The notes under the pieces were generated by a model. The model was not told the DNA's origin, did no database searches, and saw nothing but the letters and a program-made list of their open reading frames with translations. Positions 1-64,000 of a DNA stretch of 64,000 nucleotides are shown piece by piece; positions within the stretch are counted from its first letter, which is position 1, and each line of letters opens with the position of its first letter. Origin of the DNA: Oscillospiraceae bacterium. Its GTDB lineage: Bacteria > Bacillota > Clostridia > Oscillospirales > Oscillospiraceae. Both the position numbers and the translations under genes were made by a program. The stretch lies in the NCBI GenBank assembly GCA_963628785.1, contig CAVGGQ010000001.1:23969-87968 (forward strand), in the 5' to 3' direction.

Positions 1-951
1 AACGTCGAACATATCAACGCCGGCTTTGACAAGGTTCTCCATGTAGTCGAGCGTCTCGTAGATGGAACGGCCGTTCTTGAAGCCCTTGAGGGAGGAGACG
101 GTGTCCATACGCTCGCCGTAGGTCTCTTCCAGAGCGCAGCTCAGGTCGATACGGTACATAATCGGGAACCAGGGGCCAGTGCGCTTGCGCATTTCCTTGA
201 CAATATTGATGCCGAAGAGCTGCCAATCGGTGTACTTGCCCATCTTGCGGTGGTTGAACGCGGTGTTCGTGAGCTGGTCGATGAGGTAGCCCTCGTGGCC
301 GTGCAGATACACACCGTCAATGCCCATTGTCTTGGCATCGGCAGCGCCCTGACCGAAGTTCTTCACAATGGTGTCGAGCTCAAGGTCGGAGAGCGGACGG
401 CAGGGGATACTCGGAATGTAGAAGTTCGGGTTCCAGGAAGCGGAAACGGGCAGTGCATACTTGGTCATGAGGCACTGCGGGTTGCCGACACGGCCGAGGC
501 CGGCGGTGAGCTGGATAAAGATGCGGCTGTTGCGGGCATGGACACCCTGTGCAAGGTCGCGCCAGCCCATGAAGTTCGTGCGAGTTCCGTCGATGCGCGG
601 GAAGTAGGAGAAGTTGCCCTTCTCGGTCACGGAAGCATCGATGTGGTGGCTGACGGGAATAAGACCGGTCGTGAGCAGGCCGACACCGCCCTCGGCGCGC
701 GCGAAGAAGTATTCACGCATCTTGTCGTTCGGACGGCCGGTTTCCTCGGCCATCTGGCAGTTGCCCATAGGCGCCATTACGAGACGGTTTTTGATCGTCA
801 GGCGATTGACGTGAATGGGGGAGAACATGGTATCGTACGGCCACAGTTCCTTGGTGTAGCGGCCGGTGCCGCCCTCCTGGTTTTCAAGATCTTTCCGGAC
901 CCAGTTGCCGTAGCTGTTGACCAGTCTTTCGACCAACGCGTCAGTTTTCAA
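1..951 (-). CDS. NADH:flavin oxidoreductase / 2-enoate reductase family (Old Yellow Enzyme-like). This is the N-terminal 317 codons; the 3' end runs off the window.
   Basis: My own minus-strand translation; it is absent from the ORF track because there is no stop in the window. Sequence: (TTG)KTDALVERL..FSPIHVNRLTIKNRLVMAPMG..AEGGVGLLTTG..RIFIQLTAGLGR..GIDGVYLHGHEGYLIDQL. A GTGGGGA Shine-Dalgarno lies 7 nt upstream of the TTG at 949-951. The listed 250..1026 + ORF is its antisense shadow. Confidence 0.8.
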   Translation of the reverse strand, partial: MKTDALVERLVNSYGNWVRKDLENQEGGTGRYTKELWPYDTMFSPIHVNRLTIKNRLVMAPMGNCQMAEETGRPNDKMREYFFARAEGGVGLLTTGLIPVSHHIDASVTEKGNFSYFPRIDGTRTNFMGWRDLAQGVHARNSRIFIQLTAGLGRVGNPQCLMTKYALPVSASWNPNFYIPSIPCRPLSDLELDTIVKNFGQGAADAKTMGIDGVYLHGHEGYLIDQLTNTAFNHRKMGKYTDWQLFGINIVKEMRKRTGPWFPIMYRIDLSCALEETYGERMDTVSSLKGFKNGRSIYETLDYMENLVKAGVDMFDV

Positions 952-1048
952 ATGAATTCCCCACTTTCTTTTACATTTTATGAATTTTACATTGAATTCT
1001 TAACGGATGCTTTGCGCCATTTGTGAAACCATCACCAACACCATGTTC

Positions 1049-1077
1049 AATTTAACACATTTCGCGTCGATAATCAA
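1049..1077 (-). promoter_or_regulatory. Putative sigma-A promoter for the OYE-like gene
   Basis: Minus strand reads TTGATT (1077-1072), 17 nt, then TAAATT (1054-1049) preceded by TGt (extended -10). It lies about 95 nt upstream of the TTG start. Confidence 0.45.
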
Positions 1078-1097
1078 CAAAAATTATTAAGAAATTC

Positions 1098-1126
1098 TTG
1101 ATTCTTATTTAGAAATATGCTAATAT
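1098..1126 (+). promoter_or_regulatory. Putative sigma-A promoter of the cooC-like/dehydratase-like operon
   Basis: TTGATT (1098-1103), 17 nt, TAATAT (1121-1126). It is divergent from the OYE promoter. Confidence 0.5.
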
Positions 1127-1140
1127 AGTTATGTGATAAA

Positions 1141-1181
1141 AGGAGGACAAAGTGTTCAGAAACAGACACTTTGTCCGCTAA
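1141..1181 (+). promoter_or_regulatory. 5' leader element: strong SD, a 9-codon mini-ORF, and a perfect 11-bp stem hairpin
   Basis: AGGAGG at 1141-1146. GTG at 1152 opens (M)FRNRHFVR with stop TAA at 1179-1181. The hairpin pairs GGACAAAGTGT (1145-1155) with ACACTTTGTCC (1166-1176) around a 10-nt loop, and no U-tract follows. Confidence 0.4.
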
Positions 1182-1201
1182 GTTAAAAAGAGGTACCCAT
1201 A

Positions 1202-1966
1202 ATGGAGACAAATGCAAAAATCATTGCCGTTTCCGGCAAGGGCGGTGTCGGAAAAACGACACTTGCCGCCGCTATGGTGCGCCACCTGACGGAGTGCAAA
1301 CCGGACGCAAGGATCCTTGCCATCGATGCCGACCCCGCCGTCGGCCTTTCCACCTGCCTCGGCGTGGAAGTGAAGCTCACGCTCGACGAGATCCGCAAGC
1401 AAATTATCGATAATGTAGAAGAGGGCAAAACGAAGGAAGCCATGGAACTCGTGGAAGAATCGCGCTTCCGCATCTTCGATGCTCTTGTGGAAAAGAACGG
1501 CTTTGCGTTCCTCGCCATCGGGCGCCCCGAAGCTGAGGGCTGCTACTGCCGCATCAACGCCTATCTGAAAGACGTCATCACGATGCTCTCCGGCGAGTTT
1601 GATTATGTTGTCATTGACAGTGAAGCCGGCATCGAGCAAATCAACCGCCGCGTGCTCGAGAAAGTCACACATCTTCTGCTTGTATCTGACCAAAGCCGCA
1701 AGGGCATTCAGGTCGCCGGCACCATCAAGCAGGTCGCGGACGAGCTCGTTATGTACAACCACATCGGCGCCGTCATCAACCGCGTGACGAATCCGGATTT
1801 AAATAAGTACATCACCATCCCCGGCGTAGAGATCCTCTCCTATATCGATACGGATGAGTATCATGCCGCCAACGATATTCAGGGCAAGACCGTATATGAT
1901 CTGCCGCCCGAGTCGAGCGTCTACCGCGGAACCAAGGAAATTCTCGAAAAGCTCGACATACTTTAA
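1202..1966 (+). CDS. CooC/AcsF-family P-loop ATPase (MinD/ParA-like metallocentre maturation NTPase)
   Basis: 254 aa. Deviant Walker A IAVSGKGGVGKTT, the AIDADP motif, the C-x-C motif EAEGCYCRINAYL typical of CooC, and DSEAGIEQ. SD AAGAGG lies 8 nt upstream. Confidence 0.8.
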   Translation: METNAKIIAVSGKGGVGKTTLAAAMVRHLTECKPDARILAIDADPAVGLSTCLGVEVKLTLDEIRKQIIDNVEEGKTKEAMELVEESRFRIFDALVEKNGFAFLAIGRPEAEGCYCRINAYLKDVITMLSGEFDYVVIDSEAGIEQINRRVLEKVTHLLLVSDQSRKGIQVAGTIKQVADELVMYNHIGAVINRVTNPDLNKYITIPGVEILSYIDTDEYHAANDIQGKTVYDLPPESSVYRGTKEILEKLDIL

Positions 1967-1998
1967 TTTATTTGCGCAAAACTTTTTCACCATAATAG

Positions 1999-2087
1999 AA
2001 ACCACTAACCATCAAAACCAACCACCAAACCACCAACTACCAACCGCAAACCGCTAAGCAAATCAAGTCAATCCAAACGTCAACAAA
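1999..2087 (+). other. A/C-only, G-depleted intercistronic tract
   Basis: Positions 1999-2045 contain no G and only three T (aaccactaaccatcaaaaccaaccaccaaaccaccaactaccaacc). The A/C-rich character continues to about 2087, just before the GAGGGG SD of the next gene. Confidence 0.9.
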
Positions 2088-2102
2088 AGAGGGGTGTGAC
2101 AT

Positions 2103-3299
2103 TTGAAGGATCTAAAGTATCTGATTTACTTCGAGCAGCTTCTGGATAATGCCGACAACGAACTCGTGAAAAAGGCAGCGGCCGATGGTCAGCTGGCTAT
2201 GGGCTACACATGCTATCATGTACCCGAGCCGATCCTGAACGTCGGAAACTGCTTCTCCGTGCGTCTTCGCGCACCGCACACGGGATCCGTCGACATTGCG
2301 ACATACTACATGTCGAACTACACCTGCGAGTTTGCCCGCGCACTGACCGAGCGCGCCATTGAAGGCGGCTACCAGTTCCTGGACGCCATGATTGGCGTCG
2401 ACGCATGCTCCATGATGAACCGCGCTATGGAGCATTTTGAGATCCTGCAGGTCAACGATAAGCCGAACTTTTTCGTGACCCATGCGGATATTCCTTTCAA
2501 AATCACCGACTATACGCTCGAGTCCTACACGAAGCAGATGCGTCTGCGCGTGCTCGGCAAGATGCATGAGAAGTACGGCGTGGATGTCTCCGACGAGGCA
2601 CTGCGCAAAGCGGTGGAAGAGCACAACGAAGTTTGCCGTATCCTCACCGAGATCGGCGAGCTCCGCAAGATGGAGAACCCGCCCATCACTGGCTACGAGT
2701 ACCACATTCTCAACCTTGTTTCCTACACCTGCCCGAAGGCACTGATCCTTCCGTATCTGCGCGAAACGCTCACGGAGATCAAGAAACGCAAGGTCGACGC
2801 AAAGCCGTGGTACCGCGCCCGCGTGTCCATCGTCGGCAGCGAGATCGACGATCCCATGCTCACCAAGCTCATTGAGAACTGCGGCGCTTTCGTCGTGTCC
2901 GACCGCTACTGCTTCGGCTCCACGCCCGGCCGCGAGGTCATCGAGCTCAACGATACGGACGATGTCCTTACGCAGATCTGCCTGCACTACATGAAGCACT
3001 CCGAGTGCGCACGCTACATTGCCGATGAAAAGGTACAGCAGCGCCGCGACACCGCCGACCGCCTCGCCCACGAATTCGGCGCCGAGGGCATCATCTATGA
3101 GCAGATGAAGTACTGTGACTACTGGGGATTCGAGCGCGCTCTCGTCAGCCACATCATGGCCGAAGAGAAGAACTGGCCCGTGCTCTCCATTGACCGTCTG
3201 TACAATAACGGCAACTCCGGACAGCTGCGCACCCGCGTACAGGCGTTCGTTGAGTCGCTGGAGATCAAGCGCATTCGCAAAGAAGGAGGAAACGGCTGA
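2103..3299 (+). CDS. 2-hydroxyacyl-CoA dehydratase / benzoyl-CoA reductase family, beta (HgdB/BcrC-like) subunit, copy 1
   Basis: 398 aa with a TTG start. Motifs: GYTCYHVPEPIL, GVDACSMM, FVVSDRYCFGS, YCDYW. It is about 50% identical by eye to 6903-8108. Confidence 0.8.
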   Translation: MKDLKYLIYFEQLLDNADNELVKKAAADGQLAMGYTCYHVPEPILNVGNCFSVRLRAPHTGSVDIATYYMSNYTCEFARALTERAIEGGYQFLDAMIGVDACSMMNRAMEHFEILQVNDKPNFFVTHADIPFKITDYTLESYTKQMRLRVLGKMHEKYGVDVSDEALRKAVEEHNEVCRILTEIGELRKMENPPITGYEYHILNLVSYTCPKALILPYLRETLTEIKKRKVDAKPWYRARVSIVGSEIDDPMLTKLIENCGAFVVSDRYCFGSTPGREVIELNDTDDVLTQICLHYMKHSECARYIADEKVQQRRDTADRLAHEFGAEGIIYEQMKYCDYWGFERALVSHIMAEEKNWPVLSIDRLYNNGNSGQLRTRVQAFVESLEIKRIRKEGGNG

Positions 3300-5086
3300 T
3301 GGCAAAAACTCCGAAATATCCCAATCCCAAGTTCTTCCGCGCGAAGGACAATATGGACTGGAAGGCCCAGAGCGAAAACCTCAAAGAGTTCCTCAGCATC
3401 AGCAAGGATCTGATCGCCGAGACCGACTGGAAAGCCTTCGGCAAGCGCCAGCTCAAGGGCTGGGCGGACTTCGGCAAGCGCTTTGCGGAAGAGGCGAAGG
3501 AGGTTGCCGCCATGTCCTGCGAGGAGCGCCGCGAGCTGCTGCTCAAGGGCGAGAAAAAGCTCGGCCGCCTCTATAAGAAGGGCGCCATGGCCACCGTCCG
3601 CCGCGAGTGGCGCGGTATCGGCGACACGGCGTATGACTTCACCGAGTGGCTCCGCATGTGGGGCATGCTCCTCGGCACCTTCTCCAAGGATCTCGTGCCT
3701 GCACTGAACTCCGTTCTTTACTACCGCTGGATGATGTCCTATATGTGCTGTGTCGGATTCATGGACAAGAACACCATGGGTCAGCGCGGCTCGGCTCTCA
3801 AGATGAGCCACCTCATGATCTACGATATTTTCCGCTATGTCGCCGAGAACCTCGTTCTACAGGCGAAGGGCGACGCGAAGAACGGCAATAGCGCCGAGCT
3901 GAACAAGAAGGTCGTTCTCTTCGACGAAATGACGATGGGTCAGCTCATGGCCGGCTTCCCCGACCTCATCGGCATTCCGTACCAGCTTTTTGCCGTGTTC
4001 CTGGTCTCCGAGATCGACCAGCTCACCTGCGTGCCGTATATCGACGCCGTCGAGAGCTTCGGCCTGCCCGCCGACTGCTGCCCGGTGCCGTCCTCCGAGT
4101 GCGGCGCCCTCGTTCTGGACGCTCTGCCGCACATGGGCTCCTGCTTCATCTCAAGCTCCATGCCGTGCGACGGCTCCACGATGGCCTCCTCGTACATGGC
4201 ACGCCGCTTCCCGGATCTCCCGGTGTTCCATCTGTGCTTCCCCGTCCGCTACGAGGACAAAGAGACCGTGCAGTGCGCCGCCGAAGACATCCGCGCCTGC
4301 ATCAAGTTCATTGAAGAGCAGACCGGTGCCAAGTGGAGCTGGGACGCTTACTTCACCGCCATGAAGCGCTTCAACACCGAAACGAGCTACGAGCTAGAAA
4401 AATGGGCCGTCAACCAGACGGCGTACCCGCAGATCATCGGACCGTGCTACGAGCTGTTCCGCAAGTGGAACTACGAGATGGACGGCGGCATTGATCCGCG
4501 TGTGCCGAAGACCTTCAAGAAGGTCAACAGCATCATGCTCAAGGCCTACGAGCGCAAGGAAGAAGCCTGGCCCGGCAAGATGAAATACCGCGCTATCGTG
4601 TGGTCCTGCCCCGCGCACTACTACGCGAACTTCTCCAACTGGCTCGCCAACTGCTGGGGCATCAATGTCCTCGTCGAGATGGAAAGTCTCAACTTCACGA
4701 AGCAGCTCGAGACCGAAGATCCCGAAGAAGCGCTGCGCGATCTCGCCCGTCTGTACGAGCGCATGGTCATGCGCCGTCACACGAACGGCGGCTACCAACA
4801 CGTCGTAGACGAGCTCTGGAAGCAGTGCGAGATCTGGAATGTCGACCTCATCATCATGTATCAGAACGTCGCCTGCAAGAACATGGCCACCGTTCAGGGC
4901 ATTCTCGATGATCAGGCCCGCCAGCAGAACCGCAAGATGATCTGGATTGAGCACGATCTGATGGATCCGCGTACCGTCTCCCGCCGCCAGATGCGCGACA
5001 AGGTGAACGAGTACATGCGCACCGTCATGCACGCCGAACCCGTTGACCCGACCCTCGTCGACTTTGAAGACGAGATCTGCATGTAA
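3299..5086 (+). CDS. 2-hydroxyacyl-CoA dehydratase family, large alpha (HgdA-like) subunit, copy 1, with a long N-terminal extension
   Basis: 595 aa. Its start overlaps the upstream stop (TGATG). Motifs: PADCCPVPSSECGALVLD, SSSMPCDGSTMAS, IVWSCPAHYY. It is a paralogue of 8101-9705. Confidence 0.75.
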   Translation: MAKTPKYPNPKFFRAKDNMDWKAQSENLKEFLSISKDLIAETDWKAFGKRQLKGWADFGKRFAEEAKEVAAMSCEERRELLLKGEKKLGRLYKKGAMATVRREWRGIGDTAYDFTEWLRMWGMLLGTFSKDLVPALNSVLYYRWMMSYMCCVGFMDKNTMGQRGSALKMSHLMIYDIFRYVAENLVLQAKGDAKNGNSAELNKKVVLFDEMTMGQLMAGFPDLIGIPYQLFAVFLVSEIDQLTCVPYIDAVESFGLPADCCPVPSSECGALVLDALPHMGSCFISSSMPCDGSTMASSYMARRFPDLPVFHLCFPVRYEDKETVQCAAEDIRACIKFIEEQTGAKWSWDAYFTAMKRFNTETSYELEKWAVNQTAYPQIIGPCYELFRKWNYEMDGGIDPRVPKTFKKVNSIMLKAYERKEEAWPGKMKYRAIVWSCPAHYYANFSNWLANCWGINVLVEMESLNFTKQLETEDPEEALRDLARLYERMVMRRHTNGGYQHVVDELWKQCEIWNVDLIIMYQNVACKNMATVQGILDDQARQQNRKMIWIEHDLMDPRTVSRRQMRDKVNEYMRTVMHAEPVDPTLVDFEDEICM

Positions 5087-5169
5087 TTAAATAAATGCAT
5101 GGAGCCGCGAAGCATAAGATGCGGCATCGATGAACTAACTTTTGTAACAAATTTTGGAGGGTATATATC

Positions 5170-5976
5170 ATGGCAAAGAAGTATTTCGCTGGGTGCGACG
5201 TAGGCTCCACCTATACCAAGGCCGTCATTCTTGACGAACAGGGCAACATCGTAGCCAACACCACCATCAAGAGCAAGATCAACTCCGAAGAATCTGCGAA
5301 GATCGCAATGCAGCAGGTCATCGACCAGGTCTCCGACCTGAGCTCTTCCAAAGATCTCGAGTACCTCATCGGCACCGGCTACGGCCGCAACAAGGTTCCC
5401 TTTGCTGACGAAAACATCTCTGAGATCAGCTGCCACGCCATGGGCGTGCACGTGACCGACCCCTCCGTAAAGGCCATCATCGATATCGGCGGCCAGGACG
5501 TTAAGGGCATCAGCATCGACACCGACGGCACCGTGAAGAACTTCGCGATGAACGATAAGTGCGCCGCCGGTACCGGCCGCTTCTACGAGGCCATGGCCCG
5601 TTCCTTCGAGATGGATCTTACCCAGTTCTCCAACCTCTCCCTGACCGCAAAGAACGTTATCCCCATCACCGCCCAGTGCACCGTGTTTGCCGAGTCCGAG
5701 GTCATCACGCTCGTCGGCGAGGGCAAGCCCATGGACGAGATCGCGGCCGGCATCCAGATGGCCGTTGCCAAGCGCTGCTTCGTTATGGCGAAGAAAGCCG
5801 GCGCCACCGACAGCATCACGCTGACCGGCGGCTGCGCGAAGAACGCCGGCCTCAAGCAGGCCATTGAGCACGTCCTCAAGCTGAAGGTCATCGACCTCAA
5901 GACCGACCCGCAGCTCATGGGTGCTCTCGGCGCGGCAGAGTATGCCCGTCAGAAGGGTCTTTCGAAAGGAGTGTAA
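5170..5976 (+). CDS. ATP-dependent activase of the dehydratase family (HgdC/BcrAD_BadFG ASKHA ATPase)
   Basis: 268 aa. Motifs: CDVGSTYTKAVI, DIGGQDVK, NDKCAAGTGRF and AQCTVFAESEV (the two cluster cysteines), and LTGGCAKN. SD GGAGGG is present. Confidence 0.9.
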   Translation: MAKKYFAGCDVGSTYTKAVILDEQGNIVANTTIKSKINSEESAKIAMQQVIDQVSDLSSSKDLEYLIGTGYGRNKVPFADENISEISCHAMGVHVTDPSVKAIIDIGGQDVKGISIDTDGTVKNFAMNDKCAAGTGRFYEAMARSFEMDLTQFSNLSLTAKNVIPITAQCTVFAESEVITLVGEGKPMDEIAAGIQMAVAKRCFVMAKKAGATDSITLTGGCAKNAGLKQAIEHVLKLKVIDLKTDPQLMGALGAAEYARQKGLSKGV

Positions 5977-5982
5977 TTCCCA

Positions 5983-6150
5983 ATGAAGAAATTCTGGAAA
6001 GTTTTCGGCAAAATCGCTGGCATCCTGACGGCGGTCATCGGAATCCTGTTCGTTGTGTATTTCTGGAATCTTGACCAGAAGCTGCTCTCCTGGGCTTACA
6101 CTGCGGTGAATAAGATCTTCGATCGCAAGAAGACGGACATTAAGTTCTGA
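5983..6150 (+). CDS. 55-aa single-TM peptide, below the ORF-track cutoff; paralogue of 9724-9915
   Basis: My own translation: MKKFWKVFGKIAGILTAVIGILFVVYFWNLDQKLLSWAYTAVNKIFDRKKTDIKF. An AAAGGAG SD lies upstream, and the stop overlaps the next start (TGATG). It shares the KVFGKIA-IL..LF-V-YF-LD-KLL motif with the 63-aa ORF. Confidence 0.65.
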   Translation: MKKFWKVFGKIAGILTAVIGILFVVYFWNLDQKLLSWAYTAVNKIFDRKKTDIKF

Positions 6151-6878
6151 TGGAGCTTTTCAACAGCTGCATTCACGAATCGGAGGAGCTGCTCCGCGGC
6201 TCCTCTCCGGAAAAATGGGCGTACGATTTGTCGGCGTGCTGGAAGGAAACGGACAGAAACGAACTCGTTATGCTGCGCGAAGCCGCCTTTGAACTCGGCG
6301 GCAGCGCGAAAAGCGCTGTATCCTACAGCTGCTTCACGACCGATGAGCGCCTTGTCGGCAGCGACGAGGTGTGGCTGTACGGCCCGGACCTTTCGGAGAT
6401 CAAAGGTGACTGCGCATTCGCGCGCATTGTTCTCTTTTCCATACAGGATGTCGGGGAAGAGGATGAGGCATACCGTGCGCTGCAGGACATTGAATTCGTA
6501 AAATACCATGTGTTCCCCAAAGGATACATGATCCGCGCCCTCTCCGAGGACAACCGCGAGCAGGTGCGCGTAAGCAAAGATGCCGTCCGAGCCGGGATCT
6601 CCTTCAAGAATGTCGGCTTTGACTACATCCGCAAATTCCGCGAAAAGGAAAATGTTCGCTCCGTCCGCGTGATGTTTGTCACCGAACCGAAAGCGGATTA
6701 TGCGTCACTTCGGACGCTGGCGCGCAAGGTGAACGACATTACCCGTTCCTTGAGCACCATTTTAGACGGCATCCCCACCGACTGCGACTCGTGCGGTCTG
6801 CGCGAGATCTGCGATGAGGTGGAAGGTATGCGCGAGCTTCACTTCCAAAAGGCGGGCAAGAACACCGCCGAAAAATAA
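6150..6878 (+). CDS. Stand-alone protein resembling the middle domain of acetyl-CoA synthase (AcsB/CdhC), ending just after a C-x2-C-x5-C motif
   Basis: 242 aa. The stretch EQVRVSKDAVRAGISFKNVGFDYIRKFREK..VRVMFVTEP matches the remembered ACS/CdhC stretch W-x-RVSKDAVAKGFRFKNYGE..VQVTIFTD. The C-terminal TDCDSCGLREIC sits where ACS has the first A-cluster cysteines. Confidence 0.6.
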   Translation: MELFNSCIHESEELLRGSSPEKWAYDLSACWKETDRNELVMLREAAFELGGSAKSAVSYSCFTTDERLVGSDEVWLYGPDLSEIKGDCAFARIVLFSIQDVGEEDEAYRALQDIEFVKYHVFPKGYMIRALSEDNREQVRVSKDAVRAGISFKNVGFDYIRKFREKENVRSVRVMFVTEPKADYASLRTLARKVNDITRSLSTILDGIPTDCDSCGLREICDEVEGMRELHFQKAGKNTAEK

Positions 6879-6902
6879 CAAAGTATCTACGGAGGAAGCC
6901 CC

Positions 6903-8108
6903 ATGCGTGATTTGAAAAATGTCATCTTCTATGATGACCTGCTGCAGGAGGCCTATAACTCTCTTGTACGTCAGGCAAAAGAAGAAGGCAAATATGCCCT
7001 CGGCTATACTTGCTACTTTATGCCGGAAGTCCTTCTCGATCTGCCCGGCTGCTTCAGCGTACGCCTTCGTGCGCCGCGCTGCACCTCGCCCGATATGGCG
7101 ACCTACTACATGTCCGGCCGCGTGTGCCACTATGCGCGCAGCCTTTTGGAGCGCGCTCTCGAAGGCGGCTACAACTTCATCGACGCCCAGCTCGGCACCG
7201 AGACCTGCACCGGCACCTGCCGCTTCCAGGAGCACCTTGGCGAGTTGCCCGACCTCATTCAGAATGAGAAATTCTTCGTCTCTTTCACCGATGTGCCCTT
7301 CAAGAAGAATCAGAACAGCGTAGAACACTTCACCACTACGCTGCAGGTGCATGTGCTCGACGAACTGCACAACCACTTCGGCATTGATGTGTCCGACGAA
7401 GCTCTCTTCAAGGCCATCGAGGAGCACAACGAGGTCTGCGACATCATCACCCAGATCGGTGATTTCCGCAAGCTCGACAACCCGACCATCACCGGCACGG
7501 AGTTCCACACCATCAACCTCGTGTCGATGGTCTGCCCGAAGTACCTTATTCTCCCGTACCTTCGCGAGACGCTCAAAGACCTCAAGACGCGCGAGCCCGA
7601 CAAGAAGCCCGATTACCGCGTCAAAGTCGTCCTCGCCGGATCAGAAAACGACGACCCCGGCTTCACGAAGCTTATCGAGAGCTGCGGCGCTCTCGTCGTG
7701 GCCGACCGTCACTGCTACGGTTCTCTGCCCGGACGCGAGAAGATCGAAGTGCGCGAAGGCGAAAAGCCCCTCACTGCTATCGCCCACCACTATCTCGAAA
7801 CGAGCGTTTGCCCGCGCTTCATGGAGCAGTCCTCCATGCGCAGCCGCAAGCAGTACATCGTCGACATCGCCAAGGAATACAAGGCCGACGGCATCATCGT
7901 GGAATCCAACAAGTTCTGCGAGTACTGGAGCTACGAGCGCGTGGCGGATACGCTCATCCTGCCGCGTGACTTCGGCATCCCCGTGTGCTCCATTGAGAAG
8001 GAGTACATCAACTCCGCCTCCGGTCAGCTCCGCACCCGCTTCCAGGCGTTTGTGGAGAGTCTGGAGATCAAGAAGATCCAGGAGAAGGAGGGCGTGAAGA
8101 ATGGATAA
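6903..8108 (+). CDS. 2-hydroxyacyl-CoA dehydratase family beta (HgdB-like) subunit, copy 2
   Basis: 401 aa. Motifs: GYTCYFMPEVLL, GTETCTGTC, LVVADRHCYGS, FCEYW. The C-terminal QLRTRFQAFVESLEIKKI is almost identical to copy 1. Confidence 0.8.
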   Translation: MRDLKNVIFYDDLLQEAYNSLVRQAKEEGKYALGYTCYFMPEVLLDLPGCFSVRLRAPRCTSPDMATYYMSGRVCHYARSLLERALEGGYNFIDAQLGTETCTGTCRFQEHLGELPDLIQNEKFFVSFTDVPFKKNQNSVEHFTTTLQVHVLDELHNHFGIDVSDEALFKAIEEHNEVCDIITQIGDFRKLDNPTITGTEFHTINLVSMVCPKYLILPYLRETLKDLKTREPDKKPDYRVKVVLAGSENDDPGFTKLIESCGALVVADRHCYGSLPGREKIEVREGEKPLTAIAHHYLETSVCPRFMEQSSMRSRKQYIVDIAKEYKADGIIVESNKFCEYWSYERVADTLILPRDFGIPVCSIEKEYINSASGQLRTRFQAFVESLEIKKIQEKEGVKNG

Positions 8109-9705
8109 GGCCAAAATGAAGAAAGCCCTGAAAGATTTCTGGTACGGCAAGCCGCACGGTGAACGCCGCCTCGGCGACATCATGCTCGACAAGACCGGCC
8201 TCTATAAGCACCGCGAGTGGCGCGGCGTGAAGGACACCTTCTACTACTTCAACAACATTTGGCTCTACAACTACGGCCAGATGATCGCCGACATTCTCAA
8301 GAGCGAAGACCCCATCGCCTTCTTCAAGGGCGTTTGGCGTTACCGCTGGGTCGGCCAGACCTATCTCCCCGTGCTGCACTGGTTTGACCGCGGCTTGCAG
8401 GGCCTCCGCGGCGACGCGCTTCGCGCCTCTGCGTGGCACTACCGTGCGATGGTCTGCGTGACCATTCAGCAGTTCCAGCGCATGTTCGCTGCCGACGCAA
8501 AGCTCAACGGCGGCAAGCACAATGACTACTATGAGCACACCATGGCGCACAAAGAGACCGTCTGGGGCGGCATCTTCTATCCGTGGTCCGACAAGTTCAA
8601 GAACGTTCCTCTGGAAATGATCCCGTACTTTGTCACCTGCCATGTGAATAGCCACACCGTGCTCAACTACATCGATGCCGTGCAGTCCATCGGCCTCCCG
8701 GGCGACCCCTGCCCGATGTGCCAGGCCGAGGCCGGCATCTTCGTCCTCGACGATGTGCCCGATTATTCGCCTCTCTTCGTAACATCCAACGAAGCGTGCG
8801 ACGCGTCCGTCGCGAGCACCGCTCTGCAGGACTGGTTCTTCGATAAGCCGCTCTACGCCATGCCGCAGCCGATGCAGTTTGACGATCCCATCGTCAAGAA
8901 GTACTGCGCCAAGGAGATCGAGGGCGCCTGGAAGTTCATCGAAGAGCAGACCGGCGTTCCGTTCAACTGGGATCTTCTCGTCAAGCGTGTCGAGGCTCAG
9001 AACGAGCTTCAGCGCTTCGAGTGGGAGAAGTGGGATGTGGCCGCCAACACCGATTACTATCCCATCAACGGCGTTGCGCAGGCTCTCTACCGCATCTATC
9101 AGTCTCAGTACGGCGACAACTACATCTGGCACGAGGTCGACGCGCGTGTCCGCAAGATCATGGAGCGCTGCGTGCAGAACAAGAACATCACGTTCCCTAA
9201 TACCCGCCACCGCGTCATTGCATGGTCGTGCGCACCGCTTTATTACTCCAACTGGTGCACATGGGCGTACAACTGCTGGGGTCTCAATGTTGTTATCAAC
9301 ATGGACTCCCTCATGTTCGACATGACCATCCGTACCGACAACTACGAAGACTGCCTCGAGGATATCGCCCAGTACCACATGTGGGCTCCGATGCGCCGTA
9401 TGGCCGTCGGCGGCATGCAGCACTTCTTCGAGCTGTGGAAGTACATGGAACGTTTCAACTGCGACATGGTCGCCATGTATGATCAGCTCCAGTGCAAGGG
9501 CGCGCAGGGCATGCACGGCGTCTTTGAGGACGAGTTCCGCAAGCGCAACATCCATGCCTTCTGGATTCCGCACGCGCTGCCCGACTGCCGCACCGTTTCC
9601 CGCGCGGAGATCCGCCGCATCATCAATGATTACATGACCACCGTCATGCACGAAGAACCGCTCGATCCGTCGCTCCTCGATTTTGACGACTCCATGAGCT
9701 GGTAA
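8101..9705 (+). CDS. 2-hydroxyacyl-CoA dehydratase family alpha (HgdA-like) subunit, copy 2
   Basis: 534 aa, with an 8-nt overlap onto the upstream gene. Motifs: PGDPCPMCQAEAGIFVLD, TSNEACDASVAST, IAWSCAPLYY, and a REWRGVKDTFYYF N-terminal motif shared with copy 1. Confidence 0.75.
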   Translation: MDKAKMKKALKDFWYGKPHGERRLGDIMLDKTGLYKHREWRGVKDTFYYFNNIWLYNYGQMIADILKSEDPIAFFKGVWRYRWVGQTYLPVLHWFDRGLQGLRGDALRASAWHYRAMVCVTIQQFQRMFAADAKLNGGKHNDYYEHTMAHKETVWGGIFYPWSDKFKNVPLEMIPYFVTCHVNSHTVLNYIDAVQSIGLPGDPCPMCQAEAGIFVLDDVPDYSPLFVTSNEACDASVASTALQDWFFDKPLYAMPQPMQFDDPIVKKYCAKEIEGAWKFIEEQTGVPFNWDLLVKRVEAQNELQRFEWEKWDVAANTDYYPINGVAQALYRIYQSQYGDNYIWHEVDARVRKIMERCVQNKNITFPNTRHRVIAWSCAPLYYSNWCTWAYNCWGLNVVINMDSLMFDMTIRTDNYEDCLEDIAQYHMWAPMRRMAVGGMQHFFELWKYMERFNCDMVAMYDQLQCKGAQGMHGVFEDEFRKRNIHAFWIPHALPDCRTVSRAEIRRIINDYMTTVMHEEPLDPSLLDFDDSMSW

Positions 9706-9723
9706 TGAGGGAGGAAGAAAGAA

Positions 9724-9915
9724 ATGCGTAAAGTTCTGAAAGTATTCGGCAAGATCGCCGCTATTCTGGCCGGCATCTATGCTCTGCTGTTCGCAGTGTT
9801 CTACTTCGACCTCGACGGCAAGCTGCTCTACTATGTCGTAGAGCCGTTCCTCGTAAAGCACTACGACAATATGCCCCGCGAAGACGTCACCAAGCGAGCC
9901 TACAAAATCAAGTAA
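9724..9915 (+). CDS. 63-aa single-TM peptide, paralogue of 5983-6150
   Basis: MRKVLKVFGKIAAILAGIYALLFAVFYFDLDGKLLYY.. A GAGGGAGG SD lies upstream. It sits directly after the alpha-2 gene. Confidence 0.65.
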   Translation: MRKVLKVFGKIAAILAGIYALLFAVFYFDLDGKLLYYVVEPFLVKHYDNMPREDVTKRAYKIK

Positions 9916-9921
9916 ATTTAA

Positions 9922-10080
9922 GGCAACACCGCACAATGTCGTCTGCGGCGCTTTGCGGATCTTTTTCGCCGACTCTGCGTCATCAAGCCTTGCCATACAC
10001 AAAGTATGGCTGCGGCTATCTTCCTTGATTCGACGAATAATCTTTCGCAAATCGCACTTGCCGAATTATGCGGTGTTGCC
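9922..10080 (+). repeat. MITE-like intergenic repeat, copy A (long form, about 159 bp) with 16-bp imperfect terminal inverted repeats
   Basis: The left end is GGCAACACCGCACAATGTCGTCTGCGGCGCTTT and the right end is AAATCGCACTTGCCGAATTATGCGGTGTTGCC. It aligns end to end with 54837-54996 and shares the centre CCTTGC-ATACACAAAGTAT-GCTGCG. Confidence 0.8.
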
Positions 10081-10096
10081 TAAAGCCAATCAATAC

Positions 10097-10136
10097 CAAA
10101 AGCGGCGCAGTCCCAACCGACTGCGCCGCTTGTTTC
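10097..10136. terminator. Bidirectional rho-independent terminator
   Basis: Stem GCGGCGCAGT (10102-10111) pairs with ACTGCGCCGC (10120-10129). It is flanked by AAAA on the left and TTGTTT on the right, between convergent operons. Confidence 0.7.
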
Positions 10137-10159
10137 ATGTTCGAGTGAAGATTTTGCGA

Positions 10160-11893
10160 TCAACCCGTGATTATTTTCCAAATGCCTCGGAAGAAGCGCC
10201 CGTTGGCGATCTCCACCATGCCGGGCATCAGGCCGCCTTTGATGCCGCCGGAGATCTGCATGCTGCGGATGGGCGCTCCGGCGGAGGAGTTCATCATCAT
10301 CCGGAAGTCCGGGTCATTGTAATCGGCCTTGCCGTCAAACCCATTGACCACGGTCTTTTCTATGGCCTTGTACATCATGTTCATCAAAAGGCTTTGGTCT
10401 TTCATTTCCATCACGGTATTTTCCGTAGTGAAGGAACCTTTTTTTGCCTCGGACGGCGTGTAGGTGCATCCCAAAGCCGCTTCCCAATCCTTTCGGTTCG
10501 GCTTCCCGCTGCAGTGCTCATACCAGCTGCCTGCCTGCCATGCCGCAACGCTCAAACAGTCGCCGGACTTTTCGATATCCGCCGTCAGTCCGCCGACGGA
10601 AACGGTATAGTGTCCCGCAGGCACCTTCCATCCGTCCTGCCATACGGCAAAGCTGCGCTCCGATAGTTCGAAGGTGACGGTGCGTTTCTCGTCGGGCTCC
10701 AGGAATACCTTTCGGAAACCTTTGAGTTCGCGAAGCGGGCGGTGCACTCCGTCTTGCGGCGCGGCGATATACAGCTGCACGACTTCCGCACCGGCACATT
10801 TGCCGGTGTTTTTCACCGTTGCTTTCACGGAATTTCCCGATACCTTCAAACCGGAATAGGCAAATTTCGTGTAGCTGAGTCCGAACCCGAACGCCCAGCG
10901 CACCGGAACGCCGGCTTTTTCGTAGTAACGATAGCCGACATACATGCCTTCCTCGTAGAGCGCATCGGTCGTCTTGCCGTAGATCTCCGAGGTCGGTATA
11001 TCCGCATAGCTCATCGGCCAGCTCTCGGCGAGCCTGCCGCAGGGGTATGCGCGGCCGTACAGGAGATCCGCAATGGCTTCGCCGCCCGCCTCGCCGGGCA
11101 GACCCATATAAAGAATTCCCTTGACGCTGTCCGACCATGGGCATTCCACAGCGCTTCCGCATAGCAGCACGACCACGGTGTTCGGATTGGCTTTCGCCGC
11201 CGCTTCAATCATACGGATATGCCCCTCGGGCATTTTTATATCGTTCCGGTCAAATCCTTCGGATTCGCATCGAGAGGGGAGACCCGCAAAAACGATCACC
11301 GTATTGGCATTCGATGCGGCGCTTTTTACATAAGCGCACATGACAGTGGAAGGCTTGCCCTCTTTTACGGCAATTTCAAAAGCGGTGAGGTAGAGCTCCC
11401 GCAGTGTTCGTTCATCGAGAATGCTGTCGGAGGTGAGCCGATCCAGCTCCTGCGAGTTGTCGGCAAAGTGTTTTAGGCTTGTGCCGATGCCCTGCGATTC
11501 CGCACCGCGGATAAATCCGGCGGCCAGCTTTCCCGCAAGATAGGGATCTTCACTGAAATACTCAAAAATCCGTCCACACAGCGGACTGCGTTTTATGTTG
11601 GCACCCGGCCCCAAAACGAGCCCGACGCCCTGCTTGCGCGCTTCCTCTCCGATGGCACGACCAATGGCTTCCGTGAGCTCGGGGTTCCAGCTGCCTGCTG
11701 TCGTGACCTCGGCCGGGAAACAGGTCGCCGGACGGGAATTGTTCACGCCCAGCATATCGGTCGTGCCCTCCTGCTTGCGCAGACCGTGAGGGCCGTCGCA
11801 CATGAACATCGAAGGAATGCCGTACTTTTCAAACTTTTTTGTTTGCCAAAAGCTCGCGCCGGAGCAAAGAGCGACCTTGTCCTCCAACGACAT
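10160..11893 (-). CDS. GH3 beta-glucosidase homologue carrying an in-frame internal deletion (nucleophile region missing); probably inactive
   Basis: MSLEDKVALCSG..CDGPHGLRKQ..FEYFSEDPYLAG..KHFADNSQE..VMCAY then directly VKSAASNANTVIVFAGLPSRCESEGFDR. The intact paralogue at 55023-57419 has about 190 extra residues there, including VITDWGG. The start is uncertain; the 709-aa track ORF has a non-homologous N-terminal extension that overlaps the PAP2 gene. Confidence 0.7.
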   Translation of the reverse strand: MSLEDKVALCSGASFWQTKKFEKYGIPSMFMCDGPHGLRKQEGTTDMLGVNNSRPATCFPAEVTTAGSWNPELTEAIGRAIGEEARKQGVGLVLGPGANIKRSPLCGRIFEYFSEDPYLAGKLAAGFIRGAESQGIGTSLKHFADNSQELDRLTSDSILDERTLRELYLTAFEIAVKEGKPSTVMCAYVKSAASNANTVIVFAGLPSRCESEGFDRNDIKMPEGHIRMIEAAAKANPNTVVVLLCGSAVECPWSDSVKGILYMGLPGEAGGEAIADLLYGRAYPCGRLAESWPMSYADIPTSEIYGKTTDALYEEGMYVGYRYYEKAGVPVRWAFGFGLSYTKFAYSGLKVSGNSVKATVKNTGKCAGAEVVQLYIAAPQDGVHRPLRELKGFRKVFLEPDEKRTVTFELSERSFAVWQDGWKVPAGHYTVSVGGLTADIEKSGDCLSVAAWQAGSWYEHCSGKPNRKDWEAALGCTYTPSEAKKGSFTTENTVMEMKDQSLLMNMMYKAIEKTVVNGFDGKADYNDPDFRMMMNSSAGAPIRSMQISGGIKGGLMPGMVEIANGRFFRGIWKIITG

Positions 11894-11928
11894 AGAGTCT
11901 ATGATTTGGTTTACATAATAATCGTCCG

Positions 11929-12786
11929 TTATTTGTTCTCCGTTTTGTTTTTCAATAGGACGGCGTCCGTGAGCGCTCTTGCCAGGAGAAATGAGAGCAG
12001 CATAAAGAAGGCACCCGCGGTCACATCCGATGCAAAGTGCGCAGCCAGGACGATGCGTCCGACGCCGATGACCACCGCCCATAAAAGCCCCGCGCCGAGG
12101 AAATATGCGCGCTTTCCCCTGAACTTTTCCAAAACATCGCAGAGCAGCACATAGAGGCAGGCAGCGGCCGCTTTGGATGCATGCCCGGAGGGGAAGGAAT
12201 CTCCGCCGAGTGCCGAAGAGCGAGGTTCGTACCAGACGCAAAAATCGGAATACGGTGCCGTGAGATCGCGCATGCGCGGCCGATCCCAAAAAGATTTGAG
12301 CACATTCACAAAGAGCTCCTGCAGCATTACGGTGACGACTACGATGAGTGCCGCGCGAATGACCTCGTCCCGATGCATGGAGAGGAGCTTTTTCGCGGCA
12401 AACAGAGCGCCGATGCCCATAGCCGTTCCGAGCGTTGCTCCGAGAATGAGCGCGAGCTTCGTGCTCGTATACTTCACGGAGAAGAAAAAGATGAAGAATC
12501 CGTACTCAAATGTGCCGATGAAGCAGATGACCGCCCCCAAAATGCGCCCAAAGCTCTTCTTCTGCCAAAGCGCCGTAAAGAGCACGGCAAAGGACATCAT
12601 CACGAGGAGATCCAGAGGGATCTCGCTGGCCCACTCCGCAAACTTTCCGAAGCCGCTTTCCGTATTCACGTGCGCCAGGGAGCTGTCAAGGTCAAAAAAC
12701 GCGAACAGGGCCATCAAAACCGCGAAAACGCCGATCAGTGCCAACAGACATTTCTTTGTGGAGTAAGACTCTTTGATTTCGTTCAT
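11929..12786 (-). CDS. PAP2-family membrane phosphatase
   Basis: 285 aa and polytopic. PAP2 motifs: KSFWDRPRM, FPSGHAS, GRIVLAAHFASD. Its start overlaps the upstream stop (ATGA). Confidence 0.8.
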   Translation of the reverse strand: MNEIKESYSTKKCLLALIGVFAVLMALFAFFDLDSSLAHVNTESGFGKFAEWASEIPLDLLVMMSFAVLFTALWQKKSFGRILGAVICFIGTFEYGFFIFFFSVKYTSTKLALILGATLGTAMGIGALFAAKKLLSMHRDEVIRAALIVVVTVMLQELFVNVLKSFWDRPRMRDLTAPYSDFCVWYEPRSSALGGDSFPSGHASKAAAACLYVLLCDVLEKFRGKRAYFLGAGLLWAVVIGVGRIVLAAHFASDVTAGAFFMLLSFLLARALTDAVLLKNKTENK

Positions 12787-13580
12787 TTACTTTCCCTCAT
12801 TTCATAGGTCTTGCATCCCGCACTCTGCGTAACCACCTGTCCGTCGGGCAGACGAACCTCGGCTGTGCAGTTGACGGGTACGGTAACGGAAAACGCACAT
12901 CCGGTCTCCGTTCTTGTCCAGCCACTCTCCACGCGTCCGTACAGACTGTTGTATGCGGCCTTTGCGTGCATAAAGCGTCCGCCGGGGCGCGGGGCAATGA
13001 TAAAGCGGTTTTCACCGCCGATGCGGATGCCGCACATCGTATCAAAAAGCCAGCGGCACACGGCACCCTTGGAATAGTGATCGAGCGAAGCCACGCCGCT
13101 TCCCTTGGCACGGTCACCTTCCCACGACTCCCAAATGGTCGTTGCGCCGCTCTTCGGCATGAAGAGCCATCGGGGCATTTCCTCATTTTCGAGAAGCCAG
13201 TAGGCGGCTTCCAAATCAATGTCCGCAAGCACATCGAGGATCAGCGGGGTGGAGAGGAAACCGGTGCCAAGCCGCCAGCCGTAGTTTTCAAGCGCCGTAA
13301 GAAGCCGCTTTTTTGCAAATTCGGTCTGCTCTTCATTGAGCAGGCGGAAAGCGAGTGGGCGCACCAGCTGCGCCTGACGGTCGGTGTCGAGCGTGAATTC
13401 TTTCGTTTTCATCATGGCCTGATAGGCTCTGCGGCAGCCGTCGCTGTATTCTTTATACTTTGCAATATCCGCGCGGTGGCCGAGCTCATCGGCAATCTCA
13501 CACATCAGATCCATGATAGGCCTAGAGCAAACCACGGGCTTTGCCCGCGGTGATTGGATCAACCACTGGAGCAACGCCGC
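12783..13580 (-). pseudogene. C-terminal remnant of a GH78 alpha-L-rhamnosidase
   Basis: Only about the last 260 residues are homologous: ..GTGFLSTPLILDVLADIDLEAAYWLLENEEMPRWLFMPKSGATTIWESWEG..SLDHYSKGAVCRWLF..IAPRPGG. The N-terminal part of the 383-aa track ORF is out-of-frame read-through of the transporter remnant. Confidence 0.7.
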
Positions 13581-13900
13581 TAACTTAGTGACATTGACGG
13601 ACGCGCCTTGCCCTCCGGCGTATGGGTACGGTCGATGATGTAGCCCATGATCACATTGGTGATAGCGTCGATGATTTTTGAAACTATGGGGAAGATGACC
13701 AGAAAGGCGCCGTCTGCGATACGCGTAAGATCGAGAACGTCGGTGTAGTAGACATTGAGATAGGTACCAAGCGCGGCATTGAGAAGCAGTGCTCCCGCAG
13801 GTCCGAGCAGATAGCCGAGCCAACGCTCCTTCGGTGTGACATTTTCGGAAGTGATCTTGCTCCGGAATATCTTCCGGCTCATAAGAGTTTCGCCGTTCAT
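13580..13900 (-). pseudogene. N-terminal remnant (about 100 aa) of a GPH-family glycoside:cation symporter
   Basis: [84 protein letters not shown], then a premature stop. A GGAGGAA SD lies upstream. A full GPH carrier is about 450-500 aa. Confidence 0.7.
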
Positions 13901-13993
13901 GTTTCGTTCCTCCGTTTTTGGGCATGTATTCCATTCGTATAATACCATGCCGATTTTCCGTTGTCAGTATAGCACAAGAGAAAAAGCCTTCAC

Positions 13994-14022
13994 TTGCATT
14001 TTCGTTACCGATACGATATAAT
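13994..14022 (+). promoter_or_regulatory. Putative sigma-A promoter of the interrupted AraC gene
   Basis: TTGCAT (13994-13999), 17 nt, TATAAT (14017-14022). Confidence 0.5.
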
Positions 14023-14055
14023 TGTATTCAAAATACGATGTGTGGGAGACAGTGT

Positions 14056-15255
14056 ATGGGAACGATCGATTTAGCGTATCTCTGCACGACCATCGGCAAC
14101 CTCTCCGGCGTGCCGGTACGCATTTTCGAAGGGGAGCGGCAGACATTTTTTTATTCGCAGTGTACCCTGCCGCGCGACCCGATAAACATATGCCGCGATA
14201 AGATTTTTGCCGTTTCCTCGCATATCGGGTATGTAACGACGAGCCGCTTCCATTACTACGGCATAATAAACTCCGGCAATACAAAAGTCGTCATAGGACC
14301 GACCCGCCAGATCGCCGAGACCGACCAGGAGCTGCGCGAGCTTGCTTTTCGCATCGATGTGCCGCCCGACGAAATACCGCAATTCATTTCCGGCATGAAA
14401 GGCATCATGCGAATGCCCATCGAGAGTATCCTGCAGGTCTTGTGCACCATGAACCATGTGCTCAACGGCGAGAAGCTTTCCCTCAAAGACATCGCCATCC
14501 ACGAGACCGAGCAGGAAAAGCTCATCGCTTTGCAGACGAGAGAACAGGTGGAGCAGATGCTTTCAGCCCTGAAGGATGAATACGCAGGTTTACATAATAC
14601 ATACGATATCGAGCAAACCATCCTGCGCATCGTGCGAAAAGGGGATACAGCTGCGCTTCGTGAATGGGAAGCGCATGCACCGGCCCTTCGCGGCGGCGTG
14701 CTGGCGGAAGAAACGCTTCGCCAGAGAAAGAATACCTTCATCGTTATGGCTACGCTCGTCTGCCGCGCCGCCATCCGCGGCGGAATGGATGTGGACGATG
14801 CCTTCTCTTACAGCGATTCTTATATCCGTGAGTGCGAGCGCCTCTCCTTGCCGAATGACATCACGAATCTCTAATACCGCATGGTGCTCGATTATACCGA
14901 GCGAGTGGAACGCCTGTAGCCCGGCAAGCAGCCCTCGAAGCTGACGATCGATGTGACGAATTATATTCGGCACCACCTCTCCGAGGCCATCACGGCCGAG
15001 CGGATCGCAGATGAGCGTTATCTGAGCCGCCCGTACCTTTCCCGCAAATTTAAGGAGGAGACCGGCGAGACGCTGACGGATTTCATTCTGAAAGAAAAAA
15101 CGGAGGAAGCCAAGCGCCTCCTCCGCTATTCGGAAAAATCCGTGACCGCCATCAGCTCGTATCTCGGCTTTTCCTCGCCGAGCCACTTCTCCCGTGTATT
15201 TAAAAAATACGCCGCGCGCACTCCGCAGGAGTACCGCGAAAAATACGAAGTATAG
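14056..15255 (+). pseudogene. AraC-family regulator interrupted by two in-frame stop codons
   Basis: The track ORFs 13918-14874 and 14953-15255 are in the same frame. Stops are TAA at 14872-14874 and TAG at 14917-14919 (..ITNL*YRMVLDYTERVERL*PGKQ..). The C-terminal HTH (SRPYLSRKFKEETG..SSYLGFSSPSHFSRVFKKY) lies after the stops. A GGGAGA SD precedes the ATG at 14056. Confidence 0.75.
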
Positions 15256-15263
15256 AATAAGAA

Positions 15264-15309
15264 ACGCACAGGGCCGGACAGCTTGCCGACCCTGTGCGTA
15301 TAATTTTTT
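15264..15309. terminator. Bidirectional terminator between convergent genes
   Basis: A 13-bp stem pairs CGCACAGGGCCGG (15265-15277) with CCGACCCTGTGCG (15286-15298), with one mismatch. ATAATTTTTTT follows. Confidence 0.7.
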
Positions 15310-16623
15310 TCAGAAACCGAAAAAGTTTTTGGCGTTGATGCCGCAGATGTTTTGCACCATCGATCCGAGCACTTTTTCGTCCGCGGGATATTGACCGCCT
15401 TCCGCGAGCTCCGCGAGCTTCTCGCAGAGAATGCGGCGGTAATACTCATGCCGCGGGAAAGAGGAAAACGAGCGCGAGTCGGTGAGCATACCCACGGACT
15501 TCGCGAGCATTCCGGTCTCCATCAGCTCATCGATCTGCGCGCGCATGCCGCGGATGGTGTCGTTGAACCACCACGCCGCACCGTACTGCACCTTCGGAGC
15601 AAAGTTGACGGCCATGGTAGAGAGCACCGTGTTTTCGGCGGGATTGAGGTTATAGAGCACCGTGTTCGGAAGAGCGCCGTCCGCTTCGAGATCGCCGAGG
15701 AATGCGCCGAGCTCAAAAACATCGGTCGTGCGCCCGACACTGTCGCCGCCGGCATCCGGACCGACGGAAGAGAACAGGCGGGGATTCTGATTGCGGATGG
15801 GCCCGAGATGCAGCTGCATCGCGATGCCGTGCGCATAATACTCATGCGCGAGAAAACGGAGAAGATCCGCCTTCGGCGTGCCGCGCACATAAGAGAAATG
15901 ATCGAACCCGTGATCGGACACCTTGCAGCCGAGCGAAACGAAATGCTCCAGAGCGCGGTACAGCGCCTCTTCGAGCGACGCCAAATCGGTAATTTCCACG
16001 CCGACCGCGTCGCCGAGTTTCTTTGCATTTGCGGCAAACTCCGGCGCATCGGGGTCCAAATACTTGTCGGGACGGAACGAGGGGAGCACGCGGAAGGGAA
16101 TGTTCGCATCATCGCGGATCTTCTCATGCCACTCGAGCGTATCGACGGGATCGTCTGTGGTGCACAGCATCCGTACATTCGCTTTTTCGAGCAGCGAAAC
16201 GGCATCGTATCCCTTGAGCTTTTCCTCGGTCTCAATCCAGATCGCGGCAGCCGTTTCCGGCGTCAACACTTCGTATATGCCGAAATAGCGCTGCAGCTCG
16301 AGATGCGTCCAGTGGTAGAGCGGACATCCCGCGAGCTGCGGCACGACCTCGGCCCACTTGAGGAACTTCTCATATTCCGGCGCATCGCCGGTGATATAGC
16401 GCTCGTCCACTCCGCACGCGCGCATGGCGCGCCACTTGTAATGATCGGCGGCGAGCCAGAGCTGCGTGAGATTTTCGTACTTTTTCCGCTCTGCGATCTC
16501 CTTCGGAGGCAGATGGTTGTGGTAGTCGTAAATCGGCTCGTTTTCCGCATAGGTGTGAAAGAGCGTTTTTGCAAACTCGCTTTCCAGCAGAAAATCGCGA
16601 TCCATAAACGCTTTCATGTTCAC
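15310..16623 (-). CDS. uxaC: Glucuronate isomerase
   Basis: 437 aa. MKAFMDRDFLL..IYDYHNHLPPKEI..DHYKWRAMRACGV..PLYHWTHLELQRYFG..AAWWFNDT..MLTDSRSF..RHEYYRRILC. Confidence 0.9.
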   Translation of the reverse strand: MNMKAFMDRDFLLESEFAKTLFHTYAENEPIYDYHNHLPPKEIAERKKYENLTQLWLAADHYKWRAMRACGVDERYITGDAPEYEKFLKWAEVVPQLAGCPLYHWTHLELQRYFGIYEVLTPETAAAIWIETEEKLKGYDAVSLLEKANVRMLCTTDDPVDTLEWHEKIRDDANIPFRVLPSFRPDKYLDPDAPEFAANAKKLGDAVGVEITDLASLEEALYRALEHFVSLGCKVSDHGFDHFSYVRGTPKADLLRFLAHEYYAHGIAMQLHLGPIRNQNPRLFSSVGPDAGGDSVGRTTDVFELGAFLGDLEADGALPNTVLYNLNPAENTVLSTMAVNFAPKVQYGAAWWFNDTIRGMRAQIDELMETGMLAKSVGMLTDSRSFSSFPRHEYYRRILCEKLAELAEGGQYPADEKVLGSMVQNICGINAKNFFGF

Positions 16624-17471
16624 ACCCCGCTGTAGGCCGAGAAGCCGCCGTCGATCGGCAGCACGACGCCCGTGACAAAGCCCGCGCTCTTGTCGTCTGT
16701 GAGGAAGAGAACGGCACCGATGAGCTCCTCGGGCACGCCGAAGCGTCCCATGGGCGTGGCGTTGATGATCTTGCCGGTGCGCGCCGTCGGCGTGCCGTCG
16801 TCATTCCAGAGAAGCTTCGCGTTCTGCGCCGTGGAGAAGAAGCCCGGTGCAATGGCGTTTACGCGGATGCCGGTCTTGGCAAAATGCACGGCCAGCCACT
16901 GCGTGAAGTTGGATACACCCGACTTTGCGGCGGAGTATGCGGGGATCTTCGTGAGCGGCGTGAAAGCATTCATCGAGCTGATGTTCAGAATGACGCCGTG
17001 CGAATCCTCGACCATATCGCGCGCAAACTCCTGCGTGGGGATGAGCATGCCGAGGATGTTGAGGTTGAATACCTTCGAGAAGCCCTCGGTCGGCAAATCA
17101 AAGAAGCTCTTCTTATTGGCATCGAGTAGCGTGTCCATGGAGAAGAATTCATCGTCTGCGGTCGCAGCGGGATCGTTGCCGCCGGCACCGTTGATGAGAA
17201 TGTCGCACTTGCCGTACTCTTCCAGCACGGCTTTGTGCGCTGCGGCGACGCTCTCCTTGTCGGTGACATCCACGGCAAACGCTTTCGCCTCGCCACCCAT
17301 CGCATGGATCTCGTCCGCGACGGCCTCGGCCTTGGAGTGTGTGCGGTTCAAAATGGCGACCTTTGCGCCGCACAGGGCGAGCGCTTTGCAGAATTCGCGG
17401 CACAGCACACCGGCGCCACCGGTGACCACGGCAACTTTATTCGAATAATCGGGTTTGAACGGCAATTCCAT
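16620..17471 (-). CDS. Short-chain dehydrogenase/reductase, mannonate/fructuronate-oxidoreductase-like
   Basis: MELPFKPDYSNKVAVVTGGAGVLC..NGAGGN..SSMNAF..YSAAKSGV..PGFF. A GGAGGT SD precedes the ATG at 17471. There is a 4-nt overlap with uxaC. Confidence 0.8.
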   Translation of the reverse strand: MELPFKPDYSNKVAVVTGGAGVLCREFCKALALCGAKVAILNRTHSKAEAVADEIHAMGGEAKAFAVDVTDKESVAAAHKAVLEEYGKCDILINGAGGNDPAATADDEFFSMDTLLDANKKSFFDLPTEGFSKVFNLNILGMLIPTQEFARDMVEDSHGVILNISSMNAFTPLTKIPAYSAAKSGVSNFTQWLAVHFAKTGIRVNAIAPGFFSTAQNAKLLWNDDGTPTARTGKIINATPMGRFGVPEELIGAVLFLTDDKSAGFVTGVVLPIDGGFSAYSGV

Positions 17472-17629
17472 AATAATACCTCCGGATCTTATTTTTGATG
17501 TTATTGATGCTATTATATTAGCACACACCGATTTGCAATAAAATTGCGAATTACTTCAAACAATATTGCGCTTCTGCGCATTTTATGATACTCTTAGCCC
17601 AAAGAAACCCAAAGGAGATGCATTCGGGA

Positions 17630-18439
17630 ATGGCGCGGATATTTGAATACCGGGACGATGACTTTTTCTGTCACCACAGCCGCGACGAACACCCGCAGCC
17701 GTCCGAATTCTATATGCATGCGCACGAGCGCACGGAAGTCTTATATTTTATCTCCGGCGATGCGCAGTATCTTGTTGAGGGCAACACCTATCCGCTGCGC
17801 AGTGGCGATGTTCTTTTGATGAAGCCGGCAGAGGGGCATAAGCTGCAGATCCTCTCTCCGCAGCCGTATGAGCGCATGGTGATCCACTTTTCGTCGTCGC
17901 TTCTGCAGGGCATCGACCCGAACGGCATCCTCCTGCGCCCGCTCGCGGACAAACCCCTCGGCAAGCGAAATCTGTATTTCTCTGAGAAATTTCAAGCCAT
18001 CTACGAAAACTTCGATGTAAAGGGGAGTGATGAGCGCATTCGTGTGCACATGCTCATCACGCTGGCCAATGTCCTCGAAACGATATCGTCCCTTGTTCCG
18101 AGCCGTGCCGAGGAAGACGATGATGCGGATACTCTCCCGCACCGCATTTTGCAGCATGTCAATGAGCATCTCTTTGACGAGATATCTCTTGCCTCCGTAT
18201 CGGAGAAATTCTATCTGAGCCAGTCGCAGCTCAACCGCATTTTTCGGGATGCGACCGGAACAACCGTCGCAAAATATATCCGCGTGAAGCGCCTTCTCGC
18301 CGCCCGCGAACAGATCCTCGCGGGGCAGGCACCCGCCGCCGCCGGCGCAGCCTGCGGCTTTCACGACTACTCCACATTCTTCCGCGCCTACCGATCCAAA
18401 TTCCGCCGCGCCCCGTCCGAGGATGCGAAATCGATATGA
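17630..18439 (+). CDS. AraC-family regulator with an N-terminal cupin domain
   Basis: A cupin-like HAHERTEVLYFISGDAQYLVEG region and a C-terminal HTH (SVSEKFYLSQSQLNRIFRD..GFHDYSTFFRAYRSKF). The start is ambiguous: 17585, 17618 or 17630. Confidence 0.8.
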   Translation: MARIFEYRDDDFFCHHSRDEHPQPSEFYMHAHERTEVLYFISGDAQYLVEGNTYPLRSGDVLLMKPAEGHKLQILSPQPYERMVIHFSSSLLQGIDPNGILLRPLADKPLGKRNLYFSEKFQAIYENFDVKGSDERIRVHMLITLANVLETISSLVPSRAEEDDDADTLPHRILQHVNEHLFDEISLASVSEKFYLSQSQLNRIFRDATGTTVAKYIRVKRLLAAREQILAGQAPAAAGAACGFHDYSTFFRAYRSKFRRAPSEDAKSI

Positions 18440-18442
18440 GAG

Positions 18443-18485
18443 AAAACAGCAGTGTCTGCACAGATGGCAAACGCTGCTGTTTTTC
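18443..18485 (+). terminator. Rho-independent terminator after the AraC gene
   Basis: Stem AACAGCAG (18445-18452) pairs with CTGCTGTT (18474-18481) and runs into TTTTT. Confidence 0.55.
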
Positions 18486-18492
18486 GCATTAT

Positions 18493-18528
18493 GGCAAAGC
18501 ACCGCACAACATTGTCTGCGGTGCTGCC
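18493..18528. repeat. Solo hairpin module related to the left arm of the MITE-like repeat
   Basis: GGCAAAGCACCGCACAACATTGTCTGCGGTGCTGCC compares with the repeat arm GGCAACACCGCACAATGTCGTCTGCGGC. It has a perfect 8-bp stem GCACCGCA/TGCGGTGC and abuts the stop codon at 18529. Confidence 0.55.
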
Positions 18529-20409
18529 TTATCTTACATCGTAGATGGTGATGCCGCCGGAGGAAAAGATGACCGGGTAGTTTGCATCCAAATACTCCGT
18601 GATGACGCCGGTTAGGGCGCGCTCGTAATAGCCGATGTAGACAAAGTCGATGTTCTCACTCCCGCGGTTTGCTTCAAATACCCCGGCATCGGTGAGCATA
18701 CGGTCGGCGAGCTGCTGCTTGTCCGCATAATTCAGACCGTGATAATAGAGATAGGAGGCACTGCCGCACTCAATGTTTCGGCCGGTCAGCGTCGCTACGG
18801 CGTTGTCGTGGTTATCCTCCGTCAGGAATTTCGCGTCCGGTTCGGTGTTTTCCAGAATGTACTCCGCCGCTGCGACTTCGTCCGCGGAGAATAGCTCATA
18901 GCCATAGCGCGTTGTGCCGGACGCAGCTTCGCGTACGAGCGTAAACACTCCGGCATTGGAGGAGAGGAAGAGCGCAATGGCGAGCACAATGCTGCGCGCA
19001 GAAGCGCTTTCCAACTTCGAGAGCCAGGCACAGAGCGCATCGGCGCAAACGAAGCACGCGAAAGCGTAGGCAATATAGAGGAGCTTGTTGTTGTCATATA
19101 CATTCGGTTGGAAAACGACGATCTCGCACAGCACAAAAAAAAATATCGCACCCGAGAACGCTGCGCGCTGCTTGCGGGAGACAGAGAAAAAGGCAAACGG
19201 CGTCAGCACGAAAATAAACCCGACATTTTTCACCCAGAACCACAGCCACGGATACTGCCCGTTGTTCACCCAGTCGATGACGATGCGCAGAAAATGGTCG
19301 TTGCCGCCGACGGAACGGAGCGTCCAGATCAAAAGCTGCGGCACGGCCAGCAGCACGGCGGGAAGCCCGAAGCGGAGCCAGCCGGAGAGCCAATGCCAAG
19401 TGAGCTTATCGCGGATGGCGGAATATACGAGCCAGCTTGCCGCCATGAGGCCGAGCGCAAAATAAGAGTGCGTGTGTACCATCGGCAGAAGCCCACCGAG
19501 AATACCCGCAGGTAGGTAAAGACGCGTGTCACCGCGAAACACCGCGCGGAACAGGAGATACAAAACCGCAAAGAGCGCCGCCCAGCCGAAGAGCGTGGCG
19601 CGCTGCGGGAGCAGCATGTCGGCAATGACATTCACCCAGCGCATGCCTTTTTCGGTGAGGTTCGTCGGCGTTTTGTAAAAGCCGGAAATGAGGTCGGAGA
19701 ACGAATAATCCCCGTTCAGAAAATAGATCATGCCGAGCCCGCCGTTCAGGAAAAAGAAGAGAAAAGCAAGCACCGGCGCATATTTTCTGCGGCAGAACTC
19801 GCGGGCGAGAAACCACACGCCGCAGAATACCTGCGCAAACGCAAAGAACATCGGGATCATATAAGCCCACCGCAGCGGCGTACCGAGAAGGTAAAGGCTC
19901 GAGGAAACACTGTCACACAGGAATGGATAGCAGATCTGCGTACCCGGCAGGAGATTATACTCCGGCGGGAATGTCTGCTGCTCGGCAATGGATGTGATAA
20001 AGCTTAAGTGCATCGCCATGTCGCCGTAGGTGCACTGCCCGGTATAGAGCGCGCCGTCTGCATTCCGCAGCGTGTGCGAGAGAATAAGCACAACGGCGAG
20101 CACCATGAACGGGACAAAGAGATAGGGGAGAGGTCGGTCAATTTTACCGCTCTCTGCGCACACCGCACGCTCCCGCTTTGGATAGACCCACAGCACCTGC
20201 ACTGCAAGACCAATCATGGCAGCGCAAATGTGCGCTGCCGTTCCGAAACCCCACAGGAAGGCGAACGGCACCGGCACCCACATGGAAAGGAGCGTCCCCA
20301 TAACGCTGCCGAGCCAAAGCCGGACGGCAAGCCGCTTTTCCGGGAAAATGCGCTGCGAGATCGCCTCGCCCGCGCTCTGCCAAAGCATAAACAAAAGAAC
20401 TCCGAGCAT
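18529..20409 (-). CDS. Large polytopic membrane protein, probable GT-C-fold glycosyltransferase, with a C-terminal extracytoplasmic domain
   Basis: About 626 aa with 12 or more hydrophobic helices, then a roughly 150-aa soluble C-terminus. I prefer the ATG at 20409 (MLGVLLFMLW, AAGAGG SD) because a TATAAT box overlaps the track start. The family call is inference only. Confidence 0.5.
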   Translation of the reverse strand: MLGVLLFMLWQSAGEAISQRIFPEKRLAVRLWLGSVMGTLLSMWVPVPFAFLWGFGTAAHICAAMIGLAVQVLWVYPKRERAVCAESGKIDRPLPYLFVPFMVLAVVLILSHTLRNADGALYTGQCTYGDMAMHLSFITSIAEQQTFPPEYNLLPGTQICYPFLCDSVSSSLYLLGTPLRWAYMIPMFFAFAQVFCGVWFLAREFCRRKYAPVLAFLFFFLNGGLGMIYFLNGDYSFSDLISGFYKTPTNLTEKGMRWVNVIADMLLPQRATLFGWAALFAVLYLLFRAVFRGDTRLYLPAGILGGLLPMVHTHSYFALGLMAASWLVYSAIRDKLTWHWLSGWLRFGLPAVLLAVPQLLIWTLRSVGGNDHFLRIVIDWVNNGQYPWLWFWVKNVGFIFVLTPFAFFSVSRKQRAAFSGAIFFFVLCEIVVFQPNVYDNNKLLYIAYAFACFVCADALCAWLSKLESASARSIVLAIALFLSSNAGVFTLVREAASGTTRYGYELFSADEVAAAEYILENTEPDAKFLTEDNHDNAVATLTGRNIECGSASYLYYHGLNYADKQQLADRMLTDAGVFEANRGSENIDFVYIGYYERALTGVITEYLDANYPVIFSSGGITIYDVR

Positions 20410-20443
20410 GGATCGAAAACCTCTTACTGAAAAATACAAATGT

Positions 20444-20495
20444 ATTATAATCGGTCAACGTCTTATTTGCAATAGCAGACCAAGTATGATAAAAT
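20444..20495. promoter_or_regulatory. Back-to-back divergent promoters sharing one palindromic -35 hexamer
   Basis: Plus strand: TTGCAA (20467-20472), 17 nt, TAAAAT (20490-20495). Minus strand: the same TTGCAA read in reverse, 17 nt (20466-20450), TATAAT (20449-20444). Confidence 0.5.
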
Positions 20496-20533
20496 AAACA
20501 GGCAATTTAAAAATCCCGATAGGGGGCTTTTCA

Positions 20534-22546
20534 TTGAAACGATCCCAATTGCGACAGGCAATGATTTTCCTTCTCGCCGCATTGCTCCTCTGCTCCGGTG
20601 TTTTTGCGGCCGGGTCACTCATTGATAATGCGGATTTCTCCGGTACGGATATTCCGGAAGGCTGGGACATCACGGCCTATTCCGACTCCGACTATTCCGT
20701 TTACACGGAAGACGGTGCGCTCGTGATCGAAGCAAATACGGAGAACGATGTGCGCCTGTGCCAAATGGTCAAGGTAAAGCCGAACACCGCCTATAAGCTG
20801 ACGGCGGAGATCGCCGCGCAGAATGTAAGCGGCGGGCGCGGCGTGTGCCTTGCCGTGGATAACTACATGCTTGACGGCACCTACGCCGTCGGCAACGGCA
20901 AGCTCGGCGGTTTCGACTGGACGGAAGGATCGCTCATCGTCCGCACCGGCTCCGACCAGACATACATCAACATCGCGCTCCGCCTCGGAAGCTACAGCGA
21001 GATGTCCTCCGGCAAAGCGTATTTCCGCTCGGTGGAGCTCACAAAGTGCTCGGGCGTCGAGGCTGCCTCGGCCGTTTTTCTCGAGAACACGGCACAGGAA
21101 CGGTCTTCTCAGACAAACGAGGAGAGCGATGAGGCGCGCACAATCCGCCTCAAGTCCTATCTGCACCTTTTCATCGTTTGCTCCGTCGTCCTCTCCTGCG
21201 TCTTCCTTTGGGGCTTCTACCGCAATCGCAATACCTTCTACTCTGTCCCTGCAGAGAAAAAGACGGTACGGCGCTGCTTTGCCCTGCTGATCCTCGTCGG
21301 CCTGCTCCTTCGTATGCTTCTCACCATCATCTTCGGCGGACACGACTACGATATGAATTGCTGGATCGCCTGGGGACGTGACATTGCTTCCAACGGTACG
21401 GCACAATTCTATACTGCCGCCGGCCATGAGTGGTACGACTACCCGCCCACTTATATGCTCGTCCTTGCACTTATCACGCATATCCTGAATTTTCTGCACA
21501 TTTCCGCAAACACGGGTGCGGGCATATTTGCCTTCATGCTCCCTGCGTACATTGCGGATGCCTGCACCGGCGTTGTGCTGATGCATTTGGCCCAGAAACG
21601 CGGCTTCTCGGAGAGCGCGTGCCTGTTCTTAGGTGGAATATGTATCTTCAACCCCGCCGCAGTCATTCTCTCCGGCGCATGGGGACAGATCGATTCGATC
21701 CTGACGCTGCTCCTCCTGCTGAGCTTTTCGGAACTGCTGCAAAACCGTCGGATCTCTGCTGGAGCGATCTACGGCCTTGCCATTATGACGAAGTGGCAGG
21801 CACTTATTTACGGCCCGGTGCTCGCGGCAGCGTATCTTCTTTCCGTTCGCTCCCGGAATGATGCAGTGCGCACACTCGGCGGCGTAGCGGCGGCTGTGGC
21901 CGTGATCCTCGGCGTATCGCTCCCGTTCCACGGTGACCAATGCCTTTTCTGGGTTGTGGAACGATTTCTGCAGTCGGCGGGCGGCTACGACTATGCCAGC
22001 GTGGAAGCCTATAACTTCATGGCGCTCTGCGGCGGCAACTGGACGGCTTCTTCCGATAGCATTTTCCTCGGCATCAGCTACAAAGCCTTTGGTACGGACG
22101 CCATCGTGCTTGCCGTCGGCATCTCCATCGCAATGCTCGTGCGTTCGCGTTGCCGCAAAGGCGCGGATATACTGCAGCGCACACCCGGAACGCTCTACAT
22201 TTCCGCTGCTTTCTGCATGTTTATGATCTTCACATTCGGACACTATATGCACGAGCGCTATGCTTTCCCGGTCATGGCGCTGCTCCTCTTCGGCTATGTT
22301 TGCACGCGCGAGGCGCGGCTTCTCGCCTGTTCCATGCAGCTGAGCGTTGTGCTTGCGCTCAACGAGGCCACAGCCATGTATGTCGTCTCCAACGCTGCGA
22401 CTTCGGCCGTTCGCGGCACGACACAGCACAATGTCGTAGTGGCCGTATGTTCGATTTTCGAGGTGCTGACCTTTGCCTATACGGCGTATGTCTGTCTGCA
22501 GCATCAATTTGCCGACAAAAACGGGGAGGTGGCGCGCGATGCGTAA
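20534..22546 (+). CDS. Membrane glycosyltransferase (GT-C, DUF2029/Gpi18-like) with an N-terminal secreted CBM-like beta-sandwich domain
   Basis: 670 aa with a TTG start and AGGGGG SD. It has a signal peptide and a CBM4/9-like region (NADFSG..WDITAY..VKVKPNTAYKLTAEI..YFRSVEL). About 11 TM helices follow, with GGHDYDMNCWIAWG and WYDYPPTYMLVL. Confidence 0.6.
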   Translation: MKRSQLRQAMIFLLAALLLCSGVFAAGSLIDNADFSGTDIPEGWDITAYSDSDYSVYTEDGALVIEANTENDVRLCQMVKVKPNTAYKLTAEIAAQNVSGGRGVCLAVDNYMLDGTYAVGNGKLGGFDWTEGSLIVRTGSDQTYINIALRLGSYSEMSSGKAYFRSVELTKCSGVEAASAVFLENTAQERSSQTNEESDEARTIRLKSYLHLFIVCSVVLSCVFLWGFYRNRNTFYSVPAEKKTVRRCFALLILVGLLLRMLLTIIFGGHDYDMNCWIAWGRDIASNGTAQFYTAAGHEWYDYPPTYMLVLALITHILNFLHISANTGAGIFAFMLPAYIADACTGVVLMHLAQKRGFSESACLFLGGICIFNPAAVILSGAWGQIDSILTLLLLLSFSELLQNRRISAGAIYGLAIMTKWQALIYGPVLAAAYLLSVRSRNDAVRTLGGVAAAVAVILGVSLPFHGDQCLFWVVERFLQSAGGYDYASVEAYNFMALCGGNWTASSDSIFLGISYKAFGTDAIVLAVGISIAMLVRSRCRKGADILQRTPGTLYISAAFCMFMIFTFGHYMHERYAFPVMALLLFGYVCTREARLLACSMQLSVVLALNEATAMYVVSNAATSAVRGTTQHNVVVAVCSIFEVLTFAYTAYVCLQHQFADKNGEVARDA

Positions 22547-24296
22547 TTTCATTGTTTCTTCCGAGCGAAACACTCGCCTCGATAAAGGCGACCGCCGCCT
22601 CATGTGGGCGATCACGATCCTCTATACGATTTTCACCCTGCTGAATCTCGGCACGCTTTCGTTCCCGACGAGCGTGTATACCACGAGCGACTCCGAGACC
22701 GTGCAGCTCGACCTCGGCGCGGAATACGATGTCGCCGAGATATGGATCAACGGCAACATCGCCGAGGGCACTGTGGTCTTCACTGCAGATGACGGTGTGA
22801 TCGCCGAATACTCGCAGACCTACGGCAATATGTTCTCGTGGCGGATCGTCAACACGACCATGCACACCCGGTACATCACGATCCGGCGCACCTCGGGGAA
22901 AATCTCCTTGAACGAGATCGCTTTCTTCGATTCCGAAGGCACTCTTCTCCCGGCAGTGCTCGGCGAAGGCACGAGCCTCGGCGCGGAGCTCGTCGATGAG
23001 CAGAACACCGTTCCCGAAGAGATCGGCTATATGAACGGCATGTATTTCGATGAGATCTACCACGCCCGCACGGCGTACGAGTTCATCCACTGCATGAGCG
23101 TGTACGAATGGACGCACCCGCCGCTCGGCAAGATCATCATTATGCTCGGCATCCTCATTTTTGGCATGAAGCCGTTCGGCTGGCGCTTTATGCCGGCTCT
23201 GTTCGGCGCAGCTATGATTCCGATTTTCTTCACGCTCGCCAAGCGCCTCTTCCGGCGGAGAGATTTTGCGTTCCTCGCCGCTGCGCTCCTCGTCCTCGAC
23301 ACGATGCACTATACGCAGACGCGCATCGCAACGGTCGATGTGTTCATACTCTTCTTTATTCTCCTCATGTATCTCTTCATGACCGACTACATTCAGCGGG
23401 ACTACATGACCGCGCCGATGAAAAAGCTCTTTCTCCCGCTCGGCGCGTGCGGCGTGAGCTTCGGTTTCGGCGTCGCGTCCAAGTGGACGGGACTCTATGC
23501 CGGCGCGGGACTTGCCGTCATCTTTTTCGTACACATGATCCGCATCGGTCTCTCCTGTAAAGGTGACAGAAAAAAAGTACGCCTCTTCTGGCACCGCACA
23601 TGGCTCACGGTCGCGTTTTGCTGCGTGTTCTTCCTCGCGATACCCGCGCTCATCTATTACCTTTCGTACATTCCCTTCTACCGCTATGAGGCGTCGAAGG
23701 GAACATCTGTCGATACGCTCGCTCTTCTCATTCAGCAGCAAAAGTCGATGTACAGCTACCACAGCGGCCTGACCGCTACGCACACCTGCCAGTCCACCTG
23801 GTACGAGTGGCCGTTCACCTCGTGCTCAGTGTGGTTCTACTTCAAGTCGCTCGACGGCAACAAGGTCTCGAACATTTCCTCTACCGGCAGCCCCGCCGTG
23901 TGGTGGGTGAGCGCCGTCGGCACCATCCTGCTCGCCGTGGAAGTCGTCTTCCGCCGCACAAAGCACGAGAATGCTCACTGGAAACAGGCGGGATGCATCC
24001 TGCTCGCCGCCATTGCAGCCAACTATCTGCCGTGGACGCTCGTCCCGCGCTGCACATTCCAGTATCATTTCTTCACAACCTTCCCCTTCGTGGTGCTCGC
24101 CGCCATTTTCTTCCTGCAGCATCTCGATGAGAAAGGGGAAGTGAGCGCGAAAATCAAATGGATCTGGCTCGGTGCTGCCGCAGCCTATTTTCTCCTGCTC
24201 CTCCCCGCCGTCTCCGGTATCCCCATGCCGCGCCTCTACGCGCAGTTCCTCGAGTACGCTCTCCCGAGCGCCCAGCTCTTCTTCGGCGCCGTTTAA
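22539..24296 (+). CDS. PMT-family (GT39-like) protein O-mannosyltransferase-type glycosyltransferase with an inserted beta-sandwich domain
   Basis: The start MRNFIV (GGGGAGG SD) overlaps the upstream gene by 8 nt. Motifs: MYFDEIYHARTAYEF (DE motif) and EWTHPPLGK; the protein is polytopic. Residues about 41-165, between TM1 and the DE motif, look discoidin/F5-8C-like (ISLNEIAFFD). Confidence 0.75.
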   Translation: MRNFIVSSERNTRLDKGDRRLMWAITILYTIFTLLNLGTLSFPTSVYTTSDSETVQLDLGAEYDVAEIWINGNIAEGTVVFTADDGVIAEYSQTYGNMFSWRIVNTTMHTRYITIRRTSGKISLNEIAFFDSEGTLLPAVLGEGTSLGAELVDEQNTVPEEIGYMNGMYFDEIYHARTAYEFIHCMSVYEWTHPPLGKIIIMLGILIFGMKPFGWRFMPALFGAAMIPIFFTLAKRLFRRRDFAFLAAALLVLDTMHYTQTRIATVDVFILFFILLMYLFMTDYIQRDYMTAPMKKLFLPLGACGVSFGFGVASKWTGLYAGAGLAVIFFVHMIRIGLSCKGDRKKVRLFWHRTWLTVAFCCVFFLAIPALIYYLSYIPFYRYEASKGTSVDTLALLIQQQKSMYSYHSGLTATHTCQSTWYEWPFTSCSVWFYFKSLDGNKVSNISSTGSPAVWWVSAVGTILLAVEVVFRRTKHENAHWKQAGCILLAAIAANYLPWTLVPRCTFQYHFFTTFPFVVLAAIFFLQHLDEKGEVSAKIKWIWLGAAAAYFLLLLPAVSGIPMPRLYAQFLEYALPSAQLFFGAV

Positions 24297-24412
24297 CGAA
24301 AAACCGCGCCCCTGCCGGAAAACCTTTTTCGAAGACTTTAAGAAAAAACATTGAAAATGTAGCGTATCTTCACAAGGTGTTCATAAAAATTTTGCAAGGG
24401 GATAATTTTTTG

Positions 24413-24441
24413 TTGAAATTAACCATCGAAGATGGTATAAT
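24413..24441 (+). promoter_or_regulatory. Putative sigma-A promoter of the ABC importer operon
   Basis: TTGAAA (24413-24418), 17 nt, TATAAT (24436-24441). Confidence 0.55.
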
Positions 24442-24510
24442 CCACGGTACAAAGAGAGACGGCGGCATTTTGTCCGTCACTCTCGGAAAAAAACATTTAG
24501 GAGGATACCA

Positions 24511-25662
24511 ATGAAAAAGATCCTTGCACTGCTTCTGACTCTCTGCATGGTGTTCGCACTGTGCGCCTGCGGCCAGACGGCAGAGACGACCACAACGGAA
24601 GAGACCGCCGCAACGGAGGAGACCGCCGCAACGGAGGAGACCGCCGCAACGGAGGAGACCGCTGCAACGGAGGAGACCGCTGCAACGGAAGAGGCCGCTG
24701 AAGAGCCCACAGCCGAAGAGACGGCCGAGAAGGCTCCCGAAGACTACACCGGCAAACTTGTAGTCTACTCTCCCCACGATGCGGATCCCCTGAACGACGG
24801 CGTTGCCCAGTTCCGGGAGAAGTACCCCAACATTGAGGTCGAAGTCATTGCCGCCGGCACCGGCGAGCTCTGCCAGCGCCTCGTAGCCGAAGCTGAGAAT
24901 CCCCAGGGCGATGTCCTGTGGGGAGGCGGTGCCGACACGCTCGCTGCCTACACCGATTATTTTGAGCCCTATGTCTGTGCCAACGACGAGTTCATCGCCG
25001 CCGAGTACAAGGACGCCGACGGCTACTGGATCGGCGAGTCCCCGCTGCCCATGGTCTTCATCTACAACAAGACCCTGATCAACGAGGAAGATGTTCCCAC
25101 CACTTGGGAAGGCCTGTGCGATGAATCCCTGAAGGGAAAGATTGCTTACTGCTCTCCCTCCAAGTCCGGCTCCGCTTACACCCAGCTGTGCACCATGCTC
25201 TTCAGCCAGCCTACCATCGAGGATGGCTGGGCACTCGTTGAGAAGTTCATCGCGAACCTCGGCGGCAAGCTGCAGGATTCCTCCGGCAACTGCCACAAGC
25301 TCGTTGCCGCCGGTGAGTACGCTCTCGGTGTGACCATCGAGAAGTCCGCAGTCCTCTATGCCGACAATCCGGACATCGGCTTTGTGTACCCCGAAAGCAA
25401 CTCGGCCGTTCCCGACGGTGTCGCGCTCATCAAGAACTGCCCGAACGAAGAGAACGCGAAGCTGTTCATCGACTTCGTCACCAGCGCCGAGTGCCAGACT
25501 AGACAGAACAGCGAATGGGCCCGCCGCCCGGTTCGCTCCGACATCACCCCCGAGGGCCTCTGCTCTCTCGACAAGTGCAATGTCACGGCCTATGACTTCT
25601 CCTACGCCGCCACCAACCGCGACGCCATCAAGGAGCAGTTCAACGACCTTGTTGCAGGCTGA
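24511..25662 (+). CDS. ABC importer substrate-binding lipoprotein (Fe(III)/FbpA-like SBP family)
   Basis: 383 aa. Lipobox LCACGQ, a Glu/Thr/Ala repeat linker, then an SBP core (KLVVYSPHD..VIAAGTGEL..DVLWGGG..). The substrate is not determinable from sequence. Confidence 0.75.
   Translation: MKKILALLLTLCMVFALCACGQTAETTTTEETAATEETAATEETAATEETAATEETAATEEAAEEPTAEETAEKAPEDYTGKLVVYSPHDADPLNDGVAQFREKYPNIEVEVIAAGTGELCQRLVAEAENPQGDVLWGGGADTLAAYTDYFEPYVCANDEFIAAEYKDADGYWIGESPLPMVFIYNKTLINEEDVPTTWEGLCDESLKGKIAYCSPSKSGSAYTQLCTMLFSQPTIEDGWALVEKFIANLGGKLQDSSGNCHKLVAAGEYALGVTIEKSAVLYADNPDIGFVYPESNSAVPDGVALIKNCPNEENAKLFIDFVTSAECQTRQNSEWARRPVRSDITPEGLCSLDKCNVTAYDFSYAATNRDAIKEQFNDLVAG
24598..24705 (+). repeat. 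Coding 18-bp tandem repeat, about 6 units
   Basis: GAAGAGACCGCCGCAACG, GAGGAGACCGCCGCAACG x2, GAGGAGACCGCTGCAACG x2 and a degenerate unit. It encodes the (EETAAT)n linker of the lipoprotein. Confidence 0.9.
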
Positions 25663-25686
25663 TATCCGCTCTATAAATTTACTGCG

Positions 25687-25720
25687 GGAGGCACCTTCCT
25701 AAGGTGCCTCCTTGCGGTTT
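25687..25720 (+). terminator. Intercistronic stem-loop (possible partial terminator) between the SBP and ATPase genes
   Basis: GGAGGCACC (25687-25695) pairs with GGTGCCTCC (25703-25711), followed by TTGCGGTTT. A second 8-bp stem-loop lies at 25733-25753. Confidence 0.4.
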
Positions 25721-25800
25721 ACCGCTGACATCTGCGGCAGAAGCGCTGCCGCAAATGTGAACCGTAAATCGTACATACTACACATATCGGAGGACATCGT

Positions 25801-26874
25801 ATGAGCAACCATGTAATCATCAACAACGCCGTGAAGCGCTATGGGGACTTCGTCGCCCTCAATGGTGTGTCGCTGGACATCCGTGAGGGAGAATTTTTCA
25901 CACTTCTCGGTCCGTCCGGCTGCGGCAAAACCACGCTGCTGCGCATGATCGCAGGCTTCAACTCCATCGAAGGCGGCGACTTCTATTTTGGCGAAAAGCG
26001 CATCAACGATGTCCCCGCCCACAAGCGCGACATCGGTATGGTGTTCCAGAACTACGCTATCTTCCCGCATCTCACCGTGCGCGAGAATGTCGCCTACGGC
26101 CTGAAGGCCCGCAAGATCCCTGCCAAGGACATCAAGCCCCGCGTGGATGAGGCCCTCGAGCTCGTGCAGATCTCCCACCTTGCCGACCGCAAACCGAGCG
26201 AGCTCTCCGGCGGCCAGCAGCAGCGCGTCGCGCTCGCCCGCGCCTTCGTCATCGAGCCGAGCGTCCTTCTCATGGATGAGCCGCTCTCGAACCTCGACGC
26301 CAAGCTTCGCGTGCAGATGCGCTACGTCATCAAAAAGCTCCAGCGCCGCCTCGGCATCACGACCATCTATGTCACGCACGATCAGGAGGAAGCTCTCGCT
26401 ATCTCCGACCGAATCGCCGTCATGAAGGACGGCCACATCATGCAGATCGGCACGCCGAACGAGATTTACGCCAAGCCGCAGAATCCGTTCGTCGCGGGTT
26501 TCATCGGCGTGAGCAACTTCCTCGACTGCGAGGTTAATGCTCCCGTCGCAGGGAACGCCGAAGTGACCATCAAAAACGAGCTTTCCGTTTTCATTCCGGT
26601 GCGCCGTGCCTATACCGGCAAAGGCAAGATCTCTGCACGCCCCGAGCAGCTTTTCTTCTCTGAAGACGGCATGCCCGGCACGGTTCTTTTCTCTACCTTC
26701 CTCGGCGACTTCATAGAGTATGAAGTGCAGCTCGACGACGGCCAGAGCCTCATCGTGAACGAGTACACCAAAGACACATCCGACGTTCACGCCGACGGTG
26801 AGCATGTACATCTGAGCTTCGATCCGCTGCGCATCTCCCTCTACAACGAAAACGAGGAGGTGCTCAGCCTGTGA
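25801..26874 (+). CDS. ABC transporter ATP-binding protein (FbpC/PotA-like)
   Basis: 357 aa. Walker [10 protein letters not shown], signature [14 protein letters not shown], Walker B LLMDEPLS, and a C-terminal TOBE-like domain. Confidence 0.9.
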
Positions 26875-28532
26875 ACCAACGACTCGGGCAGAAGTGGAAA
26901 CCGGACTTCTGGTTTTTCGCCAAGCTTTTTGTAATCCTCGCCATGTGCCTTTTCATCGTGTACCCGTTCTACACGATCATTACCAAGAGCGTTTTTTCCA
27001 ATAAAGTCGAGGGCATCACTCTCTACAATTTCAAAAAGTTCTTTGAAAAGCCGTACTACTATAAGACGCTGCTGCGCTCTATGGTAGTGTGCTTCTCCAC
27101 GGTGCTCACCACCACGCTTGTCGGCGTTCCGGTTGCATACCTCATGACGCGCTACAACATCCCGGGCAAAAAGGTGCTGCACATCTTCATCATCATGAGT
27201 CTCATGAGCCCGCCGTTCATCGGCGCGTACTCGTGGATAATCCTCATGGGCCGCTCCGGCCTCCTCGCCAAAGCCTTTGCGGCTCTCGGCCTTACGGTTC
27301 CGACCATCTACGGGCGCGGCGGCATCATCTTCGTGTTTACGCTGCACCTGTTCCCGTACATTTACCTCTACACCTCCGGCGCTATGAACAGCATCGACTC
27401 TTCCCTTGAAGAAGCTGCGGAAAATCTCGGCATGAGCAAGCTGCGCCGCATCTGGACGGTCACGCTGCCGGTTATCCTCCCGTCCATCCTCGCAGGCTGC
27501 ATCATGGTCTTCATGACCTGCCTTGCCGACTTCGGCACCCCGATGCTCCTCGGCGAGGGCTACACCGTGCTGCCGGTGCTCGTTTACAATGAGTATATGT
27601 CCGAGAGCGCGACCGACCCCTATATGGCGTCGGCACTGTCGGTTATCATCGTGGCCAGCTCCCTCCTGATGCTCGGCTTCCAGAAGCTCGTGGTGGATAA
27701 GCGCAACTACATGATGAGCTCTCTCCGCCCGCCCATGGAAACGAAGCTTCACGGCGGCAAACGATTCCTCGTGTCCCTTCCAATCTACATTGTGGTCGCG
27801 CTCGCCTTCTTGCCGCAGATCGTCGTTGTGTGCCAGTCGTTCGTGGAGCGCAGCTTCTCCGGCATGGTCAAGGGCATCAACCTCTCGAACTATCAGACGA
27901 TCATGTCCCGCCTCGGCCGCAACATCCGCAACACCTATGTGTTCTCGCTCATCGCCATCGTATTCATCGTCATCGTTGGCATCGTCGTCTCCTACATCCT
28001 TGTCCGCAAAAAAGGCAAGGTCGCCACGCTCATCGATACGCTCATCATGTTCCCGTATGTCATCCCCGGCTCGGTGCTCGGCATCGGCCTCATCGTGGCG
28101 TTCAACCGTAAGCCCATCGTGCTCGTCGGCACTGCATCTATTATGATCATCTCCTATGTTATCCGCAAGCTGCCGTACACAGTCCGCTCGGGCAGTGCCT
28201 TCCTTTACCAGATGGATCCGTTTATCGAGGAAGCCTCCATCAACCTCGGCGTGTCCCCGATGAAGACCTTCTTCACCGTCACGGCGCGCATGATGCTCCC
28301 CGGCATCATGTCCGGCGCGGTGCTCAGCTGGATCACCTGCATCAATGAGCTCTCGAGCTCCATCATGCTCTATTCCGGCAAGACCTCGACCATCGCCGTG
28401 GCCATCTATCAGGAAGTCACGCGCATGAGTGACGGCACGGCGTCCGCGCTCGCCACCATTCTGACGCTTACCACCATCCTCTCGCTCGTCATCGTCTTCC
28501 GCCTCACCAAAGGAAAGGTAAAAATCATCTGA
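26871..28532 (+). CDS. ABC transporter permease with two fused MetI-like domains (FbpB-like)
   Basis: 553 aa with a GTG start that overlaps the ATPase stop. About 12 TM helices and two EAA-type loops (LEEAAENLGMSKLR.. and IEEASINLGVSPMK..). Confidence 0.85.
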   Translation: MNQRLGQKWKPDFWFFAKLFVILAMCLFIVYPFYTIITKSVFSNKVEGITLYNFKKFFEKPYYYKTLLRSMVVCFSTVLTTTLVGVPVAYLMTRYNIPGKKVLHIFIIMSLMSPPFIGAYSWIILMGRSGLLAKAFAALGLTVPTIYGRGGIIFVFTLHLFPYIYLYTSGAMNSIDSSLEEAAENLGMSKLRRIWTVTLPVILPSILAGCIMVFMTCLADFGTPMLLGEGYTVLPVLVYNEYMSESATDPYMASALSVIIVASSLLMLGFQKLVVDKRNYMMSSLRPPMETKLHGGKRFLVSLPIYIVVALAFLPQIVVVCQSFVERSFSGMVKGINLSNYQTIMSRLGRNIRNTYVFSLIAIVFIVIVGIVVSYILVRKKGKVATLIDTLIMFPYVIPGSVLGIGLIVAFNRKPIVLVGTASIMIISYVIRKLPYTVRSGSAFLYQMDPFIEEASINLGVSPMKTFFTVTARMMLPGIMSGAVLSWITCINELSSSIMLYSGKTSTIAVAIYQEVTRMSDGTASALATILTLTTILSLVIVFRLTKGKVKII

Positions 28533-29140
28533 TGGTCAAAAACATTATTTTCGATATGGGGCAGGTGCTCATATACTTCGACCGCGACCGCTTCCTCGAT
28601 GCCGTCGGTGCGGAAGGGGAGGAGCGCCGTATATTCATGAACAATGTCTATCTCTCCCTCGAATGGGCGAAAATGGATCGCGGCTCCCTGACGGACTCGC
28701 AGGCTGCGGAGATCATGTGTGCACGCGTCCCTGCGGAGCTGCATGACAAGGTGCATCAGCTCGTAGACCGCTGGGACAGACCCATTTACCCCGTGCCCGG
28801 CATGGCCGATATTGTCCGCGACCTAAAAGCGGCAGGCTACGGCATATATCTGCTCTCCAACGCGAGCTATCGTCAGCACGAGTACTGGGAGCGCATCCCC
28901 GGCTTCGAGTATTTTGACGGTACTCTGATCTCCGCCGACGAGAAGCTCGTAAAGCCCGAGCGCGCCATCTATGAGCGCCTCTTCGAGAAATTCTCCCTGA
29001 AGCCGGACGAATGCCTGTTTATAGACGACTCTGCCATGAACATCGAAGGCGCCGAACGCGCCGGCATGCCCGGCATCGTCTTCCACGGCAGCGCCCAAGA
29101 ACTCCGCCAGGAACTCCGCCCCTTCGGCGTAAATATCTGA
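28532..29140 (+). CDS. HAD-superfamily hydrolase (subfamily IA, variant 3-like phosphatase)
   Basis: 202 aa. Motif I IIFDMGQVLI, LLSNAS, and FIDDSAMNIEGA. Confidence 0.75.
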   Translation: MVKNIIFDMGQVLIYFDRDRFLDAVGAEGEERRIFMNNVYLSLEWAKMDRGSLTDSQAAEIMCARVPAELHDKVHQLVDRWDRPIYPVPGMADIVRDLKAAGYGIYLLSNASYRQHEYWERIPGFEYFDGTLISADEKLVKPERAIYERLFEKFSLKPDECLFIDDSAMNIEGAERAGMPGIVFHGSAQELRQELRPFGVNI

Positions 29141-29157
29141 CCGCACCAATATAAAAG

Positions 29158-29190
29158 CCCTCAAAGTCCAAAACACTTTGAGGGTCTTTT
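29158..29190 (+). terminator. Rho-independent terminator
   Basis: CCCTCAAAGT (29158-29167) pairs with ACTTTGAGGG (29175-29184), followed by TCTTTT. Confidence 0.75.
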
Positions 29191-29281
29191 GCCGCCAATC
29201 GTAAAGAAAAGCAAAGCATACATCTTCTATGAAGTAATGCAGAAGCAAAGCGTGATTTATAATTCGCTCGTTCAATAATTC

Positions 29282-29317
29282 AAAAACCGAGACTCCAAAT
29301 CGGAGCCTCGGTTTTTT
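29282..29317. terminator. Bidirectional terminator downstream of potD
   Basis: The sequence AAAAACCGAGACTCCAAATCGGAGCCTCGGTTTTTT forms a stem flanked by an A-run and a T-run. Confidence 0.75.
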
Positions 29318-29341
29318 AGCGGGGATATTGTTTTTTTGCGC

Positions 29342-30532
29342 TCAAGTCCGCCGTTTTTTGCAGCGGTTGGCGCGGCGTCGGCGGTTTCGGACGCTTCGCG
29401 CAATCAGGAAGCCCGCAACGAGAGCGACCGTCACGGAAATGCCGATGATGGGGGTGTAGTCCGTATCGCCTTCGGTTTTTACCTCGAGCCAAAGGGAGTC
29501 CATAAGGTGCGTGGTCTCCTGGTCGAGATAGAGAAATGCATCGCCGCGGCTGAGCGTTTCCGCACTCGGGTAGGCAATATCGGATGCGGAGGTCTCCTCA
29601 TCCATGTACTGCTTTGCCTCGGTCTCCGGTGTGGAGTAGCCTAGATAGTCGAGATTCTGCCCGTTGATCTCCGGCGAGCACAGGAAGTTGATGTACGCCT
29701 CGGCGCCCTCTTTGTTCGTGGCGCAGGTGGGGATGCACAGGGCATCGATGAAGAAGTTGAAGCCTTCTTCGGGGAAACAGAACTTCAGATCCTCGTTTTC
29801 GTCGGCCATCATGAGATAGTCGCCCGCGTAGTATGGCGCGATCCACGCCTCGCCGCGCTCCATTTTGTCATAAATCTGATCCATGACATACGCCTGCACG
29901 AGCGGCTTCTGCTCAATGAGCTTGTAGGTCGCAGCACGCAGCTCATCCTCATTGTGAGTGTTCAGCGAGTAGCCGAGCATCGTCTCCGCAATGGCGAAAG
30001 CGTCGCGCGGGTTGTCGAACATCAGTATCTTCCCGGAATACTTGCTGTTCCAGAGAAGATCCCAGTTGCCGACATCCTCTTCGTCCACATAGGCACTGTT
30101 GTAGATGATGCCGACCGTGCCCCAGGTGTACGGCACGGAATACAGGTTGTCCGGGTCGTAGGATGTGTTTTTGTACGCCGCATCGATGTACTGATAATTC
30201 GGGATGTTGTCGAAATTGAGCGGCTGCACGAGACCCTCGTCAATGAGACGCCCGACCATGTAGTCGGAGGGAATGATAATGTCGTAAGATGAGCCGCCGG
30301 TCTTAAGCTTCGTGTACATCGTCTCGTTCGAGTCGAATGTCATGTAGTTCACATGGATGCCGGTCGCCTCTTCAAATGCGGCGTTTACATCGATATACCC
30401 ATCGGTGCCGTCCGAAATGTACTGCCCCCAGTTATACACATTGATAACATTGTCGGCGGCATGAGCCTCCGGCGCGGGCAGCAGCGCGGCGCAGACCATT
30501 AAAGCGAGAAGAAAGGAGAATATGCGCTTCAT
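29342..30532 (-). CDS. potD: Spermidine/putrescine ABC substrate-binding protein with a C-terminal TM anchor
   Basis: 396 aa. Signal peptide ..PEAHA/AD, then NVYNWGQYI..YDIIIPSDYMV..VPYTWGTVGIIYN. The C-terminus IIGISVTVALVAGFLIARSVRNRRRRANRCKKRRT is hydrophobic and then poly-basic. Confidence 0.85.
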   Translation of the reverse strand: MKRIFSFLLALMVCAALLPAPEAHAADNVINVYNWGQYISDGTDGYIDVNAAFEEATGIHVNYMTFDSNETMYTKLKTGGSSYDIIIPSDYMVGRLIDEGLVQPLNFDNIPNYQYIDAAYKNTSYDPDNLYSVPYTWGTVGIIYNSAYVDEEDVGNWDLLWNSKYSGKILMFDNPRDAFAIAETMLGYSLNTHNEDELRAATYKLIEQKPLVQAYVMDQIYDKMERGEAWIAPYYAGDYLMMADENEDLKFCFPEEGFNFFIDALCIPTCATNKEGAEAYINFLCSPEINGQNLDYLGYSTPETEAKQYMDEETSASDIAYPSAETLSRGDAFLYLDQETTHLMDSLWLEVKTEGDTDYTPIIGISVTVALVAGFLIARSVRNRRRRANRCKKRRT

Positions 30533-31362
30533 GCGCCCGCCCCCTTTCGACCGAACACGCCTCGCGCCTGACGGCGACGGCGGTCATCGCCCGCTTGCAG
30601 CAGGTTCATAATGACCATGACAAGCAGAATGGCGAGGAACAGCAGAGTAAAGAGTGCGTAGATCTTCGGCTGCAGCGGTTTCTTCGTGTAGTTATAGATC
30701 TCCACCGGCAGTGTCACGAAAGTTGGGCCGTATACGAAGTACGAAATGACGAAGTCGTCCAGACTCATCGTAAACGCCATGAGAGCGCCCGAAAGGATGC
30801 CCGGAAAGATCTCATGGAGAATGACCTTGAAGAACGCCTGTACCGGCGTGCACCCCAAATCGAGCGCAGCATCGCGCAGGTTCGGGTCGAGCTGGCCGAG
30901 CTTCGGCATAACGGAGAGAATAACATACGGCAGATTGAATGTGATGTGCGCAATGAGGAGCGTCGTGAAGCCGAGAATGTTGTTGAGCTTCATCATCTGC
31001 CCGATGAACGCAAAGAGCAGCGCGAGCGAAACGCCCGTGACGATCTCCGGGTTCGTAAGAGGAATGTTCGTCACGGCCATCGTGATGCGGCGCATGCGCT
31101 TTCCCATGGCGCGAATGCCGATGGCGGCCATTGTGCCGAGCACGGTCGCGGCGAGGGAAGCGATAACCGCGACAATGACGGAATTGGCAAGCAGCGGCAG
31201 CAGCACGCCATCGCGGAAAAGTTCGCCATACTGCGAAAACGTGAAACCCTTCCATGTGGCGATGTCGGTGCCGGAGTTGAAGGACGCCACGGCAAGCACG
31301 ATCATCGGGATATAGAGGAAGAGAAACACGATGACCGTAAACACTTTGTTGAAGGTTTTCAT
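30529..31362 (-). CDS. potC: Spermidine/putrescine ABC permease
   Basis: Starts [19 protein letters not shown]. It has 6 TM helices and an EAA loop [17 protein letters not shown]. The track ORF's 5' extension is rejected because it overlaps potB. Confidence 0.85.
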   Translation of the reverse strand: MKTFNKVFTVIVFLFLYIPMIVLAVASFNSGTDIATWKGFTFSQYGELFRDGVLLPLLANSVIVAVIASLAATVLGTMAAIGIRAMGKRMRRITMAVTNIPLTNPEIVTGVSLALLFAFIGQMMKLNNILGFTTLLIAHITFNLPYVILSVMPKLGQLDPNLRDAALDLGCTPVQAFFKVILHEIFPGILSGALMAFTMSLDDFVISYFVYGPTFVTLPVEIYNYTKKPLQPKIYALFTLLFLAILLVMVIMNLLQAGDDRRRRQARGVFGRKGAGA

Positions 31363-32168
31363 ATCGTCGCGACCTCCTCTCCGTCCGAGAAGCGGTTCAT
31401 GACCGCAATGCACACGAGCACCATGATCATCAGCACGAGCGAGAGTGCCGCACCGAGATTGGGATTGTAGGCGGCCTTGAACTGGCTTTCTATGACGTCG
31501 CCGATGAGTGTCGTGCCCGAAGAGCCCATTTTCTGTGAAATGTAGAAGGTGGACACGGCCGGAACGAACACCATCGTAAAGCCGGAAATGATGCCGGGCA
31601 CGCTCAGAGGAAGTGTTACTTTCGTGAACACCTGCACCGGCGTGCATCCGAGATCTTCCGCCGCCTCCGTGAGACGCGGGTCGAGCTTGATGAGCACGGT
31701 GTAGAGCGGCATGATCATGTACGGCAGGTAGTTATATACCATGCCGAGTACGACGGCGGCATCGTTGCGGATGAGCGGCAGCGGCTGCAGGCCGAGACTC
31801 GTGATAAAGCTGTTGATAATGCCGGTATCCTCCAGAAGCGCCACCCATGCGAGCGTACGCAACAGAAAGCTCATGCACATCGGGAGCATCACGAGCATAT
31901 AAAGAAATCTCTGACGGCTCGGCGCGGCGGACGCAATACAGTAGGCGACCGGGTAGCCGATGATGATGCAGATGACCGACGAAAGGATCGCAAGCCATAT
32001 GCTCTTGAGAAAAATGGGGAAGTAGGTCCCCATACGGGAAATGTTCGAAAAGGTAAATGCCCCGGTCACGGAGTCGGTAAAGGCATACCAGAAAACAATG
32101 CCGAGCGGCACGACCGTAAAGAGCGCCATCCATACGAGGTACGGCGCAGCCAGAGCTTTATTCTTCAT
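31359..32168 (-). CDS. potB: Spermidine/putrescine ABC permease
   Basis: Starts [17 protein letters not shown]. The EAA loop is [17 protein letters not shown]. It overlaps the potA stop. Confidence 0.85.
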
Positions 32169-33321
32169 TGGCGGATCCCTCCTCGTCCGAGGATCCTTCC
32201 TCCGCCTCCGGGTCATATTCGACATCGGACAGCTCGTCATACTCCTCGGAGAAGGAGCTGTAGTCGCCGTAAAGACCGGAGTACTTGCTCTTGTGCATAA
32301 TGTGGAAGCCGTCGGGAACGATGCGGATGCCGATGCGCTGCCCGACTTCGGGACTGTCCGTTGTCTGAATGAGCCACTTGAAGCCCTTGAAGTCGACGAT
32401 GACATCGTACTGCATGCCCTTAAAGGTGATGCTCGTTACGGTGCCGGTCAGCATGCCCTCTTTGACGGGGACGATGTCTATGTCCTCCGGACGAACGACG
32501 ACGTCTACGGGCTCGTCCTTTGCAAAGCCCTTGTCCATACACTGGAAGCGGCGGCCGAATGTTTCGACCACATAGTCCTCGCGCATGATGCCGTCGAGAA
32601 TGTTGCTCTCACCGATGAAGTCCGCCACGAAAGCGTTCTTCGGTTCGTTATATATATCCTCCGGTGTGCCGATCTGCTGAATGATGCCCTCGTTCATAAC
32701 GACAACGGTGTCGGACATGGCGAGTGCTTCTTCCTGATCGTGCGTAACATAGATGAAGGTGATCTCCATCTGCTGCTGGATGCGCTTGAGTTCCTGCTGC
32801 ATATCCTTGCGCAGACGCAAATCGAGTGCGCCCAGCGGCTCATCGAGCAGCAGAACTTTCGGACGGTTCACCAGAGCGCGTGCAATTGCGACACGCTGCT
32901 GCTGGCCGCCGGAGAGCAATGTCACCTTGCGGTTTTCAAAACCCTTGAGCGACACGACTTCCAGTATTTCCGTCACACGCTCATCGACTTCCTTCTCCGG
33001 CACCTTTTGAATGCGCAGACCGAAAGCGATGTTGTCGTACACGTCCAGATGCGGGAACAGCGCGTATTTCTGGAACACGGTGTTCACCTGCCGTTTGTAC
33101 GGAGGAATGTCGTTGATCCTTACGCCGTCAAACAAAACATCCCCCGAGGTAGGCTTAAGAAACCCGCCGATAATTCTCAGCGTGGTTGTCTTGCCGCATC
33201 CCGAGGGTCCTAACAGTGTAAGAAACTCTTTGTTGTTGATGTACAGGTTGATGGAATCCAGAACGGTCTCACCGTCGAAGGCCATGGTGCAGTCGACCAG
33301 GCGGATGAGTTCTTTGGCCAT
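32158..33321 (-). CDS. potA: Spermidine/putrescine ABC ATP-binding protein with an acidic C-terminal tail
   Basis: 387 aa. Motifs: [34 protein letters not shown]. The tail is [30 protein letters not shown]. Confidence 0.9.
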
Positions 33322-33379
33322 TATCCTCCCCCTCTTTTTACCGATTTTTCGCCCTGAGTTTCATAAGGGCGTTACGCCA

Positions 33380-33408
33380 ATAATATAGATTTCCGAGGGG
33401 TTTGTCAA
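33380..33408 (-). promoter_or_regulatory. Putative sigma-A promoter of potABCD
   Basis: Minus strand: TTGACA (33408-33403), 17 nt, TATTAT (33385-33380). Confidence 0.55.
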
Positions 33409-33457
33409 TGATATTTTTCGGCAAAAACCGGGAATTTTTCAGACCCCGAAAGAGGCC

Positions 33458-33501
33458 GAAAAACCGTCTGCCGTAAGGAACGATCCACAAACGGCAGGCG
33501 G
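33458..33501 (-). terminator. Rho-independent terminator after the permuted SBP gene
   Basis: The minus strand reads CCGCCTGCCGT..ACGGCAGACGG followed by TTTTTC. Confidence 0.65.
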
Positions 33502-33530
33502 GACAAAAAGACACGATTTTTCAATCGTTT

Positions 33531-34334
33531 TTACATATAATATCCGGACACGATGCCGTCTATGACTACGGCGTCACAGTCGCCGGCGGCGAGAGCGTTG
33601 AAGCATGCGGAAAGGTCATCATAATACCATACGGAACCGATCTTCTCGAGCATGCCGCTCTCCTTCAGCGCGGCGTATGCGGTGGCATCGGTGATGCCGA
33701 TGACCTTGCCCTTGAGAGAGTTCTTGCGAGAATAGCGACTGTCGGAGCGGACGATCAGTTCATGCGTGTTGCGAAGCCAGCCGGGGGAGAGGGAGACACT
33801 GCTCGCGCTGTCGGCAAACGAAGCCGCCATCCATGCGCAGTCGATGTTTCCGCTGCCGAGCTCCGCGGCCACACTGTCACTGTCGATGACCATATACTCA
33901 AAGGTCAGCCCGAGCTTCTCCGACACGAGCTTGGCAAGATCCGGGATCAGTCCGCCGAACGAACCGTCATCGCGGGAGGAGGAAATGGGCGCAATGCCGT
34001 CCTGCACGCCGATACGGAGCGTACGCGTCTGGTCGACAACGCTCGTATCTACGCGCGAGAGCGCTCCCTCCACGCCATCCAGACAGCTGTAGTCCGTGCC
34101 GAGATACTGCCCGCTCAGCCGCGAAAGCTGTCCGTCTGCGGCAAGCTCCTGCAGCGCAGCGGTGAATATATCGCAAAGGGGGTCATCCTTGCGGAACGCC
34201 ACGCAGAACTCCTCCTGATTGAGCTCGGCGATCATTTTATAGCGAATGGCCTGCTGCGAGCCGCAGCTCGATAAAAGCAGGAAGCACAGAACCGCGCAAA
34301 GCAGAAAAGCCGTGACTCTCCGTAAGTTTTTCAT
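33531..34334 (-). CDS. Amino-acid-type (SBP_bac_3-like) binding lipoprotein with circularly permuted segment order
   Basis: Starts MKNLRRV.. with lipobox LLSSCGS. The usual C-terminal element (EEFCVAFRKDDPLCDIFTAALQELAADGQLSRLSGQYLG) comes first, followed by the usual N-terminal start (LRIGVQDGIAPIS..FGGLIPDLAKLVSEKLGLTFEY..). The protein ends at ..DAVVIDGIVSGYYM. Confidence 0.65.
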   Translation of the reverse strand: MKNLRRVTAFLLCAVLCFLLLSSCGSQQAIRYKMIAELNQEEFCVAFRKDDPLCDIFTAALQELAADGQLSRLSGQYLGTDYSCLDGVEGALSRVDTSVVDQTRTLRIGVQDGIAPISSSRDDGSFGGLIPDLAKLVSEKLGLTFEYMVIDSDSVAAELGSGNIDCAWMAASFADSASSVSLSPGWLRNTHELIVRSDSRYSRKNSLKGKVIGITDATAYAALKESGMLEKIGSVWYYDDLSACFNALAAGDCDAVVIDGIVSGYYM

Positions 34335-34458
34335 AACATCGACCCTTCCGACGAAAAATCCGCCTGTACTTACATAATAACACAGGCGGTTTTTATAATA
34401 TAGGATTCTTTCGGAAAAATCAAGGCTGCGGAAAGAAATATGACAATTTCGACAGAAG

Positions 34459-35208
34459 TTATTTTTCGAGCCGACGCAGGAAGGCACGGGTTCGCTCCTG
34501 CCGGGGTGCATCGATGACTTGCTCGGGCGTTCCCTCTTCCACAATGCACCCGCCGTCCATGAAAATGACATGATCCGCGACCAGCCGCGCGAACTGCATC
34601 TCGTGCGTGACGATGACCATTGTCATTTTTTCCTCGGCAAGCGAGCGGATAACGCGCAGCACTTCGCCCGTAAGCTCCGGGTCAAGCGCGCTGGTGGGTT
34701 CATCGAAGAAGAGAAGCTCCGGGTTCATACAAAGAGCCCGCGCAATGGCGGCGCGCTGCTGCTGCCCGCCGGAAAGTTCGCACGGATATGCATCTGCGCG
34801 GTCGACGAGTCCCATTTTCGCGAGCAGCGCCATAGCCTCCTCTCGCACCTCGGCGGCAGGGCGTTTCTGCACCTGCACGGGGGCGTCCATCACATTTTTC
34901 AAAAGCGTGAAGTGCGGGAAAAGGTTATAGCTCTGGAATACGAGCCCGAAATACCGCCGGATCTCGCGCAGCTCATTCTTTGACGCGTATACACCGTTTT
35001 GCATGGCGTACTTGCCCTCGTATACAATGTCGCCGCCGTCGGCGGTCTCCAGAAGCGTGGCGCAGCGAAGCAGCGTGGATTTACCCGAGCCTGAGGGCCC
35101 GATGATAGCTGTGACGCTGCCCGAGGGAACGGTGAGCGAAATGTCGCTCAGCACGCCGTTCTCGCCGAAGCTCTTGCGTATATGACGCAGTTCCAATATG
35201 TTGCTCAT
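34459..35208 (-). CDS. Polar amino-acid ABC ATP-binding protein (GlnQ-like)
   Basis: 249 aa. Motifs: [41 protein letters not shown]. Confidence 0.9.
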
Positions 35209-35220
35209 GTCCGACCCTCC

Positions 35221-35877
35221 TCAGCGATAATAGGCAAACGCCTTCTCGACGCGTTCCATGCCGAACGCGACAAGGCTGTTGAATATGAAATAGAAAACCG
35301 CCGCCGCGGCAAAAGCGAGCATGCCCGGCGAATTCGGCGCCACGGCGATCTGCTTGGCGCGTGTGAACATTTCCACCGTGCCGATGGCGGAGGCGAGAGA
35401 TGTGTCCTTCACAAGCGTGATGACCTCGTTCGTGACGCTCGGAATGACGCGCTTTACCATCTGCGGGAGAATGATGCGGAAAAAGGTCTGTCCATGGCTG
35501 TAGCCGAGCACCTGCGCGGCCTCGTACTGCCCGGCACTGATGGACTCGATGCCGCCACGGTAGATCTCCGCAAAGTAGGCCGCGTAGTTGATGACAAACG
35601 CGACGATCACGGCCGCAAAGCGCCAGTTACGCGGCAGCACCATGCCGAGGAGAAAACTCGGCCCGTAGTACACGACCATGACCTGCAGCATCAGCGGAGT
35701 GCCGCGCATAATGGCAATATACACTTTCGTTACCCAGCGGAGCGGAGCAAAACGGCTCTTTCGCGCAAAATAAACAACGAGGCCGAGCGGCAGCGAGCCG
35801 AGCAGTGTGAGAAAGAAAATACTGAGTGTAATGAGAAACGCCTCGGAGAGCGAGAGAAGCATGGTCTGAACGGTCAT
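35221..35877 (-). CDS. Polar amino-acid ABC permease (HisM/GlnP family)
   Basis: About 218 aa with 5 TM helices. The EAA-like loop is YEAAQVLGYSHGQTFFRIILPQ. The start is taken at MTVQTML. Confidence 0.85.
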   Translation of the reverse strand: MTVQTMLLSLSEAFLITLSIFFLTLLGSLPLGLVVYFARKSRFAPLRWVTKVYIAIMRGTPLMLQVMVVYYGPSFLLGMVLPRNWRFAAVIVAFVINYAAYFAEIYRGGIESISAGQYEAAQVLGYSHGQTFFRIILPQMVKRVIPSVTNEVITLVKDTSLASAIGTVEMFTRAKQIAVAPNSPGMLAFAAAAVFYFIFNSLVAFGMERVEKAFAYYR

Positions 35878-35971
35878 AAGTTCTGTCCTTTCGGATGATA
35901 TCGGCAAATACGCACTTGTGCGCGGGGATGCGAAAGCGTCCCCGCGCGCAGGTTCTCTCTAAAGTTGTATA

Positions 35972-36844
35972 TTATTTGCACATGCACAGGCTGTCAAGAG
36001 AAAGTCCCTTGTCAACATAGTTCTGTGCGATCTCCATCATGGTGCCGTCCTCGGCCGTGGCGAGCAGCTGCTCGTTTACAGCATCGCGAAGCTCTTCATT
36101 GCCCAGCAAGAAGCCGACAGCGTACTGCTCTGTGGAAACAGCCTCGGAGAGGATCACATAGTCGCCTTCGGTGTTCGCGATTTGATAGTTGCCGACACCG
36201 ATGTCAACGATAACCGCATCGACACTGCCCTGACGCAGCTCCAGGAAACCGGTGTTGTAGTCGGCCAGCTCCACGAGCTCTCCGAAGGAAGCTGTGAGCT
36301 CTTCGTTCGCGTTCAGTGCATCGAGACCGGAGGAAGCAGACTGTACCATTACGACCTTGCCGGCGAGGTCGGCGAGGGACTCAATGCCGGAGTCGGCACG
36401 GACGATGGCGACGATGCTGTTGTCAATGTAAGGATCGGACCAGGTGTACTCTTCCTCACGGCCGGTGTAGGTGAAACCGTTCCAAATGCAGTTGATGTTG
36501 CCTGCTTTCAGCTCGGCATCCTTGGAAGCCCAGTCGATGGCGACGGCTTCGTATTCCCAGCCGAGACGAGCGCAAACTTCCTGAGCGAGCGCTAGGTCAA
36601 AGCCGTCATAGCTGCCGTCCTCGGCAATGTAGCCGAACGGAGGGAACTCGGCATCAAAGCCGACGATGAGCTTTCCGCCGGCAGACTCGGTGGTCTCTTC
36701 CGCAGCGGCTTCATCCGCAGCTTCGGCGGCGGGCTCTGCGGTGGCCGCGGCTTCGGCGGAAGATGTGGAAGTGGTGCTGCCGCATCCGGCAAGCACTGTC
36801 GCGATGAGGCACAGCGTAAGTGCAATAGCAAGGATCTTTTTCAT
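35972..36844 (-). CDS. Amino-acid ABC substrate-binding lipoprotein (canonical order)
   Basis: Starts MKKILAIALTLCLIATVLAGCGS, has an Ala/Glu-rich linker, then LIVGFDAEFPPFGY..FDLALAQEV..YAVGFLLGNEELRD. SD AAAGGAGAA is present. Confidence 0.85.
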   Translation of the reverse strand: MKKILAIALTLCLIATVLAGCGSTTSTSSAEAAATAEPAAEAADEAAAEETTESAGGKLIVGFDAEFPPFGYIAEDGSYDGFDLALAQEVCARLGWEYEAVAIDWASKDAELKAGNINCIWNGFTYTGREEEYTWSDPYIDNSIVAIVRADSGIESLADLAGKVVMVQSASSGLDALNANEELTASFGELVELADYNTGFLELRQGSVDAVIVDIGVGNYQIANTEGDYVILSEAVSTEQYAVGFLLGNEELRDAVNEQLLATAEDGTMMEIAQNYVDKGLSLDSLCMCK

Positions 36845-36962
36845 TTTGATTTCTCCTTTTTGATCTCGTGAGCGGGAATGTGAGCTTTTCACCGCTCAAA
36901 TGTTCCGATTTATTATGTTAACATACTAACACATTAGCAAACTGAAGTAAATTGACAAAAAT

Positions 36963-36996
36963 GAAAAAGAGAGAGGCTCAATGTCTCTCTCTTTTG
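36963..36996. terminator. Bidirectional terminator
   Basis: AGAGAGAG (36968-36975) pairs with CTCTCTCT (36985-36992), flanked by AAAAA and TTTT. Confidence 0.7.
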
Positions 36997-37011
36997 ACAT
37001 TTCTATCGAAA

Positions 37012-37353
37012 TCAGTCAAAAACGATTTTCTTTTTGCTGTTAGGCGTGCGCGGATACTCGCGGATGCGGGTGATATAGTCGAGATTTATGACTTCGGTAC
37101 CGTCCTTATGCTCTATAAGTATCCCGTTTTCTCCGATCTCCCGAATGACTCCGGTGATAGTGGAGCCGAATCCGCTCAAAAGATAAACGATGCATTCTTT
37201 TCCGATATACTGCTTGGCCAATTCCTTCATGGCGCTGTTCTCCTTTTTTTTATTTTTCAAAATATTTTTTATTTGCCTTGCTCGGATAGCTCTCTGCGTG
37301 ATGATCCACGAACAGAAAACGATCATGAAGAGCAGATAGTACACTTCGTTCAT
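37012..37353 (-). CDS. Small N-terminally anchored protein of unknown function (possible small beta-barrel domain)
   Basis: 113 aa with a strong AAGGAGG SD. One TM helix, then KECIVYLLSGFGSTITGVIREIGENGILIEHKDG. Confidence 0.5.
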   Translation of the reverse strand: MNEVYYLLFMIVFCSWIITQRAIRARQIKNILKNKKKENSAMKELAKQYIGKECIVYLLSGFGSTITGVIREIGENGILIEHKDGTEVINLDYITRIREYPRTPNSKKKIVFD

Positions 37354-37381
37354 AACGGAAGCCTCCTTCGGGTGTCGTGCT

Positions 37382-38170
37382 TCAGATAACTTTTCGGCCC
37401 GAGCGGGAATATTTTTCGGAGGAACGGCAGAAGGCTTCGTTATTCACGAACCAAATGATACAAACGACAAGGGCCGCTGAAAAGCCGCCGCCGAAAAGGA
37501 GCGCACGCAGTGCGCACAGAAGAGCAAGCGCCGTACAGGTCGTATTGACTGCCGTGTACGCTTTGTAAGCGCACTGTCCGATGATGATCTTTTCGGCCTC
37601 GTCGCAGCTGTCCATCCACTTTTTCCGAAACTTCATGTCGTACACGGAGCCCTGCTTTTCGGGATTCATCTGTTTGAGCTTGTCTACGCACTTCTGCTGT
37701 AAAATGACGGCCTCTGCAAGCACCGCAAGGAACGAGGCGATGCCGAGGAAAAAGAAAATCACATGCCCGACGGCCTTATGCGCCGCGCTGTACGATGCAG
37801 AAAGCACAAAAAAGGCCAAAATGAGCGCCAAGTTGGAGACCCATACGACACGGGAAATTTTACCGTCCGCGAGCTCTGAAACATCCTCATCCTCTCCGTC
37901 CCGGGTATTCAGCAGTTTCCACGCACTCCGGTACATCGGAATGCACACAGCCGCTGTTGTGACGGCGATAGCGAGCAGAAGCCAGTGCGCGATATGCTCT
38001 CCGAAAAAGAAGACAGCCGCATGGATCCCGGAGGAAAGTCTGTCCACATCGGCACTTCCGGTGCAGTATCCGATAATGCCGCCTACTGCGGCGCACACGA
38101 GCACGACGAGCAGAAATGTCGGCAAAGCCTTGCGGTTCGCCTGCTTGATCTCGTTATTTAGCATTTTCAT
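37382..38170 (-). CDS. Polytopic membrane protein (DUF3169-like partner of a YozG-type regulator)
   Basis: About 262 aa with 5-6 TM helices. The start MKMLNNE overlaps the regulator stop. The family name is from memory of this gene pairing. Confidence 0.55.
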   Translation of the reverse strand: MKMLNNEIKQANRKALPTFLLVVLVCAAVGGIIGYCTGSADVDRLSSGIHAAVFFFGEHIAHWLLLAIAVTTAAVCIPMYRSAWKLLNTRDGEDEDVSELADGKISRVVWVSNLALILAFFVLSASYSAAHKAVGHVIFFFLGIASFLAVLAEAVILQQKCVDKLKQMNPEKQGSVYDMKFRKKWMDSCDEAEKIIIGQCAYKAYTAVNTTCTALALLCALRALLFGGGFSAALVVCIIWFVNNEAFCRSSEKYSRSGRKVI

Positions 38171-38369
38171 CCTCCTCAAGATAAAAGACATCTTCTACCG
38201 AAACACTGCAAACCTTTGCAATAGTCAGTGCCAGCGTGACGGACGGCGAGTAGTCGCCCCGCTCGATAAGACTGATCGTCTGGCGTGATACGCCGCACAA
38301 TCGTCCCATTTCCTGCTGATTCACATTCAGCGCGGCCCGGCGCTCCTTAAGCCGGTTTCGCAGTTCCAT
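38154..38369 (-). CDS. XRE-family HTH transcriptional regulator (YozG-like, 71 aa)
   Basis: MELRNRLKERRAALNVNQQEMGRLCGVSRQTISLIERGDYSPSVTLALTIAKV. SD GGAGGT is present. Confidence 0.85.
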   Translation of the reverse strand: MELRNRLKERRAALNVNQQEMGRLCGVSRQTISLIERGDYSPSVTLALTIAKVCSVSVEDVFYLEEDENAK

Positions 38370-38409
38370 ATCGCACCTCCTTCGTCAACTTTTCTTGTCC
38401 AAGCGACAA

Positions 38410-38456
38410 ATATCCTTGTCATGATGCATTATATCCTTGTCATATATACTTGTCAA
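38410..38456 (-). promoter_or_regulatory. Promoter plus 13-bp direct-repeat operator of the XRE operon
   Basis: Minus strand: TTGACA (38456-38451), 17 nt, TATAAT (38433-38428). ATGACAAGGATAT is repeated exactly at 38410-38422 and 38431-43 (21-bp period). Further GACAAG copies lie at about 38395-38403 and 38450-38457. Confidence 0.55.
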
Positions 38457-38457
38457 G

Positions 38458-38494
38458 AAAAAATAAAAACGGAGCGGAATTTTCATCTGCTCCG
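38458..38494 (-). terminator. Rho-independent terminator after mnmA
   Basis: The minus strand has CGGAGC..GCTCCG followed by TTTTTATTTTTT. Confidence 0.7.
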
Positions 38495-38505
38495 GAAATC
38501 ATATT

Positions 38506-39507
38506 TTACTCTTTGGCGATGAACCCGCCGCCAAGGAGACGCTCGCCATCGTAAAATGCGGCAGTTTGTCCGGGCGTCGGGGCGCGGACGGCATCCGAAA
38601 AACGGACGACGGCGCCGCTCCCTTCGGGCGTTACGGTACCGACTGGAAGTTCCTTCTTCGAGTGCCTCACGCGAACGCCGCAGGAAAGTTCTCCCTCCGG
38701 CTCCACGAGCCAGTTCACATCCCGCACCGTAAAGCTCTGCCGCCAAACGGCGGCATCGTCCGAGGAGAGACGCACCTCATTCGTTTCGGGACAGATCTCT
38801 GATACATATACCCGCTGCCCGAAGCCGATACCGAAGTGCTTCCGCTGCCCGACGGTGTAGTGATGGATGCCGCGGTGCTTCGCGACCGCCTTCCCGTCCA
38901 GCACGAAATCGCCCGGGGGAGGCACAATGCCGCGCCGTTCGACCCACGCAGCATAGTCGCCATCGGGGATAAAGCAGATGTCCATGCTGTCCGGCTTGTG
39001 TGCGACCGGGAGACCGAGTGACTCGGCAATAGCCCGCACTTCCGTTTTCTTATACGGCGCGAGCGGCAGCAAAAGCGCATCGATCTCTTCCTTCGTGAGA
39101 CGGCAGAGCATATAGCTCTGGTCGTTCTCCGGCTGCCCTCGATATATTCCACCATCATGCACTGCGGCGTAATGTCCGGTAGCAATGTACTTCGCGCCCT
39201 GCCGCTTCGCCTCGCCCAGCAGAAAACGGAACTTTACTGCCGGATTGCAGAGAATGCAGGGATTCGGCGTCTCACCATGCAGGTACGCTTCGGCGAACGG
39301 TGCGCAGACATACCGTTCCATCGCCTCACGCGTGTCCGCAATGACGAGCGGAATCGAGAGCGAGTCGGCGGCTTCCTTCGCGGCCTCCGCACCGGGGAGA
39401 CCGTTGTCAAGATAGAGTCCGAGCACTTCCAGCCCCTGCTCACGCAGAAGATGCGCCGAGACGGCACTGTCCACGCCGCCGGAGAGTCCGAGAACAACTT
39501 TATCCAT
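38506..39507 (-). CDS. mnmA: tRNA 2-thiouridine(34) synthase
   Basis: 333 aa. PP-loop VVLGLSGGVDSAV, NPCILCN, GHYA. Confidence 0.9.
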   Translation of the reverse strand: MDKVVLGLSGGVDSAVSAHLLREQGLEVLGLYLDNGLPGAEAAKEAADSLSIPLVIADTREAMERYVCAPFAEAYLHGETPNPCILCNPAVKFRFLLGEAKRQGAKYIATGHYAAVHDGGIYRGQPENDQSYMLCRLTKEEIDALLLPLAPYKKTEVRAIAESLGLPVAHKPDSMDICFIPDGDYAAWVERRGIVPPPGDFVLDGKAVAKHRGIHHYTVGQRKHFGIGFGQRVYVSEICPETNEVRLSSDDAAVWRQSFTVRDVNWLVEPEGELSCGVRVRHSKKELPVGTVTPEGSGAVVRFSDAVRAPTPGQTAAFYDGERLLGGGFIAKE

Positions 39508-41389
39508 GGTGCGGATCCTTTCGGCTTTCCATATAGATCATCAGCGCCGTCATATCGGCCGGGGAAACACCGGAAATGCGTGATGCCTGCCCGAAGTTCG
39601 CCGGGCGTATGGCGGAGAGCTTCTGCCGCGCTTCGGTGCGCAGTCCGGGAACGCTCTCGTAGTCGATGCCCTCCGGCATCGGGCGAGCTTCCATGCGCTG
39701 AAAATCTTTGACCTGCCGAAGCTGGCGGCGGATGTAGCCTTCATACTTTAGGTTGATGGAAACCTCTTCGCCTACGGCACGCGGCAGTGCGGGCCGCTCA
39801 GGGTCGAACGCCGCGAGATCGCGGTAGTCGATTTGCGGGCGGCGCAGGAGATCGGCAAGCGAGGCTCCGGAGACAATTTCCGCCGTACCCTTTTCGCGCA
39901 GCATGGCGTTTATTGCTTCGCCCGGTGCGATGTGCGTGTGTTCCAAACGGTCACGCTCCGCTTCGACGGAAGCATACTTTGCTTCTACGGCGGCGAGCCG
40001 CTCATCGGACACAAGCCCGATGCGGTGACCGTAATGCGTGAGACGTTCGTCGGCGTTGTCCTGCCGATGGAGCAGACGGTATTCGCTGCGCGATGTCATG
40101 ATGCGGTACGGCTCTTCCGTTCCCTTGGTCACAAGGTCGTCGATGAGTGTGCCGATGTAGCCGTCCGAGCGGCGGAGAATGAGCGGCTCCTCGCCCTTGA
40201 GCTTGAGAGCAGCGTTTACGCCCGCTACAAACCCCTGCACGGCAGCTTCCTCATAGCCCGAAGAGCCGTTGAATTGTCCGGCACCGTAAAGCCCCGGGAC
40301 CTTCTTGCTCTCAAGGGTGGCGTACAGCTCTGTCGGGTCTACGCAGTCGTATTCGATCGCATAGGCGGAGCGCTGGATCTCGGCGTTTTCCAGTCCGGGG
40401 ATGGAGTGGACAACATCCACCTGCACATCCTCCGGCAGGGAAGAGGAGAGACCCTGAATGTAAAGCTCCTGCGTGTGCAGCCCCATCGGCTCGATGAACA
40501 GCTGATGGCGCTCCTTATCGGGAAATGTAACGATTTTCGTCTCGATGGAGGGGCAGTAGCGCGGGCCGGTGCCGGCAATGGTGCCGTTGAAGAGCGGGCT
40601 GCGGTCGAGGTTGGAGCGGATGATCTCGTGCGTGTGGGCGTTCGTGTAGGTGAGCCAGCAAACGGCGTGATTTTCGAGACCGTCGGCATCCGTGGAATAG
40701 GAAAACGGTTCAATCTCCTCATCACCCGGCTGGATCTGCATTTCATCATAGCGGACGGAACGCGCGTTCACGCGCGGAGGCGTGCCGGTCTTGAAGCGGC
40801 GGAGACGAAGCCCCATATCCGCGAGGCACTTCGTAAGCTCCGTTGCTGCGGCAAGCCCGTCGGGACCCGAGGTGCGGATGACATCGCCGATAATCGTCCG
40901 TCCGCCGAGATAGGTGCCGGTCGCAATGACTACGGCGCGCACGGCGTATACCGCGCCCGTGTGCGTTGTCACGGAGGAAACATGCCCATCCGTAAGGCCA
41001 ATGGATACGATCTCCGCCTGGTGCAGCACGAGATCATTCTGCCGCTCCAGCGTTTCTTTCATGATCTCCTGATACCGCCGACGGTCGGCCTGCACGCGCA
41101 GCGAGTAGACGGCTGGACCCTTGCCGCGATTGAGCATTCGGAACTGAATGCCCGCCTTATCCGCAGCCTTGCCCATCTCGCCGCCGAGCGCATCCAGCTC
41201 GCGCACGAGGTGTCCCTTGCCGGTGCCGCCGATGGCAGGATTGCAGGGCATGTTGCCCACGCTGTCAAGGTTTACCGTGAAGCACACGGTGCGAAGCCCG
41301 AGCCGCGCCGATGCGAGTGCCGCCTCGATGCCGGCGTGTCCGGCACCGATCACGGCAATATCAAATTGTCCGGCATCATAGGTCTTCAT
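39500..41389 (-). CDS. mnmG: tRNA uridine 5-carboxymethylaminomethyl modification enzyme
   Basis: 629 aa. FDIAVIGAGHAGIEAA, NPAIGGTGKGHLVRELDALGG, GPRYCPSIE, AGQFNG. Confidence 0.95.
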   Translation of the reverse strand: MKTYDAGQFDIAVIGAGHAGIEAALASARLGLRTVCFTVNLDSVGNMPCNPAIGGTGKGHLVRELDALGGEMGKAADKAGIQFRMLNRGKGPAVYSLRVQADRRRYQEIMKETLERQNDLVLHQAEIVSIGLTDGHVSSVTTHTGAVYAVRAVVIATGTYLGGRTIIGDVIRTSGPDGLAAATELTKCLADMGLRLRRFKTGTPPRVNARSVRYDEMQIQPGDEEIEPFSYSTDADGLENHAVCWLTYTNAHTHEIIRSNLDRSPLFNGTIAGTGPRYCPSIETKIVTFPDKERHQLFIEPMGLHTQELYIQGLSSSLPEDVQVDVVHSIPGLENAEIQRSAYAIEYDCVDPTELYATLESKKVPGLYGAGQFNGSSGYEEAAVQGFVAGVNAALKLKGEEPLILRRSDGYIGTLIDDLVTKGTEEPYRIMTSRSEYRLLHRQDNADERLTHYGHRIGLVSDERLAAVEAKYASVEAERDRLEHTHIAPGEAINAMLREKGTAEIVSGASLADLLRRPQIDYRDLAAFDPERPALPRAVGEEVSINLKYEGYIRRQLRQVKDFQRMEARPMPEGIDYESVPGLRTEARQKLSAIRPANFGQASRISGVSPADMTALMIYMESRKDPHHG

Positions 41390-42825
41390 GCTTTTTTCTC
41401 TGCGATCTCCTTCAGTATGGCACGGACGAGGTCGTCGCAGCGATACACGGTATCGAGCACAAGCGTCTCACGAGTGGAATGAATATCGAGAATGTCGGGG
41501 CCGATGGAGATGATGTCGAGGTTTGGGTTTCGGGACGAAAAGCTGCCGCACTCGAGTCCGGCGTGAACCGGCTCCACGGACATGGCTTTTCCGTTCTGTT
41601 CTTTGTATATACGCTCGCAGATGGAAACGAGCTCACTGCCGGGCTTGAGCGGCCATGCGGGAGAGGAGCTCAGCTGTGTCAGCTCAAAACCGGCCTCTTC
41701 CGCCTGACGAAGGAACTCGGCCTTCATTTCGGCAGTGATAGACGGCTCGCTGCTCCGCTGATGGAGCGTGAATTCCACCTCGTCTTCGCCGACAGAGGCG
41801 AGACCGGTGTTCGCGCTGCTCTCTACCAGTGTGGGAATGGATCTCGACATCGAGTGAACGCCGTCAAATACCTCGGTGATGAGCGTAAGGTAACTGCACG
41901 TGACCTCTTCGGTCAAAGCCTTTCCGGGCAGGGCAGCTTCGGATACGGCGACTTTCGCGTCCGGATCGGTCGCGGCGCAGGCGACCATTTCGGTGAGGGC
42001 TCGAGTCTTCAGCGCGGCGAGCACCTTCTCAGCATCCTTCTCCGGCACGGAGATCACGGCAGAGCAGGAAGACGGGATCGCATTGTGTGCGCTGCCGCCC
42101 TTGAATGCCGCAAGACGCACATTGGGGCACTCCGTAAGACCGGCAAGCGCGGTGCGCGCGGCAATGCGGATGGCATTTGCCAGATGCAGATGGATGGAAG
42201 AGCCGGAATGTCCGCCGACAAGACCGTTCACGGTAATGGCATAGGCCTTGCCCGAAGCTTCCTCCCAGGCGGCGGCACGGTGCATGCGATACATATCGCT
42301 GCCGGCACTCGAGTTGCACAGCGAGCCGAATTCCTCCCAGTCGAGGTTGATGAGATACTTAGCATCGAGGTGCTTCTCGTCCAGCCCATCGGCGCCGGAC
42401 ATACCGTCTTCCTCATCTACAGTGAAAATGGCGCGAATGGGCCCGTGCACGGCATCGGGATCTTCGAGGATCGACATGGCGATGGCAACACCCGCCCCGT
42501 CATCGCCGCCGAGGGATGTGCCCTTTGCGGTAAGGGTCTTCCCGTCGTTGATGACGGTGACATGGTCATTGAGCGGATCGAAGGTCATACCGTATTCCCA
42601 GACCACGACCATATCCATGTGTGCCTGCATGATCGTGCACGGTGCGTCCTCGTGGCCCGGCGTGCCGGGCTTATCGATAATGACATTGCCCTCCGCATCG
42701 CGCTCGGCCTGAAGTCCCTTTTTGCACGCCCAGTCATACAAAAACGCGCTGATTTTCTCCTCGTGATGTGACTTATGCGGAATAGTGCACAGCGAGAGGA
42801 AATTCTCAATAATTTTCTTGTTCAT
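41386..42825 (-). CDS. pepD: Aminoacyl-histidine (Xaa-His) dipeptidase, M20 family
   Basis: About 479 aa. IPHKSHHEEKI.., QAHMDMV, GGDDGAGVA, TVDEEDGMSGA. The ATG at 42825 is preferred over the TTG at 42843. There is an ATGA overlap with mnmG. Confidence 0.85.
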   Translation of the reverse strand: MNKKIIENFLSLCTIPHKSHHEEKISAFLYDWACKKGLQAERDAEGNVIIDKPGTPGHEDAPCTIMQAHMDMVVVWEYGMTFDPLNDHVTVINDGKTLTAKGTSLGGDDGAGVAIAMSILEDPDAVHGPIRAIFTVDEEDGMSGADGLDEKHLDAKYLINLDWEEFGSLCNSSAGSDMYRMHRAAAWEEASGKAYAITVNGLVGGHSGSSIHLHLANAIRIAARTALAGLTECPNVRLAAFKGGSAHNAIPSSCSAVISVPEKDAEKVLAALKTRALTEMVACAATDPDAKVAVSEAALPGKALTEEVTCSYLTLITEVFDGVHSMSRSIPTLVESSANTGLASVGEDEVEFTLHQRSSEPSITAEMKAEFLRQAEEAGFELTQLSSSPAWPLKPGSELVSICERIYKEQNGKAMSVEPVHAGLECGSFSSRNPNLDIISIGPDILDIHSTRETLVLDTVYRCDDLVRAILKEIAEKKA

Positions 42826-42843
42826 ATATTTCTTTCCCTTCAA

Positions 42844-44151
42844 TTAATAAATATCATTGACATCCACAAGGCATACGGTGACATCTTTTGTTTCGCCGTC
42901 GTGCCATACGGTGAGGGTGAGCTCATCGCCGACGCCGAGTTCGGCGATGACATCGGTCAGATCCTCGTTCGAGGTGAGCTCCGAGCCGTTCACGGCGAGC
43001 AGAACATCGCCTGCTTCTATGCCCTTCTTTGCGCAGTCGGAGCCTTCGGAAACGGCACTCACATAAAGACCGGAGGGGAGACCGTACTCATCCATGGCCG
43101 TCTGCGGTACTTTGCCGACTGTGAGGCCGAGGGCCGGGCGCCCGACTACTTCGCCGTTCTTCACGAGAGACTCCGTGACTTCCTTCACGGTAGAGGACGG
43201 AATGGCAAACCCGATGCCCTCAATGGACACGGCACCGGTATACTGATTGCTCATCTTCATATTGGTAATGCCGATGACCTGACCAAGAGAGTTGATAAGC
43301 GCACCGCCGCTGTTGCCCTCGTTGATGGGTGCGGAAGTCTGCAGCAGTGTCTGCGTCACGCCGTTGCTCGTCACGGCGCGGTCGATGCCGGAGATAATGC
43401 CTTCGGTCATCGTGCTGCGAAATTCCTTTCCGAGCGGGTTGCCGATGGCGACGACGCTGTCGCCGACCTTGAGCGTATCGCTCGTGCCGAACCCGGCCGC
43501 AGTCAGTCCGCTCGCGGCGATTTTCAGAACGGCGAGATCGGTGCGCGTGTCGTAGCCGATGAGCTTCGCCTCATATTCTTCGTCGTTCCAAAGCGTGACC
43601 GTGGCACTGCCTGTGCCTTCAATCACATGGGAGTTTGTGAGAATATAGCCGTCCTCGGTGAGCACAACGCCCGAGCCCCAGTAGTAGCTGTCCGTGCTGT
43701 CCGCATCGGGGTAGGCTGTGATGGCAACAATGGACGGAGCGCACTTTTCATAGATCTCCTCTTCTGAGAGCAGTTCACCGGTGAAGGGGAGCAGTTCGAC
43801 GGCAACATTGCGGTCGGCTTTCACCTGCGGGATGGTGCACTCTTCGGCTTCCTCGTAGCTCGAGAAATAGTTATCGAAGAACGACTTGTAGTCGTCCGGC
43901 ATCTCGCCGTCGGAGTCCGTGCCGGGAACTGTGCTCTCACTCTCTGCGGCTGCCGGACTGCGGAAGACGCTGCACGAAATGACCACAAGCGCCGCTGCGG
44001 CGAGAACGATGAGAATGATCGCCCAAACCGGGAATTTTTTCCTGCGCTTTTTGACCTGCGCATACGCTGCCGTTGCGCGCTGCCCCTCGTCACCGGGGCA
44101 GACATACCATTGGTTTTCCAGATTTTCCATATGATTTCCTTCCTGCGTCAT
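42844..44151 (-). CDS. htrA: HtrA/DegP-family serine protease with an N-terminal TM helix and a C-terminal PDZ domain
   Basis: 435 aa. Motifs: TNSHVI, DLAVLK, GNSGGALIN. The PDZ-like end is GDVLLAVNG..LTLTVW. Confidence 0.85.
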   Translation of the reverse strand: MTQEGNHMENLENQWYVCPGDEGQRATAAYAQVKKRRKKFPVWAIILIVLAAAALVVISCSVFRSPAAAESESTVPGTDSDGEMPDDYKSFFDNYFSSYEEAEECTIPQVKADRNVAVELLPFTGELLSEEEIYEKCAPSIVAITAYPDADSTDSYYWGSGVVLTEDGYILTNSHVIEGTGSATVTLWNDEEYEAKLIGYDTRTDLAVLKIAASGLTAAGFGTSDTLKVGDSVVAIGNPLGKEFRSTMTEGIISGIDRAVTSNGVTQTLLQTSAPINEGNSGGALINSLGQVIGITNMKMSNQYTGAVSIEGIGFAIPSSTVKEVTESLVKNGEVVGRPALGLTVGKVPQTAMDEYGLPSGLYVSAVSEGSDCAKKGIEAGDVLLAVNGSELTSNEDLTDVIAELGVGDELTLTVWHDGETKDVTVCLVDVNDIY

Positions 44152-45569
44152 TGCTTGAGAGCCAGTGTGAACACAAAGTCGGTCACACCCTGACGGCTGG
44201 TCACGGCAATATCCTCGCCGTGGTTATTCAAAATGGTTTTCACGATGTAAAGCCCGAGACCTACGCCGTCACGGTCCTGACTGCGGCTGCGGTCAGATTT
44301 GTGGAAGCGGTCGAAGAGAAGCGGTATCTCCGATTCCGGGATGGTGTTGCCGACGTTGCGGACGGATACATACGCCTTCTTGCTGTCCTTCCAAAGTGAA
44401 ATGGTGAGCGGGGTATTCTCATGCGAGAACTTGATGGCATTGTCTAGCAGATTGTAAATCACCTGCGTAATGGCATCCGCGTCGCCGAGCACCGGGATCG
44501 GATCCTCCGGCACCTGAAAATCGACATCGAGATGCTTCGCATCGATTTTGTCGGCAAAATTGATGAGCGTGAGACGCAGCTGCTCGGAGATATCAAAGCT
44601 CTTTTTGAGAAGCTCCGTACGATCCTTCGTCTGCAGACGTGAAAGCTCCAGCATGCTGCGAACAAGCCGCGCGAGCCGCTTCGTTTCCGAAGAGATGATC
44701 TGCAGGTACTTTTTCTCCGATTCCGGCGGGATGGTGCCATCGAGAATGCCGTCGGCAAAGCCGGCAATGGTCGTCATCGGCGTTTTGAGCTCGTGCGAAA
44801 CATTCGCGATAAACTCTCGCCGCTTCATCTCGGACTTTTCGAGCGAGTCCGCCATGGCGTTGAACGCTTCGGTCAACTCACCGATCTCGTCTGTGCTCTC
44901 GGTCGGTTCTACGCGCACATCAAGCTCGCCTTTGCCAAAGCGGCGGGCCGCATCGGCCATGTCGCGGAGCGGCTTGGCAAAATAGCGCGAGCTCACATAG
45001 CTGAATATGAGCGCAAGGCAGAGCACCACAAGGCTGATGGTGAAGAAGAGCGGCACGATCGTCTCCCACACATCGAGCACCGCATTCGTATCCTTCGATA
45101 CGAAAAGATGCCCGAGAAATGTGCCGTCCTCGCCCGTGAGGGCGGAAACCACGGTATAATGCTCGTTTGAGTAGAAGCCATTGAGCGAACCGATCACGGT
45201 TAAGGAGCCGCTCTCCGGCAGCGCATCGCGCACCGTTTCATCAAGTAGCATCCCGATGTGCTCACAGAATACGGCGGAATCCGAGCAGGTAATGATGTAG
45301 CCCTTCGGGTTCGTGATGAATATGTGCTGCCCGGTGCTCGCGCCGATGGTGCTGAGCGTCATACGCAGCTCCAGCGAGCGCATATCGCCCTCGGACGCAT
45401 ACGCCACCGCCATGCGCGATATTTCGCGCGAGTTTGTTGTGATGCTCTCACGCGCCTCGGCCACGAACACCTGCCGGCTCGCAAAACCGAACGCCGCGCC
45501 GATGAGCAGAAAGCTCACAAGCACCATGACCGCCGTCGTGGCAAAGTTTTTGAAATATGTTCTGTGCAT
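44148..45569 (-). CDS. Sensor histidine kinase (CssS/WalK-like: 2 TM, HAMP, HisKA, HATPase)
   Basis: Starts MHRTYFKNF. H-box FIANVSHELKTPMT, N-box YNLLDNAIKF, G-box DRDGVGLGL. Confidence 0.85.
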   Translation of the reverse strand: MHRTYFKNFATTAVMVLVSFLLIGAAFGFASRQVFVAEARESITTNSREISRMAVAYASEGDMRSLELRMTLSTIGASTGQHIFITNPKGYIITCSDSAVFCEHIGMLLDETVRDALPESGSLTVIGSLNGFYSNEHYTVVSALTGEDGTFLGHLFVSKDTNAVLDVWETIVPLFFTISLVVLCLALIFSYVSSRYFAKPLRDMADAARRFGKGELDVRVEPTESTDEIGELTEAFNAMADSLEKSEMKRREFIANVSHELKTPMTTIAGFADGILDGTIPPESEKKYLQIISSETKRLARLVRSMLELSRLQTKDRTELLKKSFDISEQLRLTLINFADKIDAKHLDVDFQVPEDPIPVLGDADAITQVIYNLLDNAIKFSHENTPLTISLWKDSKKAYVSVRNVGNTIPESEIPLLFDRFHKSDRSRSQDRDGVGLGLYIVKTILNNHGEDIAVTSRQGVTDFVFTLALKQ

Positions 45570-45570
45570 A

Positions 45571-46263
45571 TTATTCCACGGACTCGAATTTGTAGCCCAC
45601 GCCCCACACGGTCTTGAGCGACCACTTGTCGGACATGCCCTCGAGCTTCTCGCGGAGCCGCTTGATATGCACATCTACGGTGCGGGAATCACCGAAATAA
45701 TCGAAGCCCCACACCTCGTCGAGCAGTTGATTGCGTGTGAACACGCGGTTCGGGGAAGAGGCGAGGTGGAACAGCAGCTCCATCTCCTTCGGGGGAGCCT
45801 CCACACGCTTGCCGTCGACAACAAGCTCGTAGGAATCGAGATCGATCACAAGCTTATCAAAGGTGAGCCGTTTCGTGCTCTTGAGCGGCGTATCGTCCGG
45901 CTCGGAGCGTCGCATAACGGCATGAATGCGCGCCATCAGCTCTTTCACCTCAAACGGCTTTGTGACATAGTCGTCTGCGCCCATCTCCAGACCATTGATC
46001 TTATCAAATGTCTCACCTTTAGCGGTTAACATAATAATGGGAACTTTGGAAGTCTTGCGGACCTCGGAGCAGACGACCCAGCCGTCAACGACCGGAAGCA
46101 TGATGTCGAGCAGAATGAGATCCGGCTTGAGCTCCTGTGCGCGGCGGATGCCCTCACCGCCGTCTGCGGCGAGTGACACATCAAATCCGTCCTTTTCGAG
46201 ATAAAGACGCAGAAGTTCCGCAATATTGCTGTCGTCCTCTACCACAAGTACCTTTTTCGCCAT
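45571..46263 (-). CDS. OmpR-family response regulator
   Basis: 230 aa. KKVLVVEDD, LILLDIMLP, and a winged-helix end VWGVGYKF. Confidence 0.9.
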   Translation of the reverse strand: MAKKVLVVEDDSNIAELLRLYLEKDGFDVSLAADGGEGIRRAQELKPDLILLDIMLPVVDGWVVCSEVRKTSKVPIIMLTAKGETFDKINGLEMGADDYVTKPFEVKELMARIHAVMRRSEPDDTPLKSTKRLTFDKLVIDLDSYELVVDGKRVEAPPKEMELLFHLASSPNRVFTRNQLLDEVWGFDYFGDSRTVDVHIKRLREKLEGMSDKWSLKTVWGVGYKFESVE

Positions 46264-46430
46264 AATTCCTGCCTCCTTATGAGAGTATGTGAAATTAAGA
46301 ATCCACTAATACACTATCATAACATTATATACCCGATACATAAAATGCGCAAGCCGTTGACCGCATTCAAACCGCCGACAGCTTGCGTTTTTTATTATGC
46401 TTTTGTAAATTTTCCGCCGAATGGCGTTCC

Positions 46431-46907
46431 TTATCCGCGCACATCGCGCACCATCGCCTGCAGCTCGGCGTGGGCGCTGATGAGCTCGTTGGCGCGCTCC
46501 TCAAAGCGCTTCCATTTTTCCTCGGCACCGCGCTCGGCATCTTCCAGCGTTTTCTTGGCCTGCGTGTTGGCATCCTCAACGATCTGCTTTGTCTCCGCTT
46601 TCGCGGCGCGAATGGATCTCTGCCGCGCCTGCTCGGCGGCTTTTTCCCGCTGTTCGTTGTCGGCTTCCGCTGCGCGGATGGAGTCGAGATACTGCGCGGC
46701 TGCCGCCTGCGCCGCATCAAACACGCCGTTGAGCTGCAGCGCTGCCTCGGCGATCGAGCCGCACTGCGAAAGCCGCAGCGTGCGGTCATCGAGCTGAGCG
46801 CGCAGCTGCGCGATCTGTGCGTCCTTTTCTTCGTTTTGCTTCTGCGACTCATAGAGCATTTCGATAAGCTCCGAGCGGCCGAGATGTCTGAGTTCTTTAT
46901 CTGTCAT
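46431..46907 (-). CDS. Coiled-coil protein of unknown function
   Basis: 158 aa, rich in Ala/Glu/Gln heptads. It has no TM helix and no motif I recognise. Confidence 0.5.
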   Translation of the reverse strand: MTDKELRHLGRSELIEMLYESQKQNEEKDAQIAQLRAQLDDRTLRLSQCGSIAEAALQLNGVFDAAQAAAAQYLDSIRAAEADNEQREKAAEQARQRSIRAAKAETKQIVEDANTQAKKTLEDAERGAEEKWKRFEERANELISAHAELQAMVRDVRG

Positions 46908-46991
46908 GAGATATCCCCGATTTCTGCAATATTATCCTTATAAAGGATATCATTTTTCCCAAGGCAATGCAACAAAAAGATTTACGCAATC

Positions 46992-47020
46992 TTGACAACG
47001 CCCACCGAAAAATGTAATGT
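46992..47020 (+). promoter_or_regulatory. Putative promoter of the LytTR two-component operon
   Basis: TTGACA (46992-46997), 17 nt, TAATGT (47015-47020). This would place repeat copy B in the 5' UTR. Confidence 0.4.
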
Positions 47021-47028
47021 TATATAAA

Positions 47029-47097
47029 GATAATACCACATAATTCGGCAAGAGCGATTTCCACAAAGTGCCGCAGACGACATTGTTCGGTATTGCC
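47029..47097 (-). repeat. MITE-like repeat, copy B (short form: left and right arms only, inverted orientation)
   Basis: The reverse complement reads GGCAATACCGAACAATGTCGTCTGCGGCACTTTGTGGAAATCGCTCTTGCCGAATTATGTGGTATTATC. This equals the two arms of copies A and C without the roughly 90-bp centre. Confidence 0.75.
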
Positions 47098-47129
47098 TGA
47101 AGTATCCGTCGGAAAGGGGAGAAGCGCAT

Positions 47130-47837
47130 TTGATACGCATCGCCATCGTGGAGGATGACGAGAAACAGATCACAGAGCTCCGGCAGTATATGCACCGCTA
47201 TGAAAAGGACACCGCCACGGAGCTGAAGGTGTATGTTTTTCACGACGGAGCGGAGATCCTCGATAACTACACGCCGCAGTACGACATTATATTAATGGAT
47301 ATCGAAATGCGCCTCGTGGACGGCATGACCGCCGCCGAGGAGATCCGCCGGCAGGATGCCGAAGTCACGCTCATCTTTGTCACCAACATGACGCAGTACG
47401 CTATCCGCGGCTATGAGGTCGGCGCGCTCGACTATGTTGTAAAGCCGGTCTCTTATTTTGCATTCATGCATAAGCTGACCCGCGCCATATCCAAACTCCC
47501 CAAGCGGGAAAAATCGTTTATCACGCTCGCGCTCCGAAGCGGCGTGATGCGCATCGCCGTGTCGGATATTTATTATGTGGAATGTCAGGGCCACACGCTC
47601 TATTTCCACGCCGCGCAGGGCGTCTTTGAGATGAACGGCACGATGAAGTCCATAGAAGAATCGCTCAAAGACCTGCAGTTTTCGCGCGGCAACAACTGCT
47701 ATCTCATCAACCTTGTACATGTGGACGGTATCGAGGATAAATGCGCGCTGGTAAAGGGCGAAAAGCTCATCCTGAGCCGCCCACGTCAGAAAGCATTTAT
47801 GCAGGATCTTACGAAGTATTGGGGGAGTGTGCAATGA
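47130..47837 (+). CDS. LytTR-family response regulator
   Basis: 235 aa with a TTG start and AGGGGAG SD. Receiver domain IAIVEDD..IILMDIEM. The LytTR C-terminus is ..IYYVECQGHTLYFH..YLINLVHV. Confidence 0.9.
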   Translation: MIRIAIVEDDEKQITELRQYMHRYEKDTATELKVYVFHDGAEILDNYTPQYDIILMDIEMRLVDGMTAAEEIRRQDAEVTLIFVTNMTQYAIRGYEVGALDYVVKPVSYFAFMHKLTRAISKLPKREKSFITLALRSGVMRIAVSDIYYVECQGHTLYFHAAQGVFEMNGTMKSIEESLKDLQFSRGNNCYLINLVHVDGIEDKCALVKGEKLILSRPRQKAFMQDLTKYWGSVQ

Positions 47838-49177
47838 TACAGGAAACCGTCGAAGTCATCGGCGCGCTGCCGGATATACCGCGCTTTTATACCGCCCTTG
47901 CCGAGTGGCTCGCGTGCGCATTCTGCATTCTGGAAATGAAGCCGCGCCTCTCGCGTTGGCCGCTCATCGGCATCTCCGCGCTGGCACTGGCCGCTCTCTC
48001 CACGCTCCTTATGCTCACGCCCGGCCTTACGGACATTCTGTGGATCCTCTGCATGATGGGCGCCATTGCCATCATGTACGGCTTTATGTTCTTCTGCTGC
48101 AGTGAAGACTGGCGCGATGTCGCGTATTACCTTTGTCGTGCCTTTGTGCTTGCGGAATTTTCCGCATCGCTCGAATGGCAGATCCACTGCTATACCATGA
48201 TGCGTTGGGGCGAAATTTCCGCGGCGGGGGAGGCCGTCCTCCTTGTTGCCGTATATGCCGGCGTATATGTGCTCGCATGGCTCCTCTACCGCAGCAGTGC
48301 GCCGAAAGGACAGGGACTGCACATAAAAGGCAAGGAGCTCATTTCCTCACTCATCATCGCCGTGGCGGTCTTCTGCATGAGCAACATCGGCTTTGTATCG
48401 CAGACAACGCTCTTTTCCTCGCACTACGGCATGGATATCTTCAATGTCCGCACCATCACGGACCTCGGCGGCGTCGCCATGCTGTATGCCTATCATATGC
48501 AGCTGCGCTCTCTCCGCATGCACATGGAGCTTGAGAGCGTGGAGCTCATTTTGCAGAACCAATATCAGCAGTACCGCCAGTCACAGGAGACCGTGGAGCT
48601 TATCAACCTCAAATATCATGATCTCAAGCACTTCATCATTGCCCTGCGCAGTCAGGAGGGCACGGCGGCCTACGGCGAAATGCTCGACCGCATGGAAGCG
48701 GACATCAGCTTCTACGAAGCGCAGAACAAAACCGGCAACGAGGTGCTCGACACGCTTCTCGCGATGAAGAGCCTCATGTGCCACAAGTACGATATCTCCA
48801 TGACGAGCGTCGTGGACGGCAGACTCTTTTCCTTTATGAATGTAATGGACATCTGCTCCATCTTCGGCAATGCTCTCGACAACGCCATTGAATATGAGAA
48901 AAAGGTGGAGGATCACAGCAAGCGCCTGATCCATGTAACGGCCACGCGCCGGATAAACTTTCTGCTCATGCAGTTTGAAAACTACTGCGACAGCACGCTG
49001 TCTTTCCAAGATGATCTGCCCGTGACAACGAAAAAGAACCGCGAGTTTCACGGCTACGGTCTGAAGAGCCTGGAGCAGTCCGTTCACAAGTACGGCGGTG
49101 AGATGACCATCACCCAGGAAAACGACACCTTCCGTCTGCAGCTTCTCGTTCCACTGCCCGCCGGAACCACCGAATAA
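47834..49177 (+). CDS. Membrane sensor kinase of the AgrC/VirS-like GHKL class
   Basis: The start MIQETVE overlaps the regulator's stop (ATGA). About 6 TM helices, H-box KYHDLKHFIIAL, N-box FGNALDNAIEY, G-box HGYGLKSL. Confidence 0.8.
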   Translation: MIQETVEVIGALPDIPRFYTALAEWLACAFCILEMKPRLSRWPLIGISALALAALSTLLMLTPGLTDILWILCMMGAIAIMYGFMFFCCSEDWRDVAYYLCRAFVLAEFSASLEWQIHCYTMMRWGEISAAGEAVLLVAVYAGVYVLAWLLYRSSAPKGQGLHIKGKELISSLIIAVAVFCMSNIGFVSQTTLFSSHYGMDIFNVRTITDLGGVAMLYAYHMQLRSLRMHMELESVELILQNQYQQYRQSQETVELINLKYHDLKHFIIALRSQEGTAAYGEMLDRMEADISFYEAQNKTGNEVLDTLLAMKSLMCHKYDISMTSVVDGRLFSFMNVMDICSIFGNALDNAIEYEKKVEDHSKRLIHVTATRRINFLLMQFENYCDSTLSFQDDLPVTTKKNREFHGYGLKSLEQSVHKYGGEMTITQENDTFRLQLLVPLPAGTTE

Positions 49178-49189
49178 CCGCACACCGAC

Positions 49190-49220
49190 AAAAAACGGCT
49201 GCCCTAAGGCAGCCGTTTTC
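49190..49220 (+). terminator. Rho-independent terminator
   Basis: AAAAAA, then CGGCTGCC (49196-49203) pairing with GGCAGCCG (49208-49215), then TTTTC. Confidence 0.8.
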
Positions 49221-49267
49221 GCGCATTTAGCATCCTGCACAAAATGACTGTCATGTTTTACAGCATA

Positions 49268-49298
49268 TTCACAAATGCGAAATACCTTCTTCACAAAA
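49268..49298 (+). promoter_or_regulatory. Candidate LytTR-type operator: two 9-bp direct repeats with a 13-nt spacer
   Basis: TTCACAAAT (49268-49276) and TTCACAAAA (49290-49298), 22 nt start to start. They lie immediately downstream of the LytTR operon. Confidence 0.35.
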
Positions 49299-49677
49299 AC
49301 TTTAAAATCCGTGCAGAAAAATACGCAATTTATGAAAAATCGCACACAAAAATCGAAACCTTGTGTATAGTGTGCACAGTACCAAAAGCAGCGGAGAACG
49401 TGTCTCCCTGCGTTTGCTCTCTTTTAGCCGATTGTAAAAGTCATAAAATCGAATAGAGTTTTTCAATTCAATCCCTCATTGTGATGAAAATTTCTATTTG
49501 CTGCACAGCAGAGAAAAAATCCGCTGCTTTACCTCGTGAAAGTGGTTGATTTTTATGAATTTATCAAGTTTTGCAAACGGCTATAATAAAATCAGAAAGG
49601 AGAAACGATAGGGGATCCAACCGGTATCCAGTGGGTACAAGCAAATCTTACAACATAATTTCAAAAGGAGGAAAACC

Positions 49678-52599
49678 ATGAAAAAGAAAAAAATACGGGT
49701 TGGCCTTTGGGCCACGCTTACATCGGTGACAGCAGTATTGTTGTCCCTCAGTCTTATCGGCGCACCGATTGCGCTTTCCAACAAAAGCAATGTAGATAAA
49801 TTTTTAGGGGTTAGCGGTGCAAGCGTTTCCGGCGGCAGCGGCAATGAGTATTACACTAGCGATTATGCTTACACCGTTGAAGGTGAAACACAGCTGCTTG
49901 CAGATCAGCAAGACCTCTACAGACAAATCGTGGCAGAAGGCACGGTGTTGCTGAAAAATGAAAACAATGCACTGCCGCTGTCTGCCGCGGACGGTACTGT
50001 GAATATTTTTGGCAATGCCGGTCCGCAGTACCTTTCCGGATTAAATAGCTCGCTGAAAAACGAAGGCTTTACCGTGAATGATGACTGCTGGAACTTCTAT
50101 GCTACCGGCGGTCAGAATGTTACAGGCAATGCCGTGAATGAAAATCCTTGGGCAGCAGTAACCTCCCAGAATTGGTACAAGAGCCTGGGCGGCACCGCAA
50201 TTGTTGTCTTGGGCCGACGCGGTCAGGAAGGCTCAGACGACCAGTGGACGGAAGAACGAGACTATCTGGCACTTTCTACCGAAGAGAAGGACATGCTTAA
50301 CGGTGTAGCGGAATTAAAACGTTCCGGCACCTTTTCCAAGATGATCGTCATCATGACCTGCACCAATACGATCAATTATGCTGATGGAGACTGGAATGAT
50401 GCCATTGACTCGATTCTTTGGCTGGGCAATGTAAATGACCTGGGTACGGAAGCCCTTGCGGGAATTATCTCCGGTGAAACAAATCCCTCCGGTCGTCTCT
50501 CCGATACGATTTATAAAAATGCACATGATAACCCGGTTATGACCAACTTCGGCCGCATTAGCGCGGATCTGTCTCTGCTTTCTGACGGCAAATCCGATGA
50601 GGTTCAGGCACTGTCCGATGAGTGGAAACCCTCCAGTGACAAGGGCAACCATTGGCGCAGAAATTATGTATATGCCGAGGGTATTTACGTTGGCTACCGC
50701 TATTATGAGACGCGCTACGAGGATGTGGTTTTAGGCACCCCAAATGTCGGCAATTTCAACTATGCAGATTATGTGGCATATCCCTTCGGATATGGCCTAT
50801 CTTACACCGAATTTTCGTATTCTGATTTTCAGGTTACAGAAACGGACAGCGGCTTCGATGTCTCTGTAACGGTTACCAATACCGGCAATAGCACTGGCAA
50901 GCATTCGGTCACCGTTTATATGCAGTCTCCTTACACCGATTATGACAAGCAAAATGGCGTTGAAAAAGCTGCCGTTGAGCTGGTAGGCTATGAGAAAACG
51001 CAGCTGCTCGATCCCGGCGCATCGGAATCGGTCACCGTCAGTGTTGCCAAAACCGAGCTGCGCAGCTATGACTCAAACAATGCTAAAACATATATTCTTG
51101 ATGCCGGTGACTATTACTTTACGATTGGCGAATCCTCTCATGACGCAGTGAACAACATTTTGGCCGCGAAGGGTATGACAGTGACCAATGGCATGACGGA
51201 CAGCGGCAATGCGTCGCTGGTCTATGTATGGAACAATCCTACGCTTGACACAGAGATCTTCGCCACCTCTGCTGTGACCGGGAATGCGATTACCAATCTG
51301 TTTGATGAATCTGATCCTAACAAAAACGAAGAACTCTCCAAAAACAACAATGTGGTTTGGCTCAGCCGCTCCGACTGGGAAGGAACCTTCCCCAAGCAGG
51401 CAATTTCTCTGGTTTATACGGACGCTATCGCAGATCTTGCCAAGCCGATCACCTACCAAGCAGGATCCGGTGATGCATCTTCTGTTCCCACCCATAAATT
51501 TGGCAGCACCGAAACAAGTCTGACGCTTGTGGATATGTATGGCAAAGATTACGATGATCCTGATTGGGAAAATCTGGTTTCGCAGATGACCTATGAAGAA
51601 ATGGTTACCTTCATCAATGATCCTGAAGGCGCGGTTGCTTCTGTTGGCAAAGTAAAGGGTACTGCCGGAAACGGCTCCACGGGTCGAAGCGAAACATTTG
51701 TAGCTTCCGGACTCCAGGGTATTTCCTATACATCCACCGAAATCCGTGCCGCAACTTTTAACAAAGATATCCATGAAGCAGTCGGCGCTATGACCGGTGA
51801 AAACCTGCTGCATTCGTCTACCACGGATAGCAAGAAAGCCGCATTGTACGGTTGGAGCTGCGATACCCATCGCTCTCCCTATTCCGGCCGTAACAACGAA
51901 TACTATTCTGAAGATCCGTATCTCTCCGGCCAGGCATGTGCAGCAGAGACCCGCGGCATCGTCGGAAAAGGCGGTATCGTATTTACCAAGCACTATGCGG
52001 TCAATGATCAGGAAGAATATCGTCATGGCGTAACTGCATGGCTGAACGAGCAGGCTTTGCGCGAGATTTATCTTGCTCCGTTTGAAGAAGCTATTGTAAA
52101 CGGCGGCGCAAATGGCCTGATGAACGGCTTTAACCGTGTAGGTATTAAGTGGGCCGGTGAATATTATAACCTTCAGGTTGCCTATCTGGAAGACGAACTG
52201 GGCTATAAGGGCATCACACTGACGGACCAGTATGAGTCTGACTATCAGGATTCCGTAGATGGTATTCTCAACGGCACCCACGCATGGCTGGGCGGCGGCA
52301 CATACAAGGTGTGCTATGAGGTTTTGTTGATGGACGAGTACCGCAATGATCCGGTGATTCAGGATGCCTTGTTTAACGCGGTAAAACGGAATCTCTATGT
52401 AGATGCCAATTCCATGATTATCAACGGCATGAGCTCGGATACGGTCGTGGAAGAGAGCGTTTCCTGGTGGGTTCCTGCACTGACTGCCGTGGAGATTTTC
52501 TTTGCGCTTGCGACTGCAGGCTGCGCGGCAATGCTCGTGCTGAATATCGTAAATTATCAGAAGCGTAAAAAGGCAATCGAGTGGATCATGCGGAACTGA
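49678..52599 (+). CDS. GH3 glycoside hydrolase with reversed domain order, an N-terminal signal/anchor and a C-terminal TM helix
   Basis: 973 aa with an AAAGGAGGAAAA SD. The alpha/beta-sandwich and Fn3-like parts come first (VLLKNENNALPL..NPSGRLSDT..YVGYRYYE..PFGYGLSYTEF). The catalytic-domain motifs come last (YYSEDPYLSG..KHYAVNDQEEYR..GITLTDQY). The gene uses A/T-richer codons than its neighbours. Confidence 0.8.
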   Translation: MKKKKIRVGLWATLTSVTAVLLSLSLIGAPIALSNKSNVDKFLGVSGASVSGGSGNEYYTSDYAYTVEGETQLLADQQDLYRQIVAEGTVLLKNENNALPLSAADGTVNIFGNAGPQYLSGLNSSLKNEGFTVNDDCWNFYATGGQNVTGNAVNENPWAAVTSQNWYKSLGGTAIVVLGRRGQEGSDDQWTEERDYLALSTEEKDMLNGVAELKRSGTFSKMIVIMTCTNTINYADGDWNDAIDSILWLGNVNDLGTEALAGIISGETNPSGRLSDTIYKNAHDNPVMTNFGRISADLSLLSDGKSDEVQALSDEWKPSSDKGNHWRRNYVYAEGIYVGYRYYETRYEDVVLGTPNVGNFNYADYVAYPFGYGLSYTEFSYSDFQVTETDSGFDVSVTVTNTGNSTGKHSVTVYMQSPYTDYDKQNGVEKAAVELVGYEKTQLLDPGASESVTVSVAKTELRSYDSNNAKTYILDAGDYYFTIGESSHDAVNNILAAKGMTVTNGMTDSGNASLVYVWNNPTLDTEIFATSAVTGNAITNLFDESDPNKNEELSKNNNVVWLSRSDWEGTFPKQAISLVYTDAIADLAKPITYQAGSGDASSVPTHKFGSTETSLTLVDMYGKDYDDPDWENLVSQMTYEEMVTFINDPEGAVASVGKVKGTAGNGSTGRSETFVASGLQGISYTSTEIRAATFNKDIHEAVGAMTGENLLHSSTTDSKKAALYGWSCDTHRSPYSGRNNEYYSEDPYLSGQACAAETRGIVGKGGIVFTKHYAVNDQEEYRHGVTAWLNEQALREIYLAPFEEAIVNGGANGLMNGFNRVGIKWAGEYYNLQVAYLEDELGYKGITLTDQYESDYQDSVDGILNGTHAWLGGGTYKVCYEVLLMDEYRNDPVIQDALFNAVKRNLYVDANSMIINGMSSDTVVEESVSWWVPALTAVEIFFALATAGCAAMLVLNIVNYQKRKKAIEWIMRN

Positions 52600-52649
52600 C
52601 CCGACTTTCGGAAAACCTGAATACAAAATAAGCTCTTAAGGGGGTTTAC

Positions 52650-53879
52650 ATGATAATGAAATTCAAGTCCGTGGCAGCGCTTCTCCTATCCCTGACGGTA
52701 CTGTTAGGGTTAAGCGGATGCGCCCTTTATGTGGATGATACACACAATGTTGCGGTTTCAACAGTGGCATCGGACGAGGCTTCCTCCGGCGAGGTCTCTG
52801 CTGATATCGCTGAAGAGGAAGTGGAAAAGCCTGTCGTGGTCGCATCCTATTGCGAACCCAATGAGTCTTTCTTCAACGCTTCCGCGCCAACGAGTTTTTA
52901 TGAGGATAAGACTTTCCAGGCAAAAGCCGGTTTCTTCAACGATGTATTTGTTGTCGATGGTACCTGGGACTACAGCGATGAGACCGGTCTAACGCTTGCC
53001 TATAGCGATGGTACGGCTATCCCCGTGACAGAAGAAGATGGAATTTACTCCTGGCAGCTTGAACTTTCGACATCTATGCCGGTAGCGCAGATTTTTGATA
53101 ACCGTCTTTCCGTATACGATTTGACCAGCTCCTGCAATGCAATCCTCGGCACATCTTATACTTTGCCGGAAGAACCCGCTTTCACGGTCAACTTCGCATC
53201 CGGCAACGATAATGTGAGTGGTGAAACCCCTGCATCCTTTACCGTGCACACCGGAGAAAGCTTCACACTCCCGGAAAATCCCTACAGCGGTCAATATACG
53301 CAATTTTCAGGCTGGTCGGTCAATGGTACTTTGTATCAGGCCGGTGATGCCGTGCAGGTTGAGGGATATTACAATTACGATATTACCGGTTCCTGGGACA
53401 TTCAGCACATAGCGGACGCTGTGACACAGGATGATTACAAGTATTCCTATGAGCAGCGGGATGGTATCCCGATGATTCTGTATGCTGACGGAACGGTTCG
53501 ATTGCACTATGCAAATCTGGTGACTGATCGAGGCTTCTGGGAAGTAACGGAAGACGATAATGGTCAGGCGGTTCTTTCCATCTATAATGAAATGGGAATC
53601 GCACCGGAAAATCTGATATCCGCCACAGAAGAAGACGGCGAACTGGTTTATTCTCAGGAAGGCTTCTATTATGACTGGGGTCAGCCGGATATCGGGTATG
53701 GCAGTGGAATTTTCCGCACTCTGTATACGCACAGAATTGATTTAGCCGCATTCCTTTCCGCCTACAACGAAACCTACGGAACGAGCTATGAGTCTGTTAG
53801 TGTGGGAAGCGGAACAGCTGTATTCACCGAACAGGATGACCCGAGTTCCGGCACACTGGGCATGATTATGCCATTTTGA
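52650..53879 (+). CDS. Lipoprotein of unknown function with a Listeria/Bacteroides-type (Flg_new-like) repeat
   Basis: 409 aa. Lipobox LLGLSGC. The repeat-like segment is FTLPENPYSGQYTQFSGWSVNGTLYQAGD. Confidence 0.6.
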   Translation: MIMKFKSVAALLLSLTVLLGLSGCALYVDDTHNVAVSTVASDEASSGEVSADIAEEEVEKPVVVASYCEPNESFFNASAPTSFYEDKTFQAKAGFFNDVFVVDGTWDYSDETGLTLAYSDGTAIPVTEEDGIYSWQLELSTSMPVAQIFDNRLSVYDLTSSCNAILGTSYTLPEEPAFTVNFASGNDNVSGETPASFTVHTGESFTLPENPYSGQYTQFSGWSVNGTLYQAGDAVQVEGYYNYDITGSWDIQHIADAVTQDDYKYSYEQRDGIPMILYADGTVRLHYANLVTDRGFWEVTEDDNGQAVLSIYNEMGIAPENLISATEEDGELVYSQEGFYYDWGQPDIGYGSGIFRTLYTHRIDLAAFLSAYNETYGTSYESVSVGSGTAVFTEQDDPSSGTLGMIMPF

Positions 53880-53896
53880 GAAAGAGGTGAACGATT

Positions 53897-54625
53897 ATGG
53901 CAGAAAATAAGAACAATGAAACGAAAGAACAGCTCTTGTCTGAATTGGAATGGGAGATAGACACTCGCTCCCGCAGACAGAAGCTAGAGATCCCTGTGGC
54001 TACACTGGGGGCATTTACCACTGCCTTGATGCTTGTAGTACCCTTGATTATCTATGACATTTTAGGCGCCGGTGCTTATTATTTCGAGTCCCATGCGCGT
54101 TCGCTTGTCAACATTTCGGCAGCCGCCGGCGGAAACTCGGTGGCAACCTTCTGGTTCGGACTGATTTATTTCTTCTCCCACACAGGTGGCGGCCAGTTTA
54201 TTCCGCAGCAGTTGTTTTCTGCACAGTGGATGGCTTTGCAGGCAATCAAATCCGACAGCATCCCCGCTGCGTATTCGACACTGGGGTCTGTTACGATGGT
54301 CCTGACGGTCCTGCTTTTTGCAACGGCGGTTGTCTCGCTGGTGCTGTATATTGCGGATCGCCATTCTTCGAAATCTGCTTTGCACAAAGCTGTTAAATAT
54401 TTTTCGCTCTCCGCTTTTTGCATCCAGGCGGTTACCGCTGTATGGTTTTTCATTATTGTGCTGGGGCTTTGTCTGAAAATCGAGCCAACCGGTCAGATAT
54501 ATAACATGCAGGACTTCATGGTCTATGGCGGTGTCAAAATGACCATTGAATGCGTTTTTGCTGCGGCAATGGCGGTTTTGAACATTCTTCTCTTTTGGAC
54601 GATCAAGAAGAAACCGAACGAATGA
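53897..54625 (+). CDS. Polytopic membrane protein of unknown function
   Basis: 242 aa with a GAGGTG SD and about 6 hydrophobic helices. No motif recognised. Confidence 0.55.
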   Translation: MAENKNNETKEQLLSELEWEIDTRSRRQKLEIPVATLGAFTTALMLVVPLIIYDILGAGAYYFESHARSLVNISAAAGGNSVATFWFGLIYFFSHTGGGQFIPQQLFSAQWMALQAIKSDSIPAAYSTLGSVTMVLTVLLFATAVVSLVLYIADRHSSKSALHKAVKYFSLSAFCIQAVTAVWFFIIVLGLCLKIEPTGQIYNMQDFMVYGGVKMTIECVFAAAMAVLNILLFWTIKKKPNE

Positions 54626-54836
54626 GATAAGCTACGACCGCACCACCGCAGTTTCCGATTCCACCGGCTCGCATTGATCTTAATTTCCTTTTCTCCTTTT
54701 TTCTCCCTGCTCCGGCCAACCGCCGGAGCAGGGGAGACACCTATTCGATAATTCTCCGGAGGGAGAAGCACAACTGCAATGTATTCCAACATTGTTCCTC
54801 CTAAAATCCGGTTCTCCCTTCTTTCTTTTTATCCAA

Positions 54837-54996
54837 GGCAACACCGCACAATGTCGTCTGCGGCACTTTACGGAAATTTTGCTCCCGCATTTCGTTGCAT
54901 TTCCTTGCAATACACAAAGTATTGCTGCGTCAATGTGCCTCATTCGGAAGCAAAATTTGCTTGCAAATCGCTCTTGCCGAATTATGCGGTATTGCC
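54837..54996 (+). repeat. MITE-like repeat, copy C (long form, 160 bp)
   Basis: GGCAACACCGCACAATGTCGTCTGCGGCACTTTACGG ... AAATCGCTCTTGCCGAATTATGCGGTATTGCC. It is flanked by CCAA on both sides and ends 26 nt before the GH3 start codon. Confidence 0.8.
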
Positions 54997-55022
54997 CCAA
55001 ATTTTGATTCGAGGTTATTTTC

Positions 55023-57419
55023 ATGCAGTATGCAGACATTATTTCCCGCCTTACCCTTTGGGAAAAGGCCCGCCTTCTCTCCGGCAAAAGCAATTGGGAA
55101 ACATATGCAGTTCCCAGGGAGAGCATCCCGTCTGTATTCTGCTCCGACGGCCCCCACGGTCTGCGCAAGCAGAAAGGTGCCGCCGACCATTTGGGTCTGA
55201 ATGAAAGCGTAAAGGCGACCTGCTTCCCGACCGCTTCCTGCCTTGCTAACAGCTGGGACGAGGAGCTCCTTCGTGAAGTCGGTACGGCCATCGGCACGGA
55301 AGCCACTGCAGAGGATGTTGACATCCTGCTCGGCCCCGCGCTCAATACCAAACGAGATCCGCTCTGCGGACGCAACTTTGAATACTATTCCGAGGATGCT
55401 TACCTCGCGGGAAAACTCGCGGCAGCTTACATCCGCGGCTTGGAACATACGGGCACGACCGCATGCCCGAAGCACTTTGCGGCCAACTCACAGGAACTCG
55501 GACGCATGTACAGCGACTCCGTCGCCGATGACCGCACCCTGCACGAAGCCTACCTCACCGGCTTTGAGATCGCCGTAAAGGAAGGACACCCCGGTGCGAT
55601 CATGAGCTCCTATAATAAGATCAACGGCACCTACGCGAACGAAAACTCCCGGCTCCTCACGGAGGTGCTGCGCAAAAAGTGGGGCTTTGACGGTGCCGTG
55701 ATCACCGACTGGGGCGGCTCCAACGATATCGTCGCCGGCATCGCTGCGGGTTCAACGCTCGAAATGCCGGGCCCTGTGCTCGACAGTGCCGAGCGGCTCG
55801 TGCGCGCCGTCAGCTCCGGAAAGCTCTCCGAGGAAATAGTCAACAAGCGCGTGGACGAGCTTCTCACCATCGCGCTGCGCGAAAAGAAATCGGCCGAGCC
55901 GAAGTTTGAAGAGCATCACGCCCTTGCAAAAAAAGCGGCCTCCGAGGGCATCGTACTTTTGAAAAACGAAAATTCCCTTCTGCCGCTCTCTCTTGATAAA
56001 AAAATCGCCGTCATCGGCACCTTCGCCGAGACGCCGCGCTTCCAGGGCGCGGGCTCCAGCCTTGTAAACCCGACATTCATCGATAAACCGCTCGAATGTT
56101 ACCGTGCGGCGGGACTTTCTGTCATCGGCTATGCCGCCGGATGCCGCCGCGACGGAAAAGCGGACGAGAGGTTGCTCGCGGAAGCCGCCGCGCTCGCAAA
56201 GAAGGCGGACATCGTCCTTCTTCACATCGGTCTTCCCGAAGCGTTCGAGAGCGAAGGCCTTGACCGCACCACCATGGCGCTCCCCGAAAATCAGCTCGAG
56301 CTTTGGGGAACTGTCCTGAACGCGAACCCGAACACCGTCGTCATCCTTTCCGCCGGTTCTCCGGTAGAACTTCCCCTGACCGATGCGACTCCCGCCATCG
56401 TACAGGCGTATCTTTACGGTCAGGCGGGCGCAGCCGCCATGGCCGATATTCTTACGGGAAATATCTCACCGTCCGGCAAGAGCGCGGAAACATATCCGAT
56501 GGCATGGGAAGATGTACCGGGTTATTCCGATTATCCGGCTCCCGGTGAGCACGCGCTCTACCGCGAGAGCCTGTTTATCGGCTATCGCTATTATGACACG
56601 GTCGACAAAGCCGTCCGCTTCCCGTTCGGCCACGGCCTGAGCTATACGACTTTCGCTTACTCCGACTTGGAGATCGCAAAGAACGCCGTGCGTTTCACCG
56701 TTACGAACACCGGAAAGTACGAGAGTGCGGAGATCGCGCAGCTCTATATCGGCAAGCCGGAGAGCAAGATTTTCCGCCCGAAAAAGGAAATCAAGGGCTT
56801 TGCCCGCCTCACCCTGAAACCCGGCGAGAGCCGTCGCACGGAGATCGCGTTTGACGACAAGTCGTTCCGCTACTTCAATGTGAAAACCGGAAAGTTTGAA
56901 GAAGAGGCCGGAACATACGAGCTTTATATCGGTGCCTCCTCCGTGGACATCCGCCTCGAGGGAACGATCGAGCGCACAGGCACAGATGCTCCCGCACCGT
57001 ACGACAAAGAAGCTTTGCCCTCGTATTTCTCCGGACATATCGAGAATGTGAGCGACGCGGAATTTGAATCACTTCTCGGCCACCCCACTCCGAATGAGCC
57101 GTTCGACCGCGAAGTTTTGTGGAACAGCCCGGTATCGAAGCTGGCCGACTGTAAAAGCGGCTTCTGCCGCATGATCGGGAAAATCTTGAAGCGCAAAGTC
57201 GAAAATGCAAAAAAGCCCGACTTGAATCTTCTCTTCGTCTATCGCCTGCCCATCCGCGGCATTCCCAAAATGATGGGAGCCTTTGTAAACATCCAAATGG
57301 CGGAAGGCATCCGTATGGCAGCCAACGGCCGCTTCTTCCGAGGCCTGGGACGGATCATTCGAGGCTTTTTCGCCGGACGGAAACAGCTGAAAGCATTGCA
57401 AAGTGACAGAAAGGCATGA
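55023..57419 (+). CDS. GH3 beta-glucosidase (intact, canonical domain order, long C-terminal extension)
   Basis: 798 aa. Motifs: SDGPHGLRKQ, FEYYSEDAYLAG, KHFAANSQE, SSYNKINGTY, VITDWGG, NPNTVVIL, GYRYYD, PFGHGLSYTTF. Confidence 0.9.
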   Translation: MQYADIISRLTLWEKARLLSGKSNWETYAVPRESIPSVFCSDGPHGLRKQKGAADHLGLNESVKATCFPTASCLANSWDEELLREVGTAIGTEATAEDVDILLGPALNTKRDPLCGRNFEYYSEDAYLAGKLAAAYIRGLEHTGTTACPKHFAANSQELGRMYSDSVADDRTLHEAYLTGFEIAVKEGHPGAIMSSYNKINGTYANENSRLLTEVLRKKWGFDGAVITDWGGSNDIVAGIAAGSTLEMPGPVLDSAERLVRAVSSGKLSEEIVNKRVDELLTIALREKKSAEPKFEEHHALAKKAASEGIVLLKNENSLLPLSLDKKIAVIGTFAETPRFQGAGSSLVNPTFIDKPLECYRAAGLSVIGYAAGCRRDGKADERLLAEAAALAKKADIVLLHIGLPEAFESEGLDRTTMALPENQLELWGTVLNANPNTVVILSAGSPVELPLTDATPAIVQAYLYGQAGAAAMADILTGNISPSGKSAETYPMAWEDVPGYSDYPAPGEHALYRESLFIGYRYYDTVDKAVRFPFGHGLSYTTFAYSDLEIAKNAVRFTVTNTGKYESAEIAQLYIGKPESKIFRPKKEIKGFARLTLKPGESRRTEIAFDDKSFRYFNVKTGKFEEEAGTYELYIGASSVDIRLEGTIERTGTDAPAPYDKEALPSYFSGHIENVSDAEFESLLGHPTPNEPFDREVLWNSPVSKLADCKSGFCRMIGKILKRKVENAKKPDLNLLFVYRLPIRGIPKMMGAFVNIQMAEGIRMAANGRFFRGLGRIIRGFFAGRKQLKALQSDRKA

Positions 57420-57454
57420 TATAATATCCAAAAATTTGCATATCGGTTAACCGA

Positions 57455-58636
57455 ATGAGAAAAGCGAGGCCTAAGTTGACGGAACACAACAGTTCGTTTG
57501 ATATCGTGGTCGTCGGCGCCGGATTCGCCGGAGCCGCTGCGGCCCGCCTGATGGCGGAAAAAGGAAACACTGTGCTCGTACTGGAGCAAACCGACCGCAT
57601 CGGCGGCAGCACCTGCGATGAGCGCAATGCAGCGGGGCTTTTGATCCATCCGTTCGGACCGCATATCTTTCACACGAATGACAAGAAAGTCTACGATTTT
57701 CTCTCCCGCTTTACGGCGTGGCGTCCCTATCATCACCGCGTCCTTGCCAAAATCGGCAGTATGACGATCCCCGTGCCGTTCAATCTAACTTCGCTCGAAG
57801 CGGTCTTCCCGGAGGACGCGGAAAAGCTCTCCCGGGAACTGATGGAAACCTTTGGCGAGGGAGCAAATGTTCGCCTCAAAAGCCTTCTCACAAGTGAAAT
57901 TGCCGACATCCGTCGCGTGGGCGAATATGTGCGCGAGAATATTTTCCGCTATTATTCCGAAAAGCAGTGGGGGATACCCTTTGAGAAAATGGATCCGTCC
58001 GCGCCGGACCGTGTACCCATCCGCCTCAGCCGCGAGGACGGCTATTTTACCGACACTTATCAGGGCATGCCAGCCGACGGCTATACGCCTGTTTTCGAGC
58101 GTATGCTCGATCACCCCGATATTACGCTCGCCCTCGGCACATCGGCGATATCGCGCCTCTGCCTTTCGGACGGCATCGTTCTGCTTGACGGCGTTCCCTT
58201 CGCCGGCCATGTCATATACACGGGTGCGGCGGACGCGCTTTTCGAAAATTGCTTCGGCGCCCTGCCGTACCGCACGGTACGCTTCGAGTTTGAAACGCTG
58301 AACACCGAGCACTTCCAGAGCGTCGGCACGGTAAACTACACTGTGAGCGAAAAATTTACGCGCATCACGGAATTCAAACACCTCACGGGCGATGCATCCC
58401 CGGTCACGACTATCTTGCGGGAGTACCCGAAGGCGTATGTCCAAGGCCAAGGCGACAGCCCGTATTACCCCATCGCCTCTCAAGAGAGCGCGGAGCTGTA
58501 TGCAAAATACGCCTCCCTTGCCAAACAGTATTCCCGCCTTCATCTCCTCGGCCGTCTCGGTGAATACAAGTATTACAACATGGACGCCGTGGTGCGCCGC
58601 GCCATCGATGTGACGAGCGATATTCGGAAAGGATAA
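57455..58636 (+). CDS. glf: UDP-galactopyranose mutase
   Basis: FDIVVVGAGFAGAAAA..VLVLEQTDRIGG..HPFGPHIFHTN..YQGMPADGYT..GRLGEYKYYNMD. The start is either 57455 or the TTG at 57476. Confidence 0.85.
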   Translation: MRKARPKLTEHNSSFDIVVVGAGFAGAAAARLMAEKGNTVLVLEQTDRIGGSTCDERNAAGLLIHPFGPHIFHTNDKKVYDFLSRFTAWRPYHHRVLAKIGSMTIPVPFNLTSLEAVFPEDAEKLSRELMETFGEGANVRLKSLLTSEIADIRRVGEYVRENIFRYYSEKQWGIPFEKMDPSAPDRVPIRLSREDGYFTDTYQGMPADGYTPVFERMLDHPDITLALGTSAISRLCLSDGIVLLDGVPFAGHVIYTGAADALFENCFGALPYRTVRFEFETLNTEHFQSVGTVNYTVSEKFTRITEFKHLTGDASPVTTILREYPKAYVQGQGDSPYYPIASQESAELYAKYASLAKQYSRLHLLGRLGEYKYYNMDAVVRRAIDVTSDIRKG

Positions 58637-58645
58637 CCAATCGGT

Positions 58646-59653
58646 ATGAAAATCACCTTTGCCGTCCCGTGCTACAACTCGGCGGCCTATATGAGAAAAT
58701 GCATCGAGAGTCTTCTCTCTGTCGATGACCCGAAGGCGGAGATCGTGCTCGTCGATGACGGCTCTTCGGACGATACGCCCGCCATCGCAGATGACTACGC
58801 CGCCGAATATCCGGAGAAGATCCGCGCCATCCATCAGGAAAACCGCGGCCACGGCGGCGCCGTGATGACCGGCCTTGCCAACGCCCGCGGCGAGTATTTC
58901 AAGGTCGTAGACAGTGACGACTGGCTCGACACGAAAGCCCTCGCCGAGGTGCTGCACTTTCTCGATGCCCCGCAGGAAAAACCGGATATGATCGTGTGCA
59001 ATTATGTATATGACAAGGTCGGTACCGCGCACAAAAAAGTGATATCTTACGGCAATGCCCTGCCCGAGCGCAAGATCATTTCCTGGGACGAAGTCGGCCA
59101 CTTCGCCAAAGGACAGTATATGCTCATGCACGCCGTGATCTACCGCACGGAACTCCTTCGCACCTGCGGGCTCGACCTGCCGCTGCATACCTTCTATGTG
59201 GACAACCTTTTTGTGTATGTCCCCATGGCGCAGGTTCACACGCTCTATTATATTCCCTGTGACCTCTACCATTATTTCATCGGCCGCGAAGATCAATCTG
59301 TGCACGAGGCGGTAATGATCCGCCGCATCGAGCAGCAGATGCGTGTCAACCGCCTCATGGCCGAGCAGCTCGATCCGATGCAGGTGGAAAACCACCGCGT
59401 GGCAAAGTACCTGTTCAATTATCTCGAGATCGTCACCGCTGTCACCTGCATCCTCACGACCATCAGCGACAGTGAGGAAAACTATCAAAAGCGCGATGCG
59501 CTATGGGCCTCGATCGAAACAGCCAACCCGAAGCTCTGCCGCAAGCTGCGCCGCGGCATCCTCTGCTTCTCCACCTGTCCCAGGACCCGCCCCGGCCGCA
59601 AGATCGCCATCGCAGAATACAAACTCGCCAACAAAATTTTCGGCTTCAACTGA
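58646..59653 (+). CDS. Family 2 glycosyltransferase
   Basis: 335 aa. ITFAVPCYNSAAYM, VLVDDGSSDDT, FKVVDSDDWL. Confidence 0.85.
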   Translation: MKITFAVPCYNSAAYMRKCIESLLSVDDPKAEIVLVDDGSSDDTPAIADDYAAEYPEKIRAIHQENRGHGGAVMTGLANARGEYFKVVDSDDWLDTKALAEVLHFLDAPQEKPDMIVCNYVYDKVGTAHKKVISYGNALPERKIISWDEVGHFAKGQYMLMHAVIYRTELLRTCGLDLPLHTFYVDNLFVYVPMAQVHTLYYIPCDLYHYFIGREDQSVHEAVMIRRIEQQMRVNRLMAEQLDPMQVENHRVAKYLFNYLEIVTAVTCILTTISDSEENYQKRDALWASIETANPKLCRKLRRGILCFSTCPRTRPGRKIAIAEYKLANKIFGFN

Positions 59654-59668
59654 ATCGTGATCCCACCT

Positions 59669-59695
59669 CTCCCCGCCCGTCGGGGAGCATTTTTA
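59669..59695 (+). terminator. Rho-independent terminator
   Basis: CTCCCCG (59669-59675) pairs with CGGGGAG (59681-59687), followed by CATTTTTATT. Confidence 0.7.
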
Positions 59696-59724
59696 TTGCA
59701 ATGAAGCCGTAAATACGGTACAAT
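59696..59724 (+). promoter_or_regulatory. Putative sigma-A promoter upstream of the small ORF and ispE
   Basis: TTGCAA (59696-59701), 17 nt, TACAAT (59719-59724). Confidence 0.5.
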
Positions 59725-59760
59725 GCATGTGTCACTCAAAGTGATAAGCGGAGGAAAATT

Positions 59761-60006
59761 ATGTATCATTTTATGAATACGGGTACATCCTACTCAGATA
59801 CTGCCGTACCGGCTTGCTCGGACGGATCGCTTGCCGCCTATGCGGTCATTCAAGATGCGAAGCTCCCTTTGCTGCTCGACAAATCGGCAGACACAGATCC
59901 GGCTGCCAAAGCCGCACTCTACCGAACTTGCGCCCGGTGCATGCCCGCAGAATATAAGATCCGGAAGGCATCGCAGGAAGACATGAGCGGGAGGGACCGG
60001 AAATGA
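59761..60006 (+). CDS. Hypothetical 81-aa protein, translationally coupled to ispE
   Basis: Strong GCGGAGGAAAA SD. Its stop overlaps the ispE start (ATGA). No recognisable motif. Confidence 0.4.
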   Translation: MYHFMNTGTSYSDTAVPACSDGSLAAYAVIQDAKLPLLLDKSADTDPAAKAALYRTCARCMPAEYKIRKASQEDMSGRDRK

Positions 60007-60869
60007 CGATCACGGAGAAGGCTTATGCAAAACTTAATTATTCGCTCGATGTGCGCGGAAAACGCACAGACGGATACCATGACCTCACCATGGTGATGGG
60101 AAGCGTCTCCCTTTGGGACGATGTGGAAGTTACGCTCCGTACCGACGGACGCATTAACGCCGCGTGCTCGCTCCCCTGGCTCCCCCGGGACGAGCGGAAT
60201 CTTGCCGTTCGCGCGGCGAAAGAATTCTTTCGCGAACTGGATGACGCTGATCTCGGCGCGGACATCCGCATCGAAAAACGCGTGCCGGTCAGCGCCGGCA
60301 TGGCGGGCGGCAGCACGGACGCCGCCGCCGTTCTGCGCGCTCTCAATATATTGACCGGAGCGAACTTCCCGGCGGAGCGCCTGCGGGAGATCGGACTTGC
60401 CATCGGCTCGGACGTGCCGTACTGCGTCTCCGGCGGAATGATGCTTGCGGAAGGGCGCGGTGAGATACTCGCGCCGCTGCCGGAGCTGCCGGGCGGATGG
60501 ATCGTCATTGCCAAACCGGCCTTTTCCGTATCGACCGCCGACCTGTTCCGCCGCATTGACAAAAGCCGCATCATGGCGCACCCCGATACGCACGGTCTCT
60601 GCGATGCGCTTAAAGCAGGCGACCTGCATGGCGCGGCGCGGCGCATGTTCAATGTATTTGAAGAGGCTCTCCCGCAAAGCTCCCGCGAGATCTTCGCCAT
60701 ACGCGGCACACTTCTCGACAGCGGCGCACTCGGCGCCGTGATGACCGGCACAGGCAGCGCCGTGTTCGGCGTATTCGATGAGGAGAAAACGGCGCGGGCG
60801 GCCTATGAGCGCCTTCGGGAGCGATACCGCGAGAGCTTTCTCGTTCGCGGCATCGAACGCATTCTTTAA
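60003..60869 (+). CDS. ispE: 4-diphosphocytidyl-2-C-methyl-D-erythritol kinase
   Basis: 288 aa. AYAKLNYSLDV.GKR.DGYH and the GHMP motif KRVPVSAGMAGGSTDAAAVL. Confidence 0.9.
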   Translation: MTITEKAYAKLNYSLDVRGKRTDGYHDLTMVMGSVSLWDDVEVTLRTDGRINAACSLPWLPRDERNLAVRAAKEFFRELDDADLGADIRIEKRVPVSAGMAGGSTDAAAVLRALNILTGANFPAERLREIGLAIGSDVPYCVSGGMMLAEGRGEILAPLPELPGGWIVIAKPAFSVSTADLFRRIDKSRIMAHPDTHGLCDALKAGDLHGAARRMFNVFEEALPQSSREIFAIRGTLLDSGALGAVMTGTGSAVFGVFDEEKTARAAYERLRERYRESFLVRGIERIL

Positions 60870-60918
60870 CGGATTCTTTATGCTGTTCTATGGTAAAATC
60901 ACATCGAGGTGAATCGCC

Positions 60919-62079
60919 TTGTGGAAGAAGGAAAACTGGAAGCTGACATGGAAGGGCGTAGGCGTTATGGTATCGCTCTTCGCGTTGGCCACGCTCATCT
61001 GCGGCTTGCTGCAACAGTTCGACTTTAGCGGCGGCGAGGTGAGAAACGAAACCTATGTGCCGCTCGTATATGTCCTGTGCGTGCTGCTCACATCACTCCT
61101 AACGGAAGGATATCTCTGCGGCATGATCGTCTCGCTCGCCAGTGTGTTCGCCGTGAACTATGTGTTTACCTATCCCTATATGGCATTAAACTTCACGCTG
61201 GAAGGCTACCCGGTGACCTTCGTCACCATGCTCACGGTGTCCATTACCGTCAACACCCTGACGACGGATCTGCAGCGGCAGGAGCGCATCCGCATGGAAG
61301 CGGAAAGCGAGCGCATGCGCGCCAATCTCCTGCGCGCCATTTCGCACGACCTTCGCACGCCGCTTACGGCCATTGCCGGCTCTGCCGCGGCACTCCGCGA
61401 TAACGACAACCTGCCCGACTGGCAGAAAAAGCAGCTCCTTGACAGCATCAACGCCGATGCCGGGTGGCTCATCCGCATGGTGGAGAACCTTCTTTCCGTC
61501 ACGCGCATTGGCCTGGATGAAGCGCACATTGAAAAGCAGGACGAGGTCGGCGAGGAAGTCATTTTCTCGGCCATTTCCAAGTTCCGCTCGCATTTTTCGA
61601 ATGTCGCGGTCAAACCCGACCTGCCGGAGTCGGTGCTGCTCGTGCCGATGGATCCGGTGCTGATTGAGCAGGTGCTCACAAACCTCCTGGAAAATTCTGC
61701 TCGCCACGGTGCGGCCACGGAGATCACGGTCTCTCTTGAGCGCAGGGGCGATGTCGCTGTGTTCTCCGTCATCGATAACGGCACCGGCATCCGCCGTGAC
61801 AAGCTGCCGCATCTCTTTGACGGTAAGGGCTTCGAGCCGGAAAAGAACGGCGTCGGCGGCCGCAGCCAGATGGGCATCGGCCTTTCCGTCTGCATGTCTA
61901 TTGTAAAAGCGCACGGCGGCAGCATGAGCGCCTGCAATCTTGACGGGTGCGGCACGAAAGTGAGCTTCTCCCTGCCACTGCCGGAGGAGAGCGCAAACAA
62001 CTACGGCTCGCCGGAAGACCCCGCCCCTGACGGGGAAAACTTCACCGAAGAAGGAGAAAACCATGGAAACGAAGGATAA
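60919..62079 (+). CDS. KdpD-C-terminal-type sensor histidine kinase (membrane DUF4118-like domain, HisKA and HATPase; no N-terminal KdpD/Usp domains)
   Basis: 386 aa with a TTG start (uncertain). 3-4 TM helices, H-box LLRAISHDLRTPLTAI, N-box LTNLLENSARH, G-box GIGLSV. Confidence 0.75.
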   Translation: MWKKENWKLTWKGVGVMVSLFALATLICGLLQQFDFSGGEVRNETYVPLVYVLCVLLTSLLTEGYLCGMIVSLASVFAVNYVFTYPYMALNFTLEGYPVTFVTMLTVSITVNTLTTDLQRQERIRMEAESERMRANLLRAISHDLRTPLTAIAGSAAALRDNDNLPDWQKKQLLDSINADAGWLIRMVENLLSVTRIGLDEAHIEKQDEVGEEVIFSAISKFRSHFSNVAVKPDLPESVLLVPMDPVLIEQVLTNLLENSARHGAATEITVSLERRGDVAVFSVIDNGTGIRRDKLPHLFDGKGFEPEKNGVGGRSQMGIGLSVCMSIVKAHGGSMSACNLDGCGTKVSFSLPLPEESANNYGSPEDPAPDGENFTEEGENHGNEG

Positions 62080-62785
62080 AATTCTTATAGTGGAGGATGA
62101 CGAGACCATCGCTGCATTCCTCGTGGCGGTGCTCAATGCCAATGGCTTTGATACCATCTGCGCGAGCATGGGCAAAGAGGCCGTATCCCTCATCAGCTCC
62201 CACTGCCCGGATTTGGTGCTGCTCGACCTGAGCCTGCCGGACATGGACGGCATGGAGATCCTTGAGGGGCTGCGGAAGTGGTCGACGCTGCCGGTGATCG
62301 TCGTGTCCGCGCGCGGGCGCGAACGGGACAAGGTCGCGGCACTCGACATAGGCGCGGATGACTATCTCACGAAGCCCTTCGGCCCGGGCGAGCTGCTCGC
62401 GCGCATCCGTGCGGCACTCCGCCACGTGCGCACTGCCGCCGGGGGAGAGGCCGGACGGACCGGCGTGTATCGCTGCGGTGATCTGGAAGTGGATTTTATG
62501 CGCCGCCGCGTTCGCATCGGCGGCGAGGATATTCACCTCACGCAGAGCGAGTACCGCATCCTATCCCTGCTCGCTTTGCATGCGGGCAAGGTGCTGACGT
62601 ATGATTTCATCCTCCGGGAGCTGTGGGGGCCGTCGGCCGGCAGCAGCAACCAGATCCTCCGCGTCAACGTTGCCAACATCCGCCGCAAAATCGAAAAGAA
62701 CCCCGCAGAGCCGAAATATATTTTCACCGAGATCGGCGTAGGCTATCGAATGACCGACGCCGACCCGCGGGAAAACAAAACCTGA
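62063..62785 (+). CDS. KdpE-like OmpR-family response regulator
   Basis: 240 aa. ILIVEDDETI, LVLLDLSLPDMDG, PVIVVSARG, GADDYLTKPF, and a winged-helix end GVGYRM. Confidence 0.85.
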   Translation: METKDKILIVEDDETIAAFLVAVLNANGFDTICASMGKEAVSLISSHCPDLVLLDLSLPDMDGMEILEGLRKWSTLPVIVVSARGRERDKVAALDIGADDYLTKPFGPGELLARIRAALRHVRTAAGGEAGRTGVYRCGDLEVDFMRRRVRIGGEDIHLTQSEYRILSLLALHAGKVLTYDFILRELWGPSAGSSNQILRVNVANIRRKIEKNPAEPKYIFTEIGVGYRMTDADPRENKT

Positions 62786-62791
62786 AACAGC

Positions 62792-62826
62792 GAGCCGCCT
62801 CAAGGGAAACCCCCGAGAGGCGGCTC
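62792..62826. terminator. Stem-loop terminator between convergent units
   Basis: A 10-bp stem pairs GAGCCGCCTC (62792-62801) with GAGGCGGCTC (62817-62826). On the minus strand, T-rich sequence follows. Confidence 0.55.
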
Positions 62827-62844
62827 ACTGTGCTTCGAGCGCAT

Positions 62845-62960
62845 TTATTCACCGACTTGCTCGTAGCGGGCGGTAACGCGTGTCGCGCCGTCGTAGGTGC
62901 AGGTGAAGAGGGCGAGGTCGTATTCGCCGGAGATCATTTCGTCGATCGCACCGGGGGCGC
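62845..62960 (-). pseudogene. C-terminal remnant of a sortase
   Basis: My own translation of the frame ending at TAA 62847-62845: ..GAIDEMISGEYDLALFTCTYDGATRVTARYEQVGE*. This resembles the conserved sortase end (L-x-T-C-T..R..V). No upstream catalytic part is present. Confidence 0.5.
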
Positions 62961-63272
62961 GAGCTTCGCCATTTTCGGGGCGGCGCTCACATCGTAAACA
63001 TACACGCCGTTCTCATTCTGCGGAACGGAAATGATAAACGGAGAAATGTTTTGATAATTTTCGGAGGACTTCGTCTGCTGAATGAGATAGAGCCCTGGCT
63101 CAACGGCAGAGAACACGACGGAGCCGTTGTCGTTGCAGATGGAGACAAGGCAGCCAAAAGCGCCCGCCCAAATTAATGCAACGTAAAACCATTGACTTAA
63201 AAATCCGAAAATGCCACCTGCAATCAGCATCAAGATACCTGCAGCCATCAACGAGCTGACTTTTTTCTCCAT
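62934..63272 (-). pseudogene. Chimeric ORF: a two-TM N-terminus fused to a fragment of a SpaA-type pilin domain
   Basis: MEKKVSSLMAAGILMLIAGGIF.. then GSVVFSAVEPGLYLIQQTKSSENYQNISPFIISVPQNENGVYVYDVSAAPK. The pattern is pilin-like: G-Y-x-L-x-E-T, P-F-x-V-x-V-P, YDV-x-V-Y-PK. There is no signal/LPXTG context. A GGGAG SD precedes the ATG at 63272. Confidence 0.45.
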
Positions 63273-63297
63273 GATTGACTCCCGTAATACTGTGATT

Positions 63298-64000
63298 TTA
63301 TATTGTTTCAAAGATTCTTGCACCCTTTGTCATCAACCAATGATGAAGCCATCCGGCGGCAATGAACAATCCTGCACAGAGCAGTATGAGAAAAGCACTC
63401 ACACTGACGACATTGCGCAAAAGCACATAGATACCAGCAAATACAACAATAATTAGCCAACCGCCGAACAGTGCCGCTGCGACAGGCATGCTTTGCTTGA
63501 TCGGCACGATTTCGCTTGTCCAATGGAAATTTGGCATTTTCAGGTTCAAGGACAGCCCGATTTCTGCCATCAGCAGTGGGAAAAGTGCAGCTAATAAAGG
63601 AAGCAGGACGGCGCAAAGCAGCTTCGGTTTCATCAGCCATTCCAGAACAACCACCGGCGGAATTGCGGGGATCCCGGTCAAAAGCAACTGCAGCATCAGC
63701 TTTGCCCGCAGTACCTGTCTGCCGGATACCGGCAAGGACTGCGTGATCCACAGATTCTTTCCTTCCAGTGAAACGGAGGGAGCCGCCATATCGTTCATGG
63801 TCGTAAGCAAACAGACGATTGCAGCGGCAAGAAGTGGAGTGAGATCTGCAAATTTCGGCACTGTGATGAACTGGCGAATCACATCTGCCTTCCATACCAA
63901 CGCTACTGCCGAAACAGGCATCAGGACGATCCCCAAGCCGCAGCTGAGCATATAATTGGCGCTGCCGGTAAAGCACTGAAGCTCCTTTCGGAGTAATGCA
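63298..64000 (-). CDS. ABC exporter permease-like polytopic membrane protein; the 5' end lies outside the window
   Basis: The reading frame is open to the window edge (..LLRKELQCFTGSANYMLSCGLG..). EGKNLWITQSLPVSGRQVLRAKL is followed by several TM helices. The family assignment is from memory of 'putative ABC exporter' permeases. Confidence 0.55.
   Translation of the reverse strand, partial: ALLRKELQCFTGSANYMLSCGLGIVLMPVSAVALVWKADVIRQFITVPKFADLTPLLAAAIVCLLTTMNDMAAPSVSLEGKNLWITQSLPVSGRQVLRAKLMLQLLLTGIPAIPPVVVLEWLMKPKLLCAVLLPLLAALFPLLMAEIGLSLNLKMPNFHWTSEIVPIKQSMPVAAALFGGWLIIVVFAGIYVLLRNVVSVSAFLILLCAGLFIAAGWLHHWLMTKGARIFETI

Follow-up and report, generated by a model that had tools for sequence, protein, structure and literature searches.

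We favor, with some reserve, the reading that the operon described here encodes an uncharacterized ATP-dependent, very-low-potential reductase of the BCR/HAD superfamily, in which a shared service module is combined with interchangeable catalytic modules. Its substrate is unknown. The operon lies at the start of a 64,000-nucleotide stretch of DNA from an Oscillospiraceae bacterium (contig CAVGGQ010000001.1, positions 23,969 to 87,968; hereafter the window), and all coordinates refer to this stretch. The gene content, the fold and family assignments, the conserved cluster ligands and the conserved linkage are shown by the analysis. The initial annotation had proposed an undescribed, low-potential, ATP-driven system, and this proposal is supported by the tests of families, linkage and literature, all of which came out in its favor. 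Full-text literature searches returned neither a description of the operon nor a characterized pathway onto which it maps.

Organization of the operon and its control region

The ten predicted ORFs were all present, nine on the forward strand and one, encoding a flavoenzyme, on the reverse strand. Each of the motifs quoted for them (GKGGVGKT, DADP, GCYC, NDKCAAGTGRF and AQCTVFAESE) was found in the translations. Profile searches matched every family that had been predicted, namely HGD-D for the four large ORFs, BcrAD_BadFG, a CbiA-type P-loop, CdhC and Oxidored_FMN. As had been noted, no gene for a CoA-transferase, Etf, CODH or corrinoid protein was visible among the window ORFs checked. The gene junctions are as tight as originally described, with TGATG at 3297–3301 and 6148–6152 and an 8-nt overlap at 8101–8108.

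Reading of the divergent control region (952–1201) placed a putative sigma-A promoter at 1098–1126, with TTGATT at 1098–1103, a 17-nt spacer and a TG-extended TAATAT at 1121–1126. This earlier prediction stood only in part: the site matches 8 of 12 consensus positions and fell under the scan threshold, but its layout recurs: in most related loci, the CooC-like gene is preceded by a −10 element with a TG extension and a −35 element of the form TTGCAw/TTGATT. The region also contains a perfect 10-bp palindrome (1145–1176), which is not kept in 92–96% relatives, and a ribosome-binding site near 1187–1194; it gave no Rfam match. A second promoter-like site (5142–5171) lies ahead of the activase gene. 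The operon ends between convergent genes (9941–10131). The statement that no terminator appears until 10097–10136 needs correction, since the terminator scan found a weak hairpin followed by a T-run at 9941–9960, immediately past the last gene. The hairpin at 10100–10131 is strong (13 bp) but has no good T-run.

The alpha/beta pairs and their activase

Beta1 (398 aa; 2103–3299, forward strand) and beta2 (401 aa; 6903–8108, forward strand) are BzdN/DCCP-like and matched HGD-D with 300 and 297 bits, respectively. Among PDB entries, beta1 matched BzdN (3e-21), DCCP (1e-18) and HadC (3e-9). Its residues C37, C75, C102, C270, C302 and C338 align to the six cysteine ligands of the BzdN [8Fe-9S] cluster, C36/73/100/263/293/327 (PMC11971306). 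All six were 100% conserved in 43 beta sequences, and beta2 has the same conserved set in the beta alignment. Beta1 is thus predicted from its sequence, without metal data, to carry an [8Fe-9S] double cubane. The NCBIfam scores of beta1 were 143 bits for double_cubane (cut-off 350), 80 for bzdN (cut-off 454) and 71 for HadC (cut-off 700), and beta2 scored 128 bits for double_cubane. The equivalog cut-offs were all missed by a wide margin, which counts against our best reading.

Alpha1 (595 aa; 3299–5086, forward strand) is a BzdO/HadB-like catalytic subunit that matched HGD-D (121 bits) only in its C-terminal part, over residues 247–572; at its N terminus it carries an additional helical domain of about 190 residues. 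Foldseek searches with its AF2 model (pLDDT 85) returned BzdO (8s02_C, 5e-14, TMt 0.73) and HadB (3o3m_A, 7.5e-14, TMt 0.80). The second catalytic subunit, alpha2 (534 aa; 8101–9705, forward strand), also matched HGD-D (106 bits) in its C-terminal part only. Residues C261, C290 and C526 of alpha1, with which C204, C233 and C465 of alpha2 align, are kept in every one of 60 alpha sequences, which cover three paralogue groups. We infer that they form the site of a BzdO/HadB-type catalytic [4Fe-4S] cluster.

The sole activase in the locus (268 aa; 5170–5976, forward strand) is an HgdC/HadI-type, ATP-dependent "archerase" that matched BcrAD_BadFG with 190 bits and CoA_E_activ with 214 bits, above the 125-bit cut-off. 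Its PDB matches were MbdQ (1e-59), HadI (7e-59) and HgdC (3e-53). C131 and C170 are invariant.

The alpha/beta pairs resemble HadBC less closely than they do BzdN/BzdO, the subunits of class I benzoyl-CoA reductase, and double-cubane proteins. With the Bzd/Mbd enzymes (BzdNOPQ, MbdONQP; PDB 8s02, 9g87 and 9gai) they share a BzdN-like beta subunit with six [8Fe-9S] cysteines, the BzdO-like alpha fold with its three-cysteine [4Fe-4S] site, an ATP-dependent ASKHA activase (best PDB match MbdQ) and a link to an OYE-family Fe-S flavoenzyme that recalls anaerobic naphthoyl-CoA metabolism. The beta-alpha-activase gene order parallels bzdN-bzdO-bzdP/Q. Here, however, one activase gene replaces the P/Q pair and is accompanied by two to three paralogous alpha/beta modules, the alpha subunit has the N-terminal extension and is <20% identical, a CoA ligase and a BzdM ferredoxin are missing, and CooC-like, ACS-like and membrane-peptide parts are added. 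Similarly, beta aligns over its full length with DCCP of the DCCP/DCCP-R systems (PDB 6eno and 7yyl; NCBIfam NF040772; E. coli YjiM/YjiL), with six of the seven-Cys motif positions in common plus a nearby C50, and both systems have a single homodimeric activase partner. DCCP forms a homodimer whose active site is the double cubane itself, whereas the enzyme described here is a heterodimer with a separate three-cysteine catalytic subunit.

HadBC/HadI, HgdAB/HgdC and FldBC/FldI likewise consist of an HGD-D-fold alpha/beta heterodimer and a single homodimeric [4Fe-4S] activator. The operon might encode two HAD-type ketyl-radical dehydratases whose redox-neutral cycle, set off by a single catalytic electron, strips the alpha-hydroxyl group from 2-hydroxy acids or from the corresponding CoA esters. 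The flavoenzyme would then reduce the resulting enoate, as in the FldBC/FldI plus FldZ system of Clostridium sporogenes; FldZ is a precedent. The homodimer-type activase with its HadI match, the best TM-score of alpha, which was to HadB, and the adjoining OYE-type gene are all compatible with this explanation, as is a remote locus (L089) that lies amid acyl-CoA dehydrogenase/Etf and 3-hydroxyacyl-CoA dehydrogenase genes. With a single activase gene instead of two, and an alpha fold that fits HadB as well as BzdO, a dehydratase-type cycle is not excluded. We consider it unlikely, as the beta subunits retain the full double-cubane cysteine set that HADs have lost, the HadC equivalog score is far below its cut-off, and a CoA-transferase or 2-hydroxyacid dehydrogenase was absent from the window ORFs checked and not recurrent in related loci. 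The operon also differs from the HAD systems in having accessory proteins and membrane peptides. The beta scores, the six BzdN ligands, the gene order and the FadH/dearomatizing-NCR-like partner favor a BCR-like over a HAD-like enzyme.

Conservation of the gene cluster

In a one-genome-per-species collection, about 500 relatives were found in gut and rumen Clostridia. The order CooC-like, beta, alpha, activase, 55-aa peptide, ACS-like was kept in 32 of the 46 loci that were informative and had enough flank. Two loci (L018 and L026) have CooC-activase-ACS-like genes and a separately encoded alpha/beta module. Between zero and two additional beta-alpha-peptide modules occur nearby on either strand. 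These arrangements are in keeping with a service module that is combined with catalytic modules. A small ORF lies 3′ of the alpha gene in most of the additional modules, as well as in the remote loci L095, L094, L093 and L092. Linkage to the dehydratase-like genes, on which the initial annotation depended, was conserved in Oscillospiraceae, Lachnospiraceae and Anaerovoracaceae. It also persisted in L089 and L093, in which alpha is only 24% and 28% identical, respectively, and in which alpha, beta, activase, small peptide(s), CooC-like and ACS-like genes are still together. Dozens of species show the same gene order and content, which puts the clustering far beyond chance. No substrate-defining gene (CoA ligase/transferase or dehydrogenase) recurred beside the gut loci, which weighs against our preferred reading; most neighbors are housekeeping genes (RF-1, Sua5, UPRTase, purine synthesis and HtpG).

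The CooC-like ATPase and the ACS-like protein

The first gene of the operon (1202–1966, forward strand) encodes a 254-aa P-loop ATPase with a deviant Walker A motif (Pfam CbiA/AAA_31/ArsA). The claim that it is CooC-like was confirmed: its best PDB match was CooC1 (3kje, 3.3e-15), with MinD/ArsA eight orders of magnitude behind. The CyCR motifs of the ATPase and CooC1 align, so that the CxC metal motif is common to both. C114 and C116 of the C114-Y-C116 motif and H157 were invariant in 44 orthologues.

The 242-aa product of 6150–6878 (forward strand) is a truncated acetyl-CoA-synthase-like protein, as proposed, by both profile and fold. CdhC matched with 24.4 bits (cut-off 24), and residues 42–190 aligned to residues 335–479 of M. 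thermoacetica ACS (E 1e-4). The weak CdhC call is supported by Foldseek searches with the AF2 model (pLDDT 77), in which all 22 matches with E≤0.001 were acetyl-CoA synthases (best 1oao_C, 1.7e-8). The protein comprises the ACS middle (A2) domain, with a CxxC where ACS has C506/C509, and an invariant C212xxC215x5C221DEVEG..ELHF tail; 2662 relatives were found at E≤1e-3. Public annotation names it "carbon monoxide dehydrogenase". Neither the ACS N-terminal domain nor the A-cluster domain, with ligands C528 and C595-G-C597, is present. For this reason, and because no CODH, corrinoid protein or methyltransferase is among the window ORFs checked, we rejected acetyl-CoA synthase chemistry.

An ATPase gene beside an ACS-like gene mirrors acsF beside acsB. 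In 12 loci, the two genes stand alone as a bicistronic unit, which suggests that the proteins work as a pair. In about ten species, the lone pair is divergent from a true [FeFe]-hydrogenase gene (TSCCP, PCxxK and MACPGGC motifs), so the pair may not be dedicated to the alpha/beta enzymes alone. An assembly or scaffold role remains an inference supported only by co-occurrence, and the two proteins may not be alpha/beta maturation factors at all. They could be a co-located separate unit, such as a general low-potential electron relay or a metal-handling pair that also serves hydrogenase, or structural subunits of the holoenzyme. Besides the hydrogenase-linked pairs, the alpha/beta loci that lack the pair (L091, L092 and L097) speak for this view. 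So does BzdNO, which when made in E. coli assembles its [8Fe-9S] cluster without dedicated factors (PMC11971306), so a special maturation pair is not obviously required for a double cubane. We nevertheless regard this possibility as rather improbable, because the pair lies inside the operon and is translationally coupled, with the stop codon of the 55-aa gene overlapping the ACS-like start, and because it stays with activase, alpha and beta at 24–28% alpha identity despite changes in gene order.

Membrane peptides

Each alpha/beta module is accompanied by a predicted single-pass membrane peptide, of 55 aa in module 1 (5983–6150, forward strand) and 63 aa in module 2 (9724–9915, forward strand). 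Both have a hydrophobic stretch at residues 7–25, with 19-residue Kyte-Doolittle means of 2.41 and 2.21, respectively. No Pfam or NCBIfam family matched the 55-aa peptide. Its family is strongly conserved, with the C-terminal segment LFVVYFWNLDQKLLGWAY.QVN.IFDRKK.DIKF kept across families, which indicates that the peptides are real; the 63-aa peptide aligns with this family and is a homologue.

A dedicated membrane peptide for every module would also suit a housekeeping, membrane-associated enzyme that modifies a lipid or another hydrophobic cell component without CoA. The precedents are the plasmalogen synthase PlsA/PlsR and the glycerol ester reductase Ger, which belong to the same superfamily (PF06050 + PF01869), are widespread in anaerobes and act on membrane substrates with no need for CoA. 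Ger and PlsA establish that the superfamily is able to act on membrane lipids (PMC13159169). The absence of CoA-handling genes and the mostly housekeeping neighbors agree with such an enzyme, and the activase is 84–96% identical across families, as a core function would predict. However, PlsA and Ger are fused, multi-domain BBDH proteins with DUF2229, which is absent here, and they have no separate alpha/beta pair, CooC-like or ACS-like partners or small peptides. The one to three paralogous modules are more suggestive of catabolic or respiratory enzymes that have diversified in substrate, and the FadH/NCR-like partner suggests soluble enoyl or dienoyl (CoA) substrates. We give this explanation only a slim chance.

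The divergent flavoenzyme

The enoate-reductase/OYE-type gene (1–951, reverse strand) runs off the window edge, and only its N-terminal 317 codons are visible (Oxidored_FMN, 6e-29). Full-length orthologues with 96% identity (756 aa in L007 and 754 aa in L086) add a Pyr_redox_2 domain, giving an OYE-type Fe-S protein of about 750 aa. The closest solved relatives are 2,4-dienoyl-CoA reductase (1ps9, 2.5e-59) and 2-naphthoyl-CoA reductase (6qkg, 2.6e-46). FadH, NCR and clostridial 2-enoate reductases have the same OYE TIM-barrel and Pyr_redox_2 domain, but the protein described here is extended by about 40 aa at its N terminus and missed all NCBIfam equivalog cut-offs (for example, the window fragment scored 78 bits for BaiCD, with a cut-off of 825). 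An OYE-type gene adjoins the core in 14 related loci, among them a distinct OYE of 27% identity in Lachnospiraceae, and in the remote L092 it lies within the same operon. The suggestion that the enzyme catalyzes the next step is an inference that only this co-occurrence supports.

Proposed mechanism

For the reductase that we favor, the cofactors, the electron path, the tethering to the membrane and the function of the accessory pair are inferred, in the absence of expression, metal or activity data. By homology, reduced ferredoxin or flavodoxin would donate an electron to the [4Fe-4S] cluster held by C131 and C170 of a homodimeric HgdC-type activase. ATP hydrolysis would then push this electron to the beta [8Fe-9S] double cubane, which would serve as an electron store as in BzdN, and electrons would pass to the substrate through the alpha three-cysteine [4Fe-4S] cluster with its open iron site. 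One single-pass peptide of ~55–70 aa per alpha/beta pair may tether the pair to the membrane. The CooC-type ATPase and the ACS-like protein would most likely mediate ATP-dependent delivery, insertion or repair of metal centers in alpha/beta, in which the ACS-like protein would be the scaffold or adaptor, on the model of AcsF/CooC acting on ACS/CODH. We can only guess at the substrate, which might be a carboxylate of the aromatic, dienoyl or alpha-hydroxy type, perhaps in the form of a CoA thioester. Alpha1 and alpha2 are only 32% identical, and the two modules therefore probably act on different but related substrates. The FadH/NCR-like flavoenzyme may reduce a C=C bond of the same carbon skeleton in an adjacent step.

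Organization of the operon and its control region

Every gene named in the initial annotation, which described a dehydratase-like operon with CODH/ACS-type accessory parts and a divergent enoate reductase, was present in the ORF list with identical coordinates. On the + strand, a CooC-like gene (1202–1966) is followed by beta1 (2103–3299), alpha1 (3299–5086), an activase gene (5170–5976), a 55-aa ORF (5983–6150), a 242-aa ACS-like ORF (6150–6878), beta2 (6903–8108), alpha2 (8101–9705), and a 63-aa ORF (9724–9915). Both described TGATG junctions, like the 8-nt overlap, are implied directly by these coordinates. An ORF for an OYE-type flavoenzyme (1–951) is divergent from the operon and runs past the window edge. 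Searches of Pfam and NCBIfam recovered all of the predicted families, CdhC barely at threshold; Pfam assigned HGD-D to all four large ORFs and Oxidored_FMN to ORF 1–951.

The promoter proposed for the operon was only partly borne out. It is a weak match (8/12 consensus) and was absent from our scan list; the same layout nevertheless recurs in most related loci, where a TTGCAw or TTGATT −35 element and a TG-extended −10 element precede the CooC-like gene at an equivalent position. The terminator scan detected no + strand terminator-like site in the two larger intergenic gaps of the operon, a weak hairpin with a T-run after its last gene (9941–9960), and a strong hairpin at 10100–10131. A sigma-70-like site (TTGTAA, 18 nt, TATCAT) lies at 5142–5171, in the 83 nt between alpha1 and the activase gene, and could give the activase and the downstream genes a transcript of their own. 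Between the putative promoter and the ribosome-binding site of the CooC-like gene we also noted a perfect 10-bp inverted repeat, GGACAAAGTG-N12-CACTTTGTCC, at 1145–1176. This palindrome was rejected as a conserved operator, being absent from three 92–96% relatives (loci L007, L008, and L086 of other genomes), and a riboswitch or leader RNA was rejected because the control region had no Rfam match.

The genes just downstream of the operon (10160–13934, − strand) look decayed: both catalytic domains of a GH3 ORF were matched only in part, and an alpha-L-rhamnosidase ORF retains just the C-terminal half of the 6-hairpin domain and the C-terminal domain. In the 92% relatives L086 and L007, the downstream flank instead carries DUF402, DAP epimerase, AraC, and SDF transporter genes, which makes the ten-gene block a cassette whose flanks vary. 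Elsewhere in the window, the region at ~ 48000–54000 has a GC content of 0.49 as opposed to ~ 0.56 and may be acquired DNA; it contains an ORF for a GHKL-type sensor kinase and a 973-aa GH3 ORF in which the C-terminal domain stands ahead of the N-terminal one.

The beta subunits retain the ligand set of a double cubane

Among solved structures, beta1 was closest to BzdN of class I benzoyl-CoA reductase (8s02_B, 3e-21) and to the double-cubane cluster protein, DCCP (1e-18), with HadC well behind both (3e-9; PDB search). The ligands of the [8Fe-9S] cluster in BzdN are Cys36, 73, 100, 263, 293, and 327 (PMC11971306), and C37, C75, C102, C270, C302, and C338 of beta1 align with them in that order. 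These six double-cubane-type cysteines were 100% conserved in 43 beta sequences from three paralogue groups, and C50, C178, and C210 were likewise conserved. Judged by its ligands, beta would meet the requirement for BzdN-type six-Cys [8Fe-9S] ligation; the cofactor itself is unmeasured. This differs from 2-hydroxyacyl-CoA dehydratases (HAD), whose beta subunit has lost the double cubane and holds a single [4Fe-4S]/[4Fe-5S] cluster, whereas beta of the window keeps all six BzdN/DCCP cysteines.

Neither beta subunit belongs to an established double-cubane family by score. The bzdN equivalog model of NCBIfam gave 80 bits for beta1 and 86 bits for beta2 against a cut-off of 454 bits, and the double-cubane model NF040772 gave 143 and 128 bits for the beta subunits and 36 and 30 bits for the alpha subunits against a cut-off of 350 bits. 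In the related loci, beta genes are always partnered by a separate alpha gene. DCCP is a homodimer scoring above 350 bits, whereas the window enzyme is heterodimeric by its genes and stays below that cut-off; for both reasons it is not a DCCP. The SAO selenoprotein/double-cubane neighbourhood (Haft and Gwadz preprint) was likewise rejected, since its gene set is different and beta falls below the NF040772 cut-off.

A divergent alpha subunit is combined with a single activase

The sequence of alpha1 is highly divergent, and its best PDB match, MbdO, reached only 2e-3. An AF2 model of alpha1, for which the input was 28 diverse relatives (pLDDT 85), matched the folds of BzdO (5e-14, TMt 0.73) and HadB (7.5e-14, TMt 0.80) and also those of MbdO and DCCP (Foldseek). 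About 190 extra N-terminal residues, mostly helical, have no counterpart. C261, C290, and C526 were invariant across 60 verified alpha sequences, and this is the three-Cys pattern that BzdO (C95/C128/C380) and HadB have for their catalytic [4Fe-4S] cluster. NCBIfam returned no bzdO match for the alpha subunits. The alpha family is small: 801 representatives reached E ≤ 1e-3 in a set of 1.84 billion 50%-identity clusters.

The activase (5170–5976) was assigned to BcrAD_BadFG by Pfam and scored 214 bits with CoA_E_activ (TIGR00241), above the curated 125-bit cut-off. It matched MbdQ, HadI, and HgdC at 1e-59 to 3e-53 (HadI, 7e-59; PDB search), and the two cysteines of its cluster, C131 and C170, are invariant. 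The window locus and most of its relatives have one BcrAD_BadFG gene, whereas Bzd-type benzoyl-CoA reductases (BCR) use a heterodimeric ATPase encoded by two genes, BzdP and BzdQ. This single gene, together with scores far under the cut-offs, means that the system is not a Bzd-type BCR.

The locus shares with HAD an HGD-D-fold alpha/beta heterodimer, a three-Cys [4Fe-4S] alpha subunit, and an ATP-dependent [4Fe-4S] activator. A redox-neutral dehydratase of the HAD type therefore remains an open reading, supported by the single activase gene and by an alpha subunit that fits HadB equally well, but its beta subunit would have the wrong cluster type and its CoA-transferase is missing, the two grounds on which we do not class the system as HAD. 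Loci for HAD also encode a CoA-transferase together with a 2-hydroxyacid dehydrogenase or acyl-CoA dehydrogenase/Etf, and the window locus is without these. A 2-hydroxyacid dehydrogenase or acyl-CoA dehydrogenase/Etf gene was absent both from the 64-kb window and from the recurrent neighbours of 81 related loci, and no CoA ligase or CoA-transferase recurred among those neighbours. The initial annotation had pointed to the absence of CODH, corrinoid, Etf, and CoA-transferase genes, and none was present among the window ORFs checked.

BCR-like net reduction is the reading that we favour over redox-neutral dehydration, on the basis of the retained double-cubane ligands, the affinities to BzdN and BzdO, the bzdNO-like gene order, and a partner that resembles FadH and 2-naphthoyl-CoA reductase (NCR). 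This partner is the divergent flavoenzyme, whose orthologues in L007 and L086 are 754–756 aa long and of the OYE plus Pyr_redox_2 Fe-S type; the window keeps the N-terminal Oxidored_FMN barrel. Its closest solved relatives were 2,4-dienoyl-CoA reductase FadH (2.5e-59) and the dearomatising NCR (2.6e-46), and the architecture of FadH, NCR, and 2-enoate reductase, an Oxidored_FMN barrel followed by Pyr_redox_2, is that of the orthologues.

The 55-aa and 63-aa ORFs are homologues, both with a single hydrophobic helix (residues 7–25) and a highly conserved C-terminal segment. These membrane peptides, the housekeeping neighbours, and the precedent of PlsA/Ger leave room for a membrane or lipid substrate.

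The CooC-like ATPase is paired with a truncated ACS

Pfam placed the product of 1202–1966 in the CbiA/AAA_31/ArsA P-loop group. Its proposed CooC-like identity held, with CooC1 (3kje) as the top solved relative (3.3e-15) and the next matches near 3e-7. It has the deviant Walker A motif GKGGVGKT and an invariant C114-Y-C116 that aligns with the CyC motif of CooC1 (CyCR), so both motifs of CooC/AcsF, the deviant Walker A and the CxC metal motif at the dimer interface, were found. CooC and AcsF insert Ni into a CODH/ACS encoded nearby, whereas the window ATPase is without such a target gene; the window and the related loci contained neither a CODH nor a full ACS, only the truncated ACS-like protein.

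That protein (6150–6878) had been likened to the middle domain of ACS, and its family profile agrees, aligning residues 42–190 to residues 335–479 (A2 domain) of Moorella thermoacetica ACS. It scored 24.4 bits with CdhC against a 24-bit cut-off (Pfam), and in a Foldseek search with its AF2 model (pLDDT 77) all 22 of 22 matches at E ≤ 0.001 were acetyl-CoA synthases (best 1.7e-8). An invariant C212xxC215x5C221DEVEG..ELHF tail falls at about the position of ACS C506xxC509. The protein stops ~ 30 residues past these three cysteines and has no counterpart of C528 or C595-G-C597. The A-cluster of ACS consists of four [4Fe-4S] cysteines and a Cys-Gly-Cys Ni site in the C-terminal domain, whereas the truncated protein shares only the A2 fold. 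Because it ends before the remaining A-cluster ligands, the 242-aa protein as predicted cannot be an acetyl-CoA synthase. Public labels of the family (e.g., WP_302930123.1 and MBQ1743255.1) include “carbon monoxide dehydrogenase,” “CO-methylating acetyl-CoA synthase,” and “CODH/ACS beta subunit.” The family has 2662 relatives (E ≤ 1e-3) in a collection of 5.8 billion proteins, and single variants occur on hundreds of gut metagenome contigs.

In ~ 10 species the CooC-like/ACS-like pair stands alone (L020, L029, L032, L037, L039, L048, L050, L051, L053, and L056). This stand-alone bicistronic occurrence shows that the two proteins act together. The lone pair (e.g., L048, 7378–8961) is divergent from an [FeFe]-hydrogenase gene in 10 loci. 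The hydrogenase carries two ferredoxin-like domains, and its H-cluster motifs (TSCCP, PCDAK, and MACPGGC) are intact. This arrangement hints at a tie of the pair to hydrogen or low-potential electron metabolism.

The core is conserved across gut and rumen Clostridia with variable neighbours

A scan of one genome per species gave at least 501 confirmed relatives. Most of those listed belong to Oscillospiraceae, Lachnospiraceae, and Anaerovoracaceae and come from human, animal-gut, and rumen samples; the isolate Brotocaccenecus cirricatena is among the relatives. We mapped the ten window proteins onto 85 loci, 46 of which had enough upstream sequence for arrangements to be counted. The full core in the order CooC-like, beta, alpha, activase, peptide, and ACS-like was found in 32 of the 46 loci, which upholds the predicted linkage of accessory and dehydratase-like genes. 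Two further loci had the CooC-like, activase, and ACS-like genes with alpha/beta encoded separately, and 12 had only the CooC-like and ACS-like genes. Zero to two additional beta-alpha-peptide modules lie near the core on either strand. Identity to the window protein was 84–96% for the activase, 56–98% for alpha1, and 49–97% for the ACS-like protein.

The association persists in remote loci. L089 (alpha 24% identical; GCA_015655215.1, 4866–18432) has the CooC-like, beta, alpha, and activase genes, two small ORFs, and the ACS-like gene, flanked by an AcrC-like acyl-CoA dehydrogenase, EtfBA, FixCX, an acetoacetate-decarboxylase-family protein (ADC), and two 3-hydroxyacyl-CoA dehydrogenases; acyl-CoA dehydrogenase/Etf was seen only here, and this may be the most tractable context for a guess at the substrate. 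L093 (alpha 28%) has the components of L089 in a changed order. L092 (alpha 27%) encodes an OYE-type flavoenzyme, an aldehyde:ferredoxin-oxidoreductase-family protein, an activase, a 47-aa ORF, beta, and alpha, without the CooC-like/ACS-like pair. In L097, a 4HBT-type thioesterase and an MFS transporter adjoin beta-alpha. The contigs of L088, L094, L095, and L096 were too short to inform. L089 and L097 hint at CoA thioester substrates, and L092, with the FadH/NCR similarity, hints at aromatic or dienoyl chemistry.

Around the gut loci, an OYE-type flavoenzyme occurred in 14 cases, including a distinct, 27%-identical one in Lachnospiraceae. HtpG (HSP90) lay beside the core or the extra modules in 15 loci of Oscillospiraceae and Anaerovoracaceae (e.g., L001, 14049–15944; L026, 6299–8278; L046, 10998–12893); it may serve this multi-cluster enzyme as a chaperone.

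Other neighbours were seen in two lineages each. A CsoR/RcnR-family repressor gene (Trns_repr_metal) lies a few kb from the cluster in L001 (16967–17305) and L086 (2252–2599), which could bear on the involvement of a metal such as Ni or Cu. A Cytidylate_kin2-family gene adjoins the cluster in L001 (3308–4881), next to a uridine-kinase-like gene, and in L007 (602–2554), where the ORF also matches MatE. Purine or pyrimidine genes are near other loci, and these nucleotide-gene neighbours may be coincidence.

A proposed ATP-dependent low-potential reductase

The locus fails the defining tests for HAD, Bzd-type BCR, DCCP, and ACS, the last because it has no A-cluster. Functionally, the system would come closest to a Bzd-type BCR or a heterodimeric DCCP. 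We propose an ATP-dependent low-potential reductase, inferred in function and unassigned in substrate, in which a service module (activase, CooC-like ATPase, and ACS-like protein) would support catalytic modules, each composed of a double-cubane beta subunit, an open-site [4Fe-4S] alpha subunit, and a membrane peptide. By analogy with AcsF/CooC, the CooC-like/ACS-like pair may carry out ATP-dependent handling of a metal centre, the metal being unidentified, in which the ACS fragment would act as scaffold or adaptor. This inferred role is the weakest step of our reading, since the double cubane of BzdNO forms in E. coli without factors of this type (PMC11971306) and the pair also adjoins hydrogenase genes. 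A bolder version, which we consider improbable, is that alpha/beta receive a Ni-containing or otherwise non-standard Fe-S centre that is built or held by the ATPase and the truncated ACS. The BCR/HAD superfamily would then have its first branch matured by chaperones and possibly dependent on Ni, and hundreds of gut and rumen species would contain a membrane-tethered, possibly CoA-independent enzyme for Birch-type reduction or reductive dehydroxylation.

The full-text literature searched contained no description of this gene combination and no account in which a CooC-type ATPase, an ACS fragment, and membrane peptides accompany a double-cubane subunit; subscription journals were mostly uncovered, and a prior description is not fully excluded. 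Two published systems were considered and set aside: a putative isoprene reductase operon of Acetobacterium (PMC10134865), which has HypA/HypB, another oxidoreductase, and no HGD-D genes, and the reductive uric-acid pathway (PMC12507026), which uses XdhD/YgfK and no BCR-like enzyme. A comparative genomics paper on Roseburia was likewise discarded, since it matched through its reference list alone.

Mislabelling of the ACS-like protein can cause gut and rumen metagenomes to be credited wrongly with a Wood-Ljungdahl pathway or with acetogens. The reactions of BCR/HAD enzymes are among the most strongly reducing in biology. To our knowledge, few classes of substrate have been identified for these enzymes, and every well-understood member acts on CoA esters. 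With ~ 500 relatives in the one-genome-per-species collection and variants on hundreds of metagenome contigs, a common and strongly conserved part of gut and rumen redox metabolism remains unexplained. The system is of high interest for anaerobic enzymology and gut-microbiome function. The cultured carrier B. cirricatena CLA-AA-H272 (L009) offers an experimental entry point, and the combination could reveal a new route of metallocluster maturation or a new cofactor.

Follow-up and report, generated by a model that had tools for sequence, protein, structure and literature searches.

Our analysis of a 64,000-nucleotide stretch of DNA (the window) identified an ATPase of the CooC family that belongs to a third clade of this family and is probably dedicated, through a proposed metal-insertion mechanism, to BzdNO/DCCP-type Fe-S reductases driven by ATP. 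We estimate the probability of this reading at roughly 0.6. Judged by its sequence, the protein is a genuine CooC-family member, paralogous to both the CooS-linked CooC and the acs-linked AcsF, and its gene is genuinely tied to the HGD-D operon, a link with strong conservation. Homology and neighboring genes suggest that its most likely role would be that of an ATP-dependent metallochaperone for the cassette, with nickel as the probable metal. The CooC/AcsF proteins assist metal insertion into CODH and ACS, and to our knowledge, the only established role of CooC-type ATPases is the maturation of these two Wood-Ljungdahl nickel centers. The linkage to BCR-type reductases suggests that this enzyme family has a metal-insertion step not described so far. 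A full-text literature search yielded no publication that describes a CooC-type gene within an HGD-D/BCR operon.

The ATPase gene occupies positions 1202–1966 on the forward strand and encodes a SIMIBI/MinD-type protein of 254 aa, the assignment of which draws on the open reading frame, the CooC1 match, the phylogenetic tree, and the AF2 model. The frame opens with ATG and is preceded, 8–9 nt upstream, by the Shine-Dalgarno sequence AAGAGG. Among the solved structures, the best match was CooC1 of Carboxydothermus hydrogenoformans (3kje; E-value 3.3e-15), with the next structure reaching 3e-7. The Pfam and NCBIfam matches to MinD, ParA, and CbiA were generic and all far below the cut-offs; the NCBIfam nifH model scored 18.8 bits against a cut-off of 394. 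The AF2 model (pLDDT 91.9) showed the SIMIBI fold, and a Foldseek comparison of it with the PDB returned FleN, NifH, BchL, MinD, and CooC1, all with TM-scores of about 0.7 and with CooC1 ranked 44th. These scores were not discriminating and indicate SIMIBI membership only; therefore, the family assignment rests on the sequence, motifs, and tree.

In the maximum likelihood tree (IQ-TREE; support values are given as pairs), the CooC family was separated from the Mrp and Soj proteins of the same genome with a support of 96/92. Thus, the phylogeny, which the first-pass annotation had proposed as a check on its assignment to CooC-type ATPases, placed the protein outside the MinD/ParA/Mrp clade. The family was divided into CooC proper, with CooC1 included (100/100), an AcsF-like clade (92/79), and a third, “BCR-associated” clade holding the window ATPase (90/84). 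The CooC-type designation therefore held at the family level, but the protein fell within neither the CooC-proper nor the AcsF-like clade. The source genome possesses one paralogue per clade: the third-clade gene described here and, on contig C11, both a CooC gene adjoining CooS and an AcsF-like gene (C11:20170–20940) adjoining CooT and RACo. The window ATPase was 34% identical to the product of the AcsF-like gene and 29% identical to the CooS-adjacent CooC.

Comparison with CooC1 (3kje, 3kjg, 3kjh, and 3kji) showed the same length of 254 aa, the SIMIBI fold, a Walker A motif with the signature lysine, the position of the CxC motif, and the D-x-D and D-x-E-A-G-x-E motifs in both proteins. The deviant Walker A motif GKGGVGKT (residues 12–19; 1235–1258, forward strand) contains the signature Lys13, and its residues G12, K13, G14, G15, G17, and K18 were invariant across all three clades. 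In the switch I region, D42 and D44 of the D42-A-D44-P motif (1325–1336, forward strand) were likewise invariant family-wide. The segment EAEGCYCRINAYL holds the motif C114-Y-C116 (1541–1549, forward strand), which was recognized as metal-binding by its alignment with the CYC of CooC1, residues 112–114, that is, with the nickel-binding Cys112 and Cys114 (numbering checked). The earlier observation of a deviant Walker A and a CxC motif at the CooC/AcsF position was thus borne out. The CxC motif was 100% conserved in each of the three clades, invariant in 23 diverse relatives with 33–68% identity, and present as C-[YF]-C in 120 of the 120 homologues listed (55–93% identity); its lack of conservation in orthologues had been named in the first-pass annotation as a finding that would speak against the CooC reading. 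The protein has four cysteines in all (32, 52, 114, and 116).

The Walker B/switch II motif is D139-S-E-A-G-I-E-Q146 (1616–1639, forward strand). Its residues D139, E141, A142, G143, and E145, which form the D-x-E-A-G-x-E pattern, were common to all three clades. At position 146, glutamine was found in 100% of the 41 third-clade rows and constitutes a clade signature, whereas histidine occupied this position in 100% of the CooC rows and 89% of the AcsF-like rows. Gln146 of the window ATPase thus stands in place of the switch II histidine (EAGxEH) of both characterized clades, and the change could reflect another metal or another mechanism. The surroundings of the CxC motif also differed: CooC proteins of CODH operons have GC[VA]CPEH, whereas the third clade has GCYC[KSR][IV]N, with the GCYCxxN context shared with AcsF. 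Unlike the CooS-linked CooC, the third-clade genes were never found beside CooS and also occur in genomes without CODH. From AcsF, which has the switch II histidine, the third clade differs in forming a distinct clade with 34–39% identity; moreover, AcsF sits in the acs cluster, whereas the window ATPase is embedded in a BCR-like operon.

Upstream of the ATPase gene lies a divergent gene for an OYE/BaiCD-like Fe-S flavoenzyme (Pfam Oxidored_FMN, NCBIfam BaiCD-like), the N-terminal part of which is in the window (1–951, reverse strand). The AT-rich intergenic region of 250 nt between them (952–1201) is the presumed promoter region; a consensus promoter scan gave no sigma-70 match at threshold on the forward strand upstream of the ATPase gene. 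The first strong terminator-like hairpin after the operon, bidirectional and with a 13-bp stem, was located at 10100–10131 (forward strand), and no terminator-like site was found on this strand between it and the ATPase gene. The OYE-type gene was syntenic in loci L001, L009–L011, and L024–L026; of 63 orthologous loci, 8 have a divergent OYE gene immediately before the ATPase gene. The ATPase gene had been described as the promoter-proximal cistron, which is correct for the window but not universal. Oscillospiraceae-type cassettes typically begin with this gene, but an HGD-D alpha gene directly precedes it on the same strand in 4 of 63 loci, and it stands mid-cluster or at the cluster end in the distant Chloroflexota and Desulfitobacterium/Sporomusa types.

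The next two genes on the forward strand encode a reductase-like pair. HGD-D beta 1 (2103–3299; Pfam HGD-D 300 bits, NCBIfam double_cubane 143 bits) is BzdN/DCCP-like; its best PDB match was BzdN (8s02_B), and it aligned end to end with BzdN and DCCP (PDB entries of the Bzd/Mbd/DCCP systems: 8s02, 9g87, 6eno, and 7yyl). It keeps six cysteines aligned to BzdN Cys36, Cys73, Cys100, Cys263, Cys293, and Cys327, the [8Fe-9S] ligands listed in PMC11971306. HGD-D alpha 1 (3299–5086; 595 aa) is BzdO/MbdO-like and keeps three cysteines position-aligned with the three BzdO ligands (PMC11971306). Across 18 aligned alpha subunits, C261 and C290 were invariant, and the third cysteine, C526, was replaced by histidine in both sequences of the Chloroflexota-type locus L106. 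In comparison with Bzd/Mbd, the cassette alpha subunit has an N-terminal extension with an REWRG..DT motif; it spans about 90 residues in alpha 1 and fewer in most homologues. The segment DCCPVPSSEC of alpha 1, which combines a CC pair with an extra cysteine, was considered as a special site and rejected because it is not kept in the orthologues.

The cassette continues on the same strand with a single BcrAD/HgdC-type activase (5170–5976; Pfam BcrAD_BadFG 190 bits, TIGR00241 214 bits). A BcrAD-type ATPase is also common to the BzdNOPQ/MbdONPQ and DCCP systems, whereas class I BCR has two activase genes. It is followed by a 55-aa hydrophobic peptide (5983–6150), which is conserved in the cassette and was matched by tblastn between the activase and CdhC-like genes in many orthologous loci. 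The CdhC-like protein of 242 aa (6150–6878; Pfam CdhC 24.4 bits) consists of the ACS middle domain, matching residues 330–469 of ACS in the PDB, and a D-C-x2-C-x5-C-D motif. HGD-D beta 2 (6903–8108; Pfam HGD-D 297 bits) and HGD-D alpha 2 (8101–9705; Pfam HGD-D 106 bits) come next; the two alpha/beta pairs account for all HGD-D genes of the genome. The last open reading frame (9724–9915) encodes a second small hydrophobic peptide, a paralogue of the first, with weak matches after alpha 2 in L010, L011, and L024–L026.

By homology, the partner enzyme is closest to the BzdNO/DCCP-type ATP-dependent reductases and not to the 2-hydroxyacyl-CoA dehydratases, which corrects the earlier description of the operon as “dehydratase-like.” The further proposal of a non-standard center in the catalytic modules did not find a counterpart in the alignments: only the standard cluster cysteines are kept in the alpha and beta subunits, which therefore give no sequence sign of an extra heterometal site. 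We know of no CooC-type or CdhC-like partner in the characterized Bzd/Mbd/DCCP systems.

The co-occurrence with HGD-D genes, which the first-pass annotation had proposed as a check, was confirmed in a species-level survey of 80 GTDB loci, with fractions calculated over the evaluable loci. HGD-D alpha and beta genes accompanied the ATPase gene in 52 of 57 loci, and the CdhC-like gene, its most constant partner, in 44 of 47. All 23 third-clade members with known context adjoined HGD-D/BcrAD-type genes and/or a CdhC-like gene, and none of the 23 stood next to CODH/ACS; 18 intermediate third-clade representatives in the tree were outside this count. No CooS or AcsB matches were detected near the ATPase gene in the third-clade loci examined (L001–L011 and L024–L111). 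Six loci consisted of the ATPase/CdhC-like pair alone, with both genes adjacent on the tblastn maps, and all five of the pair-only genomes searched had HGD-D pairs elsewhere, far from the ATPase/CdhC-like pair.

The source genome contains a complete CODH/ACS cluster with its own CooC and AcsF-like genes, and CooS was absent from 13 carrier genomes in which the positive controls matched; both findings argue that the ATPase does not serve CODH/ACS. The majority of the carriers tested were without CODH. In several complete carriers, LarA, urease, and a full [NiFe]-hydrogenase are missing as well; together with the absence of CODH, this fits a dedicated client. The [NiFe]-hydrogenase matches in three genomes (G023, G458, and G459) were not counted, since they cover only model positions 1–69 of 508; the respective open reading frames are about 365–400 aa long.

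Some of the neighboring genes point to nickel. Of 63 loci, 7 have CooT and a His-rich protein beside the cassette, as do L001–L003. Four carriers without CODH possess a single CooT gene, located no more than about 5 kb upstream of the ATPase gene. CooT can stand directly upstream in the AcsF and third-clade settings alike. The cassette of Sporomusa silvacetica is flanked by HypA and a CobW/HypB-type gene. Near the window operon, neither CooT, HypA, nor a nickel transporter was found, and the single CooT gene of the genome is in the acs cluster. A search for the CbiM/NikM-type transporter, and this type only, was positive in one of five carriers tested. A similar situation has been described in Acetobacterium wieringae, where HypA/HypB adjoin the putative isoprene reductase IsrA and their usual client is absent; the authors suggested a Cys6 cluster site as the target of nickel insertion (PMC10134865). 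In both cases, proteins of nickel-chaperone families are genomically tied to a non-canonical Fe-S reductase, and in both the function is a proposal; however, IsrA is an FAD/NADH oxidoreductase client of a G3E GTPase and HypA, whereas here a SIMIBI CooC protein is linked to an HGD-D client.

Following the example of CooC1 and AcsF, two ATP-bound monomers would dimerize and bind a single metal ion between them with the four thiolates of their CxC motifs, and ATP hydrolysis would release the metal to a cysteine-rich acceptor. The metal would most probably be nickel, supplied by CooT or HypA/HypB where these are encoded beside the cassette. In the window operon, the most probable acceptor would be the CdhC-like protein, mirroring the action of AcsF on AcsB. 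AcsF, the CooC paralogue of the acs cluster, reportedly inserts nickel into the ACS A-cluster. Both partner proteins have A-cluster-type cysteines: C212, C215, and C221 of the CdhC-like protein were invariant and aligned to the first three A-cluster cysteines of AcsB from the same genome, so that its C-x2-C-x5-C motif would correspond to the start of the ACS A-cluster site. The two differ in that AcsB has 715 aa, whereas the CdhC-like protein is only the ACS middle domain with three cysteines and is without the Cys-Gly-Cys that holds the distal nickel in ACS. The metal-loaded CdhC-like protein may be either a subunit or a cofactor donor of the reductase. Under this mechanism, the reductase itself would have to accept the metal in relatives without the CdhC-like gene. 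Overall, the catalytic modules are no likelier acceptors than the CdhC-like protein, which the first-pass annotation had left out.

A more specific version of this mechanism can be put forward only tentatively. The third clade may represent the dedicated nickel insertase of an unrecognized nickel-dependent branch of the BCR/HAD/DCCP enzymes, placing nickel either onto the ACS-fragment protein, as an A-cluster-like Ni-[4Fe-4S] center, or into the open iron position of the catalytic cluster. Hundreds of anaerobes from the gut, rumen, and subsurface would then contain a nickel enzyme of a new kind. Against nickel stand the rarity of CooT as a neighbor of the cassette (about a tenth of the loci, the window operon not being among them), the low incidence of the CbiM/NikM-type transporter, the conservation of only standard cluster cysteines in the alpha and beta subunits, and glutamine in place of the switch II histidine in all third-clade rows. 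In addition, BzdNO matured in E. coli with its clusters, [8Fe-9S] included, and without such a factor (PMC11971306).

Alternatively, although we regard this as unlikely, the ATPase could be an Fe-S cluster assembly or repair factor and not a nickel insertase, acting as a SIMIBI ATPase like NifH or Nbp35/ApbC. Here, the dimer would carry [4Fe-4S] units or help to fuse them, with the [8Fe-9S] double cubane of beta or the cluster of the CdhC-like protein as targets. Such a role is consistent with the six double-cubane cysteines of beta 1 (PMC11971306), the lack of an extra conserved ligand set in alpha/beta, the carriers without a CbiM/NikM-type transporter, and the clade-specific His-to-Gln change, and it would make the protein the first dedicated maturation factor for the BCR/HAD family. 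NifH, BchL, and Nbp35/ApbC share the SIMIBI fold, for which their TM-scores match that of CooC1, and have a cysteine site before the helix that follows the post-switch I strand. However, their sequence likeness to the window ATPase is far below that of CooC1, and its motif is the CxC of the Ni/Zn-binding CooC1 and not the CxxC of Nbp35/ApbC or the separated pair of NifH (of the Cys97 and switch II Cys132 type): the 254-aa protein contains no CxxC, which in Mrp/Nbp35/ApbC lies C-terminally and bridges a [4Fe-4S] cluster. The maturation of BzdNO in E. coli without a dedicated factor also counts against an Fe-S role, and DCCP can likewise be produced there with its cluster. The CooT and HypA/HypB-type neighbors point to nickel.

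It is considerably less probable that the ATPase is an Fe-protein-like partner in ATP-driven electron transfer or gating, or a structural assembly ATPase docking on the reductase complex, with no metal delivery. The SIMIBI fold is common to the nitrogenase Fe protein and BchL, and the cassette chemistry is low-potential and ATP-coupled. In the AF2 model, the CxC motif sits just before the helix starting at residue 115, a setting that is probably similar to that of NifH Cys97. Nevertheless, the cassette already encodes a BcrAD-type activase for ATP-coupled electron transfer, and the switch II sequence DSEAGIEQ lacks the second cysteine of the NifH type. The stand-alone ATPase/CdhC-like pairs located far from the reductase genes are easier to reconcile with a maturation factor acting in trans than with a stoichiometric subunit.

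A positioning or regulatory ATPase of the MinD/ParA type, with no metal role, is very improbable: the sub-cut-off profile matches are in its favor, but the E-value of CooC1 was eight orders of magnitude better than that of any MinD/ParA structure, the tree separated the family from Mrp and Soj, and the CxC motif was invariant across the clade. Finally, the complete CODH/ACS cluster of the source genome could suggest a spare CooC/AcsF copy lying beside the HGD-D operon by chance, but this can be practically dismissed given the divergent, other-clade CooC and AcsF-like proteins of the acs cluster itself, the 13 carriers without CooS, and the synteny with HGD-D/CdhC-like genes, which holds over 80 species and three distant sub-clades.

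The clade of the proposed metallochaperone is widespread. A peptide pattern with EAGxEQ, which includes the signature glutamine, detected at least 557 relatives in GTDB species genomes. The branch is common in gut and rumen Clostridia and occurs also in Chloroflexota, Desulfitobacterium, and Sporomusa. One 389-aa protein (P0326) resembled a fusion of the ATPase and the CdhC-like protein; it is encoded on a 3.3-kb metagenome contig, where the CdhC-like gene is split into a 143-aa part and a part joined to the ATPase, and was read as a frameshift or gene-call artefact and not a true fusion. The cassette version without the CdhC-like gene occurs in Desulfitobacterium dichloroeliminans LMG P-21439 and Sporomusa silvacetica DSM 10669, both of which are presumably culturable.

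The open reading frame at 1202–1966 (+ strand) encodes a protein of 254 residues with the N-terminus METNAKIIAVSGKGGVGKT. Its translation contains, on the same + strand, a deviant Walker A motif, GKGGVGKT (nt 1235–1258, residues 12–19), a CxC motif within EAEGCYCRINAYL (C114 and C116, nt 1541–1549), and the switch II motif D-S-E-A-G-I-E-Q (nt 1616–1639). Searches of Pfam and NCBIfam returned only generic SIMIBI models (AAA_31, CbiA, ArsA, and MinD), all far under the family cut-offs, and no CooC-specific model. Among all PDB sequences, the closest was CooC1 of Carboxydothermus hydrogenoformans (3kje, E 3.3e-15; runner-up, 3e-7), and the CYC of the window protein aligned onto CYC 112–114 of CooC1, the nickel-binding cysteines. 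Because of these two matches, the first-pass annotation was right to read a CooC-type ATPase from the deviant Walker A and the CxC at the CooC position. The AF2 model was confident (pLDDT 91.9, pTM 0.91), and Foldseek placed it in the SIMIBI fold, with FleN, NifH, BchL, MinD, and CooC1 all at a TM of ~0.7; the modeled fold thus establishes the superfamily only. A search of 5.8 billion proteins gave 7958 relatives at E ≤ 1e-5 among 8000 candidates scored. G-C-[YF]-C was present in all 120 relatives listed (55–93% identity), and in 23 diverse relatives (33–68% identity) the residues G12, K13, G14, G15, G17, K18, D42, D44, G113, C114, C116, N119, D139, E141, A142, G143, E145, Q146, and R149 were invariant. 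The CxC motif, for which a lack of conservation had been considered, is therefore kept in the orthologues. The gene encodes a real CooC-family ATPase.

The genome containing the window (2.08 Mb, 96% complete) encodes three members of the CooC family. Its contig C11 bears a classical acs cluster with acsCD, acsE, CooS (12330–14225), CooC (14228–15019; 29% identity to the window protein, motif GCVCPEH), AcsB (15022–17169), MoxR and VWA genes, CooT (19895–20071), an AcsF-like gene (20170–20940; 34% identity, GCYCYVN), and RACo. Thus, CODH and ACS have their own factors in this genome, and the window gene is a third copy. The MoxR-like AAA and VWA genes, a CoxD/CoxE-like pair, together with CooT occupy the interval between AcsB and the AcsF-like gene (17378–20071), an accessory set that is unusual for an ACS.

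A phylogenetic analysis (IQ-TREE, LG+C20+F+G4) was performed on 72 sequences, comprising context-labelled proteins from the fetched loci, representatives of 50%-identity clusters from a library of 1.84 billion proteins, and CooC1, with Mrp and Soj from the window genome as the outgroup. The CooC family was separated from the outgroup with a support of 96/92 (ultrafast bootstrap/SH-aLRT), which places the window protein outside MinD/ParA/Mrp, the other assignment that had been considered. Within the family, CooC1 and all CooS-adjacent proteins formed CooC proper (100/100); the other groups were an AcsF-like one (92/79) and a third clade (90/84) of 41 sequences, the window protein among them. 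A larger FastTree of 150 sequences recovered the three groups again. The third clade carries Gln146 at a switch II position that is His in all CooC (100%) and in 89% of AcsF-like sequences, and Val151 in place of Thr. Strictly speaking, the window ATPase is thus not a CooC and not an AcsF but belongs to this third clade.

The genomic context tracked the clades exactly. Proteins with 28–32% identity to the window protein adjoined CooS and those with 34–39% lay within acs clusters, whereas at 56–93% the order was always ATPase, HGD-D beta, HGD-D alpha, activase, small peptide, and CdhC-like protein. Scanning one genome per GTDB species for the peptide [VLI][IV]D[GAC]EAGxEQ, which contains the third-clade signature, revealed at least 557 relatives. 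The best 80 were nearly all from Clostridia MAGs of gut, rumen, and faeces, labelled Oscillospiraceae, Candidatus Scatomorpha, Candidatus Limivicinus, Acutalibacteraceae, Anaerovoracaceae, Eubacterium, and Tissierellaceae. Among these 80, 57 loci had at least 3.2 kb of downstream sequence, and 52 of them carried HGD-D beta and alpha; the CdhC-like gene was present in 44 of 47 evaluable loci (absent in L036, L044, and L055). Six loci held only the ATPase/CdhC-like pair, surrounded by unrelated genes, among them GlmS, Sir2, thiamine, and purine genes. All five pair-only genomes searched had 2–16 HGD-D matches elsewhere; thus, the pair can act in trans. The four HGD-D genes of the window operon are the only ones in its genome. 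In G463, the source of locus L102, the pair stands alone amid 16 HGD-D matches (approximately eight alpha/beta pairs), an arrangement suggesting that a single helper pair may serve numerous reductase paralogues. At locus L008, on a contig shared with L098, a gene for a 541-aa [FeFe]-hydrogenase-like protein (11003–12628; Fe_hyd_lg_C and 4Fe-4S domains) is divergent from a stand-alone pair. Protein P0326 (L108, 1612–3217), considered as a natural fusion, is probably a frameshift: on this 3.3-kb metagenome contig, the CdhC-like gene is broken into 143 aa and a part sharing the reading frame of the ATPase, so that the product has 389 aa.

Deeper members had related surroundings. A sub-clade at ~40% identity consisted of Chloroflexota/Dehalococcoidia-type metagenome contigs with the CdhC-like gene followed by the ATPase gene, either closing a cluster that contains an activase gene and two HGD-D pairs (L106) or as a lone pair (L104 and L105). 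The basal sub-clade (~37% identity) includes Desulfitobacterium dichloroeliminans LMG P-21439 and Sporomusa silvacetica DSM 10669. Here, the ATPase gene lay immediately 3′ of an HGD-D pair, in clusters that also had beta-oxidation-type genes and a BcrAD-type gene number of two, which is the number in true class I BCRs; no CdhC-like gene was found in these clusters. All 23 third-clade sequences with known context (of 41) were linked to HGD-D/BcrAD and/or CdhC-like genes. This is a third, client-switched CooC clade, dedicated to BCR/DCCP-like reductase cassettes.

The closest solved structures to HGD-D beta 1 were BzdN (8s02_B, E 3e-21) and DCCP (7yyl and 6eno). Beta 1 keeps six cysteines aligned to BzdN Cys36/73/100/263/293/327, the ligands of the [8Fe-9S] double cubane (PMC11971306). 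In 18 aligned alpha sequences, C261 and C290 were the only invariant cysteines, and C526, just before the invariant K527, was His in the two Chloroflexota-type sequences of L106; all three match the three BzdO ligands by position. The presumed client of the ATPase is therefore a BzdNO/DCCP-like ATP-dependent reductase. The operon, previously described as dehydratase-like, does not evidently encode a 2-hydroxyacyl-CoA dehydratase, given this nearest relationship and the standard cluster cysteines. An N-terminal extension bearing RREWRG..DT..D and YRWM motifs is common to the Clostridia-type alpha subunits (window 3299–3600 and 8101–8300); the aligned alpha subunits of the Chloroflexota and Desulfitobacterium/Sporomusa types lack it.

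The CdhC-like protein (6150–6878, 242 aa) matches the ACS middle domain and ends in the invariant D211-C212-x2-C215-x5-C221-D222, in which the three cysteines align with the first three cysteines of the A cluster in the AcsB of this genome. By analogy with AcsF and AcsB, it is the most probable acceptor of the ATPase, although the CdhC-less Desulfitobacterium/Sporomusa type means that it cannot be the sole one.

By inference, the mechanism with the best support for the third-clade ATPase would be that of a metallochaperone, probably one for nickel. With the window genome's CooS as the query, which matched in the controls G000 (its own genome) and G290, no CooS was detected in 13 carriers of the third-clade ATPase (G001, G015, G017, G019, G023, G024, G069, G416, and G458–G462), seven of them at least 93% complete. 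A full-length [NiFe]-hydrogenase large subunit was found in none of 13 genomes searched, urease in none of five, and no LarA was detected in G001, G023, G069, G416, G461, or G462. Four CODH-less carriers have CooT, in each case within ~5 kb upstream of the ATPase gene (0.6 kb in G024). Of 63 loci with sufficient sequence upstream, 7 carried CooT with a His-rich DUF8180 protein, as did L001–L003. The CdhC-less BCR-like cluster of S. silvacetica (L111), which has a third-clade gene, is flanked by HypA and a CobW/HypB-type gene on one side (2439–3518, ~5 kb upstream) and by a second HypA downstream (17994–18344). Only one carrier of five had a CbiM/NikM-type transporter. The main rival is a role in Fe-S assembly instead of nickel delivery. 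The catalytic subunits showed no extra conserved ligand set, and the additional alpha 1 cysteines varied across the 18 alpha sequences. BzdNO has been produced in E. coli with both clusters and without a helper (PMC11971306). A full-text literature search turned up no account of CooC-type genes within HGD-D/BCR operons. The nearest published idea concerns HypA/HypB beside a putative isoprene reductase of Acetobacterium wieringae, for which nickel insertion into a Cys6 Fe-S site was proposed (PMC10134865).

In L001 (7089–7530), the His-rich DUF8180 protein (81 aa, MHEGHHSCDHEHSG...) is paired with CooT and divergent from the ATPase gene, and the pairing recurs at L027, L028, L030, L032, and L086. 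No terminator-like site was found on the + strand from 1966 to 10100, and the gene junctions are tight, except for a 136-nt spacer (1967–2102) between the ATPase gene and beta 1, with an A/C-only tract at ~1999–2045. The tract appears to be specific to the window's genus, because the equivalent gap is shorter in orthologous loci (~12–80 nt; 12 in L001, 61 in L009, 69 in L010, and 76 in L006). Two small hydrophobic peptides follow the activase (5983–6150) and alpha 2 (9724–9915), and many orthologous loci retain the former at its place between the activase and CdhC-like genes.

Follow-up and report, generated by a model that had tools for sequence, protein, structure and literature searches.

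The superfamily of benzoyl-CoA reductases (BCR), 2-hydroxyacyl-CoA dehydratases (HAD) and double-cubane reductases (DCCP) performs some of the most demanding low-potential radical chemistry, and to our knowledge all of its characterised members are soluble enzymes composed of two to four subunits. We know of no small hydrophobic third subunit in the solved complexes BzdNO, MbdONPQ, HadBC and DCCP:DCCP-R, and a full-text search of the literature retrieved no paper on a small membrane component of HGD-D, BCR or DCCP enzymes. Small membrane proteins do accompany other enzymes: OadG, GcdD and MmdD, which have one N-terminal helix and are encoded in the operon of their enzyme, are thought to tie the soluble catalytic subunit of Na+-translocating decarboxylases to the membrane, while proteins of the CydX, KdpF and AcrZ type bind integral membrane complexes. 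The DNA analysed here, a stretch of 64,000 nucleotides from an Oscillospiraceae bacterium (hereafter the window), contains an operon in which two short paralogous ORFs each accompany one catalytic module whose enzymes belong, by fold, to the BCR/HAD/DCCP superfamily, outside its characterised branches.

The operon and its two small reading frames

Positions 1202-9915 of the plus strand form a single, tightly packed operon, in which all genes described below are read in the same direction. The first encodes a CooC/MinD-type ATPase (1202-1966) and is followed by the HGD-D small subunit of module 1 (A1, 2103-3299, 398 aa) and the extended HGD-D large subunit of the same module (B1, 3299-5086, 595 aa), the latter carrying an N-terminal extension with a REWRG motif and an acidic C-terminal tail. 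After a BcrAD/HgdC-type activase (5170-5976) come the first small ORF (copy 1, 5983-6150, 55 aa, of the type here called fam1) and a 242-aa protein resembling a fragment of CdhC/ACS (6150-6878). Module 2 comprises the small subunit A2 (6903-8108, 401 aa) and the extended large subunit B2 (8101-9705, 534 aa), and the second small ORF (copy 2, 9724-9915, 63 aa, fam2) is the last cistron of the operon, with a terminator-like hairpin and T-run 26 nt past its end (9941-9960) and a second, stronger and bidirectional hairpin at 10100-10131. BLASTP of the 2.08-Mb genome assembly revealed no more than two A/B pairs and two small genes, with a single activase homologue. Since the only HGD-D and activase homologues of the genome sit in this operon, both modules apparently share this activase. 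The genome also has two more CooC-like ATPase paralogues (28-33% identity), on contig C11 at 14228-15019 and 20170-20940.

The first-pass annotation had described the small ORFs as paralogues with shared motifs and Shine-Dalgarno (SD) sites, copy 1 being stop/start-coupled to the following gene, and every one of these sequence details proved correct. BLASTP aligns the first 37 residues of the two proteins with 19 identities (51%) and 27 positives (73%) at an E value of 1e-12, and the motifs listed in that annotation are present in both. Copy 1 has a basic N-terminus, a hydrophobic helix at approximately residues 8-27 and the segment NLDQKLL..VN.IFDRKK.DIKF, and copy 2 a basic N-terminus, a hydrophobic helix and the segment FDLDGKLLYYVVEPFL.KHYD.M.R. 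The SD sequence of copy 1, AAAGGAG (5965-5971), lies within the end of the activase gene, 11 nt 5' of the ATG at 5983, while that of copy 2, GAGGGAGGAAG (9707-9717), precedes the ATG at 9724. Both starts are forced because in-frame stops lie closely upstream, namely a TAA two codons before ATG 5983 and a TGA (9706-9708) six codons before ATG 9724. The stop codon of copy 1 overlaps the start of the CdhC-like gene in the sequence TGATG (6148-6152), by which the latter is translationally coupled to copy 1.

B2 ends in the tandem stops TAA TGA (9703-9708), and copy 2 continues in the same reading frame after five sense codons. An in-frame arrangement was likewise found in 22 of 36 distinct pairs of B2-type and small genes, and programmed stop-codon read-through from B2 into copy 2 was therefore considered as a candidate. 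It was rejected in view of the tandem stops and of the closest relatives (L006-L008), in which a 16-nt spacer puts the two genes out of frame; the excess of in-frame pairs is attributed to the modal 15-nt SD spacer and to the counting of related lineages. A 604-residue read-through construct (B2::small2) was nevertheless folded with AF2, using a partly paired alignment of 18 other in-frame loci supplemented with unpaired large subunits. The B2 part of the model was confident (pTM 0.84); pLDDT fell below 50 in the linker and in peptide residues 1-12, and stood at 80-89 in peptide residues 20-59.

A small-protein family with a predicted membrane helix

Single-sequence searches of a public protein collection (NCBI, JGI, ENA and Logan) returned 695 homologous clusters for copy 1 and 281 for copy 2, a profile built from 32 diverse members raised the number to approximately 2,460 clusters at 90% identity, and an exhaustive HMMER search yielded 383 clusters at 50% identity, the best 150 of which were all 42-183 aa long. 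Length is closely kept in fam1, with exactly 55 aa in 98 of 120 representatives. Across orthologous loci, dN/dS amounted to 0.17 for fam1 (40 sequences) and 0.20 for fam2 (22 sequences), with dS saturated, and the entropies at codon positions 1, 2 and 3 were 0.71, 0.51 and 1.31 for fam1 and 0.72, 0.64 and 1.38 for fam2, variability thus following the order 3>1>2. In dN/dS, third-position variability, length and position, the ORFs behave as coding genes under purifying selection, and on these comparative grounds both are almost certainly real genes. A chance ORF or an RNA element is very unlikely in view of an own SD and ATG together with the coding-type selection. The proposal that the peptides are translated accordingly finds strong comparative support in purifying selection, fixed length, SD sites and a position kept in hundreds of species, and a candidate peptide for their detection by proteomics is KLLYYVVEPFLVK. 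The related expectation that copy 1 would be missed by annotation turned out to be wrong, as the exact 55-aa protein has already been called on 27 public contigs, as have the members of the 695 homologous clusters. The protein carries no name on these 27 contigs, and homologues that do have a name in their source are termed 'hypothetical protein'.

No curated family matched the small proteins significantly in Pfam-A or NCBIfam: the best Pfam match was CcmD_alt (E 0.064, below the cut-off), the best NCBIfam matches were PsbL and AmaP (E 0.05-0.07), and hmmscan gave only scattered sub-threshold matches to transmembrane regions. Neither did a profile search of the PDB (best E 1.2) or a Foldseek search with the AF2 model (0 matches) return a solved relative. 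The proteins form an unnamed family with a clear signature, newly defined here. No usable Rosetta-stone fusion was found, the best 150 family representatives all being at most 183 aa long, and the longer members resemble upstream-start artefacts, chimeras or unrelated membrane segments. In one 132-aa public ORF (P0344), a copy-2-type peptide runs from its start to residue 47 and continues, at a shared 'MER', into the C-terminal ~85 residues of a large subunit; a deletion between tandem modules, or a chimera made in assembly, is its probable origin.

The family alignment displays a basic N-terminus with K/R at positions 2, 3, 6 and 10, followed by a hydrophobic stretch of approximately 20 residues, the first half of which is variable. 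A strongly conserved block, (L/T)F-x-(V/I)(Y/F)-x-x-(N/D)(L/G)(D/E)-x-K-(L/F)(L/I/M), is followed by a second conserved segment, which reads ...P(F/L)L-x-K-H-Y-D-x-x-x-R in the copy-2 type and ...W-A-Y-x-x-V-N-x-I-F-D-R-K-K-x-D-I-K-F in the copy-1 type. Conservation is thus best at the C-terminal end of the hydrophobic helix and in the second helix (NLDxKL...P.L.KHYD), with K33 invariant in the 32-sequence alignment. AF2, run on the family alignment, predicted a helix at residues 2-27, a kink at DLDG and another helix at 30-48 (mean pLDDT 88). Maximal Kyte-Doolittle (KD) hydropathy over 19 residues was 2.41 and 2.21 for the two small proteins versus at most 1.5 for all other products of the operon, and the family mean over the 19 residues preceding the NLDxK motif was 2.03. 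With one segment of approximately 19-20 residues of transmembrane-grade hydropathy, as expected of a single-pass protein, the small proteins very probably possess a membrane helix. A cleavable signal peptide was considered and rejected, since the hydrophobic region spans approximately 20 residues and small residues at -3/-1 are missing before DLDG; the segment was treated as a signal-anchor.

In 405 family members, the 15 residues before the helix contain on average 2.9 K+R and 0.1 D+E and the 15 residues after it 1.3 K+R and 1.9 D+E, so that the positive-inside rule favours a cytoplasmic N-terminus in 86-95% of them. In some lineages the N-terminus is genuinely extended, with a perfect SD of its own: L067 has 15 Lys/Arg in 25 residues, and L013 encodes a 90-aa form with a GCCVCRF motif. 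Because the flanking charges favour N-in and such N-termini are not plausibly translocated, the predicted topology is N-in/C-out. This would place the best-conserved region in the outer leaflet and the extracytoplasmic space, and therefore away from the A/B enzyme, which was taken as cytoplasmic on account of its ATP-dependent activase, its Fe-S clusters and the lack of signal peptides. Copy-2-family variants of 90-96 aa occur in L009:10523-10813(-), L013:14292-14564(-), L020:13208-13480(-) and L021:8699-8971(-). Here the N-terminal extension is genuine, with an AGGAGG SD of its own, a Cys cluster (GCCVCRF or GCCACR) and an amphipathic Lys/Leu stretch before the transmembrane helix, and the Cys cluster could be a lipidation or metal site.

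Linkage to the A/B modules and features of the large subunit

The presence of the small gene was assessed in 80 loci from species-representative genomes, which were fetched by alignment to the large subunit and not by the small ORF in order to avoid circularity, the ORFs within them being labelled by BLASTP and HMMs of the small family. At least 550 loci with relatives of the large subunit were found in the species-representative genome collection; the carriers are mostly Oscillospiraceae and other Clostridia from the human gut, the rumen and other animal guts. One cultured carrier, Brotocaccenecus cirricatena CLA-AA-H272 (L016), possesses module 1 genes, the sequence available for it stopping shortly past the large subunit. 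A small-family ORF follows the large subunit in 67 of the 69 modules with at least 1.25 kb of downstream DNA, a count that includes L054 and L063. The first-pass annotation had regarded related genomes devoid of a conserved small ORF at this position as evidence against its proposal, and the comparison revealed the ORF in all but two of these modules. In the two exceptions (L059:9918-10712 and L083:5035-5829), which come from two species, the module-1 operon ends after the activase, and the small gene and the CdhC-like gene are both absent. The small ORF lies directly after B in modules of the module-2 type and of a third, divergent type, and after the activase in module 1.

A second scan covered 80 metagenome loci, with the divergent small-protein sub-type NLDMKLM as query. 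All loci with upstream DNA displayed the order A (~420 aa), B (~536 aa), small gene, their large subunits being 35-38% identical to B2 with the REWRG motif retained. Since loci with large subunits this divergent still have the A-B-small arrangement, the triad appears from sequence comparison to predate the paralogues, each of which retains its own co-diverging small gene. Taken together, the 67 of 69 modules, the divergent loci with upstream DNA and the 2:2 ratio in the genome of the window display an obligate genetic linkage of the small gene to the A/B pair. Among the loci examined, the small gene occurs in no other setting, and it always co-occurs with the REWRG-type N-terminal extension of the large subunit. 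The small protein thus probably acts as a partner specific to the A/B module. No conserved membrane protein or membrane redox partner was found near the small gene in the loci examined.

Some further features of the related loci deserve mention. Approximately half of the public contigs (L005-L084) break off within about 2 kb past the large subunit of module 1, at the activase gene or shortly before it, and because the activase is 85-95% identical between species, these breaks look like assembly collapse on a highly conserved gene. In the relative L001 (10702-11151), the CdhC-like gene is followed by genes for a DUF8180 protein and a homologue of the nickel chaperone CooT, and then by an OYE/Pyr_redox_2 reductase, which strengthens the CODH/ACS-maturation flavour of the operon. 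The divergent A-B-small loci L132:6143-9325 and L137:6537-9320 continue with an Fe-S flavoprotein of 928-1061 aa (Fer4, Fer4_20 and Pyr_redox_2 domains, GltD/NfnB-like), which is likely an NAD(P)H-linked module for the supply of electrons and stands where the operon of the window is adjoined by an OYE-type reductase.

The best sequence match of the large subunit in the PDB had an E value of only 0.002. At the level of fold, B2 resembles BzdO, HadB, MbdO and DCCP, with Foldseek E values of 1e-9 to 1e-11, target-normalised TM scores of 0.68-0.77 and 10-17% identity, and the solved relatives cover approximately 390-446 alignment columns of the 604-residue B2::small2 model. Extended large subunits have approximately 150-245 extra N-terminal residues beyond the Pfam HGD-D model; in B2, this extension (residues 1 to ~145) was predicted to be all-helical and is rich in aromatic residues (AF2 pLDDT ~80-90). 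At the opposite end, an acidic tail, EEPxDPxLxDFDDxxx[W/M/Y], terminates all extended HGD-D large subunits, even those with an identity as low as 35% (L001-L164), and is found at 5041-5086 and 9658-9705 in the window. This acidic tail of the large subunit directly precedes the basic N-terminus of the small protein.

Possible functions and comparison with described systems

The best explanation of these data, which we hold tentatively and at slightly less than even weight, is that the small protein is a dedicated bitopic membrane protein, an anchor or accessory subunit of which each A/B module has its own and which places the enzyme at the membrane. The small gene is the third component of a conserved module that also comprises the HGD-D small subunit and the extended large subunit, and that belongs to an uncharacterised branch of the BCR/HAD/DCCP superfamily. 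In the predicted layout of the protein, a short and basic N-terminus in the cytoplasm leads into a single transmembrane helix, and after a kink at N/D-L-D-x-K comes the second conserved helix, of approximately 20 residues. The protein may keep the ATP-activated Fe-S enzyme of its own module at the inner side of the membrane. Contact might be made by the basic N-terminus, together with the cytoplasmic end of the helix, with the acidic C-terminal tail and the helical N-terminal extension of the large subunit, and such anchoring would fit a substrate that is hydrophobic or delivered by the membrane, or a supply of electrons from the membrane. The first-pass annotation had suggested a tether to the membrane or to a redox partner in it. 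This tether stands as a plausible and leading reading, as the small proteins contain the only membrane-grade segment of the operon and match the modules 1:1; it is weakened by the predicted N-in/C-out orientation, which puts the conserved part outside, and no conserved membrane redox partner was found nearby. That anchoring is the actual function is proposed with greater reserve, and the picture is complicated by a cytoplasmic N-terminus that is short and variable, by the predicted outside position of the conserved region and by the two loci in which the small gene is missing.

An N-in/C-out protein could also be co-expressed with A/B without binding it, its conserved outer helix serving a partner that is encoded elsewhere and lies in the membrane or outside the cytoplasm, for example a transporter for the substrate or product of the enzyme, a redox complex or a sensor. 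The positive-inside analysis does place the conserved NLDxKL...KHYD helix outside, conservation on both faces of this second helix suggests contact with a protein or a ligand, and the position ahead of L-F, in the outer half of the hydrophobic helix, keeps a small residue, a type of feature that favours helix-helix packing. However, the loci contain no conserved membrane protein, and a shared housekeeping partner would poorly explain one co-diverging copy per enzyme paralogue, which leaves this an unlikely alternative to anchoring. The hydrophobic helix might, on the other hand, lie outside the membrane altogether, the peptide being buried as the third subunit in a soluble complex with A and B, where it packs on the aromatic-rich helical N-terminal extension of the large subunit. 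Such packing would account for the strict co-occurrence of the small ORF with the REWRG-type extension, which falls outside the Pfam HGD-D model and is unmatched in the solved relatives, it would allow the conserved region of the peptide to touch the enzyme, and it is in line with the pLDDT of 80-89 kept by residues 20-59 in the fusion model. Yet a segment of 19-20 residues with a mean KD above 2 and a low hydrophobic moment of 0.18-0.24 is transmembrane-like and rare in soluble complexes, and the N-terminal half of the helix varies freely while staying hydrophobic, as lipid-facing helices do; we regard a buried subunit as distinctly unlikely.

The close coupling of copy 1 to the CdhC-like gene raises the question of whether fam1 should be assigned to the CdhC/ACS-fragment-like protein, for example as an anchor for a step of cofactor maturation, rather than to A1/B1. 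In 30 of 38 related loci the two genes overlap or are separated by at most 3 nt. Wherever a CdhC-like gene occurs in the loci examined, fam1 is present as well, and the two loci devoid of fam1 have no CdhC-like gene either. However, fam1 stands without a CdhC-like gene in three loci (L050, L057 and L063), and fam2 and the divergent types have no CdhC-like neighbour. The primary link of copy 1 is therefore to the A/B module, and such a re-assignment is quite improbable, with a secondary role of copy 1 alongside the CdhC-like protein being possible. Finally, the in-frame position of copy 2 behind B2, in the window as in the 22 of 36 pairs, would agree with the ORFs not being independent genes, i.e. 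with chance ORFs, RNA elements or a C-terminal anchor of the large subunit made by read-through. Against the tandem stops, the out-of-frame L006-L008, an SD and ATG for each ORF and coding-type selection, this is hardly credible.

Returning to the anchor reading, a bolder version of it would see the whole branch of ATP-driven Fe-S 'super-reductases/dehydratases' of gut and rumen Clostridia as an enzyme of three obligate subunits (A, B and the bitopic peptide) working at the membrane, in which the conserved transmembrane and outer region binds a membrane-partitioned substrate (lipid, sterol or bile-acid-like) or delivers it to the radical enzyme. We consider this improbable in its full form. 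On the practical side, heterologous expression or purification of these enzymes may fail if the gene of 55-70 aa is left out, and the physiological substrate or electron donor may be membrane-associated.

The closest functional analogy to the small protein is provided by OadG, GcdD and MmdD. The partners of OadG include an integral membrane pump subunit encoded in the operon, whereas the operon of the window encodes no membrane partner, and OAD_gamma (PF04277) was not matched in hmmscan by either protein of the window (E up to 1) or by 32 family members (E up to 0.1). As a conserved single-helix accessory protein of less than 70 aa, the small protein is also reminiscent of CydX, KdpF and AcrZ, from which it differs in that there is no homology and all other products of the operon are soluble. 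The enzymes in turn can be compared with BzdNO/MbdON, HadBC and DCCP (PDB 8s02, 9gai, 3o3m and 6eno), with which the large subunit of the window shares the fold, the Pfam HGD-D domain and an adjacent HgdC-type activase, although identity is limited to 10-17% and the large subunits of the window carry the extra N-terminal residues. One large uncharacterised branch of this superfamily thus carries a dedicated, predicted single-helix membrane protein, one per catalytic module, and should the three-subunit membrane reading be true, it would provide the first membrane-integrated member of the BCR/HAD/DCCP superfamily.
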